The position numbers and the translations under genes are program-made. A stretch of DNA of 64,000 bases from Stegostoma tigrinum (taxonomy: Eukaryota), in contig NC_081365.1 in the NCBI RefSeq assembly GCF_030684315.1, positions 39,027,830 through 39,091,829 of the forward strand. Reading direction: 5' to 3'. This document shows, piece by piece, positions 1 to 64,000 of this stretch; within the stretch, counting starts at the first letter, position 1, and every line of letters starts with the position of its first letter. Below the pieces are notes generated by a model. It was not told where the DNA came from, searched no databases, and saw only the letters and a program-made list of their open reading frames with translations.

Positions 1-94
1 TACTTAATAAATTAAACTCCATCGGCCACTCCCGGGCCTATTCGCCCAACTGATCAAGGCCATCATCCATGATTAACTAAAGATGGTGAAGTGA

Positions 95-2010
95 GCATCA
101 CACTTAAAGAAAAAGCATATAATTGTGCAAAGGTAAGTGGCAGATCAGAAAATTATACAGAATACAATAAAGTAGCAAAGAATGACTAAAATTAATAAGG
201 GAAACATTAACAGTTTGAGAGAGCTAGCTAGAAGTATTAAGTCAGATGTTGAGAGTTTCTTTAGATGTTTAATAATGAAAGAGTTGAGTGCTGGTCCAAT
301 AGAAAGTGAGACTGGAGAATTAACAAGACTTTTCTACGAAGGATAAAAGTCAAAACACAGAATTGGCAGTAAATCAGAATATGGAAGAAAGGAACACAAA
401 AAAATTACAATTTATCTTGGAGGTAGTACCAAGCAAATCTTTGGAGTTGTAGGCTCACAGTCCCTGGGTCTTGATAGACATAATTCTGGAGTCTTAAAAG
501 AAGTAAGATGTGAGTTAGTTGACATATTGGTTTTAATTATGCAATCTTCTCAAGATTCAGGGAAGGTACTGTTAGATTTGAACATAGTAAATGTAACACC
601 TTTTTTCACAAACAGACGGAGTCAAAAATTAAGAAACTATAGTTAGCCTACATCTGCCATAGAGAAAATGGTAGAAGCTACTATTAATGACACTATAGCA
701 AAGCACTAGAGGCGATTAAACAGAGTCAACATCAGACTGTGCAAGGAAATTATGTTTAACTAATTTATTTGAAGTATTTTTAAGACTTTACATCTGCTGT
801 GTGCAAAGGTGAATTGTTCAAAGTACTGTATTTAGATTTTGGGAGGATATTTTGTAAGGTCGCATCTCTAAGATTGTTTTGGAAAATAAAGTTTATAGTG
901 TGAGGGGTAACATAAAAGGTGTGGATAGAAGATTGATTAGCTAACATGAACCATACAGTAGTCATAAATAGATTTTTTTGTGTAAGCTGTAATGAGCGGT
1001 ATACGACAGAGGCCATTGCCTGAACCTTAACTGTTTACAATTTGTTTTACTGATTTGGACGATGGTGTGGTTACATTTCATAATGACCCAAAAGATGTTT
1101 GGAAAGTGAGTTTTTAGGTGAAATTAATTAGGTTACAAAGAGATATATAGAAAGTGGGTAATAATTCGGCAAAGTATAATGTGGGAAAATGTGAAATTGT
1201 CCATCTTCGCAGGAATAATAAAGATGGATCTGATATAGAATCATACTGGGTCCAAAGTGTTAACTCTTTTTTTTCTCCATAGATGCAGCCAGACCTGCTG
1301 AGTTTCTCAAGCACTGTTTTGCTGTTTATATTAAAACTGGATATTGTCTAACTAATGAGAAATTTCAAAGCTCTGAGATAAAAAGTGTTTTGAGTGTCCT
1401 AGAACATTAGTATGCTCTATGTAATTAAAAAAACAAACACTGTTATTGTTTATTGTAAGGGGAATTGAATGCAAATTTAGGTGGCTATGCTTCAGTTATA
1501 TAGGGTATTGGTGAAACCGCATTGCAGTACAGTGTACAGTATTAATCTCCTTATTTAAGGATGGACGTAAATGCGTTGAAAGAATTCGGACATTAAATGA
1601 ACTCATCCTGAAATGGGCAGGTTGCTTTCAATTAGAGGTTCAATAGATGAAATTTATATTCTCTGGAATTTAGAAGCATAAGATGTGATGTTCTTGAAAC
1701 ATTGGTCCTGATAGGATGGATGTGGAAAAGATGTTCCTTCTTGTGGCAGAATCCACAACCGGGGGCCATTGTTTCAAAATAAGGAGTCACTCTTTTAGAG
1801 GCAGAGATTAAGAAAAATACTTTCTCACAAAGGGTCATGAGTCTTTGCAATTCTCCTCATCAGCAGATGGTGGAAGTAGATTCTTTGAATGTTTTAAATG
1901 CAGATATAACTAAATTCTTGAAAGGCAAGGGAATGAAAAGTTATCAGTGTAGGTATGCTGGCAGAGTAATCAGATCGGCCATAATCTTATTGAATGGCAG
2001 AAGAGGCTCT
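95..2010 (+). mobile_element. Heavily degraded CR1/HER1-type LINE (RT region and 3' end)
   Basis: Decayed CR1 ORF2 motifs (SPGPD-like at ~460, NVTP-FK at ~590, YLDF-K at ~825) and a 3' tail resembling other CR1 tails in the window. No long ORF remains; boundaries approximate. Confidence 0.65.
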
Positions 2011-3144
2011 CAGTATCCAGGTCCCTACAACTGAAATGTATCTTCATATAATGGTACTACTTCCAAGTCAAAGGTCACCAGGTCCCATCAACCAATAATT
2101 TCTATTGATCAAGAAAATTACATTTGATCACTTTACAATTGATACAAACTCTTTAAATTTCTTTCAAACATTGTGCACTACCATTACGGATTCCCCAGAA
2201 CTTTCAAAATTACAAATCTTACTTGCTTCTGGACCAAAGATGTGATACAATTCTCTGCATTTTGGGTGCTTTTTATAGTTGGTTAAAGTTTCATTTGTCA
2301 ATAAGGAGTGATATGATAAACTATGAAGTATTATTATTCCTGTTTCCTGGTTTCTGCCAAATCCAGTTTCTCACAAACCTAGGAAAAGGAACAGAGGCCA
2401 TGCAGAGCTCAAGTGGTTGAAGAGGGAAGAGCAGGAAAAGAAAATGGCTCTTAGAAGGAGGCTATAACTTCTAGGGATTTTTATAAGTACAAGCATGGCT
2501 TCCAAGATCCATTCAGATTTCAAATTTTCCAAGATTTCGGGTTATGCTTCGAAATGTCCTACAAGATGAAGCTGGTTGTCTGTAAAAGGATGTGCTTCTA
2601 TTTTGATGACCATTCATGTAAACTCGTATAAAGCAAATTTAATTAGTTGAGGCTCTGGGGAGTTCCTACATTGCCAGAATGAAGTGCAATACTCTGCTGT
2701 ATTGCCAACTTAAGGTTTCACTTGTTACTATCTAGTTTATGCTGCAAAGATTCCCTGTGGCTGTTTGAAAGCAGTCTGGCCTATAGAAAGCTAATGACCG
2801 TGATGACCTTCACAATTATTGTTCTGGTGCACCCATAAAAGTGGACAGTTATTGAATGGACAGTAAATGTTATGAGTGGCTTCCGGTGACTCTGGTTTTA
2901 GGTCCATTACAGTTTTTTAAACAGAATGAGTTGTGGTATTATACCTGTATTTTATCTGCCTGAAATTCATGACCAAGATTTGAGATATTTGCAGTTCACT
3001 AAAGAGATTTTCACCGAAATCTGCCAACAGTTGCAGCCACAAAATGTTCAGAGCAGGGCAGAGACTGAATTGTAACTGTTCTGGTTGAGTAGCGAGCAGT
3101 GTGTGTAAGCAATGAACTATGTGTTTGCGATGTACTATATGGAT

Positions 3145-3443
3145 GGTACGGTGGCTCAGTGGTTAGCATTGCTGCCTCACAGCAACAGGGACCCAGGTTC
3201 AACTCTACCATTAGGTGACTGTCTGTTTGCTCTGGTTTCCTTCCTCCAGTCCAAAGATGTGCAGATTAGGTGGATTGAGCATGCTAAAGTTGCCCATCAT
3301 ATCCAGGGGTGTGTGGATTAGACATGGAAAATGCAGGGGGACAGGGGATGGGTCAGGGTGGGATGGTCTTTGGAGGGGCAATGTGGACTTGTTGGGATGA
3401 ATGGCTGTTTCCACACTGTAGGCACCCCATGATTTTATTCTAT
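3145..3443 (+). mobile_element. HE1-like tRNA-derived SINE
   Basis: Pol III A box TGGCTCAGTGG (3152-3162), B box GGTTCAACTC (3196-3205), CAGTCCAAAGATGTGCAG core and a LINE-like 3' tail ending TTCTATG. Confidence 0.8.
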
Positions 3444-4204
3444 GTGAGGGTGGGGTGAAACATGTAAATATGAACTATTAAGTCGGCAATGGGGGCATGG
3501 AATTTTGTATCAGAATAAAGTCACTGATCTTGAACACATTTCTTAAATCATTAAATGCTTTTTAGCACAGCATCAAGGGTCTTGGGATTGACTCCTGCTA
3601 TTGACCGCCGTGTCTATCAATTCCAAGTGCCTTCTCAGCTAGTGTCTGGAAGTCCTCCTGATGCTCTGGGAGCACAGGGAAGCTCAGTGATGCTTCAGAA
3701 AACCAGGATGCCCATTTCTTTCCTTCGTCTGCAATTTCTTTTCCCTTAGTTCATAATTTGATACAACATCCACTCCTGTTCAAGTCACAATGCACATCCC
3801 CTTTAAGTCATTAATGATAATTTGGCCTCTCAATCAACAGTGCAGTAAGTGCTGGCTGCATACTCAATCTTTGATGTTGGCATGCTGCCTACATTTTGAC
3901 TCAATGGACACCGTGATTCCATCAACCAAACCCATGCTTTGGGATGAAACTGAAGATTACAAGGAAGCTTTCAAATTGCGAAAAGTGATGTATCAGTTTC
4001 CATTTTGTCAATTCCTCATTTTAGATGAAAGCAATTTAAGTCAGTGGGAAAAATGGCAAATCACACATTTTTCGCAAATAATTGATGAATCCGTTCGATG
4101 ATACGAGCTGATCAGAAACTTACTAATTCAAAATATTTTGAAATAGGATTGCACACCATCATAAATGTTGTATGAGGGGACGTGAGAGGAAATTTTGTCA
4201 GCAC

Positions 4205-5260
4205 TTATTATTTTTCTACTCGCTCAAGGCACGTGGCCTTGCTGGCCGACCAGCATTTATTGCCCATCCCAAGTTGCCCACAAGTTGGGGGTAGTGAGTT
4301 GCCTTCTTGAACTGCTGCCGGCCACCGAATGCACCTATAATGATCAGAGATAAAGGGAACTGCAGATGCTGGAGAATCCGAGATAACAAAGTGTGGAGCT
4401 AGGTGAACACAGCAGGCTGAGCAGCAACCCAATTCTGATGGAGGCTCGAAACGTCAGCTTTTGTGCACCCATAATGATTCCTGGATTTCGGCCCATTGAC
4501 ACTGAAGGAATGGTGGAACATTTCCAAGTTAGAGTGGACATGGCTTAGGAGGCAATTTGCAATTGGTAGTATTCCCATGCGTGTGCCTCCCTTGCCCTTT
4601 CAGGTGGTTGGGTTGTGGGTATGGAAGGTACTGCTTAGGGAGTCTTGGTGAATTTCTGAAGTACATCTTGTAGATGGTACACTGCTACTGGGCGTCGGTG
4701 GTGAAGGAAGTGAATGTTTGAGGATTTGGTGTGAATTAAGCAGGCGGCTTTGTTCTGGGTAACATCAAATCTTGAGTGTTGTTGGAGCGCTGTTATCCAG
4801 ACAAGTGGAAAATAAGCCATATTTTCCTGACTTGTGTGTTGTAGGCTGCTTGCAGGCTTTGGGAGTCAGAAAGTGAGTTACCTGCTGCGAGATTCTCAGT
4901 TTGTGATCCACTGTTAGAGTCATATAAGTCTACAACAAAATAAAAAGCCCTTCAGCCCATTGAGTCTGCGCCAGTCAAAAACGTCCATCTATTCTTTCAG
5001 CACTTGGCCTGTAGCCTTGTTTGTCTTGGTGTCACAAGTGTAGTATATAGCCTTAGCATTTATAATGCAGTTCAGTTTTTGGTCAATGGGAATTCTACAG
5101 TGTTGACTGTGGGAGAATTTGCAACAGTAATGCCATTGAGAATTAGTGATAGTAATGCCATTGAATGTCAAAGGATGATAATTAGATTCTCTGTTGTTAG
5201 ACATGGTCCTTTCCTGGCATTTGAGAAGCCTCGTGTCCTGTTTCCTTGCACCTGAAACAA
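4205..5260 (-). mobile_element. Degraded L2/CR1-clade LINE 3' portion, interrupted by a PLE terminus (4342-4465)
   Basis: The 3'-end motif CAGCATTTATTGCCCATCCC recurs at ~33110 and ~56420. A GAACTGCAGATGCTGG PLE terminus is inserted at ~4357. Confidence 0.5.
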
Positions 5261-6172
5261 GTGCATTTCTGGCACACCGTGCCAAAGAATATCTGACTTA
5301 AAATAAAGGGCAGTTTTGTTTGAAAGAATTGAACTAAATGATACGGGTTTGCACATTTATCACCTAACATTCAACACCGTTTTAACAAACCATCTCTCTT
5401 GTTTTACCCAAGACATTATCCTACTGTGCCAGTTCACACCAAGAGGTGGGCATTTTCATGTTTGAGAAATTCATGGAGGAAATTGAACAGCAGTTTCCCA
5501 CATGTTGTATGACTCTAACTGCAATAACTTGCCCAGTACTTTTTGTTCTTCAAAATGTTGGATATTGCTGTTTTAAATTTGAAAAACATTGTACACTTTT
5601 AGGGCTCCTTAGAGGAATGTTTACTTATAAAGTTTTCGCAATCATTTATGGTTTGCCAAGTTCATGTTTTTATTTTCTCATGCATGGCATTTTGAGAAAT
5701 AACCTGTGTTACTTAGCAAGCCCCAGTTAGACAAATTCTGGTCAAACCTCATCTGAGAGAGAAGTAGTCAGTCTGGTTTTGACTTACCGAATTTACATTT
5801 CAACAAATTACTCTGAACTGAGTTGCACTTGTTGATTGATATTAATGTCAAGTTAGTTACCTTTAGCATGTTCTCATTTTCAAAAAGCTGCTAAGTGCAT
5901 TTGCAAAGTTCCCATTGAGCTTGGTGTCTAGTTTTTGAATTGAGATGCTGGAGTAACCTTACCTTGCAGAGTTAGTCAAGCGTCAGAATTTGGTGGACGG
6001 CCATCTGATTTTCCCTAATCAATCTCTCAAGGAAGTTTTGACCCAGTTATTTTCTCTTTGAACATTCCATAAATGTTTTATGGAAAATTAAAAATTTGAA
6101 GGTACCAAGGACAGGTATTTCAAGCATATAACAAGATTAGATTTAATGTTGTCAATATGGATCTCTTGATAG

Positions 6173-6334
6173 AGCAAAAAATGTCTCCAGCAGGTTCAGG
6201 AAAGCCTCAATATGAATGACTGCTCTGTAGAAGATCTTGGGCTGGACACACTACCTGGATATGCCAGTGTTGAATTGGAAAATGGAGGCAAGGATACAAC
6301 AGTCACCATACACAACTAGGAAGAATATCTCAGG
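6173..6334 (+). pseudogene. TRIP12: Orphan exon of TRIP12 (HECT E3 ligase), pseudogenised
   Basis: Acceptor AG at 6171-6172 and donor GTATGT at 6335. The 162 nt translate to [53 protein letters not shown], matching the recalled TRIP12 segment [55 protein letters not shown]. One codon is deleted and there is a TAG at 6317-6319. Confidence 0.85.
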
Positions 6335-6454
6335 GTATGTGCAATGATTTTCATTTTATGTAGATAACAAATAAAACCAGCGAATAAACTTGGATCATAA
6401 CAGGCCATGACAGCAATGTTCCACAGAGATGGGTGTTGGGTCCACTTTGGTCTG

Positions 6455-9400
6455 AGGAACAGATTGGGAGCTGGATTTTGGAAAGGAGCAGAAGTAATAG
6501 GGTTGTTGTTATGGGTGACTTCAACTTCCCTAATATCGATTGTAGTTTCCAAGTGCAAATAGTTTGGATGGGGCAAGTTTTTGTCAGGTCAGTCCAGGAA
6601 GGATTTCTGACCCAATACGTAGATAGGCCGACTAGAGGGGAGGCCATATTGGATTTGGTGCTTGGCAACAAAACAGGCCGGGTGTCAGGTCTCTCGATGT
6701 TAGATCATGACAGTGATAGTGATCACAACTCCCTGACTTTTACTATAGTCATGGAGAGGGATAGGAGCAGACGGTATGGGAAAGTATTTAATTGGGGAGG
6801 GGGAATTATCATGCTATTAGGCAAGAACTACACTCCATAGATTGGGAACAGATGTTCTCAGGGAAATGCACAACGGAAATGTGGAGGTTGTTCAGGGAGC
6901 AGTTGCTATGAGTGCTGGATAGGTTTGTCCCATTGAGGCAAGGAAAGGACGGTAAGGTGTAAGAGCCTTGGATGACAAGACATGTGGAACAACTTGTCAA
7001 AATGAAGAAGGAAGCTTACTTAAGGTTGAGGAAGCAAGGATCAGACAGGGCTCCCAAGGTAGCCAGGAAGGAAATGAAGAATGGGCTTAGGAGAGCTAGA
7101 AGGGGGTATGAAAAAACCTTGGAAGGTAGGATTAAGGAAAACCCCACGGCATTCCATGCTAATGTGAGGAACAAGAGGATGGCTCGAGTGGGGGTAGAGC
7201 CAATCAGCGATGTAGGGGGTCTTTTCAAACTCTGAAAGACACACCACGAGGACGGGAGTATTGCTTCAGCAGAAGAACTTCTTTATTCACGCTTGCAATT
7301 GATTACAGCGTGGAGAGCTCCAAGGCACAGTCACACAGGATGGTCAGGGAGAGTCTGAACATGTTGGACAATCCCTGACATTTTATGGCTTTACAAAGCA
7401 TGAGTAATTTCTAACTATGTCATCTCTGGTCATGAATCTGTCTCTATCTTTGTTCCCCATCTGTCTGTTTTTCTGACCCTTGATCATGATATGGCCTAAT
7501 GTTATTATACTATCAGGTTAACATAGATGAAGATCTACCTCCTTCGCTAATCATGTCAATGTTCCTATTTTGTTTGCTAACAAGGGCATTGTTTTCATGC
7601 AAGATAGAGTACTGTCATGTGCTTGTGGATATCAACTTCCCTGTTATTTTGTTACACTTGTATAACGATCTTGTTGCTACGTCAGCACAGGTGGATGTGT
7701 TATCTTGGTCCCATGGTTTGTAATTTATTTAACAAAATGCTGATGAGTTCATTTGGGCCTGTTTAGCTGTCTTCCTTCTTATTCATTTCAATGGTGTCTC
7801 TATCCCTTCCCTTCTCCCCCAGGTGTGGCGTAAGTTACATACGGGTTTGTGCATAATACCATGAAGCCTCAGAGTTAGATGATGGTGTTGGAGTCAGAGG
7901 AGGTCCTTAAGGAATACATTGTTTCAGTATTCACTAGTTGGAGGGATCTTGATGTTTGTAAGAACAGCATGAAACAGGCTGATATGCTCAAACAGGTTGA
8001 TGTTAAGAAGGAGGACATGCTAGAAGTTTTGTAAAACATGAGAATAGATAAGTCCCCTGGGCCAAATGGGATATATCCAAGGTTGCTACAGGATGTGAGG
8101 GAAGAGATTGCTGTGCCTTTGGCGATGTTCTTTGCATCCTCACTGTCTTCTGGAGTGATACCAGATGATTGGAGGATGGCAAATGTTATTCCATTGTTCA
8201 GGAAAGGCAATAGGGATAATCCTGGGAATTACAGAGCAGTCAGTGTTACTTCTGCGGTAGGCAAATTATTGGAGACGATTCTGAGAGATAGTATTTATGA
8301 TTATTTGGAAAAGCAGTTTGATTAGAAATAGTCAGCATGTCTTTGTGAGAGGCAAATATGCCTCACAGGCCTTATTGAATTCTTTGAATATGTGCCAAAA
8401 CACATTGATGAAGGCAGAGCAGTGGATGTAGTGTATATGGATTTTAGCGAAGCATTTGATAATGTTCTGCATGGTGAGCTCATTCAGAAAGTAAGGAGGC
8501 ATCGGATTCAGAGAAACTTGGCTGTCTGGATATAGAATTGGCTGTCCAATGGAAGACAGAGGGTGATAGTAGATTAAAAGTATTCAGCTTAGAGTCGATG
8601 ACCAGTGGTATGCTGCAGGGATCTGTTCTGGAATCTCTGCTCTTTGTGATCTTTATAAATGACTTGGATGCATAAGGAGACATGTGAGTTAGTAAGTTTG
8701 CTAATGACACAAAGGTTGGTGGAGTTATGGATAGTATGGAGGGCTGTTGTAGGTTGCAATGGGACATTGACAGGATGTAGAACTGGGCAAAGAAGTGGCA
8801 GATGGAATTCAACCCAGAAAAGTGTGAAATGATTCATTTTGGAAGGTCAAATTTGAATGCAGAATACAGGGTTAATGGCAGAATTCTTGGCAGTGTAGAG
8901 GAATATAGGAATCTTGGGGTGCACATCCACAGATCCCTCAAAGTTGCTACCCAAGTTGATAGGGTTGTTAAGAAGGCGTATGGTGTGTTGGCTTTCATTG
9001 GCAGGGGAATTGAGTTTAAGAGCTGTGAGGTTATGCAGCAGCTCTATAAAATCTGGTTAGACAACACTTGGAATATTGTGTTCAGTTCTGTTCACCTTAT
9101 TATAGGAAGGATGTGGAAACTTTCAAGAGGGTGCAGAGGAGATTTACCAGGATGCTGCCTGGACTGGAGGGCAGCTCTTATGAGGAAAGGTTGAGGGAGT
9201 TACAGCTCTTCTCATTGGAGTGAAGAAGGATGAGAGTTAACTTGATAGAGGTGTACAAGATAATGAGAGACATTGGTAGAGTGGATAGCCAGAGACCTTT
9301 ACCCAGGGCGGAAATGACTATTAGGAGGGGACATAATTTTAAGGTGATTGGAGGAAGGTATCGGGGAGTTGTCAGAGGTAGGTTCTTTGCTCAGAGAGTG

Positions 9401-9600
9401 GTGTGTGTGGAATACACTGCCAGCAGTGGTAGTGGAGTCAGATACATTAGGGACATTTAAGTGACCCTTGGATAGGCACATGAATAATAGTAAAATGTAG
9501 GGTATACAGGGTAGTTTGATCTTAGAATAGGATAATAGGTTGGCACAACATTGTGGGCCGAAGGGCCTGTACTGTGTTGTACTGTTCTATGTTCTATAGA
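6455..9600 (+). mobile_element. CR1/HER1-type LINE ORF2 (APE endonuclease + RT), fragmented
   Basis: ORF pieces with VVVMGDFNFPNID, ILDLVL, SDHN, KSPGPNGIYPRLL, NYRAVS, WQMEFNPEKCE. The 3' tail GGGCCTGTACTGTG...TTCTATGTTCTAT is at ~9563-9597. Confidence 0.9.
7211..7875. mobile_element. LTR-like insertion interrupting the CR1
   Basis: CR1 homology stops at ~7210 and resumes at ~7885. The insert starts with TG and carries TTTATT. No TSD identified. Confidence 0.4.
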
Positions 9601-10389
9601 TAAGGTGAATGGCAGGTGTTTCTCCCCAGGATGCAGGGCTTTTAAGACTAGGGGGCATATTTTTAAGGTATGAGAAGAAAGATTTTAAAAAAAGATGAGG
9701 AGCAACTTCTGTTACACCAAAAGTGCTTCTTGTGGGGAATGAACTTCAGAGAAAGTAGTGGATGTGGATACAGTTACATTACTTAAAAGACATTTAGATA
9801 AGTACATGAATAGGAAAGGTCTGAAGGGTTAATGGCCAAGCGCAGGCACGTGGGACAAGTTTAGTTCGAGATTATGATCTGCACAGACTTGTTGGACCGA
9901 AGGATCTGTTTCCAGGCTGTATGACTTTGTATTCACTAAAGTGTTAAGACAAGTTAATGTCTGCACCATCCAACACAATTACCTTCTCATTGCCAGCCAA
10001 TTCCGTTCTCATCTCAACTGTTAAAGTTGACTTACCAGGTGAATCTCAAATACTAGCACAGGGAATTAGAATGTTTCCAGGAAACTGAGAGGTGAGTAAA
10101 TAACAGCATAAATGAGAACGCAGCAAGAAACAATTGATACAAAAGATCCTGAAGAAGAAAACCACAAATTCAACTAATATTTGAACTTTATTTCATTTCA
10201 AGCAAAATGCAGTTTGATTCATAAAAATATAATCACAAAGGTTAAAAAAAAAGCAAACCACATCCAAATAATCTGACACGAAGTTAAAATGCAGAGTCTT
10301 ATATGAAAGGAACATGAAGTAGGGAATGTCGCTCTTGAGGTCAGTGTACTCCAAATGAATTCTGTCACAAAAAGTGCTGCTCCAGTTCC

Positions 10390-10860
10390 TGGCCTATTCC
10401 ACCCCTACCTTATACGATCATCCATACGCCTATCTAATAGTCGCTTAAATGCCCCTAATGAGACTGACTCCACTACCCTCTCCGGCAATGCATTCCATGC
10501 TCCTACCACTCTCTGAGCAAAGAAACTACCTCTTGACATCTCCCCGATATCCACCCCACCCCCACTCGCTTTAAAACTATGCCCCTCGTAATAGCTACCT
10601 CCACCCTAGGAAAAAGTCTCTGGTTATCCACTCTATCCATACCTCTGATCATTTTGTACACCTCTATCAAGTCACCTCCCATCCTTCGTCATTCTAAAGA
10701 AAAAAGCCCTAGCTCTCTCAGCCTTATCTCATAAGACCTTCCCTCCATTCCAGGCAACATCCTGATAAATCTCCTTTGCACCTTTTTGAACGCTTCCACA
10801 TCTTTCCTGTAGTGAAGTGACCAGAACCGAACACAATACTCCAGATGTGGCCAAAACATA
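10390..10860 (-). mobile_element. CR1 3' fragment
   Basis: ORF 10689-11018 contains PHLEYCVRFWSLHYRKDVEAFKKVQRRFIRMLPGMEG. Confidence 0.85.
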
Positions 10861-10999
10861 CATGAACAAAAATGAAATTGTTCTGCCCGATGATAATATT
10901 CTGTCCATATTATAGTTTTGACTTGGCTTATCGATACAATTACCAACAAGTACAATAAAAACTTGAAACATTCCCAAGAAAAGATCCAACACCCCTCCC

Positions 11000-11232
11000 T
11001 ATCCCCATAATCCCACATTTACCATGGCTAACCTACTGAACCTGCATAGCCCTAAACACTACAGTGCAATTTAATATAGCAAATTCACTCCAGCTGAATA
11101 TCTTTGGATTGCGGGATGAAATCAGAGCACTCAGCAGAAATCCATACAGACGCAGGGAAAATGTGCAAACTCCACAAAACCAAAACCAGGTCCCGGACGC
11201 TGTGAAGCAGGAGGGCTAACCACAGCGCCACC
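11000..11232 (-). mobile_element. HE1-like SINE (reverse strand)
   Basis: Reverse complement resembles the 3145 SINE, with a tRNA-like head GGTGGCGCTGTGGTTAGC at 11215-11232. Confidence 0.65.
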
Positions 11233-11324
11233 TAATTTTGTTCTTTGCCTAATTCACTACTGGCAGCATTTCTAAACTGCTGCTTCTTGGCAAATACAAT
11301 AAACTATCAGAAAATTGCTGAAAA

Positions 11325-12110
11325 TTGCATTGGAAGTAGTTCAGAGAAGGTTCACTAGATCAGTTCCAGAGATGAAAGGCTTGTCCTACAAGGAAAGATG
11401 GAGCAGTTTAGGCTATACCTGCTAGAGTTCAGAAGGACGAAAGGAGAACTGGTCGAGGCGTATAAGATGCAAAAGGGGTTTGATAAAATAGAGGCTGAGT
11501 GCATGTTTCCCATGCGAGAACAATCTAGAACAAAAGGTCATCACTTTAGGTTAAGGGGTGGCAGATTTAGAATAAAGGTGAGGAGGAATTACTTCAGTCA
11601 AAGGAACTCATTACGTGAGAGCATACATACGGATATACATGGGAACATATAGAGGAATTAAGAGCAGCAGAAAGTAATTCAGCCTTTTGAGTCCACTTCA
11701 CCATTTAATGTGGTTGTGGCTGATCCTATCCTGGTCTCAGTTCCACTTTCCTGTCTGCTCCCCATAGCCCTTTATTAGGTTTTTCATCAAAAATATCAAT
11801 CTCTTTCTTCAATCTGTTGATTGGTTCAGTTTCCACTGCACTCTGGGGCAGTCACTTCCGCAGATTCACAACCATCTGAGAGAAATCTGTTTCTCCTCAT
11901 CTCAGCTTTACTCCAGCGTGCAGTGGATGTCAGGACACCGAATAAATGGAAGGAGCAGACAGACCGATTTTAAATTAGTAATGGGTTAAAGGATTACGGG
12001 AAGTAGGCAAAAAGGTTAAGACTGAGATGAGATCAGCAATGATCATATTAAATGGCTGAGCAGGCTCAAAGGGATGAATTGCATATTCCTGCTCCTAGTT
12101 CTTATGTTTT
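11325..12110. mobile_element. Nested CR1 3' fragments in both orientations
   Basis: ORF 11398-11652 (LEFRRTKGELVEAYKM...SRTKGHHFRL) plus an antisense CR1 tail. Confidence 0.65.
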
Positions 12111-12249
12111 TTGTTTATATTAGGTAATTGTGTCCACTGCGAACTAGTGCTGCACATCTTGTGTCTGAAAAGCTTTGCAATCCATATAAGAAGAGAAGAA
12201 TTGTTCAGAGAAAGTATTTGAAGACCTCAATGGTAACATCACTTTTGAC

Positions 12250-12302
12250 TTATAAATCGAGAGAAGGTTCTCCATCATCCAAACGAATCATGGAATTCCC
12301 AT
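12250..12302 (-). CDS. B7/butyrophilin-like gene exon 5 (predicted terminal coding exon, DGNSMIRLDDGEPSLDL*)
   Basis: Pyrimidine tract and acceptor TTTCCTTTTCTTTCAG ending at 12303. Phase 1 is compatible with the IgC exon, and TAA lies at 12252-12250. The acceptor is also present in the duplicate at ~37289. Confidence 0.6.
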
Positions 12303-13114
12303 CTGAAAGAAAAGGAAATGTAAAGATATCACTATTGTTACTGCTCACCATTTCTTACAAGGTGTTGATGTGTAAAACCAGTCCTGCCATGGAGAAGTTC
12401 CACATTGTCAAGGACAACTGAAGACATCTTTAGACTGGGGAGAGCATTTCAAAGTTATCCATGATAGTTTAGGCCTGGCACTCAGCCAGCTCAAAAAAAA
12501 ATGAAGGTAAGAGAGGGAATAATGACTTCTAACCCTCAATCTGGAGAAGATGATGAGATTCCTGATACCTCAGCAAAGACACAGGGCAACGAGTGAAGAC
12601 AGAAGAAGACTGCTATTAACAAACAGATGAGACTATCACTTCCAGCCATGGAGCTCAGCTTCGTCTATCTCATTGTCTATATGTAGTCAGTGTTCAGATC
12701 TGAGCGAAGTTTCCCCATCAGCCATGGAGATTAATATTGCTATACTTCCTCCATCTGGTATTGACATCTGACACCAGTCAACCATTGTCACTTGTTGTGT
12801 GTTGTGTATCTTTTTCTACATACTTAGGTTGTGTAAAACATCAAAAGTATTGCTTCTTAAGAAATTTAAATTAACTACCTTAAAATTTCTTATGCATTCT
12901 TAATGGCTTACATTGTGACTTCCAAACTCTAAATCCTACAAAACTCAATACATTTAAAGGAGAAGCAAATTTAGAATTGTTCTAACACAGCTTTTAAGGA
13001 TGTGTTATTGATGTGCTTTTCCTCTGCATAACAAAGATATTTATTTTACACAATTTTTGTAACAGTTTGTTAAGTTAAATATAGTATCAACAATGATCTC
13101 GGAAATAGACTCAC

Positions 13115-13402
13115 CTGTGAATGCGACTCGAGCACGCTGAGGTTTACCCATGTACTTGTGCCATACAGAGCAGATATACTGATTTTTGGAGTCATGGTTT
13201 TGTTTCAGATAATGGTCCACAGAATATAATCCATTTTTGTCTCTGGTCAAATTTGTTTCACTAACTTCATTCAAATTTTTCCCATGTTTGTCTTCCCATT
13301 TAATCTCTGGTGCAGGGTATAAGCCCGAAGATTGGCAAGTCAGCACATCACCATTATCCCCATTTGATTTCCAGACGATACCAACATTTCCAGAACCTCT
13401 TG
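13115..13402 (-). CDS. B7/butyrophilin-like gene exon 4, IgC domain
   Basis: TTTTCTTAG acceptor, GTGAGT donor, 288 nt, phase 1-1. Peptide LTCQSSGLYPAPEIKW...GLYSV...YICSVWH is typical of the B7/BTN membrane-proximal Ig domain. Confidence 0.9.
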
Positions 13403-16182
13403 CTAAGAAAAAAATTGTGGTTATTGCAATAACTAATAATAGCATAAATGAATAACAATTTCTGATTTTTCCAAAAGGATCCATATGCATAATCTTCAAC
13501 CAGTTTTAGAATGTTACAATTTTCAGAACAGCTTTGAACACATATTTAGGACATTTCATATTCTGTGGTCAATAATGTAAGTTTCATTTACTGCAGAGCA
13601 AATAAAAAAAACAAGCACTATTTGATTCCCTTATGCGGGAATTACTGGCTTTGAATTAAATAAAGGTACCAGAGAAGCATGGACGATAACAGACATGAGG
13701 TCATTCAGCCCACTGTTCCTGTGCAGACATTTGGAAAGTGTTGCTTTGCCATAAGCCATATCCCTGCCTTTTCTATCACCCTATTTATCAACCTCAACTA
13801 CTTGTCCTACTGCTACTTGATATGATTTACAGTCAGCATGGCTTTAAGAGGGGCAGATCATGCCTCAAAAGCCTTATTGAATTATTTGAGGATGTGACAG
13901 AACACAACAATGAAGGTAGAGCCATGGATGTGGTGTATATGGATTTTAGCAAACTATTCAATAAAGTTCCACATGGTAAGCTCATTCAGAAAGTAACGGA
14001 GAGTGGCAAAATTGGTATCACTCTCACCTGAATCAGAATGTTGTGGAGTTTTGCCCCAAATCAGACTTTTTTTAAGCAGGACTGATTATTGAATGGACCT
14101 TGGAATTTGTCATAAAACCTCATTCATTTCTCTTGATATCTTTGATGCAATAACTTTGAATTTTCTATCCTTTCTCTTCCAATGAATATGTTTCGTTTGT
14201 AGCTAAGTGATTTTTTTTTTCCTTTTTATGCTCCATGTATACATATACATATAATTAAGTTGATATAAGGTCTAGATGAGCCAAGCTCTTTGTAAACATT
14301 GTCATTTTGATGTTCTTTTTACTCAATGAATGTTATTATGAAAGCAAAATAGACAGCTAAACTCATGTTATGACATGGTTAGAATGCAATAACCTTTTAA
14401 AGTATATAAAAGGTGAGACCTAGAGGACTTGTTAAAAGAATAATGCTACAAGATTCTAGATTTTACACAAACAATAATACTTTACTCTGCAAGATAGAAC
14501 ATTAACACAAAGTACAATACATGCACAAGTTAGTGCCCATATTTAACAGGTGCTAAGCATGGGTAATATACTGTGATGGAACACACTACAGTGCTCATCA
14601 AATGTACAGATCCCATGGACTTCTTAGCATCTCCTCCAACCCACCACTGCCCCACATCCCCAGATATTAATGACATAGTGGGTCTTCAAATCTCTGTCAA
14701 TCCAGCCTTAAACATCCCTCCCAAGAGCCAAATCCAAAAGGCTCCAATTCTAAGTCTGCTCCTGTTCTCATTAATCATTTCTTGTTTGCTTCTCAACTTT
14801 GTAGTCTTAGCGTTACTGCCCTACTTGCAGCACCCTGAATCCTGTGAGCCATCACAGCTTCCAGAATTTTTCCTTAAGCCTTGACTGAAATGCCTCAGCT
14901 GCCTAATAAATCATACAACTTGGTCTGAGTTCTAACACTGCAAGGAAATCCACCTGTTCTTGACTTCTACTCACTATCTCCTCCATGGAACAACCATGAA
15001 ATTCATTTGTCTTCCACACACACTAGATCTAAGTATTAGTTCTTCTGACACGGAATCTACTCTGGCTCTTTATATACCTATCGATCTTCAGTAACTGTAG
15101 TGCTTTGAATTCCTATTCAGTTGACGCAAACGGTTCTGCGTGATTGATTGAAAACCCTGCACCAAGCTCATCTCGAAATGCCAAATTGAATGCTGCCACC
15201 CAGCAACTTTTACAACTATGTGCACTCTGAATATTATATTCCCTACGATCCTGGCTTACTTAATACATAAAAAAAGAAAATTTGTCAAGGATTTCATCAC
15301 AATGTGTTATTTTCTTGAAATTTTAATGAAGTTTATAAATGAGTATCTGTACAATAATGCATTTTCTTTTCACCTGATTCCATGAATACCACTGGCAAAT
15401 GCTCCCTTTTCCCGTACCTGAGGTTTTAAATTCACTTGAACACAGTGTGGAAAAGAATCCGATAGGGAGAATAACCAACCTTTGACAGAGCTATGGATCA
15501 TAAATGAGATAAGCGCCCAATGTGTGATCCTCAAAACTCTGCCTATGTCTCCATGAATTGCCATATAAACCACAATGGCCAAATGCACACACAGGAAAGT
15601 TTCACCAGTTAATACCAGCAGGCAGGTGTCAGTTTAGAATGACAAATTGCGGAAGATCTGAACAATTCTTTGTTTTGCTATACTCTCCAGCTCTGAAAGT
15701 GATGCAGCTCAACAAATTCACTGTGGCCAAGTTTCAACTTCCAATTGTGGTTTCTCATCTGTAAGATAATCAACCAGCAACTGAAAATCAGGGGCATAGT
15801 GTTTTAGACTTCAGTCTCATATTCTACATGCAAAGTTTACCAAATTCAATTTGCAGGCTAATCTTGCAGGACTCTGTTTACAATTTTCAGGAACACATTG
15901 TTGACCTCTGTTCCAACCACAATGAGCCCATTTATTCCATGCAGTGGGTGGTCTAGCTAACTATTCTGAAAGTGAGACAAAGTGATTATACTTAACATTA
16001 ATGCCAAGTTTAGCTATCCAGATGAGAAGCCATTATTATTGTGTTTCTGTAAAATGCTTTGCTAGTTACCATAAGAAATAAAAAGTGTCCTTCCCTTTGC
16101 TGTCATTGGCAATCTTTGTAATAATTAAAGAAATTAAACAAATGATTTCAATTGTAGAAAGACAGCAGAATGGCTGACATAC

Positions 16183-16521
16183 CCCAAACAGACAGCACAA
16201 CTGTTGCATCGCCGAATCCATCGATGATGTTGACGCTGCACTTGTACCTTCCTTCATCCCAAACATTAACATTCTTCAGAGTAAGAGATGCATCTCCTCC
16301 CTTGACCCTGCTACCTCCAAGTGCAGTTCTCTTGGTGTAGTTCCTGTGTTGTTCACTGAAGTCATCCGCATCATTCCTGTATTCATGGACACTTTGTTCT
16401 TCACCTACCTTCTCCCAGATCACTGTCGGGTTACTGTCACCTTTGCCAAAGGTACATTTGAGAGTGACATCTTTGCCAACTGCTGTAACCACATCCTGGT
16501 CACAAATAACATCAAATGCCT
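16183..16521 (-). CDS. B7/butyrophilin-like gene exon 3, IgV domain
   Basis: TTCTTATGCAG acceptor, GTATGT donor, 339 nt, phase 1-1. Peptide GKDVTLKCTF...VIWEK...RTAL...GDASLTLKNVNVWDEGRYKCSV carries the V-set DxGxYxC motif. Confidence 0.92.
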
Positions 16522-16764
16522 CTGCATAAGAAATGAAAATTACACATTTACAAACAAACCTTCCAGTACGTATTAAAATAAACAATATAAACTTCTGCTC
16601 AAATAAATTTTATACCATTTACACAAGAAGTTGTTATGCCCCTAAAATGGTTAGATTGCGATGGGAAAGTCTTCCAAGTTTGTTTTCACTCTTGTTTGAA
16701 GTTATGACATCAGAACAGGAGGAGCTCTAGGGAATTCCCCTGTCTATGTAAACTGCTGTTAAGT

Positions 16765-18245
16765 CCATAAGATCATAAGATATAGGAGCAGATTTAGGCC
16801 ATGAGGCGTATCAAGGCTGTTCCACTGTTTGATCACTGCAGATATCTTTTTGGCCCCATTCTCCTGCCTCCTACTGTGACTCTTGATCCCCTTAATGGTC
16901 AAAACCTAATCCATCTCTATTTTAAAGATATTCAATGACTTGGATTCCACAGCCTTCCAGTGGCAATGAGTTCCACAGACCCACTACCATCTCACTTCTA
17001 GAGTGAGAAATTCCACCACATCTCACTTCTAAACAGTCATACCCTCTTCTACTCGTGGAAACATCTTCTCCACATCCACTCTCTCCAAGCCTTGCAGAAT
17101 TCTGTAAATTTCAATAAGATATCCCCCTTTGTCCTTCTATACTCCATCAACTACAGGTCCAGAGTCCTCAACTATTCCTCACATGATACGCCCTTTATTC
17201 CCCACGATCATTCTTGTCAACCTCCTCTGGGCCCTTTACAATGCCAACACATCCTTCCTGAGATAGAGGTCCCAAAACTGCAATTGTCATGGACCAGGCC
17301 AGATCCCTTCAAAATATTTTAGGAAGGTAGTCTAGACACTAACTTTTTTTTATTTTAAAGGAAGAGGCAAGTGGATGTTCCAGGTGTGACGCAACTGGTC
17401 AAACAACACAGCTTTAACCAAAACACAATTTATTTAATACTACAGCTGAAACACGCACAAAAGAAAGCAGAATTTAGTGTTACTTACCTCTTGGAAAACT
17501 TAACCGACCCATTACAGCGACTTATCTAATTGACTATTCCATTATAATAATATCTCATAAACACACCCCTTGGGAAAAAGGCAAATTCAAACACAGAGCC
17601 TTACAGGCAGGAGGGTGCAACATCCAAAGAGATTTCAGAGAAACTCAATGAGTAATCCTTCACTGTAGCTTGCAACACTTCTCCCACTCAAAACATCTTG
17701 TGACTGCTACATCTAAAAAAAAATTAGAAAAAAACCTGAAGTGGGGAGAACTGGCCACTCTCCTTCCTTTGCTAACCTTTTACTCATTAGATTCTTTGTC
17801 GCCTCTGCCTTTACAACTTCTCTCCAAAAACCAAGGACCTTTTTAAAGTGATAGCATCATCACACAATGCTAACATTGCATTTGCCTTCATAACTGCCAA
17901 CTCAACCTGCATGTTAAGTGAATGTTGAACTCAGACTCCAAAATCCCTTTGTGGTTCAGACTCAGAAGCCTTTCCCCATCTAGAAACTAGTCAACATTTC
18001 TCTTCTACCCATCAAAATGCAGAACCTCACACTTTCTAATACTGTATTCCAACTGCCACTTCTTTGCCACCTCTCCTAGCCTATTCAAGTCCTTCTGCAG
18101 CTTCCCTGTTTCCTCAACATTACCTGCTCCTTCCTCCTACCTTTATGCCTTCTACAAACCTAGCAACAAAGCCCTCAGTTCCTTTATCCAAATTGTTAAT
18201 GTATAACATGAATAGTTGTGATCCCAACACTGACCCCTGTGGAAC
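16765..18245 (-). mobile_element. CR1 3' fragment interrupted by a solo LTR
   Basis: CATAAGATATAGGAGCAG tail at ~16773 and antisense RT C-terminal remnants. Confidence 0.7.
17285..17864. mobile_element. Solo LTR (Gypsy-type by TSD length)
   Basis: Starts with TG (17285) and ends TCACA (17864). Flanked by the 4-bp TSD CAAT (17281-17284 and 17865-17868). Confidence 0.7.
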
Positions 18246-19330
18246 AATTCCCTACATTTATTTTTTCTAAGTATCTCAGCCAGCAGTTCCAGTATCTTCA
18301 TATCTAACTATTAATCTGTTATTTTTAGAGCAATAACATTGGTGTACATTTGACGGACTGAGTAACCTCTTTCGTGGTATCTCTATGATGCTGGTGTTAT
18401 AGCTGAACTTACATTTAGAGACTTTCAGGAAGACCAAAAGTTCACTGGAAAGTCACTTCACAAGTCTGGCTCAGGCAGCCTGTGTGTCGGCTCCTGGTGC
18501 TTTAAGCAGACCTCATTTCCACTCACATTCCATTCAGACCAGAGGTAACAAATAATAACGGCAGGCTATATTACCAGATCCTAACATACATATCTGGAAA
18601 GGAGCCACTAGCTCACAGGGGCTGCTCTTGCCACTTGGCATTTAAAACTGCATTGGTCCAAATACAGGATCAGAGTGGTAAGTTTCCTGCTTCAGTTAAA
18701 CAACGCCTATATCACATGATCATACTCTAGGGTAAAGTGTCAATGCAACCTTGTGACCAGAGCTAAGGCTGACAACCACAGAAAATGATTAACAACTATC
18801 CAGTCCTGTGATATTGAAAGGATCAGAACTGTCATATTCCGTATGTTGCTGGCATCATTTACGAAGCAAACTTGCCAGATTCATGTGAAACCCTGCCACC
18901 ACAACATTCGAAATCTCAGTGCTGGTACTCTACAGCAGAATACAATACCCACGCCGTAAAAGGTCATCAACTTCATGTCAATACTCAACTCAGCAATGTG
19001 TATGATAAATGGTAGCTCTTTATCTACACCCTAGCCCTAGCTTTTTCTCATCATAATCATCAATCCCATGAAATCTAGCTCTGCCTTAAAAATATTTTAG
19101 GACTATGGAACTCTCTGCTTGAAAAGATGGTGAAAGAAAAGCCTGAAGACCTCAGACAGAAAAAAATTGCCCCATGTCAGTTTTAAATGAGTGATGATTA
19201 TAAATAGTGACTGGAATTCTGGATTCTCCCATAAGAGGAATCATTCTTTCCACTCAGACCCTGTCATAACTTGTGTATTCAGCCCATAATCTTCATACAA
19301 CCTCTTTATAAGAGCGACACTTTATAAGAA

Positions 19331-19800
19331 ACACTTAGCCCACTTAATGTTTTTGAGAAGATTTGTAGCTTGGGCTAGGTAACATCATCAGTGTGCCTCT
19401 GGTGAAGCGTTGGTGTTCTGTCCCATCTGTTATGTATATGCATCGGTTTGCTGGGGTGGTTGGTATTAATTCTGGTTTTGTTTCTCAGTGGTTTGTACAC
19501 AGGGTCAAATTCAATGTGTTTGTTGATGGAGTTCCAATTGGAATACCAGGTCTCCAGGAATTTGAGCCAAACAGAGACACGCCAGGGAATTTCTGTACAG
19601 CCTGTACACAAACCACTCAGAAACAAAACTGGAAGTAACACCAACCACCCCAGCAAACCGAGGCGTATAAATAACAATAGGGACAGAACACTGACGCTTC
19701 ACCAGAGGCACACTTGATGATGTTACCTAGCACGGTGATGAAAGGCTTGCAGCCAAACCCAACAGCTCGGTAAGCATGTCCACAATCACATTTAGCCCAC
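19331..19800. mobile_element. Penelope-like element (family A relative), inverted-arm insertion with ORF C-terminus
   Basis: Minus-strand peptide KFLETWYSNWNSINKHIEFDPVYKPLRNKT (PLE GIY-YIG C-terminal region) and inverted arms. Decayed hammerhead CTGATGATGTTACCTAG. The 13-bp direct repeat ACACTTAGCCCAC/ACATTTAGCCCAC lies at 19331-19343 and 19788-19800. Confidence 0.75.
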
Positions 19801-19974
19801 ACTCTTGCTTTTTCTCTATAGCCTCACAAATTTCTTCTCTTCAAATAGTTTTCCATTCCTTTTTCAACAATACAACTGAACGCATCAAAAACTTGGGTAA
19901 ATACTTTCCAAATCTTAACCACTCATTACGTCATAAAGTCCAGTTCTTACGCCAAACACCTTAGATCAGTGTCA

Positions 19975-20180
19975 TTGTGTGGAGCTGGAAGAACACAGCA
20001 GGCTAGGCGGTATCAGAGGAGCAGGAAAGGTGACGTTTTGGGTCGGGACCCTTCTTCGGAAAGGTCCTGACCAGAAACATCAACTTTCCTGTTCCTCTGA
20101 TGCTGCCTAGTCCACTGTGTTCCTCCAGCTCCATACTGTGTTATCTCTGACTCCAGCATCTGCAGTTCTTGCTATCTCTT
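19975..20180. mobile_element. PLE family B fold-back terminus
   Basis: Inverted arms of the GGAGCTGG...AACACAGCAGG / CCAGCATCTGCAGTTC repeat with decayed hammerhead motifs at the centre. Confidence 0.7.
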
Positions 20181-21179
20181 AGATGAGAGTCACCTGCTTT
20201 TCAGCCCTTCTGCTAATGAACTCAGTTTCTGTGGATCTACTCTGCTCAGGCATCTCATGATTAAATAGCTGCTCAAAAATCTGTCTTCATACCTCCCGAG
20301 TAGACCAGCCCCCCGCTTTACCATCAGTTTGTCACCCTGGAACCATTCTGGTAAACCTTTTCTGTATCCTCTCCACACCGTCATAACTTTCCTGACGTGT
20401 AATTCCCCGAATTAGATATAGTACTCCAGTTGAGGTGGAATTGGTGATTTATAAAAGTTTCTTGTGGAATCTTTCTTTTCTAGTCAATACATTGGCAAAT
20501 ATTTGAAACACCTATTAGTGACTTTCTCAGCTCTCGTGCTATCTCAAACAATTTGCACCCTCTCCCCCTGAAATGTATCCTTTGGAAATGTATCCTTTAT
20601 TTTATACTTCCTTTTCTCATGTTCAGACCATAATGTATAATTCCATATCTCCCAACAGTAAATTCATCTGTCACATGTCAGTCTAATCTACCAGCTTGTC
20701 TATGCTTTCTGCAGGTTTATCATTGCCCTCTTCACAGTTCACTATTATATATTTTGAATAATATGCAAAATTTAAAATAGTGTCCTACACACACGAATTT
20801 AGCTAGCGAGTTTTGAGAAGATTTGTAGCTCAGGTTGAGGTTCTGGATGTGAGTTTGCTCGCTGAGCTGGAAGGTTAGTTTTCAGACATTTCGTCACTTT
20901 TTTTTAATATTGAAAAAATATACTTTATTCATAGAATGTACAAAAAATAAAACATTTATACGCCTACCCAGTCATGCAAGCCACTCCGGGTTACCCGGGG
21001 CTACATACACCAACTAAAGGAAAAAAAAAACAAAACAGAGAAAAAAAAACAAAGCAAAGAAACCGCCCCGGCAGTCGTCACCCCGCACAGTCCCATTTGG
21101 CCCCCTGACCAGTTGGGGAAGGCACCAGCTGGGCCCAGTTACCAGATAGGGCCCTTTTTTCTATTCTGGACGAGGGGTT

Positions 21180-24100
21180 TCATACCGTGGTCTTTCCCCA
21201 CCACACCTTGGCGGTGGCTGCCCCAAGCTTCAGCGCGTCCCTCAGCACGTAGTCCTGGACCTTGGAGTGCGCCAGTCTGCAACACTCGGTCGGGGTCAGT
21301 TCTTTCAGCTGGCAGACCAGCAAGTTGCGGGCAGACCAAAGAGCGTCTTTCACCGCATTGATGGTCCTCCAGGTGCAGTTGATGTTGGTCTCGGTGTGCG
21401 TCCCGGGAAACAGCCCGTAGAGCACGGAGTCCCGCGTCACGGAGCTGCTCGGGACGAACCTCGACAAACACCACTGCATCCCCTTCCAGACCTCCTGCGC
21501 ATAGGCACACTCCAGAAGGAGGTGATCGACAGTCTCGTCCCCCCCGCAGCCACCTCGAGGGCAGCGTGCGGTGGTGCAGAGATTCCGGGCATGCATAAAG
21601 GATCTCACTGGCAGAGCCCCTCTCACCGCCAGCCAAGCAATGTCCTTGTGCTTGTTTGAAAGTTCTGGAGATGAGGCATTCTGCCAAACGACTTTGGCAG
21701 TCTGCGTGGGGAACCACACGACGGGATCCACCCTCTCCTTTTCCTGAAGGGTCTTAAGGATATTACGTGCTGACCACTGCCTGACAGCCTTGTGGTCAAA
21801 GGTGTTTCCTTTCAAAATTTCTCCACGAAGGACAGGTTGTACGGGACGGACCAAATACTCGGAGCGTTCCACGACAACAAGACCAGGCCCATCCTTCGCA
21901 ACACCGGGGACAGGTAGAACCTCAGTAAGTAGTGACACTTGGTGTTTGCGTACAGAGGATCTACGCACAGCTTGATGCAGCCACACACAAAGGTAGCCGT
22001 CAGGGCGAGGGTGGCGTTCGATACGCCCTTTCCCCCATTTCCCAGGTCTTTGTACATGGTGTCTCTGCGGACCCGGTCCATCCTCGACCCCCAAATGAAG
22101 TGGACGATGGCCCGGGTGACCGCAGTGGCGCAGGTCCAGGTAATAGGCCAGGCCTGCGCCACATACAACAGTACCAAAAGCCCCTCGCACCTGACAACCA
22201 GGTTCTTACCCGCGATGGAGAGGGACCGGAGCGTCCACCTGCCCAGCTTCTGCTTCAATTTGGAGATACGCTCCTCCCAAGTCTTAGTGCATGCCCCAGC
22301 TCCACCAAACCAAACATCCAGCACCTTCAGGTAGTCTGTCCTGACAGTGAAGGGGATGAAGGAGCGGTCGTCCCAGTTCCCGAAGAACATGACCTCGCTC
22401 TTACCCCTATTGACTTTGGCACCCGAGGCCAGTTCAAACTGGCCGCAGATGTCCAACAGCCTACTCACCGACCGACGATCGGTGCTGAAGACGGCGACAT
22501 CATCCATGTACAGGGAGGTCTTGACCTGAAGGCCTCCGCTGCCTGGGATAGTCACGCCCTTCAGGCTCACGTCCTTCCTGATGGAGGCGGCGAAGGGCTC
22601 CACACAGCACACGAACAAGGCAGGAGAAAGCGGGCAGCCCTGCCTAACTCCAGATCTAACAGGAAAACTGTCTGATTCCCACCCGTTGATCGAGACTGCG
22701 CTAACGATGTTGGCGTAGAGCAGCCGGATCCAATTGCGGATGCCCTCCCCGAACCCCAATTTGGAGAGGACCTCCCTCATGTAAGCATGAGAGACCCTGT
22801 CGAAGGCCTTCTCCTGGTCCAGGCTGACGAGGCAGGTGTCCACCCGCCTGTCCTGTACGTAGGCGATCGTATCCCTGATGAGCGCAAGGCTCTCAGCGAT
22901 CTTCCTGCCCGGCACAGCACAGGTTTGGTCAGGGTGAATCACCGACTCCAGGACAGACCTGACCCGGTTGGCAATGACCTTGGCCAGGATTTTGTAGTCC
23001 ACGTTCAAAAGTGAAATGGGACGCCAATTCTTAATTTCTTCCCTCTCCCCCTTCCTCTTGTAAATGAGGGTGATGATGCCCTTCCTCATGGACTTGCACA
23101 TTTCCCCTGCCCAAAGCGCACTATCGTACACCTCCAGCAGGTCCTGGCCGACCAGGCCCCACAGAGCAGAATACAGCTCGACCGGTAAGCCATCACTTCC
23201 GGGAGTCCTATTCCTCTGCAAGGACATGAGGGCTCTGGCCAGCTCGTCCAGGGATATCGGCCGGTCCAGCCACTCCCTCGTGCCGTCGTCTAAGACCTCC
23301 GTGATAGACGACAGGAACGACTCGGAGGCCATGCTGTCCGTGGGCTTCGTGTCGTACAGTCCGGCATAGAAGTTCTGATGATCCTCAAAACGTCGGGCCG
23401 AGACGACGTCACCGAGCCGTCGTCCTCCTTCAGCCGGCTAAGCACAGAGCACTCTTTGTGCACCTTCTGAAAGAAGAAACGCAAGCACGTCTCGTCCTGC
23501 TCCATGGAGCGGACCCTGGACCGGAAGATTATCCTGGAGGCCTCCGCGGCGAAGAGCGAGGCTAGCTGGCCCCTCACCTCGCGGAGGTCCTCCGTGACAT
23601 CAACCCCCATCAACTGCAGAAGGAGCAGGTTCTGCACCCTTTTCTGGAGTCGCGACAGCTTTCCCCGCCTCTCTCTTGCCTTCTGAACACCCTTGAGGAC
23701 AAAGAACCTCTTGATGTTCTCCTTCACCGTCTCCCACCAGTCGCCTGGAGACTCAAAGAGGGGTTTCACGGTTCTCCAACCGGTGTACTCCGTCTTAAGC
23801 TCCTCGACGTTCTCTGGGGTCAACAGAGTCGTGTTGAGCTTCCACGTCCCCTTGCCGGCCGGCTGGTCGTCCTGTAAGTGACAGTCGGCCAACAGGAGGC
23901 AGTGGTCAGAGAAGAACACCGGCTCGACACCAGTGGATCTGACCGAGAACGTCCGTGACACAAACAGGAAGTCTATCCTTGAGCGAATAGACCCGTCTGG
24001 CCGCGACCAGGTGTACCTCTGCTGCGCTCCGTCTGCAGGGGTGCTGAAGACGTCGAGCAGCTTGGCGTCCTTCACCGTGCCCATCAGGAATCTGGATGTG

Positions 24101-24599
24101 ACGTCCAGTTGAATCCCCCCACCCGCTGTCCCCACGCCGGATCTTCCATCTGCATCAATGATGTAGTTGAAGTCTCCGCCTAGGATGACCGGCCTGGACG
24201 TAGCCAGCAGGGGGGGAAGCCGCTGCAGGACGTCCAACCGCTCACTCCGTACCACTGGGGCGTACACGTTGATCAGCCTCAGGGGAGCATTCCTGTAGGT
24301 GATGTCAGCCACTAGGAGGCGCCCCCCCCCACCACCTCCTGAACTTGAGAGATGGTGAAGTTGTGCCCCCGCAGCAGAATAGCCAGGCCCAAGGAGCGAC
24401 AGTCGTTACCCCCCGACCAGATCGAAGGCCCACAGGTCCAGGCGCCGGACCATTTCCCGTACCTGCCGAGGTGCGGTATCCCGCACTCCTGCAGAAACAG
24501 GAGGTCCGCCTTGATGGTGGTCAGGTAGGCCAACGTGGACACACATCTCGCGGTTGACTTGACGCTGCGCACATTAATGCTCGCAATTCGTACCCCCAT
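21180..24599 (-). pseudogene. Tx1 copy L ORF2 (APE endonuclease, RT YMDD, C-terminal CCHC), frameshifted
   Basis: Split among ORFs 24312-24635, 23290-24312, 21812-23332 and 21180-22190. Motifs GGDFN, SRIDFL, FSDH, GVRQGCPLSP, YMDD and CPRGGCGGDETVDHLLLEC. Confidence 0.9.
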
Positions 24600-26037
24600 T
24601 GTGGGCAGTGACCGCAGTACCCTCCCCAAGTCCAAGGTCCAGCCCCTCCATCTGTCCCTTCATGCCCATTGCCCGGGCTAACTGCTAGACGCTTTCTGGG
24701 CTCAGGAAACCGTCTGTGCTGCCTTCCGGGTGGCATCCCCCCGCCAGGGGTGCGGAGGCAGGAGGGTCCGGCTCCGGATCAGGCTGGGGACGTGCTGTTT
24801 CCTCCTTCCCGCCTGGACGTTCCGGGGGGCCCTCCAGTGCTCCAGCGGCACTTGACTGGGTGTCGGAGTGAGCCTCAGGACGCCTCCCGTCACCTGGAAG
24901 CGGGGTGCTGCTTTCCTTCCCCCTCGAGACCTTTAACTTCTGCTTCGGTTGGGCCCTCTCCGAATCCTCCTCGTCAGAGGAGCTCTTATAGCCCCCCTGT
25001 AGCTGCCTCTTCCCTCCTGATTGTTGTGGTTCCTGGGCCCGTCGACGCACCTTCCTCCTCGCTTTCCGGACTGTAGTCCACTCCCCTGGGTTGCCTGTCG
25101 CCGCCTCCATTGGCTCCGGGTTGTCGGGGGGGATCGGAGCCTGCAGGGGTGCTTTGCTGGCCTCGGGCCCATCCTGCAGGGCTGGGCCCTCCTGCACGGC
25201 CTGGCCCTCCTGCACATTAGTGGGGTCCTTGCTGGGCCCTGGTGCCTTCCTCTCCTCCGGGGGGGCTGGCCCCGCATTTCCCCTGCCGGCGACCTGGGCG
25301 TAGGTGGTACCCCGCCGCGGGCATGCCCTATAGAAGTGGCCCGCTTCCCCGCAAAGGTTGCAGCTTCTCTCTCGTGGGCAATCCTTTGCCAGGTGTCCCT
25401 CCTCCCTGCAGTTCCTGCAGATGGTGACTTTGCAGTCGGCCGCCATGTGACCTGACCTACCACAGGCATGGCAGACTTTAGGTTGCCCTGCATAGGTCAG
25501 GTAGCCCCTGCTCCCGCCGATCGCGAAGCTGGACGGTGGGTGTGCGACATTCCCGTCTGCGCCCATCCTCAGCGTCACCTTGACCTGCCTCTTACTCATC
25601 CAGATGCCAAAGGGGTCCACGATGTCAGTTAGGTCCCCTTCCACCTTCACATACCTTCCGAGGAAGGTCAGGACATCAACTGCTGGCACATGCGGGTTGT
25701 ACATGTGTACAGTCACCATACGGCTCCTCTGTGCTGGCATCACAAACAGTGGGACAGCGGTCAATACAGAGAGGGGGCCCTCACCTCCTTTCTCCTTGAA
25801 AACCTCCAGGAAGCGCTCGCAAAGCTTGGCACTCCGGAAGGTCACATCGTAAAAACCCCCTCTGGGGAAATCCTGCAGGCGGTAAATGTCCGCAGCAGCA
25901 AACCCGCAACAGTCCAACAGGACCCTCTTCACGAAGAAGGTGCGGTCCACAGGTGCACCTTCATCCACCTTCTTTACAGAAACACGGATGGTGTTCCGGA
26001 CCCCCTGACCTGGGGCACGAGCACTTGCCGCAGCCAT
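24574..26037 (-). pseudogene. Tx1 copy L ORF1 (nucleic-acid binding, 3x CCHC; ZCCHC3-like)
   Basis: ATG at 26037. Knuckles CHACGRSGHMAADC, CRNCREEGHLAKDC and CNLCGEAGHFYRAC. CAG>TAG stop at 24685; the ancestral TAA is at 24574. Confidence 0.85.
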
Positions 26038-26236
26038 CGTTGCAGGTTGGCTGCTCCCCTGAACCAGCGTTAGGCCGAAGCCAGCATTAAGATCCACTGG
26101 TCGCGAGGGTGCACAGCCAACCCGACGTCCTCCTTTCACCTCCAACACAGCACTCTCGTCCTCTCGGTCCACAAGAGAGTGGGTCTTTATTGTGTTTGAG
26201 ATGTAAGCTGGTTCACTGAGCTGTAAGGTTTGTCCC

Positions 26237-26520
26237 CAGATGTTTCGTCACCATTCCAGGTAACATCAACAGTGAGCCTCCAACAAAGCGCTGGTGTTAT
26301 GTCCCGCTTTCTATTTATCTGGTTAGGTTTGCTTGGGTTGGTGATGTCATTTCCTGTTCTTTTTCTCAGAGGAAAAGAACAGGAAATGACATCACCAACA
26401 CAGGAAATGACATCACCAACCCAAGGAAACCTAACCAGATAAATAGAAAGCTGGACATAACACCAGTACTTTGTCGGAGGCTCACTGTTGATGTTACCTA
26501 GAATGGTGATGAAACGTCTG
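26237..26520. mobile_element. Central fold-back of PLE family A pLTR (ORF C-terminus plus two hammerhead motifs, both with core CTGTTGA)
   Basis: Near-identical to the empty element at 43433-43712. Encodes PLRKRTGNDITNPSKPNQINRKRD, homologous to the PLE C-terminus at 19375-19717. A 21-nt tandem duplication lies at 26380-26420. Confidence 0.85.
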
Positions 26521-26719
26521 GGAACAAACCGGCAAGCTCAGTGAACCAGCTTACATCTCGAACACAATAAAGACCCACTCTCTTGTGGACTGAGAGGAGG
26601 AGAGTGCAGTCTTGGAGGTGAAAGGAGGACGTCGGGTTGGCTGTGCACCCTTGCGACCAGTGGATCTTAATGCTGGCTTCGGCCTAACGCTGGTTCAGGG
26701 GAGCAGCCAACCTGCAACG

Positions 26720-28174
26720 ATGGCTGCGGCAAGTGCTCGTGCCCCAGGTCAGGGGGTCCGGAACACCATCCGTGTTTCCGTAAAGAAGGTGGATGAAGGT
26801 GCACCTGTGGACCGCACCTTCTTCGTGAAGAGGGTCCTGTTGGACTGTTGTGGGTTCGCTGCTGCGGACATTTACTGCCTGCAGGATTTCCCCGGAGGGG
26901 GTTTTTACGATGTGACCTTCCGGAGTGCCAAGCTTTGCGAGCGCTTCCTGGAGGTTTTCAAGGAGAAAGGAGGTGAGGGCCCCCTCTCTGTATTGACCGC
27001 TGTCCCACTGTTTGTGATGCCAGCACAGAGGAGCCGTATGGTGACTGTACACATGTACAACCCGCATGTGCCAGCAGTTGATGTCCTGACCTTCCTCGGA
27101 AGGTATGTGAAGGTGCAAGGGGACCTAACTGACATCGTGGACCCCTTTGGCATCTGGACGAGTAAGAGGCAGGTCAAGGTGACGCTGAGGATGGGCGCAG
27201 ACGGGAATGTCGCACACCCACCGTCCAGCTTCGCGATCGGCGGGAGCAGGGGCTACCTGACCTATGCAGGGCAACCTAAAGTCTGCCATGCCTGTGGTAG
27301 GTCAGGTCACATGGCGGCCGACTGCAAAATCACCATCTGCAGGGAGGAGGGACACCTTGCAAAGGATTGCCCACGAGAGAGAAGCTGCAACCTTTGCGGG
27401 GAAGCGGGCCACTTCTATAGGGTATGCCCGCGGCGGGGTACCACCTACGCCCAGGTCGCCGGCAGGGGTAATGCGGGGCCAGCCCCCCCGGAGGAGAGGA
27501 AGGCACCAGGGCCCAGCAAGGACCCCACTAATGTACAGGAGGGCCAGGCCGTGCAGGAGGGCCCAGCCCTGCAGGATGGGCCCGAGGCCAGCAAAGCACC
27601 CCTGCAGGCTCCGATCCCCCCCGACAACCCGGAGCCAATGGAGGCGGCGGCAGGCAACCCAGGGGAGTGGACTACAGTCCGGAAAGTGAGGAGGAAGGTG
27701 CGTCGACGGGCCCAGGAACCGCAACAATCAGGAGGGAAGAGGCAGCTACAGGGGGGCTATAAGAGCTCCTCTGACGAGGAGGATTCGGAGAGGGCCCACC
27801 CGAAGCAGAAGTTAAAGGTCTCGAGGGGGAAGGAAAGCAGCACCCCGCTTCCAGGTGACGGGAGGCGTCCTGAGGCTCACTCCGACACCCAGTCAAGTGC
27901 CGCTGGAGCACTGGAGGGCCCCCCGGAACTTCCAGGCGGGAAGGAGGAAACAGCACGTCCCCAGCCTGACCCGGAGCCGGACCCTCCTGCCTCCGCACCC
28001 CTGGCGGGGGGATGCCACCCGGAAGGCAGCACGGACGGTTTCCTGAGCCCAGAGAGCGTCCAGCAGTTAGCCCGGGCAATGGGCATGAAGGGACAGATGG
28101 AGGGGCTGGACCTTGGACCTGGGGAGGGTACTGCGGTCACTGCCCACAATGGGGGTACGAATTGCGAGCATTAA
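26720..28174 (+). CDS. Tx1 copy R ORF1 (484 aa, CCHC knuckles; second knuckle has a 3-codon deletion)
   Basis: Open frame from ATG 26720 (MAAASARAPG) to TAA 28174. Reads ITICREEGH versus VTICRNCREEGH in copy L. Confidence 0.85.
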   Translation: MAAASARAPGQGVRNTIRVSVKKVDEGAPVDRTFFVKRVLLDCCGFAAADIYCLQDFPGGGFYDVTFRSAKLCERFLEVFKEKGGEGPLSVLTAVPLFVMPAQRSRMVTVHMYNPHVPAVDVLTFLGRYVKVQGDLTDIVDPFGIWTSKRQVKVTLRMGADGNVAHPPSSFAIGGSRGYLTYAGQPKVCHACGRSGHMAADCKITICREEGHLAKDCPRERSCNLCGEAGHFYRVCPRRGTTYAQVAGRGNAGPAPPEERKAPGPSKDPTNVQEGQAVQEGPALQDGPEASKAPLQAPIPPDNPEPMEAAAGNPGEWTTVRKVRRKVRRRAQEPQQSGGKRQLQGGYKSSSDEEDSERAHPKQKLKVSRGKESSTPLPGDGRRPEAHSDTQSSAAGALEGPPELPGGKEETARPQPDPEPDPPASAPLAGGCHPEGSTDGFLSPESVQQLARAMGMKGQMEGLDLGPGEGTAVTAHNGGTNCEH

Positions 28175-31100
28175 TGTGCGCAGCGTCAAGTCAACCGCGA
28201 GATGTGTGTCCACGTTGGCCTACCTGACCACCATCAAGGCGGACCTCCTGTTTCTGCAGGAGTGCGGGATACCGCACCTCGGCAGGTACGGGAAACGGTC
28301 CGGCGCCTGGACCTGTGGGCCTTCGATCTGGTCGGGGGGTAACGACTGTCGCTCCTCGGGCCTGGCTATTCTGCTGCGGGGGCACAACTTCACCATCTCT
28401 CAAGTTCAGGAGGTGGTGGGGGGGTGCCTCCTAGTGGCTGACGTCACCTACAGGAACGCTCCCCTGAGGCTGATCAACGTGTACGCCCCAGTGGTACGGA
28501 GTGAGCGGTTGGACGTCCTGCAGCGGCTTCCACCCCTGCTGGCTACGTCCAGGCCGGTCATCCTAGGCGGAGACTTCAACTGCATCATTGATGCAGATGG
28601 AAGATCCGGCGTGGGGACAGCGGGTGGGGGGATTCAACTGGACGTCACGTCCAGATTCCTGATGGGCACGGTGAAGGACGCCAAGCTGCTCGACGTCTTC
28701 AGCACCCCTGCAGACGGAGCGCAGCAGAGGTACACCTGGTCGCGGCCAGACGGGTCTATCCGCTCAAGGATAGACTTCCTGTTTGTGTCACGGACGTTCT
28801 CGGTCAGATCCACCGGTGTCGAGCCGGTGTTCTTCTCTGACCACTGCCTCCTGTTGGCCGACTGTCACTTACAGGACGACCAGCCGGCCGGCAAGGGGAC
28901 GTGGAAGCTCAACACGACTCTGTTGACCCCAGAGAACGTCGAGGAGCTTAAGAGGGAGTACGCCGGTTGGAGAGCCGTGAAACCCCTCTTTGAGTCTCCA
29001 GGCGACTGGTGGCAGATGAAGGAGAACATCAAGAGGTTCTTTGTCCGCAAGGGTGCTCAGAAGGCAAGAGAGAGGCGGGGAAAGCTGTCGCGACTCCAGA
29101 AAAGGGTGCAGAACCTGCTCCTTCTGCAGTTGATGGGGGTCGATGTCACGGAGGACCTCCGCGAGGTGAGGGGCCAGCAAGCCTCGCTCTTCGCCGTGAA
29201 GGCCTCCAGGATAATCTTCCGGTCCAGGGTCCGCTCTGTGGAGCAGGACGAGACGTGCTCGCGTTTCTTCTTTCAGAAGGTGCACAAAGAGAGCTCTGTG
29301 CTTAGCCGGCTGAAGGAGGACGACGGCTCGGTGACGTCGTCTCGGCCCGACGTTTTGAGGATCATCAGATCCTTCTATGCCGGACTGTACGACACGAAGC
29401 CCACGGACAGCATGGCCTCCGAGTCGTTCCTGTCGTCTATCACGGAGGTCTTAGACGACGGCACGAGGGAGTGGCTGGACCGGCCGATATCCCTGGACGA
29501 GCTGGCCAGAGCCCTCAAGTCCTTGCAGAGGAATAGGACTCCCGGAAGCGGCCGCTTACCGGTCGAGCTGTATTCTGCTCTGTGGGGCCTGGTCGGCCAG
29601 GACCTGCTGGAGGTGTACGATAGTGCGCTTCGGGCAGGGGAAATGTGCAAGTCCATGAGGAAGGGCATCATCATCCTCATTTACAAGAGGAAGGGGGAGA
29701 GGGAAGAAATTAAGAATTGGCGTCCCATTTCACTTTTGAACGTGGACTACAAAATCCTGGCCAAGGTCATTGCCAACCGGGTCAGGTCTGTCCTGGAGTC
29801 GGTGATTCACCCTGACCAAACCTGTGCTGTGCCGGGCAGGAAGATCGCTGAGAGCCTCGCGCTCATCAGGGATACGATCGCCTACGTACAGGACAGGCGG
29901 GTGGACACCTGCCTCGTCAGCCTGGACCAGGAGACGGCCTTCGACAGGGTCTCTCATGCTTACATGAGGGACGTCCTCTCCAAATTAGGGTTCGGGGAGG
30001 GCATCCGCAATTGGATCCGGCTGCTTTACGCCAACATCGTTAGCGCAGTCTCGATCAACGGGTGGGAATCAGACAGTTTTCCTGTTAGATCTGGAGTCAG
30101 GCAGGGCTGCCCGCTCTCTCCTGCCTTGTTTGTGTGCTGTGTGGAGCCCTTCGCCGCCTCCATCAGGAAGGACGTGAGCCTGAAGGGCGTGACTATCCCA
30201 GGCAGCGGAGGCCTTCAGGTCAAGACCTCCCTGTACATGGATGATGTCACCGTCTTCTGCCCCGATCGTCGGTCGGTGAGTAGGCTGTTGGACATCTGCG
30301 GCCAGTTTGAACTGGCCTTGGGTGCCAAAGTCAATAGGGGTAAGAGCGAGGTCATGTTCTTCGGGAACTGGGACGACCGCTCCTTCATCCCCTTCACTGT
30401 CAGGACAGACTACCTGAAGGTGCTGGGTGTTTGGTTTGGTGGAGCTGGGCCATCCACTAAGACTTGGGAGAAGCGTATCGCCAAATTGAAGCAGAAGCTG
30501 GGCAGGTGGATGCTCCGGTCCCTCTCCATCGTGGGTAAGAACCTAGTTGTCATGTGCGAGGGGCTTTCGGTACTGTTGTATGTGGCGCAGGCCTGGCCTA
30601 TTCCCTGGACCTGCGCCGCTGCGGTCACCCGGGCCATCTTCCACTTCATTTGGGGGTCGAGGATGGACCGGGTCCGCAGGAACACCATGTACAAAGACCT
30701 GGGAAATGGGGGAAAGGGCGTACCGAACGCCACCCTCGCCCTGACGGCTACCTTTGTGTGTGGCTGCATCAAGCTGTGCGTCGATCCTCAGTACGCAAAC
30801 ACCAAGTGTCACTACTTACTGAGGTTCTACCTGTCCCCGGTGTTGCAAAGGATGGGCCTGGCCTCGTTGCCGCGGAACGCTCCGAGTAGTTGGACCGTTC
30901 CGTACCACCTGTCCTTCGTGGAGAAATTTTTGAAAGGAAACACCTTTGACCACAAGGCCGTCAGGCAGTGGTCAGCACATAGTATCCTCAGGACCCTTCG
31001 GGAAAAGGAGAGGGTGGATCCCGTCGTGTGGTTCCCCACGCAGACTGCCAAAGTCGTTTGCCAGAATGCCTCATCTCCAGAACTTTCAAACAAGCACGAA

Positions 31101-31566
31101 GACATTGCTTGGCTGGCGGTGAGAGGGGCTCTGCCAGTGAGATCCTTTATGCATGCCCGGAATCTCTGCACCACCGCACGCTGCCCTCGAGGTGGCTGCG
31201 GGGGGGACGAGACTGTTGATCACCTCCTTCTGGAGTGTGCCTATGCGCAGGAGGTCTGGAGGGGGATGCAGTGGTATTTGTCGAGGTTCGTCCCGAGCAG
31301 CTCTGTGACACGGGACTCCATGCTCTACGGGCTGTTTCCGGGGACGCACACCGAGACCAACATCAACTGCGCCTGGAGGACCATCAATGCGGTGAAAGAC
31401 GCTCTTTGGTCTGCCCGCAACTTGCTGGTCTGCCAGCTGAAAGAACTGACCCCCGACCGAGTGTTGCAGACTGGCGCACTCCAAGGTCCAGGGCTACGTG
31501 CTGAGGGACGCGCTAAAGCTTGGGGCAGCCGCCGCCAAGGCGCGGTGGGGAAAGACCACCGTATGA
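28149..31566 (+). CDS. Tx1 copy R ORF2 (APE-RT-CCHC), open until a +1 frameshift at the C-run 31450-31454
   Basis: MGVRIASINVRSV start overlaps the ORF1 end by 26 nt. APE and RT (YMDD) motifs present. The ancestral end KTTV* (TGA 31564-31566) is seen by comparison with copy L. Confidence 0.9.
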
Positions 31567-32225
31567 GCCCCCTCGTCCAGGAAAGGGAAAAGAATCCTAT
31601 CTGGTAACTGGGCCCAGCTGGCGCCTTCCCCAACTGGTCAGGGGGCCAACTGGGACTGTGCGGGGTGACGACTGCCGGGGCGGTTTCTTTGCTTTGTTTT
31701 TTTTTTCCTTTAGTTGGTGTACGTACCCCTGGGTAACCCGGAGCGGCTTGCATGACTGGGTAGGTGTATAACTGTTTTATTTTTTGTACATTCTATGAAT
31801 AAAGTATATTTTTTCAAATAAAAAAAGATGATGAAACATCTGAAAACTAACCTTCCAGCTCAGCGAGCAAACTCACATCCAGAACTAATTTAGCTTTTCA
31901 ACACAAATCAAGAAAAACAATGGTGCTGACATTTACCCTTGGGAAACACCACTGCTGCCCAGAAAATTAGTATTCACCAGTATTCTGTTTCCTATCATTT
32001 AGTCAAGTTCAAAAGTCTGTCACATCACACTTTATCAAATGCATTTGGATAGCCACATATACCATATCAACTACATTAATCTCATCAACCTCTGTTGTTT
32101 CATCAAAAAACACAATGAAATTAGGCAAAAATATGTTGCCATAAATATTTAATATTATTCATTCATACTTGCATTTTCGTTTAGATTCAATCATGCGCAT
32201 TAAGAGGAAGAAAAAAAAAACTTAC

Positions 32226-32272
32226 CAAACTGAGGAAACTGTAGAAGTATGAGACAGCACAGTGCCCGCAAC
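32226..32272 (-). CDS. B7/butyrophilin-like gene exon 2, signal peptide
   Basis: TCTTCTTCAG acceptor, GTAAGT donor, 47 nt. Encodes (M)LRALCCLILLQFPQF(E), joining in frame to AFDVIC of the IgV exon. Confidence 0.8.
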
Positions 32273-33829
32273 CTGAAGAAGATTTAACAAATGCTTAGAA
32301 GCAAGGAACGTGTGCTGAACAGTTCTGGACCATTTCTAAGTGATCCGACATGGCAATGTTATCCTAAAGGGTATAGGTCTGCAACTACACATCAATGATT
32401 TGGGTAAACCTAGAGGAATTACTATCTACAGTCCTAAGTAACACTAAAATAGGAGGGCTAGTCAATATTTCAGAAGGGGTACAGACTACAATATTGAATT
32501 GAAAAGATGATGCAAAAGAGAGAAAATGTGGTCGACAGAATTCGGTGTCGTCAATTGTGTTTCAGAAAGCAGGGAATGTGAATGAGTCAGTGAGATAATG
32601 TGATAGAATGCAGGAGTGAGGGAGTGTGTGCAAGGGAAAATGTATGTGAAGTACAGAGGGGGAAGAGCCACATGAATACAGGAGTGGACAGCACATTGAG
32701 AGGTGGTATGAGAGGGAGAGGGGTAGTGTGAGAGAGGGAGCATTAGAGAGGGGGAGGGTTCATCAGAGTGAGAGAGGGGAGTGTACAAGAGAGTGAGTGA
32801 GAGTGTGATGTGTGATAATATGACCGCTAGGATAGTCTGTCATCACCACAAAATGGCAGATGTCTCTAAAAACATGAGGTACTGAGAACTGGCATGTATG
32901 CCAGCTGTCCTGTCCATCTGAAACCAACTATCCATTTTGCTGTAAACCCAATCTTAAAATCTGCAAATCACCAGACTCGTTGCAGTCAATCCTGATTGAT
33001 AAAATGTTTGATAACATAAACAAATTAGGAATGGTATAATTGTCACAGAGTACTCTGCATTGTTTCTTTCACTCTTCATGAGACCTGGGTGTCACCAGCA
33101 AGCCCAGTGATTTGTTGCCCATCCCTAATTGCCTCCAAACTGAACAGCTTGCTTCATTTTGAAGAGCAATAAAAAGTCAACCAGATGTTGAAAACTTGGA
33201 GACACGTGGGGGCCAGATTCCACAAGAGACATCATTGAAACTTTTGCACGCAGATAATTTGTGTTGTTACACACAAAAGCCTCAATTTGTGCAGTAACTG
33301 TGTTTCTGGAGTCCCAGAGAGATGAAAACCAATGGCACTTTCTGTCAGTTTTGCTGGGACTGGTTTTCAGTTCCAGACTTACATATTTTTCAATCAACCT
33401 GTTGAGAAATGTGTTGACACACCTCTGGAGCAAGTGGCAAGCTTACAGGCTCAGGGATATGGATAATACCACTACACCACAACAGCCCCTAATTTCAGAT
33501 TTATAAATTAAATTCATATTAATTCAGCTGCTATAGTGAGATTTGAACCCACTTACACCAAAGCATTAAGTTAGTACTTTCAGTGAAGTTCCACCACACC
33601 ACCATCGGCCTCAAGCACTAAATTACAAATGACAACAACATGCCAATACAAAGGGTAAAACTGGCATTCACTAGAATGACGTCCAGTATTAGAAAGTACA
33701 AAGGGAGAACAGGTGTTATGAGGAATGGTAAGATTTCCCAAGCACCCCTTCCACAACACTACATTTCCATGTATCCTTTGGTTACAAGAGTCCATTTAAT
33801 CAAATCCCACAACCGTCCGAACCAGAGAT

Positions 33830-34027
33830 CGTAGGAACTGCAGATGCTGGAGAATCTGAGATAACAAGATGTAGAGCTGGATGAACATAGCAGGCCAAGC
33901 AGCGCCATAGGAGCAGGAAAGCTGATATTTCGCGCCGAGAGGGTCTAGGCCCGCAACGTCAGCTTTCCTGCTTCTTTGATGCTGCTTCGCCTGCTGTGTT
34001 CATCCAGCTCTACACCTTGTTATCTCC
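33830..34027. mobile_element. PLE family B fold-back terminus
   Basis: GGAACTGCAGATGCTGG arm followed by its reverse complement. Confidence 0.75.
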
Positions 34028-34594
34028 TTCTTAACCAGTCCTGCCTCTTCTTGGCAGTATTGTGACTGTACTCACACAACATGGACTACAAGAAGCAAGT
34101 TCACCACCATCTCCTCAACAGTAATTATAGATAGACAGAAAAAACTACACCAGTAATTTCCGGATTCAAAAAAGTGCTCCATGCCTTTGTCTGTACGACA
34201 CCAACGTGCTTCCCACACCACACTCTTGAAGTCAAAGATTTGCAGGTACATTGCCTTCAGAACTATAAGCTGTCTGTCGCAAAGCACTCGGCCAACGAAA
34301 GTTGTTGTATGTTGTGGGCAACAAAGGAGTTTATACAACTGGGGTTTGATGGAGGCATTCATATTCCTCGAAAAGAAACAGGTCATGCACGGATTAAAGC
34401 TCCTGTGCCTGCCCAACGTAAATATTGCCATCTAAGAGTTTTTGTGGAGCAGTGACAGTGATCCTATCTTTGAAGATCCAGTTTTAAGTCTAGAATGAGG
34501 ATCTGATGAACAGTTAGCAGTGTCGCAACATATCCAGATAAATTGGTTAAGAGACTACATCGTGCATCCCTGGGCCGACAGTGCCATTTCATGG

Positions 34595-34885
34595 CATAAC
34601 GAGGTGTAGAGCTGGATGAACACGGCAGGCCAGTAGCATCAGAGGGGCAGGAAAGCTGACATTTCAGATCTAGACCCTTCTTCAGAAAACTATCCAACAC
34701 CGTTTCAGCAAGAAGACAGGTACCTCAGGTATGTTCTACTCTTCCAAACATATACAAACAAGAAGTCCCAAAGGTTTTTGAAGAAGGGTCTCAGCTGAAA
34801 CGCCAGCTTTCCTGCTCCTCTGATGCTGCTTGGCCTGCTGTGTTCATCCAGATCTACACCTTGTTACCTCAGATTCTCCAGCATC
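34595..34885. mobile_element. PLE family B inverted termini enclosing an RT-like remnant
   Basis: Inverted arms. The spacer reads LPNIYKQEVP and LRPIV follows at ~34938, resembling the PLE RT motif LPKIHK..VP.LRPIV. Confidence 0.55.
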
Positions 34886-35190
34886 AGCAGTTCCTACTAT
34901 CTCTAGGGCTGATTTAGTGTTCTGTCTTCTTGAGCTCCTTCGACCTATTGTTATGAAGCACTCTTTCATTTATAAAACAGCTCTAACGCATTTCTTAAAA
35001 TCACAATTACATTCCAGTACGTTAATTTGCTCTTTCGATATCGATAGTTCTATATCCGAAACCTTTAACACCCATTATCAAACAGTCTGCTTGAAGAACT
35101 TGTTCATAATCAATCAGCAGAACATAAAGATATTCATCTAAACTTAACGGTATAAAAAGCTATCTACAAGAAACATTATGTATAACTTAC

Positions 35191-35192
35191 AT
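35191..35192 (-). CDS. B7/butyrophilin-like gene exon 1, coding part (AT of a split ATG)
   Basis: ...GAGACATAAT followed by the donor GTAAGT at 35190-35185. Joined to the G at 32272 this gives ATG with A at -3. Confidence 0.65.
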
Positions 35193-35267
35193 TATGTCTC
35201 AATTTTGTTCAGTATCAATGTCAGGATCCGCAGTCTGTACAAACAGGAACACAAAACTGCTCTGTAG

Positions 35268-35640
35268 CCCGCCCAGAACTGCGTGTAAACTCCTATTGAA
35301 ACTCCCGTTTCAATTCCGTCACTTGTGTCTGGGCAGAAGAATTTTTTACAGGTTTGAAGTAACGACCGCGCTGTAATCCAGACTAAACCCTAATCTGATT
35401 TAAATTTCAACGGATGGTATTGGATTGATCTCAAGGTTTGTGTGATAATTAAAGCTGAGTGAGTCCTCATTGTTTGTCAAGCGCAGAGTTTATTCCAAGA
35501 ACCCTAGTGATCAGACATATACAGGACGTGAAATGTATTCCCACAGTATTTTATAAATAGATGGTGACCAAGTGCAAAAGAGAATTACAAAATGTGCGCC
35601 TCCCGAAGGAGAAACGAAACCGAAAGAAGCGCTGAGTCGC
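35268..35640 (-). promoter_or_regulatory. Putative interferon-responsive promoter of the B7-like gene
   Basis: ISRE-like GAAACGAAACCGAAAG (35611-35626), AP-1-like TGAGTCG (35633-35639), minus-strand TATAAAA (35555-35549), kB-like GGGAGTTTCA (35306-35297) and GC box GGGCGGG (35274-35268), all immediately upstream of the exon 1 donor. Confidence 0.6.
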
Positions 35641-35817
35641 TGACTGTTATCATTTGCTGTTTTATTTCACAATTAGAGTATTCTCATTATTTGACTTTTT
35701 GCTCAAATTGAGGAAGGTTCCTGCGGGAGGTAGTAGGAACTCCCGATGCTGGGGATAATACGGTGTCGAGCTGGATGAACACAGCAGGTCAAGCAGCATC
35801 AGAGAAGCAGGAAGGCT

Positions 35818-35845
35818 GACGTTTCGAGCCTAGACCCTTCTTCAG
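35818..35845 (-). ncRNA. Minimal type I hammerhead ribozyme motif
   Basis: CTGAAGA-A-GGGTCTAGGCTC-GAAA-CGTC. Confidence 0.7.
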
Positions 35846-36430
35846 AAATGGGGAGGGAAGGGGGTTCCGAAATAAATAGGGAGAGATGGGGAGGTGGATA
35901 GAGGAGAAGATAGGTGGAGAGGTTACAGACCTGTCAAAGAGGCGGGGATGGAGCCAGTAAAGGTGTGTGGGTGGGGAGGTAGGGAGGAGATAGGTCAGGG
36001 GGGATTTTGAAGCTTGTGAAGTCCAAAGGTTGCAGGAACAGCAACTCATATTCCACTGGGGAACCCTGTAGCCCAATGGTATCAATGTGGATTTCACAAG
36101 CTTCAAAATCTCCCCTGCCCCAAGTGCATCCCAAAACCAGCCCAGCTTGCTGTGGTCTCCCTAACCTGTTCCTCCCACCTATCCCCTCCTCCCACCTCAG
36201 GCCCCACCCACATCTCCTATACTGGCCTCGTCCAGCCCCCTTGACCTGTCTGTCCTCCCTGGACTGACCTATCCCCTCCCTAGCTCCCCACCGACAGTCA
36301 CCTTTACTGGCTCCGCCCCCTGTCTCTTTGACCTGTCTGTCTCCTCTCACCCATCTTCTCCTTTATCCATCTTCTATCTGCCTCCCCCGTCTCCCGATTT
36401 ATTTCACAACCCCCTTCCGCTCCCCCATTT

Positions 36431-36458
36431 CTGAAGAAGGGTCTAGGCCCGAAACGTC
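36431..36458 (+). ncRNA. Minimal type I hammerhead ribozyme motif
   Basis: CTGAAGA-A-GGGTCTAGGCCC-GAAA-CGTC, with a GUC cleavage triplet and a loopless stem III. Confidence 0.75.
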
Positions 36459-38620
36459 AGCTTTTCTGCTCCTCTGATGCTGCTTGGCCTGCCGTGTTCA
36501 GCCAGCTCTATACCTTGTTATCTCAAATTCTCCAGCATCGGCAGATCCTATTATCTCAAGAATGAGAGGTCATTGCTTTAGATTAAGCAGTGGCAGATTT
36601 AGAACAAAGATGAGGAGGAATTACTTCAGTCAAAATTTCCTGAATCTGTGAAATTCATTACGTAAGAGCATACATAGGGACATGCATAGGAATTAGGCGT
36701 GGAAGTAGGCATTTCAGATCTTCACGTCCATTCTGCCGTTTAACATGACCTAATCCTGTTCTCAATTCCACTTTTATGTTTGTTCCCCATAGCCCTTTAT
36801 TTGGTTTTTCATCTGAAACATATTGATTTATTTCTTGAATCTGTTGGTTGATTCTGCCTCCACTGCAGTCTGGTGCAGTGAGTTCCACAGATTCATAACC
36901 TTCTGAGGGAAATAGTTTCTCCTCATCCTAGCTTTACTTCAGCGTGCAGTGAACGTTAGGACGCTGAATAAATGGACGGAGCAGACAGACTGATTTTTAA
37001 TTAGTAAGGGGTTAAAGGGTTACGCAAGTAGGCAGGAAGGTTAAGGCCGAGATGAAGTCAGCCATGATCATATTAAATGGCTGAGCAGGCTCAAAGAGAT
37101 GAATCACATATTGCAGCTTCTGGCTCTTATGCTTTGTGACGGTATTAGGTAATTGTGTCCACTGTGAACTAGCACTGCATATCTTGTGTCTGGAAAAGCT
37201 TTACAGTCTGTATAAGAAAAAGAAGAGTTATTCAGAAATAAATCTGGAGAAGGTTCTTCATCATCTGTACGAATTATGGTGTTCCTATCTGAAACAAAAG
37301 TAAAATGTAATGACATATTACTATTGCTGCTGATCACAATTTCATGATGTGTTAGTGTGTAAAGCCTATCATATCATGGACAAGTCCCACATTGTCAAAG
37401 ACAACCAAAGATCCATGCTAGTTTTGGCTTAACACTCTGTCTAACTCAAAAAAAATAAAGCTAAGGGAAAGAATAAACACTTCACAAGCTTCCTGATATC
37501 TTAGCAAAGGCAATGGGGCAAAGAGCAAAGAGAGAAGAAGACTGCTGTTAGCAAACAGATAGACAATGACTTTGAGCCATGGAGCACAGTTTCATGTATC
37601 CCATTATCCAATCTGTGGTCAGTATACTGCTCTGAGCAAAGTGACCCCATCATCCATGACGATTAGTGTTGCTATTAGTATTTTTATTAGCATTGCCCAA
37701 CCCAGTATTCCCATTTGGTACCAGTCAACCATTCTCACCTGTTAGGTGTTGTGCATCTTTGTCTACCTATTTAGGTTGCATATCATATCTAAATTATTGA
37801 TTCTTAAGAAACTTAAATTCAACTGCCTTAAAATTGCTTATGAATTCTTAACCACTTATTTTGGATAATCCATGACTTACAAACCCTAAATCTTGCAAAA
37901 CTCAATACATTTGAAGGAGAAGCAAATTTAGAATCATCTTTTTTCAGTTTCCAAGGTCATGTTATTGATGTGCGTCTCCTCTACCTAACAGATTTTTATA
38001 TAACACGACTTTTATAATAGTTTGTTGTTACCTTTAGTATCAATAATGATCTCAGAAATAAACTCACCTGTGAATATGACTCGAGCGTGCTTGGACTTTG
38101 CCATCCATCTGTGCCATACGGAGCCCATATATTGATTTTTGGAGTCATGCTTTTGTATCAGGTCATGTTCCACTGCTACTTGACATGATTTGTGGAATTA
38201 ACTTCAATCACATTTACCAGTACATCTTTCTGGATCCTAGCAACAGGATTTTATTAATCAAATGTTTGAAAACATTGTCTACACTTCTGCACAAAAATAA
38301 ATGACTTTGAATCTGTGATTTCCAGTTACTGACTCACTCACTAAATAGAGTAGGTCAAAAAAGAAACTGTTCTATCATAACCTCTGATCATCTTGAAAAT
38401 CCTGATTAAACTTCTTGTAACTTTTCAACATCTCCCCAAAACTGAAATTATGCATTCCTGACAGCATCTGCATTTTCTAAAGGCTTCATTTGATGACACC
38501 AAAGAGCATGCGCAGTTTACTCCAGGAAGATGTTTATACATGAGCTAGTGCATGAAATTTATTCAGAAATGTCTTTGTCACTGGGCTGGCTGTCAATATG
38601 AAAAAGGCTGGATCCACAGA

Positions 38621-38872
38621 TGGTGTCTGTGACTGTGATAATGGGAACTGCAGATGCTGGAGAATCCAAGATAACAAAGTGTGGAGCTGGATGAACACAG
38701 CAGGCCAAGCAGCATCTCAGGAGCACAAAAGCTGATGTTTCGGGCCTAGACACTTCATCACCTCTCTGACGAAGGGTCTAGGCCCGAAACGTCAGCTTTT
38801 GTGCTCCTGAGATGCTGCTTGGCCTGCTGTGTTCATCCAGCTCCACACTTTGTTATCTTGGTGTCTGTGACT
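38621..38872. mobile_element. PLE family B hairpin insertion with 14-bp TSD
   Basis: TGGTGTCTGTGACT at 38621-38634 and 38859-38872, with near-perfect inverted arms around a ~6-nt loop. Confidence 0.85.
38766..38793 (+). ncRNA. Minimal type I hammerhead ribozyme motif
   Basis: CT-CTGACGA-A-GGGTCTAGGCCC-GAAA-CGTC-AG. Confidence 0.75.
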
Positions 38873-41800
38873 CTCTGCTTTAACTTCTGCATTTTGGCTG
38901 GCTTCTTACCTTTCAATATCTATACCATTTCAATAATTTTCAGACTTTGGCAATATTTTTGAATATTTTTTGAATATATATTTTTAACTATTTTCATCTT
39001 TAAAGATCAGGTGGGGTGAAAAGATCAGGCATAGTAGGACAAAAGAAAAGTGGTGGGGAAAGAGATCAGATGGGGCACATTTTCCTCAACTCGCAGACCC
39101 AAAACTCCCAGCAGACCTATCCATTCTCTCTCACCCTCCTCCTCCCATTCACGTCCTTTCTCTCCACACTCTCACCCCCATCTATTCCTGCCAACCGCCA
39201 ATTCATGCTCTTCTGCTGCCCCATAACCCTGTCAGTTCTCTGCCCACTCGATTCTCATTTCAAGCCCATATCATTTCTGCGCACATGCACAATGTGAACT
39301 TGTATGAATGATGCAAAAATGTTAACATACAGGAACTGTGCATATGCACATTGCCATATGAATGGATATGTACAGTCACTCAAAGTTCCAGTGTCACCAA
39401 ACATTACCACTAATTAAAGCATACTGCCTTTCCAGACTGTACCTCCCCAAAGCTCTTCGCACTTCGTCATACTAAACTTTATCTGTCATGTTCCTGCCTA
39501 TTTTACCATGATGTCTACATCATTCTGAAACTGAAAACCACCCTAATTCATAGGCAATGTTTAATACCATCTTCAAACTTTATAATGCTACCCCGCACCT
39601 AGAATATAGGCTGGTGAGAAACACAGACAGCAGTGGGCAGTGACACAGTTGGTAGCACTAATATCTGAATCAAAATCTGGTGGATTTTTGCTCCAATTCA
39701 GAGATTTTAAAACTCCAGTGTAGGACAGGTTATTCAATGAACCTTAAAAATTGTCATAAGCCTTCATTCATTTCGTTTGATATCCTTAATGCATTAACTT
39801 TGAATGTTCTATCCTTTCTCTTCAAAGATGTATGTTTAGTTGGTAGCTAATTGATCTTTTCATTGAATAAGCTCCTTGTATATATATTATTAAATTGATA
39901 CAAGGTCCAGATGGGACAAGCTGTTTGTAAATATTATCACGTTGATGTTCTGTTATCTCAACGAATATTGTTATGATCCAAAATTAGGCAGCTCACGTCA
40001 TGTTATGATGTGGTTATGGTCCGATAGCCTTTTAAGTATATGAAAGATGAGATCTTGAGGACTTATTAAGAGAATAATGTCAAAAGATTCCAGATTTTAG
40101 ACAAACAATAACACTTTGCTGTACAAGATATAACACTAATACAGAGTACAATACATGTGCAACTTAGTAGCTAGAATTAACAGTGGTAAACACGGGTAAT
40201 ATACTGTGACAGAACACACCACAGTGAGCATGGAATGTATCCAGCTCAGATCCCATGGATTTCTCAGCAACTCCACATTGGTGGGTCTTCAAATCTCTTC
40301 CAATTCAGCCTTAAAAATCCTTTCCAAGAGCCGAATCCGGTTCAAAGTCTGCTCATGTTCTATTCACTCACTTCTTGTGTGCTTTTCAACCCCTACTCTC
40401 AGCTTTACAGCCCTACTTGCAGCACTCTGGGTCCTATGAGCCACCAAAACTTCCAGGATTTTTTCTTCAGCCCCTACTATAATGCCTCAGCTGCTTAACA
40501 AATCATACAACTTGGGCTGAGTTCCAACACCGCAAAGATAGCGAACTGTTGTTGATATCTTCTCACCATTTCCTCTACAGAACAACTATGAAAATCAGTT
40601 GTCTTCCGCACACAGTAGAGCTAAATATCAGCGCTTCTGACATGGAATCTACTCTGGCTCTTGCATATATATATTGACCTTCAGTAACTGTAGTGCTTTG
40701 AAGTGCTGTTCAGCTACCTCAAACTGTTCTGAATGATCAACTGAAAGCCTTGCAACATGCTTATCCCCAAGTGCCACATTGAATGCTGCTATGGAGCAAC
40801 TTTTAGAACTTTGTGCACTCTGGGTATTAAATTTCATAGAATTCTGGCTTAATACATAAAAAAGGGTATTACTCATGAATTTCATCACAATGTCTTATTT
40901 TCTTGAAATTTTCCAATGATGTTTATAAATGAGTATATGTGCAATATTACAATTTCTTTTCATTTGATTCCAAGTGCGCCACTGGCAAATGCACCCTTTT
41001 CCTCAGCCGGAGGTTTTCAATTCACCTGAACACAGTGTGGAGAAGAATCTGATAGGGAGAATGACCAATCTTTGACAGAGCTATTGATCATAAATGGGAT
41101 AAGCAACTAATGTGTGATTCTCACAACTTTGCCTATCTCTCCATGAACTGCCACATATTCCAGAACAACTAAATGCAGGCACAGGACAACCTTCACCAGT
41201 TAATACCAGTGGTATCAGTGGTGATCACTTTACATTGACAAAGAGCTGAAGCTCAGAACAATTCTGTTTCTGTACACTCACCAGCTCAGAAAAACAGGCA
41301 GTTCAACAAATTCACTGTAGCCAATTTTCAACTTCCATTTGGCCTGTGTTTGAAGATCAACTAGCAGCTGAAAACCAGGAGCATGATATGTTAGATACCA
41401 GTCCCATATTCTACATGCAAATCTTGCCGAACTCAATTTGCAGGCTCCTTGAATGTTTGTTGGTCTCTGTTTACAATTTTCAGGAGCAGATAGGTGATCT
41501 CCAACCCATGCATACTCAGGCCATTTATTCCATGCAGTGATAAGTCTAACTAACTATTCTGAAAGTGATAATGAAAGCACAGGCCTAGGATTTTTTTGGG
41601 GGGCAGTGCTTTTATTCGAAACAAAAGCTCCCATTACATTTTTACAGTACTGTCATTTTACTCTGCTGACTTTCCATATTGTCAATCTCTTCTATTTTCT
41701 AATTTTCCTCCATGGTTGCCTTTGAAGATCAAATGTTTTTGTTTCTTTAACATCTGTCTATATAGATGGCCAATTCCCTGCTTTTCAATGCAAATTACTG

Positions 41801-41934
41801 GCTTTTATTAACAATGCTTCTCCACCCACATTACCGCCCCCACCCACCTCCGGAAAGGACATCAGGAATTTGGATTCATCAATAGTTCAGAATTATTGTT
41901 CAAATCACTACCTATGCACAGGGTAAAATTTCCA

Positions 41935-42030
41935 TTCTGAGGAAGGGTCACCGGACCCGAGACGTTAACTCTTGTTTTCTCCTTCACAGATGCTCCCAGA
42001 CCGACTGCGCTTTTCCAGCAACTTTGTTTT
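41935..42030 (+). mobile_element. PLE family C terminus with decayed hammerhead
   Basis: CTGAGGA-A-GGGTC-ACCG-GACCC-GAGA-CGTT, with a perfect stem II and GAAA>GAGA. The same family occurs at ~1247 and ~44804. Confidence 0.6.
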
Positions 42031-42539
42031 TGCGCTTGAAGGACTTATTCAAAATCAATCAGCAGAAGAAATAACGACTGCGCCTTAAGCCACAGTAATA
42101 GCTAATCCGTTTTAACAGGAAACCATTCGAAACCTCAGAATTGAAACTCCGTATTGGATTTATCTCAAGGTTTGTGTTAAATTAACCTGAGCGAGTTCTC
42201 ATTTGTACATCAAGCATATGATTTATGCCAGGAGCGCTAGTGATCAGATACATACAGGATGTGAACTGTCTTCCTACCTTTAAATAGATTGTGACCAAGT
42301 GCAAAAGTGAGTTACAAGCCCCAGAAAGAGAAACAGAACTGAAACAAACGCTGAGTCGTTGACTGTTACCACATGCTGTTTTATTTCAAAATTACAACAT
42401 TCTCAGTATTCCGGATTTTGCTCAAATTAGAATACTCACACATTTTCATTGAAAGGAGAAAAGTTCTCGCGTGAGTTCAGTAGCCGGAAATCTTCACTCA
42501 TTTATAATTAACTCCTTTCATCTAATGCTAATATAGTCA

Positions 42540-43190
42540 ATACAGCATGGAGCTGGAGGAACTCAGCAGGTCAGGCAGCATCAGAGGAAAATGAGGGTCA
42601 AAGCTTCGGGCCGGGCCCATGATCAGGCCTGGGGTGGGGGAAGAGAGCTCGGAAATAAATAAGGAGTGGGATGCGGCTGGGGAAGGTAGATGGGATATGG
42701 ATAAGTAGGGAGGGAGTGGTGGGGATTGGTCACTGGGATGGTTGGGAGAGAAGATGGGCAGGTTGTGTCAGGTCAACGAGGATAAGAGGGAGAGTTGGGC
42801 GTCAGAAAAGGCCAGTTGGGGGGCGGGGCAGATTTTGAAAGTGGAGAATTCTATGTTCAGGCCATTGGGCTGTAGACTGTGGAGGGGGAATATGAGGTGT
42901 TGCTCCATAAGTGTGAGTGTGGTGTAATTATGCCACTGAAGGAGGCCCAGAATGGACATGTCCCTAAGGAGTGTTGGGGGAGATAAAGTGCTTCAGGACC
43001 AGAAGGTGTTGATGATTGTAGCATACGGAACAAAGGTGCTCTGCAAATCGGTCACTGAGTCTACGTTTGGTCTCGCCGACCACATCAGGAGCGTTGGATA
43101 CAGTAGACCAGGTTGGAGGATGTACGGGTGAATCCCTGTCAGATATGGAAAGTTTGTCTTGGGCCTTGAATGGAGGTGAGAGGGGAAGTG
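42540..43190 (-). mobile_element. Penelope-like element 3' part (GIY-YIG endonuclease remnant plus terminus)
   Basis: GETKRRLSDRFAEHL...KHFISP and SILGLLQW...MEQHLIFPLHSLQPNGLNIEFSTFKI. Confidence 0.85.
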
Positions 43191-43419
43191 TAACACCTCC
43201 TGCTCTCAGGGTCAATTTTCCAGATTTGCCCATCACATTAGCACTTGTTTCTGGCACAAATTGTCAATTGAAATGAAATTTATTCAAAGGAGCACAGTTG
43301 AAGATTTCATGGATATACCGCAAAACCATGTGACTTTGAAGCAGAAGTTGGCCATTCAGCCTTTTGAGGGCATGTGACATTATTTAATGGAATGATGGAT
43401 GATCTGATAACCCTCAAAC

Positions 43420-43725
43420 CCTCAAAAAAGTTAGCGAGTTTTGAGAAGATTTATAGCTCAGGTTAAGGTTCTGGATGTGAGTTTGCTCGCTGAGCTGGAA
43501 GGTTAGTTTTCAGACGTTTTGTCACCATTCTAGGTAACATCATCAGTGAGCCTCCGACGAAGCGCTGGTGTTATGTCCTGCTTTCTATTTATCTGAAAGT
43601 AGAAAGCGGGACATAACACCAGCGCTTCGTCGGAGGCTCACTGATGATGCTACCTAGGATGGTGATGAAATGTCTGAAAACTAACCTTCCAGCTCAGCGA
43701 GCAAACTCACATCCTCAAAAAAGTT
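43420..43725. mobile_element. PLE family A fold-back pLTR, uninterrupted (empty Tx1 target)
   Basis: Perfect 13-bp TSD CCTCAAAAAAGTT (43420-43432 and 43713-43725), inverted arms, and hammerhead motifs on both strands. Confidence 0.9.
43641..43674 (+). ncRNA. Hammerhead ribozyme motif, PLE family A (slightly decayed)
   Basis: TCA-CTGATGA-T-GCTACC-TAGGAT-GGTGAT-GAAA-TGTC-TGA. The consensus with the opposite arm is CTGATGA T GTTACC TAGAAT GGTGAC GAAA CGTC, with stem I TCA/TGA. Confidence 0.7.
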
Positions 43726-43919
43726 GTCAATCTCAGCCTTGAATATATTGTACTACCCAACATGAACAGTTGTGTGGTAAAAAAAATTCCACAGGTTCAA
43801 GACCATTTAAGAGGAGAAACTACTCCTCATATTTGTCTTAAATGTGTGCCTCCTTATTTTGAGATTATGCCTTCTTATCCAACATCTTCCACAAGGGGAA
43901 ACACATTTCCACATCTACT

Positions 43920-44325
43920 GTGATCAGAGATAATGGGAACTGCAGATGCTGGAGAATCCAAGATAACAAAGTGTGGAGCTGGATGAACACAGCAGGCCAA
44001 GCAGCATCTTAGGAGCACAAAAACTGATGATTCGGGCCTAGACCCTTCATCAGAAAAGCGGGATGGGGAGAGGATTCTGAAATAAATAGGGAGAGAGGGG
44101 GAGGCAGACTGAAGATGGATTGAGGAGAAGATAGGTGGAGAGGAGACTATGGGTGGGGAGGTAGGGAGGGGATAGGTCAGTGAGGGGAGGATGGACAGGT
44201 CAAGGAGCGGGATGAGGTTAGTAGGTAGGAAATGGAGGTGCAGCATGAGGTGGGAGGAGGGGATAGTTGAGAGCAAGAACAGGTTAGGCAGGCAGGGATG
44301 AGCTGGGCTGGTTTTGGGATGCAGC
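43920..44325 (-). mobile_element. PLE family B 3' region
   Basis: GAACTGCAGATGCTGG terminus and a purine-rich 3' region like 35850-36000. Confidence 0.8.
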
Positions 44326-44482
44326 AACCACTTTGATTATCAGTTAGTCTGCCATTACACACTACCTATTATTAGTCACTAACAGTCCCCATTAACGTCT
44401 ATTCAATGATCTAACCAGATCATTAACAACTCCTTTGTCTATCGAACTGCTCTTGACTCTGTTTGCACTCTATAACCACCCT

Positions 44483-44742
44483 CTCCCCATGTATTCGGTG
44501 TCAGGGTGACCCCCCCCGGTTACCCAGTACCCCCCTGACTCTCTCCCCATGTACCCAGTGTTAGGGTGATGCCCCCCCATCTCCCTGTGTACCCAGTGCC
44601 CGCCTGCGCCTGTCGCCATGTACCCGGTGTCAGGGTGATCCCCCATGTACCCGGTGTCAGGGTGACCCCCCCATCTCCCTGTGTACCCCCCATCTCCCTG
44701 TGTACCCAGTACCCCCCTGCCCCCCTCCCCATGTACCCAGTT
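44483..44742 (+). repeat. Minisatellite (CCCATGTACCCRGTGTCAGGGTGACCCC-like units) inside a PLE family C 3' region (44335-44900)
   Basis: About 8-9 imperfect units containing TGTACCC. Confidence 0.75.
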
Positions 44743-46061
44743 TACTCCTTACCCCCTCTCTATCTTCTGCATATAAACCAACATTTTCCTAGCCACTATC
44801 AGTTCTGAGGAAGGGTCACCAGACCCAACAGGTTAACTCTGATTTTTCTTCACAAATGCTGAGAAACCTGCTGAGCTTTTCCAGCAACTTTTGTTTTTGT
44901 TTTGTCACATTTCTGTAGGTCTGGAGTCACATGTAGACCAGACCAGGTAATGATGGCAGTTTTCTTCCCTAAGAACTAGATGGGGTTTTCTCCAAAAATG
45001 TCTGAATGAATACTGGTTGGTAGCTTACTGGACAATGGAATGATTAGATCAGAATTAAGCATGTGCCTATCCTTCCCTTCTATCAACAGATGCTTTCAGG
45101 AGGAGTGAATAGCAGTGTAGCAAATAGGAGTGAGAATATTAGCTAACCTTCTCTCCTTGAGGAATACAGAGTCCAATTTCTAGCTGATTGAAACTAAGTA
45201 GGACGAGACATACTATGGCATACATTATAAGAACTCATGCCACTAATGAGACTGTCTTCACTTAATTAGAGAAATGTGTCTTTTGAGTGTAATTCATAGT
45301 CCCTCTCCATTTAATGCTTTATCAACAATGACAAATGTTCAGTTGGCTATAGCTTTACTTGATAACATTATTGAATTTATTAGCAGATAACATGTCTAAG
45401 CATATCGGAAGCAGTTCAAAGAAGTTTACTACATGAATATCTGAAATGTGTGGGCTCCTTATAGGGAAGAATTGGACAGGCGAGATTTTGATTACTGGAG
45501 TTTAGAAGAGGAAAGCGTGACTTGATTGAGACATACAAGATCCTTGACAGATAGAATATGGGAATTGATCTTTCCACTTGTGGGAAAATCTAGAGAAAAG
45601 GATCATTGGTTAGAGATAATGGATCATTACCATAAGATAAAGCATTTTTTTCCCAGAGAATTGTGAACCTTTGGAATTCTCTTCCTGAAAAGGCACTGAA
45701 AAGTCTTTGAATATTTTGTAAGTAGAATTGAATAGATAAACAATAAAGTGATAAGTTTTCAGGGGGTATTTGGGTATGTGGAGTTGAGGTTACAATCAGA
45801 TCAGCAATGATCTTATTGAATGGCATAGAAGGCAAATGAGCAATTCCTTCTCCTATGTATATAGCTCAAGTGTTTGTATGTACCAAGAACATTATATAGT
45901 TTAAGCGCAGTCAATTTCACAAAAAAAATTTAGTGGCTAGTTAGGTACAGGTTGAGAAGTAAATAAGGAGTGCAGTAGAATGATGGGACTTGCAAGTGAT
46001 AAGCAGGGAGGAGTAGAGACAGGGTTTAGTTCACATTGCAAGAAAGTTTAAGAGAGTCAAT

Positions 46062-46375
46062 GGCCTGGCGGTAGTATCGCTGGACTGTTAATCCAGAGAC
46101 CCAGATAATGTTCTGGGGACCCAGGTTTGAATGCTGCCGTGGCTGATGGCAGAATTTGGAATTTGAATTCAACTTTAAAAATCTGGAATTAACAGTTTAA
46201 TGATGATGTTGTAGATTGACAGGAAAACCTATCTGGTACACTAATATCCTTTAGGGAAGGAAACTGCCATCCTGGTCTGTCCTTGCAATGTAGTTGATGC
46301 CCCTCCAGGGCACTTAGGGATGGGCAACAAATTCTGGCCCAGCCTGTAATGCCCACATTTCATAAATGGATTAAC
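46062..46375 (+). mobile_element. tRNA-derived SINE (SacSINE1-like); a second copy lies at ~49040-49330
   Basis: tRNA-like head, TCCTTTAGGGAAGGAAA core and a GGGATGGGCAA...CTGGCC LINE-type tail. Confidence 0.6.
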
Positions 46376-47599
46376 AGAAAATTTGCTAATGAGTCTCAAT
46401 ATAGCTCTTAATTGTAGGGATCATGAAGTTTAATTTTGATATCAGTGGGGATTGGGTTCTAACTGGGTCATCAACTCTGTTTATATTCCGAGAACTGTCA
46501 TATGATATTGCTGATACAGTGTTTAACCACATGATACTTGACCATGTGACAGTTGCTTCTTCTTTCCAGATTTTGATCAATTATATCTTAGTATCGGCCT
46601 GTTGTTTAATGTATTTTGATCTTGGAGTCAGGCAGCTTTGATACTTCTGTCTAATGACTGGCCGTCATCTCCTTGAAGCTGGCTTTCTGCAGTAGAGTGT
46701 AAAAGTTAGTGAACTGTGTTCAGCTTGGGTTCTTCATACAAAAGCTGTTAAACATAATAAAATTGTAGAACACTTTGACTGCAGATCACTTACATCGATT
46801 GCATTTTTGAAAATCAGGGAAAATTTACTTAAAGTTTCTCATTGCAGACCTGTGAAAGCATCACTATAGTAGAGTTTATTTAACCATTACTTATTCTTAA
46901 CTGTTTTATTCTTCCGAGTTCCTCTTTTTATGTATAAATCATGTCTCTCACCAGGCCTTAAAACAAAATGTCAAAATTATACTTCAGAGCTTGCCAGTGA
47001 AAATTGCCTGGAAGGTTCTGAGTAACTAGGTGAGGAAGCAACAGTACACATGAACTCTTATTCTCTCCAGCTTGTAACTATCCCTCACTCCTCAGTTTAT
47101 TTATTTCTCAATTCTGTCTCAGGAATGAAGGGCTCATCATATGGACAGCACTGAGGGCTGTGAATATGTATACAATGGAGTTTAGAAGGATGAGGAGGTG
47201 TCTCATTGAAACTTATAGAATATAGACTTGAATAGAGTGAACATGGGGAAGATGCTTCCAATAGTAGGAGAGACTAGGAACTGAGGGCATAGCCTCAGAG
47301 TGAAGGGATGATCCTGAGAAGTGAGATGAAGAGGAATTTCTTCAGCTAGAAGGAGGTGATTCTTTGAAACTCATTGCCATAGAAGGCTGTGGAGATGAAG
47401 TTATTGAGTATCTTTAAGAGAAAGGTAGGTAGGTTGTTGATTGGTATGGGGATCAAAGATTAGGGGGAGAAGGCAGTAGAAATGGGGTTTGAGAAATATA
47501 TCAGTCATTTTTGAATAGCGGAACAGCCTTAATAGACTGAATGGTCTAGTTCAGCTCCAATATCTTATAATTTTGTGCCTCTTTCTTTTCAGTCTGTAC

Positions 47600-48400
47600 T
47601 TCTTTCTCTTCCTTGCCCAGTTACTGACTCAGGACACCTGCAGGTTCCGGGCAATTTTCTTGTGAAGATTCTTCAACCTAATGGCTTTAAATGTGAAGAA
47701 TTTTTCTTTGAAAGTAGTGAAGGTACAGGTTGTCCGTCATCGCATGCTCTCAAATGGACTGTTCTTCTGCAATATTTGCAAGATACTTCACAACTTGGGC
47801 ACCATAGCACTGGATTTATGGTTTATGGATTTGCTCTTGCTCTCCCATGTATACTTGCTTTACTGATGTTTCTTTTATAATCCTGTAATTAAGAACTAGA
47901 TGGTCACTGGAGGCTTCCTGAGCCAAGGTTTCTCGTTAGTATCTAGCATTGCTCTGTTGTATTTATAGATGGCTGTTCATCTTATCAGTTGTGTTGCTTT
48001 TTCTATGGTGATATCACTCCTCAGATTGCAAAAAGCTTGATAGGTATTCATCAATAATACCAACAGCAATGCAGTCTCATATTAATTCTAGTTATTGATC
48101 TCCACTTTTGAATCAGCTGGGCCGTATAGGTCTTTAATAAAAGTAGTTACTGGTTCTCATGTTTTCTGGACCCTTTTCCAAGATGCTGTTGCTCCTGAAA
48201 CTGAAAGAGTCACTGAAGCCTTTTAAGACTTCTGCAGATTTATGCCCTGTGTTGTAATAAGTCTGCTATTGTTCCCATGGATCAATGTGTTGACATGTTC
48301 AGCTTCAGCCTTACTGTCCAATCCTTAAGAATCTTTTTTCTCCAAAGTGCCAGTTTTGAGCTTAATCTGGCCCTGCCAAAGCTGTTGAAAACTGTATTAA
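47600..48400 (-). mobile_element. Possible highly degraded Gypsy-type gag remnant
   Basis: Minus-strand fragments SDITIEKATQLIR and CKYCRRTVHLRAC. Many stops. Confidence 0.3.
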
Positions 48401-50709
48401 ATTAAGTTATTTCAACAGCCTCTTCACTTCCTCCCCCTGGAGTATTAAATATTTGCAGCCTCTCTTTAGTTTTTCTTGTTGTGTTACCTTGCTGTCACTG
48501 TGTTTAGTGGTAGTGACTTCAGACCCAGAGAGCAGGGTGTTAAACATAAGCTGCCCTTACCTGGAATCTGATTTTTCCAAACTACATTTCCTGTAATTCT
48601 CACTTCCATTATGAAGATCTCCAAGGTCAGTGCACAGCACTGGTTACCAGAACCAGACCTCAAAGTCCCTGAATGTCAATTGGCATGCATGGAACCTTCA
48701 AAAGACTTCTACATGATAACTTGGGTGGGGGGGAGGTCTATTGTTCCCACAGATGTCTGCCTAATGCACAATTTTAATTGATCTTTTACCCTTTTTAAGA
48801 GTTGCTCACCAGATCCATGATCTTTGTTTGGTTCTCTTACTCGAAGCCTGCAACTAAGGCATTGGGATTTTCTTCACAGGCTGCTATGATTCTCTGTGTA
48901 GCCTTCATAAACTATTTCTGACTCCCCAGTTTGACTATGGAGTTGCTTTGGGAGTTCATCAACTGTTGTTCTTCTGCTGTTTTGGCATTGCAAATTCCGT
49001 ACTCTGTGGTCCATCACTGCTATCCCCATGTCATTTAGGGGAATGTGGTGGGGTAATGGGTAATGTCACTGGACTAGTAATCCCGAACCCAAGGTTAATG
49101 TCCTGGGGATATGTGTTCAAATCACGCCACAGCAGATGGTCAAAATTTGAGTTCAACAAAAAGTCACTCTAATAGTGACAATGTAACCATTGTAAATTGT
49201 CATAAACACTCATTCAGTTCAAAATCCCTTTAGGGAGGAAACCCGCCATGCCTCTCGAGTCTAGATGCGACTACAAACTTACAGCAATGTAGCTGATTTG
49301 GCCCTAGCCATTGATCCAGACATCTCATGAGGAAATAGATGTTGATTAGTTTTGGAATGATGACCTAATTGTCAGTATTTTCAAATAACAGCTGATTAAT
49401 TACATACTGCTGAATTATAACTCTGTGCGGTGAGGTCCTACATTGTTGAAGCCATGATCATTCTCCCAATATTTCTGAGTCATATGTCATCTTATGTAAT
49501 TATGTCGCAGTCATTAACATTTACAAACCTAAATACAACAGAGTTCAGTGGCAAAAACATGCTGAATGATAGGGAGATAGGATGTCTCAGGAGATGTGAC
49601 TTTAATTGGAACAACCTGTACCATGAAGAAACCAATTAGAAATAAACAGAGAATACAAAATATAAGAGGTTTGCTATTGTTCATTCTAGTGGAGACAGTG
49701 CAGAACTTACTGAACAGAAAATAGAGAAGCAAATGGTGCGATTGTTATTTTAAATAACGTAAAGCATTTAAAAATTATTAGATGTTATTTAAAAATTATT
49801 AAAAATTATTATAGCACCACCTGCAGACATAACATGGTACAGGCACCTTAAAAATGCTTCAATGACTGAAATGCCATATAATAGACTGAAGTTGTTGAAG
49901 GCATTGTATGAAAATATTTTGTTTATAGATCCAATTCTATGAACTATTTCAAGGCAAATGCAGGAAGGATGTTCTGAATGACCAGGGTGTCCAGAACGAA
50001 GGGTCACAGTTTAAGGATACAAGGTAGGGCATTTAGGACTGAGATGAGGAGAAATTCCTTCACCCAGAGGGGTAAGCGTGTGGAATTCTCTACCACAAAA
50101 TCAGTCGAGGTTAAAAGATTGAATGTCTTCAAGAAGAAGTTAGATGTAGTTCTTAGGATGAAAGGGCGATCAGTGAAAGTGGAAAGAGGATACTGATTAA
50201 TTGTAATCATATTGACTGTTAGAGCAGGCTGAATGGCCTACTCCTGCTCCTATTTTCTATGTGCCTATGTTTCTATTTCCCATTTCGATGCATAACTAAT
50301 CAGTGTCTGGTGATTTTGCACTTAGGATGTCAAGATCTATGGTCTATTCAGATCGATCAATTTACAGGCAGGAATAATTGAATTAGGGCAAGAAACACAA
50401 CAAAAAGTGCAGCCGGTTGGCTGATTTGCAATACTGAATGATACCAGCAATAGGGGTTCCATTCCCACACCAGTTGAGCTTAACATAAAGGACCTGCCTT
50501 CACAACCTCACCCCCGTGCCTGAGCTGTGGTGATCTTCAGGTTCAACCACACCTCTCATTCAACTCTAATGCGAGAGCAGTCCTCTGAGATGATTGTTAC
50601 TGTACTCGACAATAGGGTTTTGATAAAACTGCACCTGGAGTACCATGCACAAGGGATCACAAAAGATCGTAGTCCAGTTGAAAACATACTGTTGTTTTGT
50701 CTTCACAAA

Positions 50710-52010
50710 GGACACAAATAATATGTCAAAAATATTGGGGAAAACAGGATCTAGTGGGAGGGGGGAACTGAAGGAAATCAGTATTAGAAGGGAAATAATG
50801 TTGGAAAAATTGACAGGATCATAAATCCCAGGGCTGACCAATCTACATCCCATAGTAATTAAGAAAGTGCCTATAAACTATTGGATACATTGGTGGTCAT
50901 CTTTCAAACTTCTATAGGCTCTGGGATAGTTCCAACGGTTTGTAGGAAAGCTAATGTAAAGCCACTGTTAAAAAAAAGAGCTAGAGAGAAAAAGGAATTA
51001 TAGGCTGGTTAGTTTGAAATCTGTAGCAGGGTAAATGTTACAGTCCCTCATTATAGATTAATAGCAGAACATTTTAATAGCAGAGTGAAAAACAATTATA
51101 GGATCAGACAGATTCAGTATGGATTTACAAAAAAGGGAAATCATGCATAACACATCTACCAGAATTTTTTGAACATGTAATTAGTTGGGTTGATGAGGGG
51201 GAGCCAGAGGATGTGGTTTAGTTAGACTTTCAGAAGACTTCCAGTAATGTAATACATAGGACATTAGCATGTAAAATTAAAGCATGTGAGATTGGGGATA
51301 ATGTACTGACATGAATAGAGAGCCAGCTGACAGACAAGGTACAAAATGTCAGAATAAACAGGCCTTTTCCCAAATGGCAGGAAGTGACTAGTGGGAATAG
51401 TGCTTGGATCCCAGCTATTCATTAATATATATATAAATGATTAGATGAGGGAACTAAATAGAATATCTTCAAGTTTGCAGGCAACACAAAGCTGGGTGGG
51501 AGAGTGAGCCATGAGCAGAATCTTCAATATGATTTGATAAGTGACTCAGGGGCAAATGTACACAGAGGCAGTATAATGTGGATAAATGTGAGGCTATCCT
51601 CCTTGGTTGTAGAAAGAGTATGGCAGATTACTATCTGAATGGTGATAGATTACAAAAGGGGGAGTTGCCGCGAGATCAGAGTGTCCCATAGAATAGTCAG
51701 TGAAAATAAATATGGAGGTGCAGCAGGCAGTAAAGAGGAAAAATATTATGTTAGTCTTCTTAGCAAAAAGATTTGAGTAGAGAAGCAAGGATGTCCTCCT
51801 GCAATTTTACAGAGCCTTGGACTGAGGAGAAATGTCTTGCATGAGAAAGTAGTGAACCTGTGGAATGCTCTGCCACAGAAAGCTAAAGGGATCGACATGT
51901 ATGGAGACATATAAGGAACAGGGTACTGTGTTGGATGATCAGCCATGAATATATTGAATAGTGCAGCAGGCTCAAAGGGCTGAAATAACCTACCCCCGCT
52001 CCTATTTTTG
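50710..52010 (+). mobile_element. Degraded CR1 RT region
   Basis: KSPG/NVKPL/QYGF/LDFQK/KFA remnants and a CR1 3' tail at ~51935-52010. Confidence 0.7.
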
Positions 52011-53119
52011 ATGTTCCTTTGTGTGCTTGTCTAAGCAAGGATGTTAGTTCCTCTGGAGATGTTGCATAGTGCATTTACTAATGTAGTTTTTAATTCTTAT
52101 ATTCTTACTTAGGAGGAAGAAGGGAATTTGTATAGCTTTGATTGGAGGTCAGTTCCAGGTATTGAAAGTTATTGCTGGGGTTTCAGTTGGGGGTGGGAAT
52201 ACTCGAAGGGTGCTCAGCGGAGGCAGAAGAGATTTTCTTCCAAACAAACTACTCAGTCGGGGCAAATTCTGTGTCCTACAGATGAAACAGACACAAAAAC
52301 TCCGTTTTACAAGCACCATTCCGAAGACCAGCCATTTTTCCTGGAGATCAGAAGGGTTAGCAGTATGCATTGGTCATGAATTATGTGATTACATGTCTCA
52401 TTAAGCCTGATCGTGTTGTGGCACAGTGGTAATGTCCCTACTCCTGGAGCTGGAAGCCTAGGTTCAAGTCCCACCAATTCCAGAGATGTGTAATAACATT
52501 TCTGAACAGGTTGGTAAGAGAAATAAGTTAAGCCTGATTGTCAGAGACCACGTGGAATTCACCAGCCTTTAAATATTCAATTAAAGGAAATTGTGACTCA
52601 TACATAACAATGTCAGACAGAGCAGTCTGGTCCCATAGAGGAAGTTACAATGTTCAAGAAAGTGACAGAGAGATAGATCTGGATATTGTCAAAGAAAGAT
52701 GACCCATCTAGCAGAACTAGATAGTAGAGGAAATGAAATGAAGAAGAAAAGGAGTATAGTGTTAAATATCACAGCGTGTCAAAGAATAAAGAGAGTCTGT
52801 TTCTGTCTTTTCCTCAAATTAAAATCAAGTTAGCATGAACAAGTGAAATCCACTGACCACGCAATGTGTACATACCTCTGTTTCATGTTTAGTAGAATTT
52901 CACAATGAGGATGAAGTAACATATGAGCAGCATGAATAAAATATAGCGGACAATTGACAGGAGAGTGTTCAAAGTGATCTTGGCTTCTGCAACACAATCA
53001 GGCTGAATAAAATATAATCCTTCAATTGTAAGAAAACTATGATTTTTATCACAAAGTGAAATCCAAAATCATTGATAAGTGAGGGAAATCAGCAGCCAAT
53101 CTTAAAAGATGGTGCTGCA

Positions 53120-53395
53120 GGAACAGATAACACAGTGTGGAGCTGGAGGAACACAGCAGGCCAGGCAGCATCAGAAGAGCAGGAAAGTTGATGTTTCGGT
53201 TTAGGACCCTTCTTCAGAAAGATCATCCTATGCAGAATTAAATAGTAGAGGAAATGTAATGAAGAAGAAAGGGTTTCTGAAGAAGGGTCCCAACCTAAAA
53301 TTCAACTTTCCTGCTCCTCTGATGCTGCCTGACCTGCTGTGTTCCTCCAGCTCAACACTGTCTTATCTCTGACTCTAGCATCTGCAGTTCTTGCT
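53120..53395. mobile_element. PLE family B fold-back with a locally derived spacer
   Basis: Inverted arms. The spacer 53216-53273 resembles 52693-52752. Confidence 0.75.
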
Positions 53396-54789
53396 AACCC
53401 CACTGTAGGAAGAGATTTCTTCAGATCTCTGTTTTAACAAAATCTATTCTGTGGAACAGACAAACGAAGGCTGACTCTCCCTCCTCCTGCTTCTGTTCTT
53501 GCTTCTGGCAGAAGATTTTGTCTCAGCTCCTGCCAAAGCCCCAGCCTCTGTCTGCCTCCTCAGCCTCCCCTTCAATGGCGCGTGTGGTATAGATGCCATT
53601 ATTTCATACAGTATGTACAGGAATGACTGCATTGGTGCATGCAGCAACATTTCTTGCAGCCTGCCCTGTCGCAGGCAACTGGCATCTGAGGTCACATCTG
53701 CAGTTTGCAGCAGCCATTTAGTGATGTAGGTAATCATTCTGTTGAAAGACTTTAGAGCTATTAGTAGCTAATTCAAGTTGCAAGAACCAGTTCAATAAAA
53801 ATTGGAAGGGAAATAAAGGCTTATCTTTGTACTTTATTTATTTTTTCTAGGCATCGGAAAGTATAAAAGAAGATGTTTCTTTGGGCGTTGCTGACAATTT
53901 TAGCACAATTTCCAAGTTGTGCGTAGTCATCAAGTGAGGGCTCAGTGCTGTCAATTCCTTCCCTTTCCAAAAATGCAAGTTCTTCTTTGTCTCATCCCAT
54001 CTCTATTATTTCTGCCCACCGTTACTTATAATGAGAGATAATTAAAATATAAAGAGGAAATTCTGATGGGGAAGTGAAAAATAACAATAGTATAATGCAC
54101 TTACTTTCATAGGGGTCATATTTGTGAAACTCATCTGTGAAAATTAAATTTAAGAAAGTTAGTATTAAGAAACAAACTTCCAGCAGTAAGTATTTCAGAA
54201 GTGTGATCATTTTTGGCACTCCATTGTTATTATAATCACAAATAAATAAAGATGAACATGATGTGATAAAGTTTCATCTAAAAATGTGTTCTATCTCTCA
54301 ACAGATGCTCAGAATAAGACCAAAGTATAGTTTTCTCAGGAATGACAGTGTAGCTTAAGTTGTTGCTTTTGCCAAGTTTTGTGACATTCACATCAAACCC
54401 TAGAAATTGATACAAGGAATAAATTTGAGGTAGCAAACAAGATCTTCATAGAGATCTAATGACAAAGTTGGGGGAGTAGGTTGGTGGAACCAACGTGAAA
54501 TCACGACTACTTCTAATGTGCACAACTTGAATTTGGATTCTTAACATAAAGTGTTCAAATCTGTAAATGAAGAATAGAAGACATAATCGCATCAAAGGAA
54601 GCCCCTCAAAGGGTACAGAACAAATTCCATAAAAACTATAAATGAGCAGAACAATGGCAAACTAAATTTATCCAGATACACATCAAGTAACTCACAAAGA
54701 AGTAAAAGAGAAACTCATGAAGAAATAAAAGAGAAACCCAAAAAGAAATAAAAGAGAAATTATATGCAAATTCCATGAGATCATTAAGG

Positions 54790-55612
54790 ATAAAGCAGAG
54801 CTGGGCTGACAGGTGGCAAACGGAGTTTAATGCAGACAAGTGTGAGGTGATGCACTTTGGTAGGAGTAACCGGAAGGCAAAGTACAGGGCTAATGGTAAG
54901 ATTCTTAGCAGTGTAGATGAGCAGAGAGATCTCGGTGTGCATGTACACAGATCCTTGAAAGTTGCCACCCAGGTTGACAGGGCTGTTAAGAAGGCATACA
55001 GTGTTTTAGCTTTTATTAATAGAGGGATCGAGTACCGGAACCAAGAGGTTACGCTGCAGCTGTACAAAACTCTGGTGCGGCCGCACTTGGAGTATTGTGT
55101 ACAGTTCTGTTCACCGCATTAAAAGAAGGATGTGGAAGCTTTGGAAAGGGTGCAGAGGAGATTTACTAGGATGTTGCCTGGTATGGAGGGAAGGTCTTAC
55201 GAGGAAAGGCTGAGGGACTTGAGGCTGTTTTCATTAGAGAGAAGAAGGTTGAGAGGTGACTTAATTGAAACATATAAAATTATCAGAGGGTTAGATAGGG
55301 TGGATAGGGAGACCCTTTTTCCTAGGATGGTGACGGCGAGCACGAGGGGGCACAGCTTTAAACTGAGGGGTGAAAGATATAGGACAGATGTCAGAGGTAG
55401 TTTCTTTACTCAGAGAGTAGTAAGGGAGTGGAACACTTTGCCTGCAATGGGAGTAGTTGCGCCAACTTTAAGTACATTTAAGCCATCATTGGACAAGCAT
55501 ATGGACGTACACGGATTAGTGTAGGTTAGATGGGCTTGAGATCGGTATGACAGGTCGGCACAACATCGAGGGCTGAAGGGCCTGTACTGTGCTGTAATGT
55601 TCTATGTTCTAA
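54790..55612 (+). mobile_element. Young 5'-truncated CR1/HER1
   Basis: Nearly open ORF2 C-terminus (ORFs 54775-55122 and 55132-55524) and the tail TGTTCTATGTTCT. Confidence 0.9.
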
Positions 55613-56589
55613 AGCCAAAACAGTCATAGAAGTCTAAGTACAGTCATAATGTTATAGAGTTGTACAGCATGGAAACAGACCCTTCAGTCCAACACGTCCA
55701 TGCCAACCAGATATCCTAAATTAATCTAGTCCTATTTTCCAGCAATTGGCCCATATCCCCCAAACGTCCTATTCATGTACCCATCCAGATGCCTTTTAAA
55801 TAATGTAATTGTACCAGTCTCCACCAGCTTCTCTGGCAGCTCATTCCATAGACACATCACCCTCTGCGTGCTTGCTGGTTATTTTTTAATCCCACAACAT
55901 TCTGTCTTCAATTCCCACCTCACCTCCTAGTTGCCTGTAATGAATTCTAACAGTGTGTAATTGATGAGTTTCAATTCTAGGCAGTAAGAAATTGGGAATA
56001 ATTATTCCTGTTACCCTCCATAGACCTCAGGGTGACAAACAGCTTTCACCATGACAACTGCCCCAGCCCCTCACACCCGGTCACTTCCCCTACTCCACAT
56101 CATCACTAAAACAATATTTTCCACCATTGAGCAACATAAGTAAAACTACTGAAAGGTGATTCTGCCTTTGATTTCAAACCCAAGTCAAATGTCCTTTCTG
56201 AATGAAGGCTTGGACTTTGTTTTCTTAAAATCCGGCTGCAGCAGCAACCAGCACAGGAAATGAGTCAGGCACCATCTTGCTGCACTTGACATGTATACTT
56301 AACCCTGTCAGCATGGCCAGCCAATGAGGTACACAAATAATAATCAATTATAATCAATACATCCTAAACATTAGAATATATATTTTTATTCACTTGTGGG
56401 ATGTGAGCATCGCTGGTTGCCCAGCATTTATTGCCCATCTCTAGTTGCCCTTGAGAAGGTGGTGGTGAGCTGCCTTCTTGAACTGCTGTAGTCAACCTGC
56501 CGTGGGTTGCCCCACATTGCCATTAAGGAGGGAATGACCTTTCAGGGGCTAGCAGCAGCAGTCAGGTAGTGGCACTGTGACCAGCTCTG

Positions 56590-59500
56590 AGGCTCAGATG
56601 GAAAGGGTACAGTCAAACAGAGTGAAACTGACAGGAGACTCAATTTTGAGGGGGACAGACAGGAAATTCTGTTATTGCTGAAGATGCACCAGGGTAGTGT
56701 GTTGCCTCCCAAGTGCCAGTGTCAAGGATGTCTCTAAACGGTTGCAGAACATTTTGAAGGGGGAAGGATGAACAGCCAGAGGTCATTGTGCACATCAGTA
56801 CAAATGACATGAGTGGTCAAAGGGATGGGGTCTCGCAACATGAGGGGAGGGAGTTAGGTAATAAGTTAAAAAGCAAGGACCTCGAGTAGTGGTCTCCAGA
56901 TTACTCCCAGTGCCACGTGCCGGTGAGGCTAGAAATAGAAAGGTAGGCTATATGAATGCGTGGCTGAGGAGTGTAGGGGGCAGGGTTTTCAGTTCTTGGA
57001 TCATTGGGATCTCTTCTGGGGTAGAGGTGACCTGGACAAGAGGGATGGGTTGCATTTGAACCAGAGGGGCTCAAATATCCTTGCAAGGAGATTTGCTAGT
57101 ACTAGCCGGGAGAGTTTAAATTAGTTTGGCAGGGGATGGAACTCTGAATAAGACAGGGATCATTGAGAAGTCAGGGGAAAATACATTAGCCATCAAGAGC
57201 AAGTTTACTATTCAGGATAGCCAGGGGCACAGTAAAGGGAAGGAAAGTGCATTTATTTCAATGCATGAGGCCTGACTGCCAAGGCAGATGAACTCAGAGC
57301 ATGGATAGGCTCTAGGGACTGGGATATGATAGCCTTAACAGAAACATGGCAGAGAGAAGGGCAGGATTTGCAGCTCAATGTTCCAGGATACAGAAGCTAC
57401 AGGCATGACAGAAGTACAAGTAAGTAAAGATGGAATATTGCCCTTTTGTAAGGGAGGACATAACAACAGTGCTTAGAGAGGATATTCTTAAGTGGTTATC
57501 AAATGAAGAACTTGGAAACAAGAAGGGGCTAGTCACTCTGTTGGGATTTTATTATAGACCCCCAAATAGCCAGTGGGTACTAGAGGAGCAGATGTGTAGA
57601 GAGATTGCAGATACTTGCAGGAATAATAGAGTAGTATTGGTTGGAGATTTTAATTTCCCCTGTACTGACTGCACCGCCTAGAGTGTAAAAGGCCCGGAAG
57701 CGGTGGAATTTTTCAAATGTGTCCAAGAAGGCTTCCTAAATCAATATGTAGAGGGCCCCATCGGGAGCGTGCAACACTCTATCTCCTCTTTGGAAACAAG
57801 GTCGGGCAAGTGATTGAAGTATCAATTGGAGAACACTTTGGTTCCAGTGACCATAACTCTCTTAGTTTTAACACAGTTATGGAAAAAGATAGGACTGGTA
57901 CACAGTTTAAGGTGCTAAATGAGATCAGAGCCAAATTTGGGTCCATTAGGCAGGATCAAGCAACGATCAACTGGGTTTGAAGGAAAAGAAACAACTGGCA
58001 AGTAAGAGGCTTTTAAAAGTGTGATATCAGGAGTCCAGGGACAGTGTGTGTAGGGATCCCTGGCTGACAAGGGATATTGAGGCTCCGGTCAAGAATAAGA
58101 AGGCTTCCCTTGGGTTTAAACTATCAGGCTCAACTGAAGCCCAAGATGACTCTAAAAAGTGTAGGAGCACACTTAAAAGAGAAATCAGAAGAGCAAAAAG
58201 AGGAATGGCATAGATCTGGCAGATAAGGTTAAAGATAATCCAAAGGGCATTTATAGCTGTCTTAAGAGTAAAAGGGTGGCTAGGGAGAGAATAGGTCCGC
58301 ATAAAAATCAGCATGGCCATCAATGTGTGGAGCCACAGGAGAGGGGGGAGATTTTTAATGAATATTTCTCCTCAGTGTTTACTGAGGAGAGAATCATAGA
58401 TGCTAAGGAAATGAGGGAATTAAGTGAGATAAGAAGGTGTACAGCTGGATGAACAAGCAGCATCATTAGAGCAGGAAGGCTGACGTTTCGGACCTAGACC
58501 CTTCTTCAGAAATGGGGGAGGGGGAGGAGGTTCTGAAATAAGAGATCCACTGAGGTTTTTCCGAAGGGAGGAGGGTAACTTCTTCAGGGAAGGAATCCTT
58601 AGAAGAGGTTTCGCAGTGGGGTTAAAATTGTTTCAGAGATAGTAGGAACTGCAGATGCTGGAGGGAAATAAGTGGGAGTGTTTTGGTCCGCATACACATA
58701 CCCAGAGAGGAGGTGTTTGAAGCCTAAAAGAAGGATAAGGTGGATAAATCCCCAGGGCCGGATCAAGTCCATCCTCAGATGTTGTGGGAGGCTCGGGAAG
58801 AAATTGCAGAGGCCCTTGCAGAGATTTTTGCCTCATTTTTAGCCATTGGTGAAGTTCCAAGAAACTGGAAGGTGGCTAATGTTGTTCCATTGTTTAAGAA
58901 AGGTGGCAAAGATAAGCCAGGGACCTAAAACCCAGTGAGCCTGACATCAGTGGTAGGCAAGTTATTGGAGAAGATACTGAGGGACAGGACCAATTAACAT
59001 TTGAATAGTCAAGGTCTGAATAGGAATAGACTGAATGGATTTGTGCACGGGAAGTCATGTCTGACAAATCCTTTAGAATTTTTTAAAGAAGGAACAAAGA
59101 GAATGGATGAAGATAAGCAGTGGATATTGTCTATACGGACTTTAGTAAGGGCTTTTACAAGGTCCCCAACGTCAGGCTAGTCATGACAGTTGGGTCGCAT
59201 GGGATCTAGGGAGAGCTAGCTAACTGGATTCAAATTGGCTTAAAGGTAGGAAGCAGAGGGTGATGGTTGAAGATTGTTTCTCAGACTGGAGGCCTGTGGC
59301 AAGTAAAGTGCCACAGAGGTTGGTGCTGGGACCTTTGTTATTTGTTATTTGCATAAATGATCTGGATGTGAATGTATAAGACATGATTAGTAAGTTTGCA
59401 GATGATTTAAAATTAGGAGGTATCATTGATTGTGAAGGAGGTTATCAAAAATTACAGAGGGATCTGGATCAGATGGGCAAGTCAGCTGAGGGTTGGCAAA

Positions 59501-60200
59501 TGCAATTCAATATAGATAGGTGTGAGATGTTGCACTTTGTAAAGTCAAACCAAGGTAGGACTTATAAAGTAAGTAGTACAGTCTTGAGGAGTGTTGTGGA
59601 ATGGAGGGACCTAGGAGTACAAGTTCATGGTTTGTTGAAAGCAGTGTCACAGATCGACAGGGAGATGAAGAAGGTATTTATCACCCTGGCCTTCATCAGT
59701 TGAGGCATTGAGTGTAGGAGTTGGGACAATATGTTATGGGTGTATAAGTCATTAATGAGGCCACACTTGGAGCAGTGTGTACAGTTTTGGCCACCCTGTT
59801 TTGGGAAAAATATAGTTAAGCTGGAAAGTGTGCAAAGAAGATTTACAAGGATGTTGCCAGGATTAGTAAGCCTGAGTTATAGGAAGAGGTTGGCCAGGAT
59901 AGGACATTATTCCTTGAAATGTAGGAGAATGAGCTGTGACCTTCTTGAGGGGTATAAAATCATGAGGGACATAGATAGGATGAATGTATATAGTCTTTTT
60001 TCCCAGGGATGGTGAATTGAAAATTAGAGGGTTTGGGTTTAAAGTGAGTAGGGAAAGATTTAAGAAGGATATGAGGGGTAACTTCTTCATGCAGACAGTC
60101 TGTGTTTATGGAATGGCCTACCTGAGAAAGTGGTTGGGGCAGGTACAGGAGCAACATTTTAAAAACGTTTGGATTGGTACATGGATGAGAAGGGTTTAAA
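56590..60200 (+). mobile_element. Near full-length degraded CR1 (ORF1 SGNH-esterase remnant, APE, RT), with a PLE insertion at ~58428-58661
   Basis: GDSILRGTDR, VCCLP, VHISTND and DGLHLN in ORF1. YYRPPN, GDFNFP, SSDHNS, KSPGPD and SKFADD in ORF2. Confidence 0.85.
58482..58509 (-). ncRNA. Minimal type I hammerhead ribozyme motif
   Basis: CTGAAGA-A-GGGTCTAGGTCC-GAAA-CGTC. Confidence 0.65.
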
Positions 60201-60925
60201 CCATAAGACCATAAGACACAGGAGCAGAAATCAGGCCATTCGTCCCATCGAATCTGCTCTGCTATTCAATCATGGGTGATAAGTTCTTCAACTGCATTCT
60301 CCTGCTTTCTCCCTGTAGCCTGTGATCCCCTTAATAATCAAGAACCTATCTTTCTCAGTCATAAATGTACTCAATGACCTGGCCTCCATAGCCTTCTGTG
60401 GCAATGAATTCCATAGATTCACCACTCTCTGGCTGAAGAAGTTTCTCCTTATCTCTGCTGTAAAAGGTCTTCGCTTTACTCTAAGGCTGTACCCTTGGGT
60501 CCTAGACACCCCTACCAATAGAAGCATCTTCCCAACATGCATTTTGTCCAGACCATTCAGTATTCTGAAAGTTTCAATTTGATCCCCCCTTCTCCTTCTA
60601 AACGCCAATGAGTATAATCCCAGAGTCCTCAAACGTTCCTCATATGTTAAGCTTTCCATTCCTGGGGCCATTCTCGTGAACTCCACTGAACCTGCTCCAT
60701 GGCCAGTACATCCTTCCTGATATGGAGCCCAAAACTGCACACATACTCCAAATGTGGCCTGACCAGAGCCTTATAAAGCCTCAGTAGTACATCCCTACTT
60801 TTATGTTCAAGTCCCCTCAAAATAAATGCCAACATTGTATTTGCCTTCCTGACTATTGACTCAACCTGCAAGTTTATCTTGAAAGAATCCTGGACGAGAA
60901 CTCCCGAGTCTCTTTGCACTTCAGT
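60200..60925 (-). mobile_element. CR1 3' fragment
   Basis: ORFs 60647-60973 and 60288-60740 (LYKALVRPHLEY, LWNSLP) and a (CCATAAGA)n tail. Confidence 0.88.
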
Positions 60926-61034
60926 GAGGGATATGGACCAAATGCGGGCAATTGGAACTAGTTGAGAGGGCACCGTGGTCAGGATGGACCAGTTTGTGCT
61001 TTAGGGCCTGTTTCCATGCTGTATGATTCTATGT

Positions 61035-61480
61035 GGTGAGTCCAGTTGAGTTTTGATCAATGATAACTCCCAGAGTGTGAATAATGGGGATTCCATGTCG
61101 GTAACACCATTGAATGTCAGGGGATGTTGGGTTAGATTGTCTCCTATTAGTGATGGTCGGTGGCTGGCATTTGTGTGGCGCGAATGTTACTTGCCACTTG
61201 TCAGTGCAAACCTGGATATTGTCCAGATCTTGTTGCACTTGGACACAGACTGCATCAGTGTTGGAGGAGTCACGAATGGTACTGAACATTATGCAATCAT
61301 CGGCGAACAACCCCACTTCTGACATTCTGATGGAGGGAAGGTCAATGATTATGCAGCTGAAGATGGTTGGGCCCAGGACACTACCCTGAGGAACTCCAGC
61401 AGAAATGCCCTGGAGCTGAGGTGACGGACCTGCAACAACCACAACCCATCTTCCTCTGTTAGAGACAGTCATAACCAAGC
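61035..61480 (-). mobile_element. L2/CR1-clade RT fragment (different family)
   Basis: GVPQGSVLGPTIFSCII.DLP...GLFADD...WQVTFAPHKC. Confidence 0.8.
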
Positions 61481-62639
61481 AGTGCAAAGTGATTGTGATT
61501 TGATGAACTAATTACTGTGTGTCATCTTTGTTGCAGCAGCACAAGGGAGAGGATCAAGCACTAAATGCTACATGCAGGAAATAATCAGAATGTTAATCTT
61601 TAGGAAATGGCTCCTGGATATGAGGCAAGACTGGTAAAGCCTGTGATTTCGAACCTGGGGAAAGAATGTGTAAGGGAAGAAGTTATAGAGTTTTTATGGT
61701 CATTTATGATTAAAAGATTGCATATTATATATCTGGCATGTTATTTTAAGTTAAATTGTAAAAGTGGGACAATATCAATACTAAATCATTGATCAGTTAC
61801 AGCACAGGAAGTTTCTGTATCCATGCTCTCTCTCAACTGATTTCTTCATATGCTCATCTCTTCAGATTCTTATCAATTCGTTTATGAAAGCCGTGATTGA
61901 ATCCGTTTACAGCATCTCAGCCAATGCATTCCAATCCTAACCACTTGCTATATATAAAAAAAGACCACTTGCTGCATATAAAATAAATTCTGCATTAAAC
62001 TCTACTTCCTTTTACCATTCATCTAACAGGTTTTTCAATTCTTGATTGTTTTGTCAATGGAAACAGTCCCTGCCTTTCTACCCTATTCAGACCCCTCCCC
62101 TGACTTGAACACATCTACCAAATCTCCTCTCAAACTTCTCTAAGGAGAACAACCCCAACTTCAAAGATGGCAAACATGAGATTACACAGCTGCCACATAC
62201 TAACACATCGCAACGGATGATTGGTAGGCAAAAAGTAAAGGAACAGTGGGCTAATATAAAAGAGGAGATGGTGCACATTAGGTGAAACTACATCCCCCAT
62301 GACAGTCAAAGGCATGGCAATCAAAGCCAGAGGTCCAAGGATGATGAAATACATAGAGGCTGGATATTTGCTGCAGCTGACACATCGACCGAGGAATCTG
62401 AGGTTGCATGCTGCTCCTTAACATGGGGAACCATGTGCCCAGGTCATTATTAAATGCTCAGAATATCTCAGAGCCAGACTGCTGCTGAGGTCCTGCCAGC
62501 ATTGAAACATGCACCTACTAATAAACTGGAGCAGCTGCCACTGGCAGTGGTCTATCACACTATCTTTTGTCCATGAGAAAAAACATAAGAGAGGATCCAA
62601 AGAGGTGAAGAATTAACCCATCTTCACATCATTGCCTCA

Positions 62640-64000
62640 AAAGAACATAGAACATTGAACCGTACAGCAAGCCCTTCAGCCCATGATGTTGTGTGGAACT
62701 TTTACCCTAAACCTAAGGTCTATCTAATCTCCACCCTATCTTATACTATCATTCATATGCCTATCTAGTAGCCACCTAAATGCCCCTAATGAGGCCGACT
62801 CCTCTACCCTCTAATGCATTCCATGCCCCTACCATTCTCTGAGTAAAGAATCTACCTCTGATATCTGCCCTATATCTACCTCCACTCACTTTAAAACTAT
62901 GTCCCCTTGTAATAGCTACCTCCACCCTAGGAAAAAGTTTCTGGCTGTCTACTCTATCTATACCTATGATCATTTTATACACCTCCATCAAGTCACCTTC
63001 AAAAGAGAAAAGCCCTAGTTGTCTCAGCCTTTCCTTGTAAGACCTTCCCTCCATTCCAGGCAACATTCTGGTAAATCTCCTCTGCCCCTTTTTCAATTCT
63101 TCCATATCTTTCCTGTAATGAGGCAACCAGAACTGGACACAATACTCCACATGTGGCTGAACCAGGGTTTTGTTAAGCTGGAGCATGACTTCACGGCTCT
63201 TGAACGCAATCTCTCTATTAATGAAAGCTAACACACCATATGCCTTCTTAACAACTCTATCCACCTGGGTGGCATCTTTCAGTGAACAGTGAACCCTGAG
63301 ATCCCTCTGCTCTTCCACACTGCCAAGAATCATTCCGTTAACTCTGTATTCTGCTTTCAATTTTGTCCCTCTAAAATGGAACACCTCACACTTTTCAGGG
63401 TTAACTCCATCTGGCACTTCTCAGCCAAGCTCTGCATCCTATCAATGTCCCTTTGTAACCTGGAACAGCCCTCCGCAATACCACAACTCGACCCACCTTC
63501 GTATTGTCCGTGAACTTACTAATCCACGCTTCCACTCCTACGTCCAAACCATTTACAAAAATCACAAATAGAAGAGAACTCAGAACAGATCCTTGTGGTA
63601 CACCACTCGTAACTGAGCACCATGTTGAATATTTTCTGTCCACTACCACACTTTGTCTTCTAAGGGTCAGCCAATTCTGAATCCAATCTGCCACATTTTC
63701 CCCTATCCCATGCCTCCTTACTTTCTGCATGAGCCAACCATGGGGAACCTTATCAAATGCCTTACTTAAATCCATGTATATCACATCCACTGCTCTACCC
63801 TCATCCATGTGTTTGGTCACTTCTTCAAAGAATTCAGCAAGGTTTGTGAGGCATGATTTACCCCTCACAAATCCATGCTGACTATTACAAATCAAACTAT
63901 GCTCTTCTAAGTGATCATAAATCCTAACTCTAAGAACCCTTTCCAATAATTTGCTCACCACTGACGTAAGACTAATTGGCCTGTAATTCCCAGGGTTATC
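62640..64000 (-). mobile_element. CR1 RT and 3' end, continues beyond the window
   Basis: ORFs 63401-63961 (SQHGF, GVPQGSVL) and 62776-63417; tail GAACATAGAACA at ~62643. Confidence 0.9.

What the first reader, a model, noticed from the sequence alone, without database searches (positions are those of the whole stretch)
20796..31895. Tx1 retrotransposons inserted site-specifically into Penelope hammerhead ribozymes
Seen: two full-length Tx1 elements (20898-26236 minus, 26521-31826 plus) each interrupt a PLE pLTR arm at the same position, inside the hammerhead motif. Each is bracketed by a duplicated 15-16-mer covering the stem II 3' strand, GAAA and the GUC cleavage site. Copy R: GGTGATGAAACGTCTG (26505-26520) and GATGATGAAACATCTG (31827-31842). 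Copy L, read on the minus strand: GGTGACGAAACATCTG (26252-26237) and GTGACGAAATGTCTG (20897-20883). Removing each Tx1 plus one repeat rebuilds the same fold-back pLTR structure as the empty element at 43420-43725, bounded by its own TSD AATTTAGCT. Established: Tx1-clade APE elements are often sequence-specific (Tx1L in Tx1D, Keno in U2 snRNA, Mutsu in 5S rDNA, Dewa in tRNA arrays), and PLE pLTRs encode minimal hammerheads. Inference: this family targets a ribozyme carried by another retroelement, which is a conserved, high-copy safe harbour. I do not know of a described Tx1 with this target.
Basis: partly seen in the sequence, partly recalled or inferred. Interest (0 to 1): 0.95.

Follow-up and report, generated by a model that had tools for sequence, protein, structure and literature searches.

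The report
Shark LINE targeting Penelope hammerhead motif
Two copies of an L1/Tx1-type jumping gene sit at the same nucleotide in the two mirror-image hammerhead-ribozyme motifs of one small Penelope-like element, which points to a LINE family that aims at another retroelement's ribozyme sequence, a target I found in no paper.

Summary
A roughly 430-bp fold-back retroelement (9-bp TSD AATTTAGCT) carries one 5.3-kb LINE in each arm. Both lie in hammerhead-sense orientation at the mirror-equivalent site, and each is bracketed by a 15-16-bp repeat of GGTGAYGAAAYRTCTG. An empty copy lies at 43433-43716.

The LINE has an ORF1 with two RRMs and CCHC knuckles, and an ORF2 with APE, RT and zf-RVT. It belongs to the L1 group. 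Tx1-clade placement could not be tested because no labelled reference was available.

The target meets every sequence feature of Penelope minimal hammerheads, and it shows the Penelope signature of an optional tail of about 35 nt. No Rfam hammerhead model matches it.

The LINE's first 43 nt are an in-register, diverged copy of the Penelope sequence from the target site to the tail-less Penelope 3' end. This rebuilds helix I across the 5' junction.

Read contigs show a very abundant LINE family, many empty sites, and no cluster of differing 3' flanks.

Whether the two copies are independent insertions stays open (about 65:35 in favour).

Ribozyme processing of LINE RNA is untested, and both upstream cores at this locus are mutated (A6U).

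The scan has already noted the same association at other loci of this genome, including two follow-ups.

Verdict: a real, apparently undescribed target specificity.

The parts
20796..20804 (.). Left copy of the 9-bp target-site duplication AATTTAGCT of the fold-back Penelope-like element
   Evidence: Direct reading. It matches 31887-31895 exactly.
20805..20882 (-). Left outer arm. This is the Penelope-like 3' segment downstream of the target site, and it includes the optional tail of about 35 nt (…CCTCAACCTGAGCTACAAATCTTCTCAAAACTCGCT).
   Evidence: 95.7% identical to the empty element. The tail continuation is seen in 69-114 contigs as the loose end behind 31885.
20883..20897 (-). 3' copy of the LINE L target-site duplication, GTGACGAAATGTCTG
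20898..26236 (-). LINE copy L. It is full length but broken, with four frameshifting indels and one stop relative to R. It keeps the third CCHC knuckle.
26237..26252 (-). 5' copy of the LINE L target-site duplication, GGTGACGAAACATCTG
26253..26363 (-). Left inner arm. This is the Penelope-like sequence upstream of the target and includes the box CTGTTGA (A6 changed to U) and the helix II 5' strand GTTACC.
   Evidence: The longer parent element continues beyond 26373 in 46-56 contigs.
26364..26372 (.). 9-nt loop (TCTCAGAGG) at the centre of the fold-back
   Evidence: Direct reading.
26373..26504 (+). Right inner arm, with a 21-nt tandem duplication (26379-26399 and 26400-26420), the box CTGTTGA and the helix II 5' strand
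   Evidence: The arms are 94.3% identical.
26505..26520 (+). 5' copy of the LINE R target-site duplication, GGTGATGAAACGTCTG. It covers the helix II 3' strand, GAAA, the ACGU palindrome, the GUC cleavage site and 2 further nt.
26521..26563 (+). LINE leader. It is an in-register, diverged copy (about 70% identical) of Penelope nt 2-43 downstream of the target, and it ends where tail-less Penelope copies end. With CUCA upstream it gives a 4-bp helix I.
   Evidence: Local alignment was reached by 0 of 2000 shuffles.
26720..28174 (+). ORF1 of LINE R, 484 aa from the first ATG. It has two ZCCHC3-type RNA-binding domains and two CCHC knuckles. The middle knuckle was lost through a 9-nt deletion.
   Evidence: Pfam E-values 1.6e-27, 2.2e-19 and 7.9e-11.
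28149..31607 (+). ORF2 of LINE R, 1152 aa, with APE endonuclease, reverse transcriptase (YMDD) and zf-RVT. It is open, but it deviates from conserved residues at 14 or more positions.
   Evidence: (L1 ORF2p, 2.4e-72).
31608..31826 (+). 3' UTR and A-rich tail of LINE R
31827..31842 (+). 3' copy of the LINE R target-site duplication, GATGATGAAACATCTG
   Evidence: Empty-site contigs join here: the loose end before 31829 reads …CTGATGATGTTACCTAGAATGG.
31843..31886 (+). Right outer arm, which is the tail-less Penelope 3' end
   Evidence: 42 of 42 positions are identical to the left outer arm.
31887..31895 (.). Right copy of the 9-bp TSD AATTTAGCT
43433..43716 (.). Empty fold-back copy of the same Penelope-like family, used as the unoccupied reference. 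Its right arm passes the minimal-hammerhead descriptor at 43641-43674. Its left arm has G12 changed to A.

Best explanation
An abundant L1-group (Tx1-like) LINE family of this shark genome integrates sequence-specifically into the DNA that encodes the minimal hammerhead motif of one Penelope-like element (PLE) family.

Inferred integration steps:
- The APE endonuclease nicks the bottom strand just 5' of GGTGAC, which is the helix II 3' strand.
- The A-rich tail is reverse transcribed from that nick.
- The top strand is cut 15-16 nt further on, 2 nt past the GUC cleavage site. This leaves the observed target-site duplication.

At this locus both arms of a pre-existing short fold-back PLE insertion were hit, most likely in two separate events.

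The LINE is always in hammerhead-sense orientation, and it begins with a 43-nt leader descended from the PLE sequence between the hammerhead cut site and the tail-less PLE 3' end. The leader could help join the 5' end by homology. It also restores helix I, so the upstream hammerhead is rebuilt across the junction. This could let PLE-driven read-through transcripts be trimmed to a LINE RNA, but that last step is a hypothesis.
For: Shown:
- Identical insertion point, within 1 nt, in both arms, each with a 15-16-bp TSD and an A-rich 3' end.
- An empty reference copy in the window, plus 46, 32 and 6 empty-site contigs in three read sets from two species.
- The LINE protein domains.
- The target fits the PLE min-HHR features of PMC4209133. 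These are CUGAUGA, an extra U between positions 9 and 10.1, a G10.1-C11.1 pair, a 6-bp helix II, no helix III, and palindromic C15.2-G16.2.
- My descriptor finds 6 such motifs in the window against 0.03 expected.
- The PLE 'optional 30-40 bp tail' signature of PMC11167929 is present. One arm of each fold-back has it and the other lacks it, and both forms are abundant in contigs.
- Leader homology is in register, with 0 of 2000 shuffles reaching the score.
- The folds of three of the four arm or junction sequences tested (both LINE junctions and one arm of the empty copy) keep helix II, and at the two junctions a 4-bp helix I.
- The LINE is very abundant. Its summed word depth is about 1e6, against 85 for a unique-flank contig. 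No cluster of loose ends appears behind the LINE's 3' end, although low-agreement clusters are listed elsewhere.
- Five hammerhead motifs of a second family in the window (GGCCCGAAACGTC) are all unoccupied.

For two separate events at this locus:
- The fold-back without the LINEs has arms of ordinary size, about 230 nt, like the other fold-backs in the window.
- The 3' junctions differ (A8-GTGACG against A7-GATGATG).
- The leaders differ by a 4-nt block, and the L type is seen in 6 other contigs.

Known Tx1 families target other transposons with 16-bp TSDs (PMC4494074).
Against: - L and R share minority family variants.
- They look equally old. CpG decay is 33 in L against 20 in R (p=0.10). 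Deviations from conserved residues number 7 in L and 14 in R. One insertion copied to the other arm is therefore not excluded.
- The read laying tables are truncated, and de Bruijn contigs break at repeats. The genome-wide share of copies in this target was therefore not counted.
- No Rfam hammerhead model matches.
- No PLE RT or GIY-YIG ORF lies in the window.
- No labelled Tx1 reference could be obtained.

Against ribozyme processing:
- Both upstream cores here read CUGUUGA.
- Metazoan min-HHRs cleave poorly and only as dimers (PMC4209133).
- No RNA-seq reads end at the hammerhead site of an Anolis PLE (PMC11167929).
- No RNA run holding this sequence was found.
Confidence: 0.72

Rival explanations
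1. There was only one LINE insertion at this locus. The second copy arose by copying. One route is arm-to-arm repair or gene conversion within the inverted repeat, possibly after the LINE endonuclease cut the empty arm. The other route is that the whole 11-kb palindrome formed in one Penelope-type integration of a chimeric PLE-LINE-PLE RNA. The family could still be site-specific, but this locus would then count as one event, not two.
For: - Divergence is uniform across arms and LINEs. The LINEs are 97.3% identical, the inner arms 94.3% and the outer arms 100%.
- The copies are of similar age.
- L and R share family variants with frequencies of 1-30%.
- Fold-backs with a hairpin-like centre and one TSD are how this PLE family integrates.
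- A PLE protein cleaves and extends both target strands (PMC11167929).
Against: - Formation in one integration would need two cDNAs, or a snap-back, of 5.6 kb. The other fold-backs in the window turn round after 100-250 nt. The turn here lies only 137 nt past the LINE.
- The 3' junctions and tails differ by several events within 25 nt.
- The leaders differ by a 4-nt block that also exists in other copies.
- All four frameshifts lie in L.
Confidence: 0.3
2. The LINE has no target specificity of its own. A single chance insertion into a PLE created a composite unit. That unit then spread as cargo of the PLE machinery, so every copy has hammerhead flanks by descent.
For: - PLE arms and LINE have similar summed depth in the contigs.
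Against: - Each LINE has its own TSD and A-rich tail at the junction, and the junctions differ slightly.
- The LINE encodes its own APE and RT, and R is still open.
- The leader is 30% diverged from the flanking PLE while the TSD copies are near-identical. The leader therefore travels with the LINE and is not re-copied from each PLE.
- Empty arms are common.
Confidence: 0.07
3. The overlap with a ribozyme motif is incidental. The endonuclease simply recognises a 16-30-bp DNA word that happens to lie in a high-copy repeat. The leader is a fossil of a 5' transduction with no present function.
For: - Other Tx1 families target arbitrary sites in Mariner, piggyBac and LTR elements (PMC4494074).
- The hammerhead cores at this locus are dead, and most copies are CpG-decayed.
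- Hammerhead cleavage is dispensable for PLE insertion in vitro and is not seen in Anolis RNA-seq (PMC11167929).
Against: - The LINE is in hammerhead-sense orientation in both arms.
- The TSD ends 2 nt after the cleavage site.
- The leader spans exactly from there to the tail-less PLE 3' end and keeps or improves helix I pairing, 4 bp against 3 bp.
Confidence: 0.45

Closest known systems
Target-specific Tx1-clade LINEs that aim at other transposons: Tx1L in Tx1D (piggyBac), Tx1-Mar in Mariner-N4_AMi, and Tx1-8_Crp/Tx1-4_AMi in LTR retrotransposons (Kojima 2015, PMC4494074)
   Same: An APE-type LINE inserts at one defined site of a multicopy transposon. The TSD is about 16 bp; the Mariner-N4_AMi TSD is 16 nt. 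Other agents of this scan report tandem arrays that sandwich a TSD at other loci.
   Different: The target is a Penelope-like element, specifically its hammerhead motif, and no paper I could search lists this target. The LINE carries a target-derived leader. Clade membership was not verified here.
R2 and other site-specific LINEs whose 5' end is released from a co-transcript by an HDV-like ribozyme (Eickbush & Eickbush 2010 and Ruminski et al. 2011, as cited in PMC4209133)
   Same: A site-specific LINE lies in sense orientation inside a transcribed multicopy target, with a self-cleaving ribozyme motif exactly at the 5' junction.
   Different: In R2 the ribozyme is HDV-like and encoded by the LINE itself, and the endonuclease is restriction-like. 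Here the catalytic core would come from the host retroelement, and only the substrate and helix I strand would come from the LINE. Cleavage is untested.
Minimal hammerheads of Penelope-like elements (Cervera & De la Peña 2014, PMC4209133), including pairs on opposite strands 100-700 bp apart
   Same: The target has the same boxes, the extra nucleotide after A9, the G10.1-C11.1 pair, a long helix II, no helix III and a palindromic 15.2-16.2. It occurs as an inverted pair.
   Different: No PLE ORF is linked to it in this window. Activity is unknown. Most copies here are mutated.
   Same: The strategy of inserting into conserved multicopy sequence.
   Different: Those targets are host genes or simple repeats, not a catalytic RNA motif of another retroelement.

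Membership tests
Tx1 clade of the L1 group of non-LTR retrotransposons | ORF2 with an N-terminal APE endonuclease followed by an L1-type reverse transcriptase | tested here: met
   Pfam Exo_endo_phos 2.9e-17, RVT_1 5e-38 and zf-RVT 1e-9. The best solved relative is L1 ORF2p at 2.4e-72, against R2 at 2.7e-15.
Tx1 clade of the L1 group of non-LTR retrotransposons | ORF1 with RNA-binding domain(s) plus CCHC zinc knuckles, rather than the coiled-coil/RRM/CTD type of mammalian L1. This criterion rests on my own knowledge. | tested here: met
   RBD_ZCCHC3_1st and RBD_ZCCHC3_2nd, zf-CCHC. R has two knuckles and L has three.
Tx1 clade of the L1 group of non-LTR retrotransposons | The RT domain groups with named Tx1 references, not L1, in a phylogeny | not testable with these tools
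   No labelled Tx1 sequence could be obtained. The nearest proteins are unnamed amphibian ORF2s at 44% identity. The atlas names were uninformative.
Tx1 clade of the L1 group of non-LTR retrotransposons | Target-sequence preference. Kojima's criterion is that the same target type appears in more than 20% of flanks. | tested here: inconclusive
   Two of two copies in the window meet it, and the contig evidence is compatible. No count of flanks across the genome was possible.
Penelope-like element minimal hammerhead (PMC4209133) | Catalytic boxes CUGANGA, GAAA and UH in type I order | tested here: met
   43641-43674 passes the descriptor. The empty-site contig consensus reads CTGATGATGTTACCTAGAATGG followed by TGAYGAAAC. 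The two copies next to the LINEs read CTGTTGA instead.
Penelope-like element minimal hammerhead (PMC4209133) | An unpaired nucleotide between A9 and 10.1, a G10.1-C11.1 pair, and a helix II of 6-8 bp | tested here: met
   CUGAUGA-U-GUUACC…GGUGAC. Helix II is in the minimum-energy fold of 3 of 4 copies.
Penelope-like element minimal hammerhead (PMC4209133) | No helix III, and palindromic positions 15.2-16.2, which implies dimeric action | tested here: met
   GAA-ACGU-C at 26511-26518. The other copies are CpG-decayed to ACAU or AUGU.
Penelope-like element minimal hammerhead (PMC4209133) | Match to a curated hammerhead covariance model | tested here: not met
   No Rfam hammerhead hit at gathering score or at E<=10. 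The 2014 authors also needed a special descriptor to find these motifs. That the Rfam models expect a helix III is my assumption.
Penelope-like element minimal hammerhead (PMC4209133) | Self-cleavage | not testable with these tools
   No RNA run was found. In vitro assay is needed.
Penelope-like element (PLE) | An optional 30-40-bp 3' tail that reflects two RT start sites (PMC11167929) | tested here: met
   The left arms end 34-40 nt further on than the right arms in both fold-backs. Contigs show the tail continuation (69-114 contigs) and also heterogeneous flanks at the tail-less end (117 contigs).
Penelope-like element (PLE) | Head-to-head inverted 5'-truncated copies within one variable-length TSD | tested here: met
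   The TSDs are 9 bp, 11-13 bp and 9 bp for the three fold-backs at 20.8, 43.4 and 19.3 kb.
Penelope-like element (PLE) | A linked ORF with a telomerase-like RT and a GIY-YIG endonuclease | tested here: not met
   No such ORF of 200 aa or more lies in the window. Contigs show the parent element is longer (loose end behind 26373), but I could not read it.

The most novel reading that the evidence does not exclude
The LINE uses a split hammerhead that is shared between two unrelated retroelements. The Penelope-like host supplies the promoter, the catalytic box and helix II. The LINE's TSD and leader supply the cleavage site and the helix I strand. Self-cleavage of read-through transcripts then defines the LINE RNA's 5' end. 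The family would therefore depend on its target both for a landing site and for RNA maturation.
Probability: 0.25. Interest if true: 0.85.

Novelty: new variant of a known kind. Interest (0 to 1): 0.66.

Why it matters
Target-specific LINEs show how mobile elements limit harm to the host, and their endonucleases are natural sequence-specific integration tools. A family that aims at the hammerhead motif of Penelope-like elements would add a new target class: a catalytic RNA gene of another retroelement. It would also give a case of nested parasitism between two retroelement classes at roughly 10^4-copy scale, judging from the summed contig depth. If the rebuilt hammerhead is used, it would be the first LINE found to borrow its 5'-processing ribozyme from its target instead of carrying one, as R2 does. 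That is directly testable with RNA 5'-end mapping and in vitro cleavage.

Tried and rejected
Searches that led nowhere:
- Rfam was run at gathering score on the whole window and at E<=10 on three sub-regions. It returned only generic hairpin (miRNA-type) hits and no hammerhead.
No other genomic copies could be fetched.
- A metagenome scan for a 24-mer of the 3' UTR gave 0 hits.
- The protein atlas and cluster names gave no Tx1 label. A second homologue search from a Xenopus relative did not surface a named Tx1 either.
- Pfam found nothing on the ORF at 62776-63417.

Arguments for independent insertion that I dropped after checking:
- The 9-nt indel at 27336 lies between 7-nt direct repeats. 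It is flanked by rare variants that L and R share, so it needs homoplasy under either model.
- The CGG indel at 29016 sits where contig depth collapses, so it may be private to R.
- The 1-nt indel at 31450 is in a C5 run.
- 'R is younger because its ORFs are open' fails. R deviates from conserved residues more often than L, 14 against 7.
- dN/dS of 0.38 (ORF1) and 0.74 (ORF2) is too close to neutral to decide once transition bias is allowed for.

Also rejected:
- The many 'joints' in read laying have sides of 20-23 nt and recurring end points. I treat them as repeat artefacts.

Full report
**What is in the sequence**

Positions 20796-31895 hold one composite element bounded by a perfect 9-bp direct repeat, AATTTAGCT. 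Reading inwards from either end, the order is as follows:
- a Penelope-like outer arm;
- a 15-16-bp repeat;
- a 5.3-kb LINE;
- the second copy of that repeat;
- a Penelope-like inner arm.

The two halves meet at a 9-nt loop at 26364-26372. The LINEs are L (20898-26236, minus strand) and R (26521-31826, plus strand). They are 97.3% identical. The degenerate word GGTGAYGAAAYRTCTG occurs 7 times in the window against 0.20 expected.

An unoccupied copy of the same fold-back lies at 43433-43716 with its own TSD. It aligns to the three non-LINE pieces of the composite at 83-98% identity.

**The inserts**

R has an ORF1 at 26720-28174 with two ZCCHC3-type RNA-binding domains and two CCHC knuckles. 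Its ORF2 at 28149-31607 has an APE endonuclease, a reverse transcriptase (YMDD) and a zf-RVT domain.

- Among solved structures the closest is L1 ORF2p (2.4e-72), far ahead of R2.
- The nearest database proteins are unnamed amphibian ORF2s at 44% identity. Chimeric Heterodontus francisci gene models match small parts of ORF2 (6-9% of its length) at 67-75%.
- I could not obtain a labelled Tx1 sequence. 'L1 group, Tx1-like by ORF1 type and behaviour' is what is shown, and clade membership is inferred.
- L is broken, with four frameshifting indels and one stop.
- R is open, but it deviates from residues conserved in 19 homologues at 14 positions, against 7 for L. R is probably not a pristine active copy.

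**The target**

No Rfam hammerhead model matches, even at E<=10 on short stretches. The sequence does meet each feature by which Cervera and De la Peña defined the minimal hammerheads of Penelope-like elements (PMC4209133):
- the box CUGAUGA;
- one unpaired nucleotide after A9;
- a G10.1-C11.1 pair closing a 6-bp helix II (GUUACC/GGUGAC);
- GAA;
- no helix III, with a palindromic A-CG-U;
- then C17.

A descriptor that I wrote from that description finds 6 motifs in the window against 0.03 in Markov shuffles. These are the empty copy's right arm and five members of a second family, CTGA[AC]GAAGGGTCTAGGCCCGAAACGTC. The same paper reports pairs of such motifs on opposite strands 100-700 bp apart, which is what these fold-backs are.

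A second, independent Penelope hallmark is also present. Frangieh et al. (PMC11167929) showed that a Penelope protein starts reverse transcription at two sites. This gives an optional 30-40-bp 'tail' in a fraction of genomic copies. They also showed that the protein cleaves and extends both target strands.

- In both fold-backs here, one arm ends 34-40 nt further on than the other.
- In the read contigs, both the tail continuation (69-114 contigs) and heterogeneous flanks at the tail-less end (117 contigs) are abundant.
- No Penelope ORF lies in the window. Contigs show that the parent element continues beyond the fold-back centre.

Most copies are CpG-decayed at the two CpGs of GACGAAACGTC. 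Both inner arms of the composite read CUGUUGA, so the ribozyme cores at this locus are dead.

**The leader**

BLAST with the empty element ran into the LINE's 5' end. The first 43 nt of the LINE align without gaps to nt 2-43 of the Penelope sequence that follows the target site, and no shuffle out of 2000 reached that score.

L and R share most of the leader's differences from the Penelope sequence, so the leader belongs to the LINE. The homology ends exactly where tail-less Penelope copies end (…CATCCAGAAC, as at 31885).

Read together, the 5' TSD copy and the leader are colinear with the Penelope segment from the helix II 3' strand to the tail-less 3' end. The simplest history is inferred: an ancestor lay just downstream of a tail-less Penelope copy, and its RNA began in or near the hammerhead.

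In the minimum-energy folds of the two junctions, helix II is kept and CUCA pairs with UGGG. That is a 4-bp helix I, against 3 bp in the native motif.

**Genome-wide evidence**

Four contig sets were laid on 26300-32000: two individuals of organism A, plus organisms B and C.

- The LINE is extremely abundant. Its summed word depth is about 1e6 in X1 and 5e5 in X2, against 85 and 19 for contigs that reach the unique flank. This is a rough guide only.
- The family is present in organism B, and more weakly in organism C.
- Empty sites are seen as loose ends before 31829 reading …CTGATGATGTTACCTAGAATGG (46, 32 and 6 contigs). They are also seen as a joint from 26520 to 31845.
- No cluster of loose ends appears behind the LINE's A-rich end, although low-agreement clusters of more than 100 contigs are listed at the Penelope 3' end.

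This fits a family whose 3' ends nearly always run into the same target.

Other readers of this scan noted the same association at eight or more other places in this genome. Two follow-up agents reported head-to-tail arrays at the same bond and a 39-nt leader. These are leads, not independent proof.

**One event or two at this locus**

For a single insertion that was later copied:
- Divergence is uniform across arms and LINEs.
- L and R share family variants of 1-30% frequency.
- They look equally old. CpG decay is 33 against 20, p=0.10, and conserved-residue deviations are 7 against 14.

For two insertions:
- Without the LINEs, the fold-back has arms of about 230 nt, like the others in the window. 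Making an 11-kb palindrome in one Penelope integration would need a 5.6-kb cDNA that turns round just 137 nt past the LINE.
- The 3' tails and junctions differ by several events within 25 nt.
- The leaders differ by a 4-nt block, CCTTAC against CCGGCA. The L form is seen in six other contigs.
- All four frameshifts lie in L.

Several indel arguments that first looked decisive did not survive inspection and are listed under Tried and rejected. I put two independent insertions at about 65%. Either way, at least one precise, TSD-flanked insertion into the motif occurred here. The leader argues for a long-standing association with this target.

**Mechanism**

Shown:
- the insertion point;
- the TSD;
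- the orientation;
- the leader homology;
- the protein domains.

Inferred:
- a bottom-strand nick 5' of GGTGAC;
- reverse transcription primed from the A-rich tail;
- a top-strand cut 15-16 nt downstream, 2 nt past GUC;
- 5' joining helped by leader-target homology, as described for co-transcribed site-specific LINEs (discussed in PMC4494074).

Hypothesis: Penelope-driven read-through transcripts are cut by the rebuilt hammerhead to give the LINE RNA's 5' end. Four points count against it:
- metazoan minimal hammerheads have low, dimer-dependent activity (PMC4209133);
- no reads end at the hammerhead site in Anolis RNA-seq, and cleavage is dispensable for insertion in vitro (PMC11167929);
- the cores at this locus are dead;
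- I found no RNA data for this sequence.

**Comparison and novelty**

Tx1-clade families that target other transposons are known. They include Tx1L in a piggyBac derivative, Tx1-Mar in Mariner-N4_AMi with a 16-nt TSD and tandem arrays, and others in LTR elements (PMC4494074). The kind is therefore known.

Seven full-text searches found no paper that links a Tx1 or any LINE to a Penelope or hammerhead target. Repbase and Dfam could not be checked.

The target class and the junction-spanning ribozyme geometry make this a new variant of a known kind. It works like R2 with its HDV-like ribozyme only if the cleavage hypothesis holds, and it is not a member of that family.

Noticed in passing
window 34658-34685 (-), 35818-35845 (-), 36431-36458 (+), 38766-38793 (+), 58482-58509 (-): A second family of minimal hammerhead motifs, CTGA[AC]GAAGGGTCTAGGCCCGAAACGTC. 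All have the extra nucleotide after A9. The copy at 38.7 kb sits at the centre of a roughly 140-bp hairpin repeat. None carries a LINE.
   Followed up: partly
window 19344-19791: A third, more diverged fold-back of the Penelope-like type, with the 9-bp TSD TTAGCCCAC (19335-19343 and 19792-19800). Its right arm reads CTTGATGATGTTACCTAGCACGGTGATGAAAGGCTTG. Its left arm lacks about 85 nt, including the 3' half of the hammerhead. No LINE is inserted.
   Followed up: partly
window 27336/27337 (R) and 25411-25419 (L): A 9-nt deletion between CTGCAGG repeats removes the middle CCHC knuckle of ORF1 in R. Contigs that align across the site in organism A lack these 9 nt, as R does (none of them shows the insertion; 18 contigs carry it as a clipped end). 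L and the contigs of organisms B and C keep the knuckle.
   Followed up: partly
window 26379-26420: A 21-nt tandem duplication (ACAGGAAATGACATCACCAAC, two copies) in the right inner arm, next to the palindrome centre.
   Followed up: no
window 30450-30454: Clustered changes private to R. Three substitutions within 5 nt turn a DG that is invariant in homologues into GR. This suggests a complex mutation event in R.
   Followed up: partly
window 63518-63988 (-), 58698-59009 (+), 8011-8532 (+): Weak tblastn matches (21-30% identity) to the RT part of ORF2. These are presumably remnants of other retroelement families.
   Followed up: no
one search runs X5, X10-X12: Other species hold the LINE at 11-43% of its 31-mers. 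In organism B the empty-site and tail contigs are the same as in organism A, so the LINE and its target family predate that split.
   Followed up: partly

Follow-up and report, generated by a model that had tools for sequence, protein, structure and literature searches.

The window analysed here, a 64,000-nucleotide stretch of the genome of the shark Stegostoma tigrinum, contains two L1/Tx1-type LINEs that lie head to head as a mirror pair, and positions 26481-26571, read directly from the sequence, form the 5' junction of the plus-strand member (Table 1). The plus copy is full-length with intact ORFs, while ORF1 of the minus copy has a stop at codon 451 and its ORF2 is fragmented. Outside their first 43 nt the two copies are 97.4% identical. 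Pfam searches place ZCCHC3-type RNA-binding domains and CCHC knuckles in ORF1, and AP endonuclease, RT and zf-RVT domains in ORF2, which also matches human L1 ORF2p with E=2e-72. The database proteins closest to ORF2 are unnamed amphibian sequences (Pleurodeles, Xenopus; 44% identity) whose source names carry no Tx1 label; the closest to ORF1 has 69% identity. On account of these domains and the ORF2p match we assign the element to the L1/Tx1 group, the Tx1 clade label itself being provisional. Traits of Tx1-type LINEs that it displays are an ORF2 of the L1 superfamily with AP endonuclease and RT, and an ORF1 that combines CCHC knuckles with an RNA-binding domain. The family is large and young. 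The GC content of the element is 58-62%, versus 40% for the genome.

Two inverted arms, 26237-26357 and 26400-26520, occupy the space between the LINEs. An unoccupied palindromic element at 43433-43714 is homologous to them and so, more distantly, is the one at 19375-19776. The two arms make up a palindromic mini-element of a Penelope-like element (PLE). Our base-level view covers the two LINE copies and three such mini-elements; the family at large was viewed through public-run data, which are Logan contigs of unknown library type from four runs, with no contig classed as human and no block of N encountered. A search of the public runs returned none recorded as RNA, and those with raw reads are bisulfite DNA. 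Positions in the native PLE sequence downstream of the predicted hammerhead cut are numbered R1 onwards.

Table 1. Positions of the LINE, PLE and hammerhead features in the window
Feature	Position	Strand	Remark
LINE plus copy, full-length, L1/Tx1-type	26521-31826	+	short A tail ends at 31826
Plus-copy ORFs	ORF1 26720-28174; ORF2 within 28113-31607	+	both open
LINE minus copy	20898-26236	-	leader 26236-26194
LINE leader, very probably a diverged PLE copy, from hammerhead cut to tail-less terminus	26521-26563	+	30/43 in register
AATAAA hexamer	26566-26571	+	directly 3' of leader
Palindromic PLE mini-element, plus arm, 5' of LINE	26400-26520	+	~89% identity over 80 nt to empty copy 43597-43676
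TATA-like ATAAATAG	26439-26446	+	~47 nt before hammerhead core
PLE minimal type I hammerhead motif, plus arm	26481-26522	+	by published feature list (PMC4209133)
Helix I 5' strand CTCA	26481-26484	+	
Core CTGTTGA	26485-26491	+	
Extra T	26492	+	
Stem II GTTACC / GGTGAT	26493-26498 / 26505-26510	+	
GAAA	26511-26514	+	
Loop CG	26515-26516	+	
TC	26517-26518	+	predicted cut 26518^26519
TG	26519-26520	+	LINE-specific sequence from 26521
Mirror hammerhead motif, minus arm	26234-26276	-	predicted cut 26239^26238; core CTGTTGA; loop CA; LINE from 26236
Plus-LINE duplication, 5' copy GTGATGAAACGTCTG	26506-26520	+	repeated at 31827/31829-31842
Plus-LINE duplication, 3' copy GATGATGAAACATCTG	31827-31842	+	arm-specific T (GATGAAA) common with 5' copy
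Minus-LINE duplication, 5' copy GTGACGAAACATCTG	26237-26251	-	arm-specific C
Minus-LINE duplication, 3' copy GTGACGAAATGTCTG	20883-20897	-	arm-specific C
Native PLE R1-R43, short arm, tail absent	31843-31885	+	exact 43-mer
AATTTAGCT after short-arm end and one T	31887-31895		repeat of 20796-20804
Native PLE R1-R78, long arm with 35-nt tail	20805-20882	-	ends ...CTCGCT beside duplication 20796-20804
Empty palindromic PLE mini-element, empty-site reference	43433-43714		minus arm to R78, plus arm to R36-38
CCTCAAAAAAGTT duplication flanking 43.4-kb mini-element, 13 bp	43420-43432 / 43713-43725		

The arms have the build of a Poseidon-type PLE, namely an ORF that starts within the hammerhead, two alternative 3' termini and inverted partial copies. 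The ATGATG inside the hammerhead core opens the PLE frame, which in the 20.8-kb copy stays open through R to the terminus, and the predicted cut falls 28 or 31 nt after the PLE ATG. Since the ORF starts in the core, transcription must begin further upstream and the hammerhead must be part of the transcript. Alignment shows a TATA-like box kept in all four arms, and the diverged 19.66-kb relative has it as TATAAATAA; the box is the presumed PLE promoter element. The long-arm terminus R78 is identical in the 43.4-kb element, and other arms end without the tail at R43 or R36-38, which gives an optional tail of 35-42 nt. The native 43-mer (R1-R43) itself is exact at 20840-20882(-), 31843-31885(+) and 43468-43510(-), and has 3 mismatches at 43677-43719(+). 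Many public-run contigs leave the PLE at 31881-31885 for diverse AT-rich flanks, and the exits at 31881-31884 fit the AT-rich target preference of PLE endonucleases. Only mini-elements were recognised in the window: no ORF for a PLE RT with GIY-YIG endonuclease was identified, and beyond the LINEs it has one ORF of at least 200 aa (62776-63417).

This build recalls that of Poseidon PAc of Anolis. The PAc ORF begins at stem II, and its start codon precedes the hammerhead cut by 26 nt; two internal start sites of reverse transcription produce an optional tail of 30-40 bp, and the pLTR is the presumed seat of the promoter (PMC11167929). The two elements are thus alike in an ORF that starts from the core, in a cut ~26 nt (PAc) or 28/31 nt (shark) after the ATG, in two termini, and in a tail of 30-40 (PAc) or 35-42 (shark).

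The hammerhead was identified through the published feature list for PLE minimal hammerheads, the Rfam models being blind to the motif. Rfam reported no hammerhead family, either in the window at gathering score or in 26100-26660 at E values up to 10; the matches it did return were spurious miRNA-like ones on the palindrome. The motif shares with PLE minimal hammerheads (PMC4209133, PMC11167929) a CUGAUGA-type core followed by GAAA, an extra nucleotide after A9, G10.1-C11.1, a 6-bp helix II, which lies within the published range of 6-8 bp (PMC4209133), a short helix I and a helix III of one pair bearing the ACGU palindrome, as well as the occurrence of opposite-strand motif pairs 100-700 bp apart. 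The extra U after A9 is present in 4/4 arms, and stem II is the 6-bp GUUACC/GGUGAC. The helix III palindrome ACGU (A-CG-U) occurs in the plus arm and in the 43-kb minus arm, and the others have ACAU or AUGU. Unlike the published motifs, the shark motif is broken after the cut by a 5.3-kb LINE, its native helix I partner has been replaced, and the local copies are mutated.

According to the first-pass annotation, a complete hammerhead stood upstream of the LINE. The motif is indeed there, but both LINE-adjacent cores carry A6U (CUGUUGA; position 26488 in the plus arm) and CpG decay has taken its toll as well, in the form of C11.1U (26510) in the plus arm and a CG to CA change of the loop in the minus arm. 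The arms of the 43-kb element both have an intact CTGATGA core, with G12A in one, and C11.1U plus a TG loop in the other. C11.1 is accordingly kept in two arms and decayed to U at a CpG in two. A fully intact hammerhead is found in 0/4 arms of the window, and a regular-expression search of the window for an intact CTGATGA...GAAA with at least 4 bp of stem II had zero matches. Empty-site contigs of the public runs (loose ends at 31829) carry the intact ...GCTCACTGATGATGTTACCTAGAATGG; three runs have the CUGAUGA core in their empty-site contigs, and X5 has one variant. We conclude that the family fits the PLE minimal type and that the local copies are decayed.

Both LINEs have inserted in the sense orientation relative to this motif, and each is flanked by a target-site duplication of ~15 bp (14-16 bp). 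The catalytic core and stem II sit in the target, upstream of the duplication, and are not encoded by the LINE 5' UTR. The bottom-strand nick lies within the 3' strand of stem II, and LINE-specific sequence follows ...GUC^UG. An earlier claim that the LINE starts 2 nt after the cut is right as to the closeness of the start to the scissile bond; the distance is better given as 0-2 nt. The final TG is common to target and leader, which makes its assignment to duplication or leader ambiguous, so two readings are possible: a 13-bp duplication with the LINE starting right at the scissile bond, or a 15-bp duplication with a start 2 nt further on. Four features show that the insertions occurred independently. 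The palindrome between them has its own 9-bp duplication AATTTAGCT (20796-20804 / 31887-31895), its arms are unequal (R78 and R43), as in the empty 43.4-kb element, the two duplication copies that flank a given LINE have an arm-specific C or T in common, and the A tails and leaders of the two LINEs differ. Insertion is therefore sequence-specific, with two independent events at the same bond. An origin of the mirror pair by fold-back duplication was rejected on account of the unequal R (78 vs 43), the separate 9-bp duplication and the differing A tails and leaders. As a matter of anatomy, we are highly confident that this LINE has inserted in sense into the minimal hammerhead of a Poseidon-type PLE.

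Insertion into other repeated DNA is familiar among Tx1-clade LINEs, whose targets include the piggyBac element Tx1D (Tx1L), the Mariner-N4_AMi element (Tx1-Mar), U2 genes (Keno) and LTR elements (PMC4494074). The shark LINE resembles them in its AP endonuclease, its ORF1 CCHC knuckles and its precise insertion into another repeated element. It differs in that its target is a PLE hammerhead and in that it bears a leader from the downstream flank of that target.

The leader consists of the first 43 nt of each LINE copy. As the first-pass annotation had noticed by hand count, it matches the PLE sequence downstream of the ribozyme: 30/43 positions agree with the native 43-mer, ungapped and in both copies, and the next best of 127,916 registers in the window has 25 (binomial P 3e-8). 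Local-alignment scores of 27 and 33 exceed those of shuffled sequences (mean 15, sd 2.3; z 5-8). Past position 43 the match to the longer native copy is no better than chance (10/37). Extending the leader with gaps to ~65 nt, against the diverged PLE relative at 19.7 kb (CACAAT...CCCACNCTCTTG), was rejected as not significant (score 25, shuffle maximum 27). The leader starts at the hammerhead cut and ends at R43, the tail-less PLE terminus. Coincidence of both boundaries with PLE landmarks would arise by chance in ~1% of cases, a rough product of ~0.1 for each.

Nor is the leader a local accident, because tens of contig variants per run carry it and a second species has it as well: 27-35 variants per run cover it, and it is present in organism B. 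These contigs provide the check for the leader in other copies that had been proposed from the sequence, and the absence of the 43-mer elsewhere, which would have spoken against the proposal, is not what they show. Together with its presence at both insertions, they bear out the proposal that the leader is a captured piece of an older or related PLE target, and we regard its derivation from a PLE, judged by sequence comparison, as very probable. The AATAAA that was said to follow it does so, at 26566-26571.

The leader has diverged more between the two LINE copies than the body has (6/43, leaving 37/43 identical, against 2.6%; P=9e-4), and by mismatch density it ranks among the top 1.5% of 43-nt windows. 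The polymorphism is patchy. At positions 11-14 the plus copy has GGCA, the minus copy has TTAC, and some contigs have TTCC, which is native-like; in organism A, TT rather than GG at 26531-26532 makes up about three quarters of the depth and raises identity to the target. Such a pattern could arise from a top-strand nick beyond R43 and a true duplication of ~58 bp, in which case the left R would pair with the cDNA complement of the leader, and repair would partly homogenise the leader with its targets. The patch at positions 11-14 and the high mismatch density favour a long hidden duplication of this kind. However, the leader is still 70-75% like the target, so homogenisation would be at best rare, and a fully native R beside the LINE body was not seen among the two copies and the contig fragments, which are the data at hand. 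We consider this explanation highly improbable. The same geometry bears on the proposal of the first-pass annotation that the leader aids 5' junction formation by homology, which is not supported: the leader resembles the downstream flank of the target and misfits the simple geometry of target-primed reverse transcription (TPRT). For homology to help, the top-strand nick would have to lie beyond R43, and the hints of that are the 4-nt patch and the divergence of the leader.

A further property of the leader is its capacity to pair with the hammerhead. The 3' strand of helix I in the plus arm is UGGG, the GG of which is LINE sequence, and helix I at the junction is CUCA/UGGG, of 4 bp, versus UCA/UGA, of 3 bp, in the native element. 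These lengths agree with an earlier statement that the LINE restores stem I. The restoration as such carries less weight: GG plus the next base ranks 11/64 among trinucleotides for helix I extension, and therefore the stem I gain alone is within chance. In predicted folds, the native copy and the minus-arm junction are alike in forming a proximal and a distal helix I together with stem II, the proximal part being UCA/UGA or CUCA/UGGG and the distal part GGAGG/CCUUC or GAGG/CCUU. The majority-type leader, represented by a 21-nt plus-copy string into which the two majority letters were placed, retains the distal GGAGG/CCUUC pairing (-6.9 vs -6.7 kcal/mol). Fold z-scores are not significant. By these folds, the majority leader possesses a proximal helix I and possibly a distal one.

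How might a LINE have come by such a leader? As both of its boundaries fall on PLE landmarks, the leader is best explained by a chimeric PLE-LINE RNA. Its ancestor may have been a tail-less PLE copy that abutted the ancestral LINE in such an RNA, whose 5' end would have been defined by the hammerhead cut. Read-through and cutting may have produced the chimera, or the reverse transcriptase may have jumped onto a cut PLE fragment. A LINE that carries a PLE-like leader rebuilds, at each insertion, the order of PLE upstream region, hammerhead, leader and LINE. Foreign RNA segments are likewise heritable 5' ends of retroposons in other LINE-mobilised RNAs, such as SINEU heads (PMC4494074) and U6-L1 chimeras, where they were added through template switching or 5' transduction; the shark segment differs from these in that it comes from the element's own target and is in register with the site.

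The hereditary leader also invites a mechanism for the present. The TATA-like box and the ORF start in the core place the LINE for co-transcription, and the LINE would land ~55 nt downstream of the presumed TATA-driven PLE start. Part of the co-transcripts would then be cut by the target hammerhead, either dimerised with a second PLE hammerhead or assisted by the PLE protein, and the cut LINE RNA would begin UG-GGAAC. The two target-derived letters, and possibly the leader too, may help to make the 5' junction uniform. Because a type I hammerhead is situated upstream of its own cut, it is left behind, and a new one has to come from every target; this would account for the site preference. For the whole chain of events, from the origin of the leader to hammerhead cutting at the present day, we put the probability at about 0.35.

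A close parallel is offered by R2 and other LINEs with HDV-like ribozymes; in R2, ribozyme cutting upstream of the junction accompanies uniform junctions (PMC3774820). Like these, the shark LINE is site-specific in a multicopy target, is presumably co-transcribed with it and has a ribozyme motif at its 5' junction; the predicted cut lies at or a few nucleotides upstream of the element, target letters are left on the RNA, and the 5' junctions are uniform. The R2 ribozyme, in contrast, is encoded by the element downstream of the cut and travels with the RNA, whereas in the shark the hammerhead is part of the target, upstream of its cut, and the LINE contributes only the helix I partner. The ribozyme of R2 is also of the HDV-like class and is paired with a restriction-like endonuclease, compared with a hammerhead and an AP-endonuclease L1/Tx1 LINE here, and cleavage in the shark is a prediction.

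Several observations bear on whether cutting takes place today. In its favour, the identical junctions of independent insertions recall R2 (PMC3774820), the LINE is placed for co-transcription from the conserved TATA-like box, its insertion specificity delivers a new hammerhead at every site, and native RNA and minus-arm junction fold into the same two-part helix I with stem II. Against it, the LINE-adjacent cores carry A6U as well as CpG decay, and the part of the RNA that is bound by the PLE protein reaches well past the 43 nt that the leader retains. With a stagger of 13-15 nt, a nick directed at the core would fall near the scissile bond in ~1/10 of cases by geometry, and two letters of homology to the target are little to explain a uniform junction. 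The GC-rich LINE 5' UTR, moreover, could hold a promoter of its own. Studies of other PLEs add to the doubt about activity. Single PLE minimal hammerheads show no self-cleavage and dimers cleave weakly (PMC4209133). In Anolis, the PLE hammerhead depends on the PLE protein, insertion in vitro does not require the hammerhead, and RNA-seq shows zero ends at the cut (PMC11167929). Routine trimming of the LINE RNA by the ribozyme today is therefore a proposal that we hold to be less likely than not. That the LINE routinely borrows the PLE promoter and hammerhead, its leader supplying the helix I partner and perhaps a contact for the PLE protein, and that cutting yields the template for transposition, would go further and seems doubtful.

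Co-transcription could also proceed without any cutting. A capped PLE-LINE chimera would then keep the hammerhead, the end of the cDNA would anneal to the upstream target (L plus duplication), the leader would be the neutral fossil of an old PLE-LINE fusion, and the coincidence with the scissile bond would follow from the endonuclease nick. No ribozyme activity is needed for this, which agrees with PLE hammerheads that are weak or depend on protein (PMC4209133, PMC11167929) and with the core mutations seen locally; long upstream homology, moreover, accounts for identical junctions better than 2 nt would, and R2 offers a precedent (PMC3774820). The core ATGs would constitute a 17-codon upstream ORF, closed by a TGA of the leader in both copies and compatible with re-initiation at ORF1. 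What it leaves unexplained is the exact start of the inherited sequence at the hammerhead cut, along with the retention of helix I partners by the leader. Co-transcription without cutting is to our judgement somewhat unlikely.

The second major alternative dispenses with the PLE promoter altogether. An internal promoter in the GC-rich 5' UTR would produce a capped RNA from the first G of the leader, the hammerhead would serve as a conserved landing pad and a safe multicopy target, and the leader would be a fossil or a part of the promoter. The GC content of the LINE relative to the genome and the greater variability of the leader than of the body would agree with a promoter of its own, and leading G residues would fit the cap-templated additions at L1 5' ends. 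Tx1-clade LINEs, furthermore, often target repeats and transposons with no link to a ribozyme (PMC4494074). The coincidence of both leader boundaries with PLE landmarks speaks against it, as do the sense orientation of both insertions relative to the hammerhead and the identical junctions of two independent insertions. We consider this explanation unlikely, more so than co-transcription without cutting.

LINEs processed by HDV-like ribozymes have reportedly been described by Ruminski in 2011 and by Eickbush in 2010. That ribozyme-terminated LINEs exist which carry an HDV-like ribozyme of their own, and that Tx1-clade LINEs aim at transposons, is already known. New are the end of the leader at the tail-less PLE terminus, the PAc-like build of the shark PLE, the two-part helix I and the presence of the leader in many contigs. 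A search that left most subscription journals and Repbase Reports outside found no literature on Tx1 together with Penelope and a hammerhead target, or on a LINE with an in-register, target-derived leader.

These data extend the target range of Tx1-type LINEs to the ribozyme of another retroelement. A LINE loses its upstream sequence with each jump, and landing at this site could restore both a promoter and a defined 5' end. If the borrowing of promoter and hammerhead is true, this would be the first LINE processed by a hammerhead. In the one reconstituted PLE, insertion does not depend on the hammerhead and RNA ends at the cut are absent (PMC11167929). A leader that runs from the scissile bond to the PLE terminus would be a natural record that cut PLE RNA existed, and a LINE 5' end at the scissile bond, if this reading is true, would be the first in vivo trace of cleavage by a PLE minimal hammerhead.

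An unoccupied palindromic mini-element of the Penelope-like element (PLE) serves as an empty site for the L1/Tx1-type LINE, and it shows the palindrome at 26 kb, which now carries one LINE in each arm, in the form that preceded both insertions. This mini-element is flanked on both sides by a 13-bp duplication, CCTCAAAAAAGTT, and its arms are unequal, with termini at R78 and R36-38 (R numbers are positions in the native PLE sequence 3' of the hammerhead cut).

Coordinates of the features discussed in this section
Feature	Position	Description
Unoccupied palindromic PLE mini-element	43420-43725	two inverted arms, each with a hammerhead motif
Third palindromic PLE mini-element, diverged	19375-19776	about 72-86% identity to the other mini-elements, depending on the segment
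17-codon frame	26490-26543	spans the PLE-LINE junction; opened by PLE start codons within the hammerhead core
Decayed hammerhead CpG sites	26510-26516, 26241-26246, 43513-43520, 43661-43667	four arms

The LINEs of the head-to-head pair (20898-31826) have a G+C content of 58-62%, compared with about 40% in the surrounding genome region. ORF1 and ORF2 are both open in the plus copy; in the minus copy, ORF1 has a stop at codon 451 and ORF2 is fragmented. Contig depth suggests that the LINE family is very large. Shortly past the pair lies a 57-nt inverted repeat (33884-34000; 81% complementary, 3-nt gap).

The two copies differ by 14% in the leader, the first 43 nt of the LINE and a diverged copy of the native PLE sequence downstream of the hammerhead cut, as opposed to 2.6% in the remainder. 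A 4-nt leader patch reads GGCA in the plus copy (26531-26534) versus TTAC in the minus copy (26223-26226), while some contigs have a native-like TTCC, and TT is found at 26531-2 in the majority of LINE copies in two species. The diverged mini-element has the box TATAAATAA and the core CTTGATGA, a downstream sequence unlike that of the other mini-elements, and a minus arm deleted from loop 2 to about R52. CAAACC and GT.A are common to this mini-element and the leader at positions where the main PLE subfamily differs, a hint that the leader derives from another PLE subfamily.

In both LINE copies, the 17-codon frame is ended by a leader TGA where the native PLE has CGA. This frame would constitute an upstream ORF in any uncut chimeric transcript. 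The hammerhead motif contains two CpGs, one formed by C11.1-G12 and the other being the CG of the helix III loop; their decay differs from arm to arm, and no arm has been spared. In a vertebrate genome, which is methylated, these hammerheads would be expected to lose their predicted activity rapidly once inserted.
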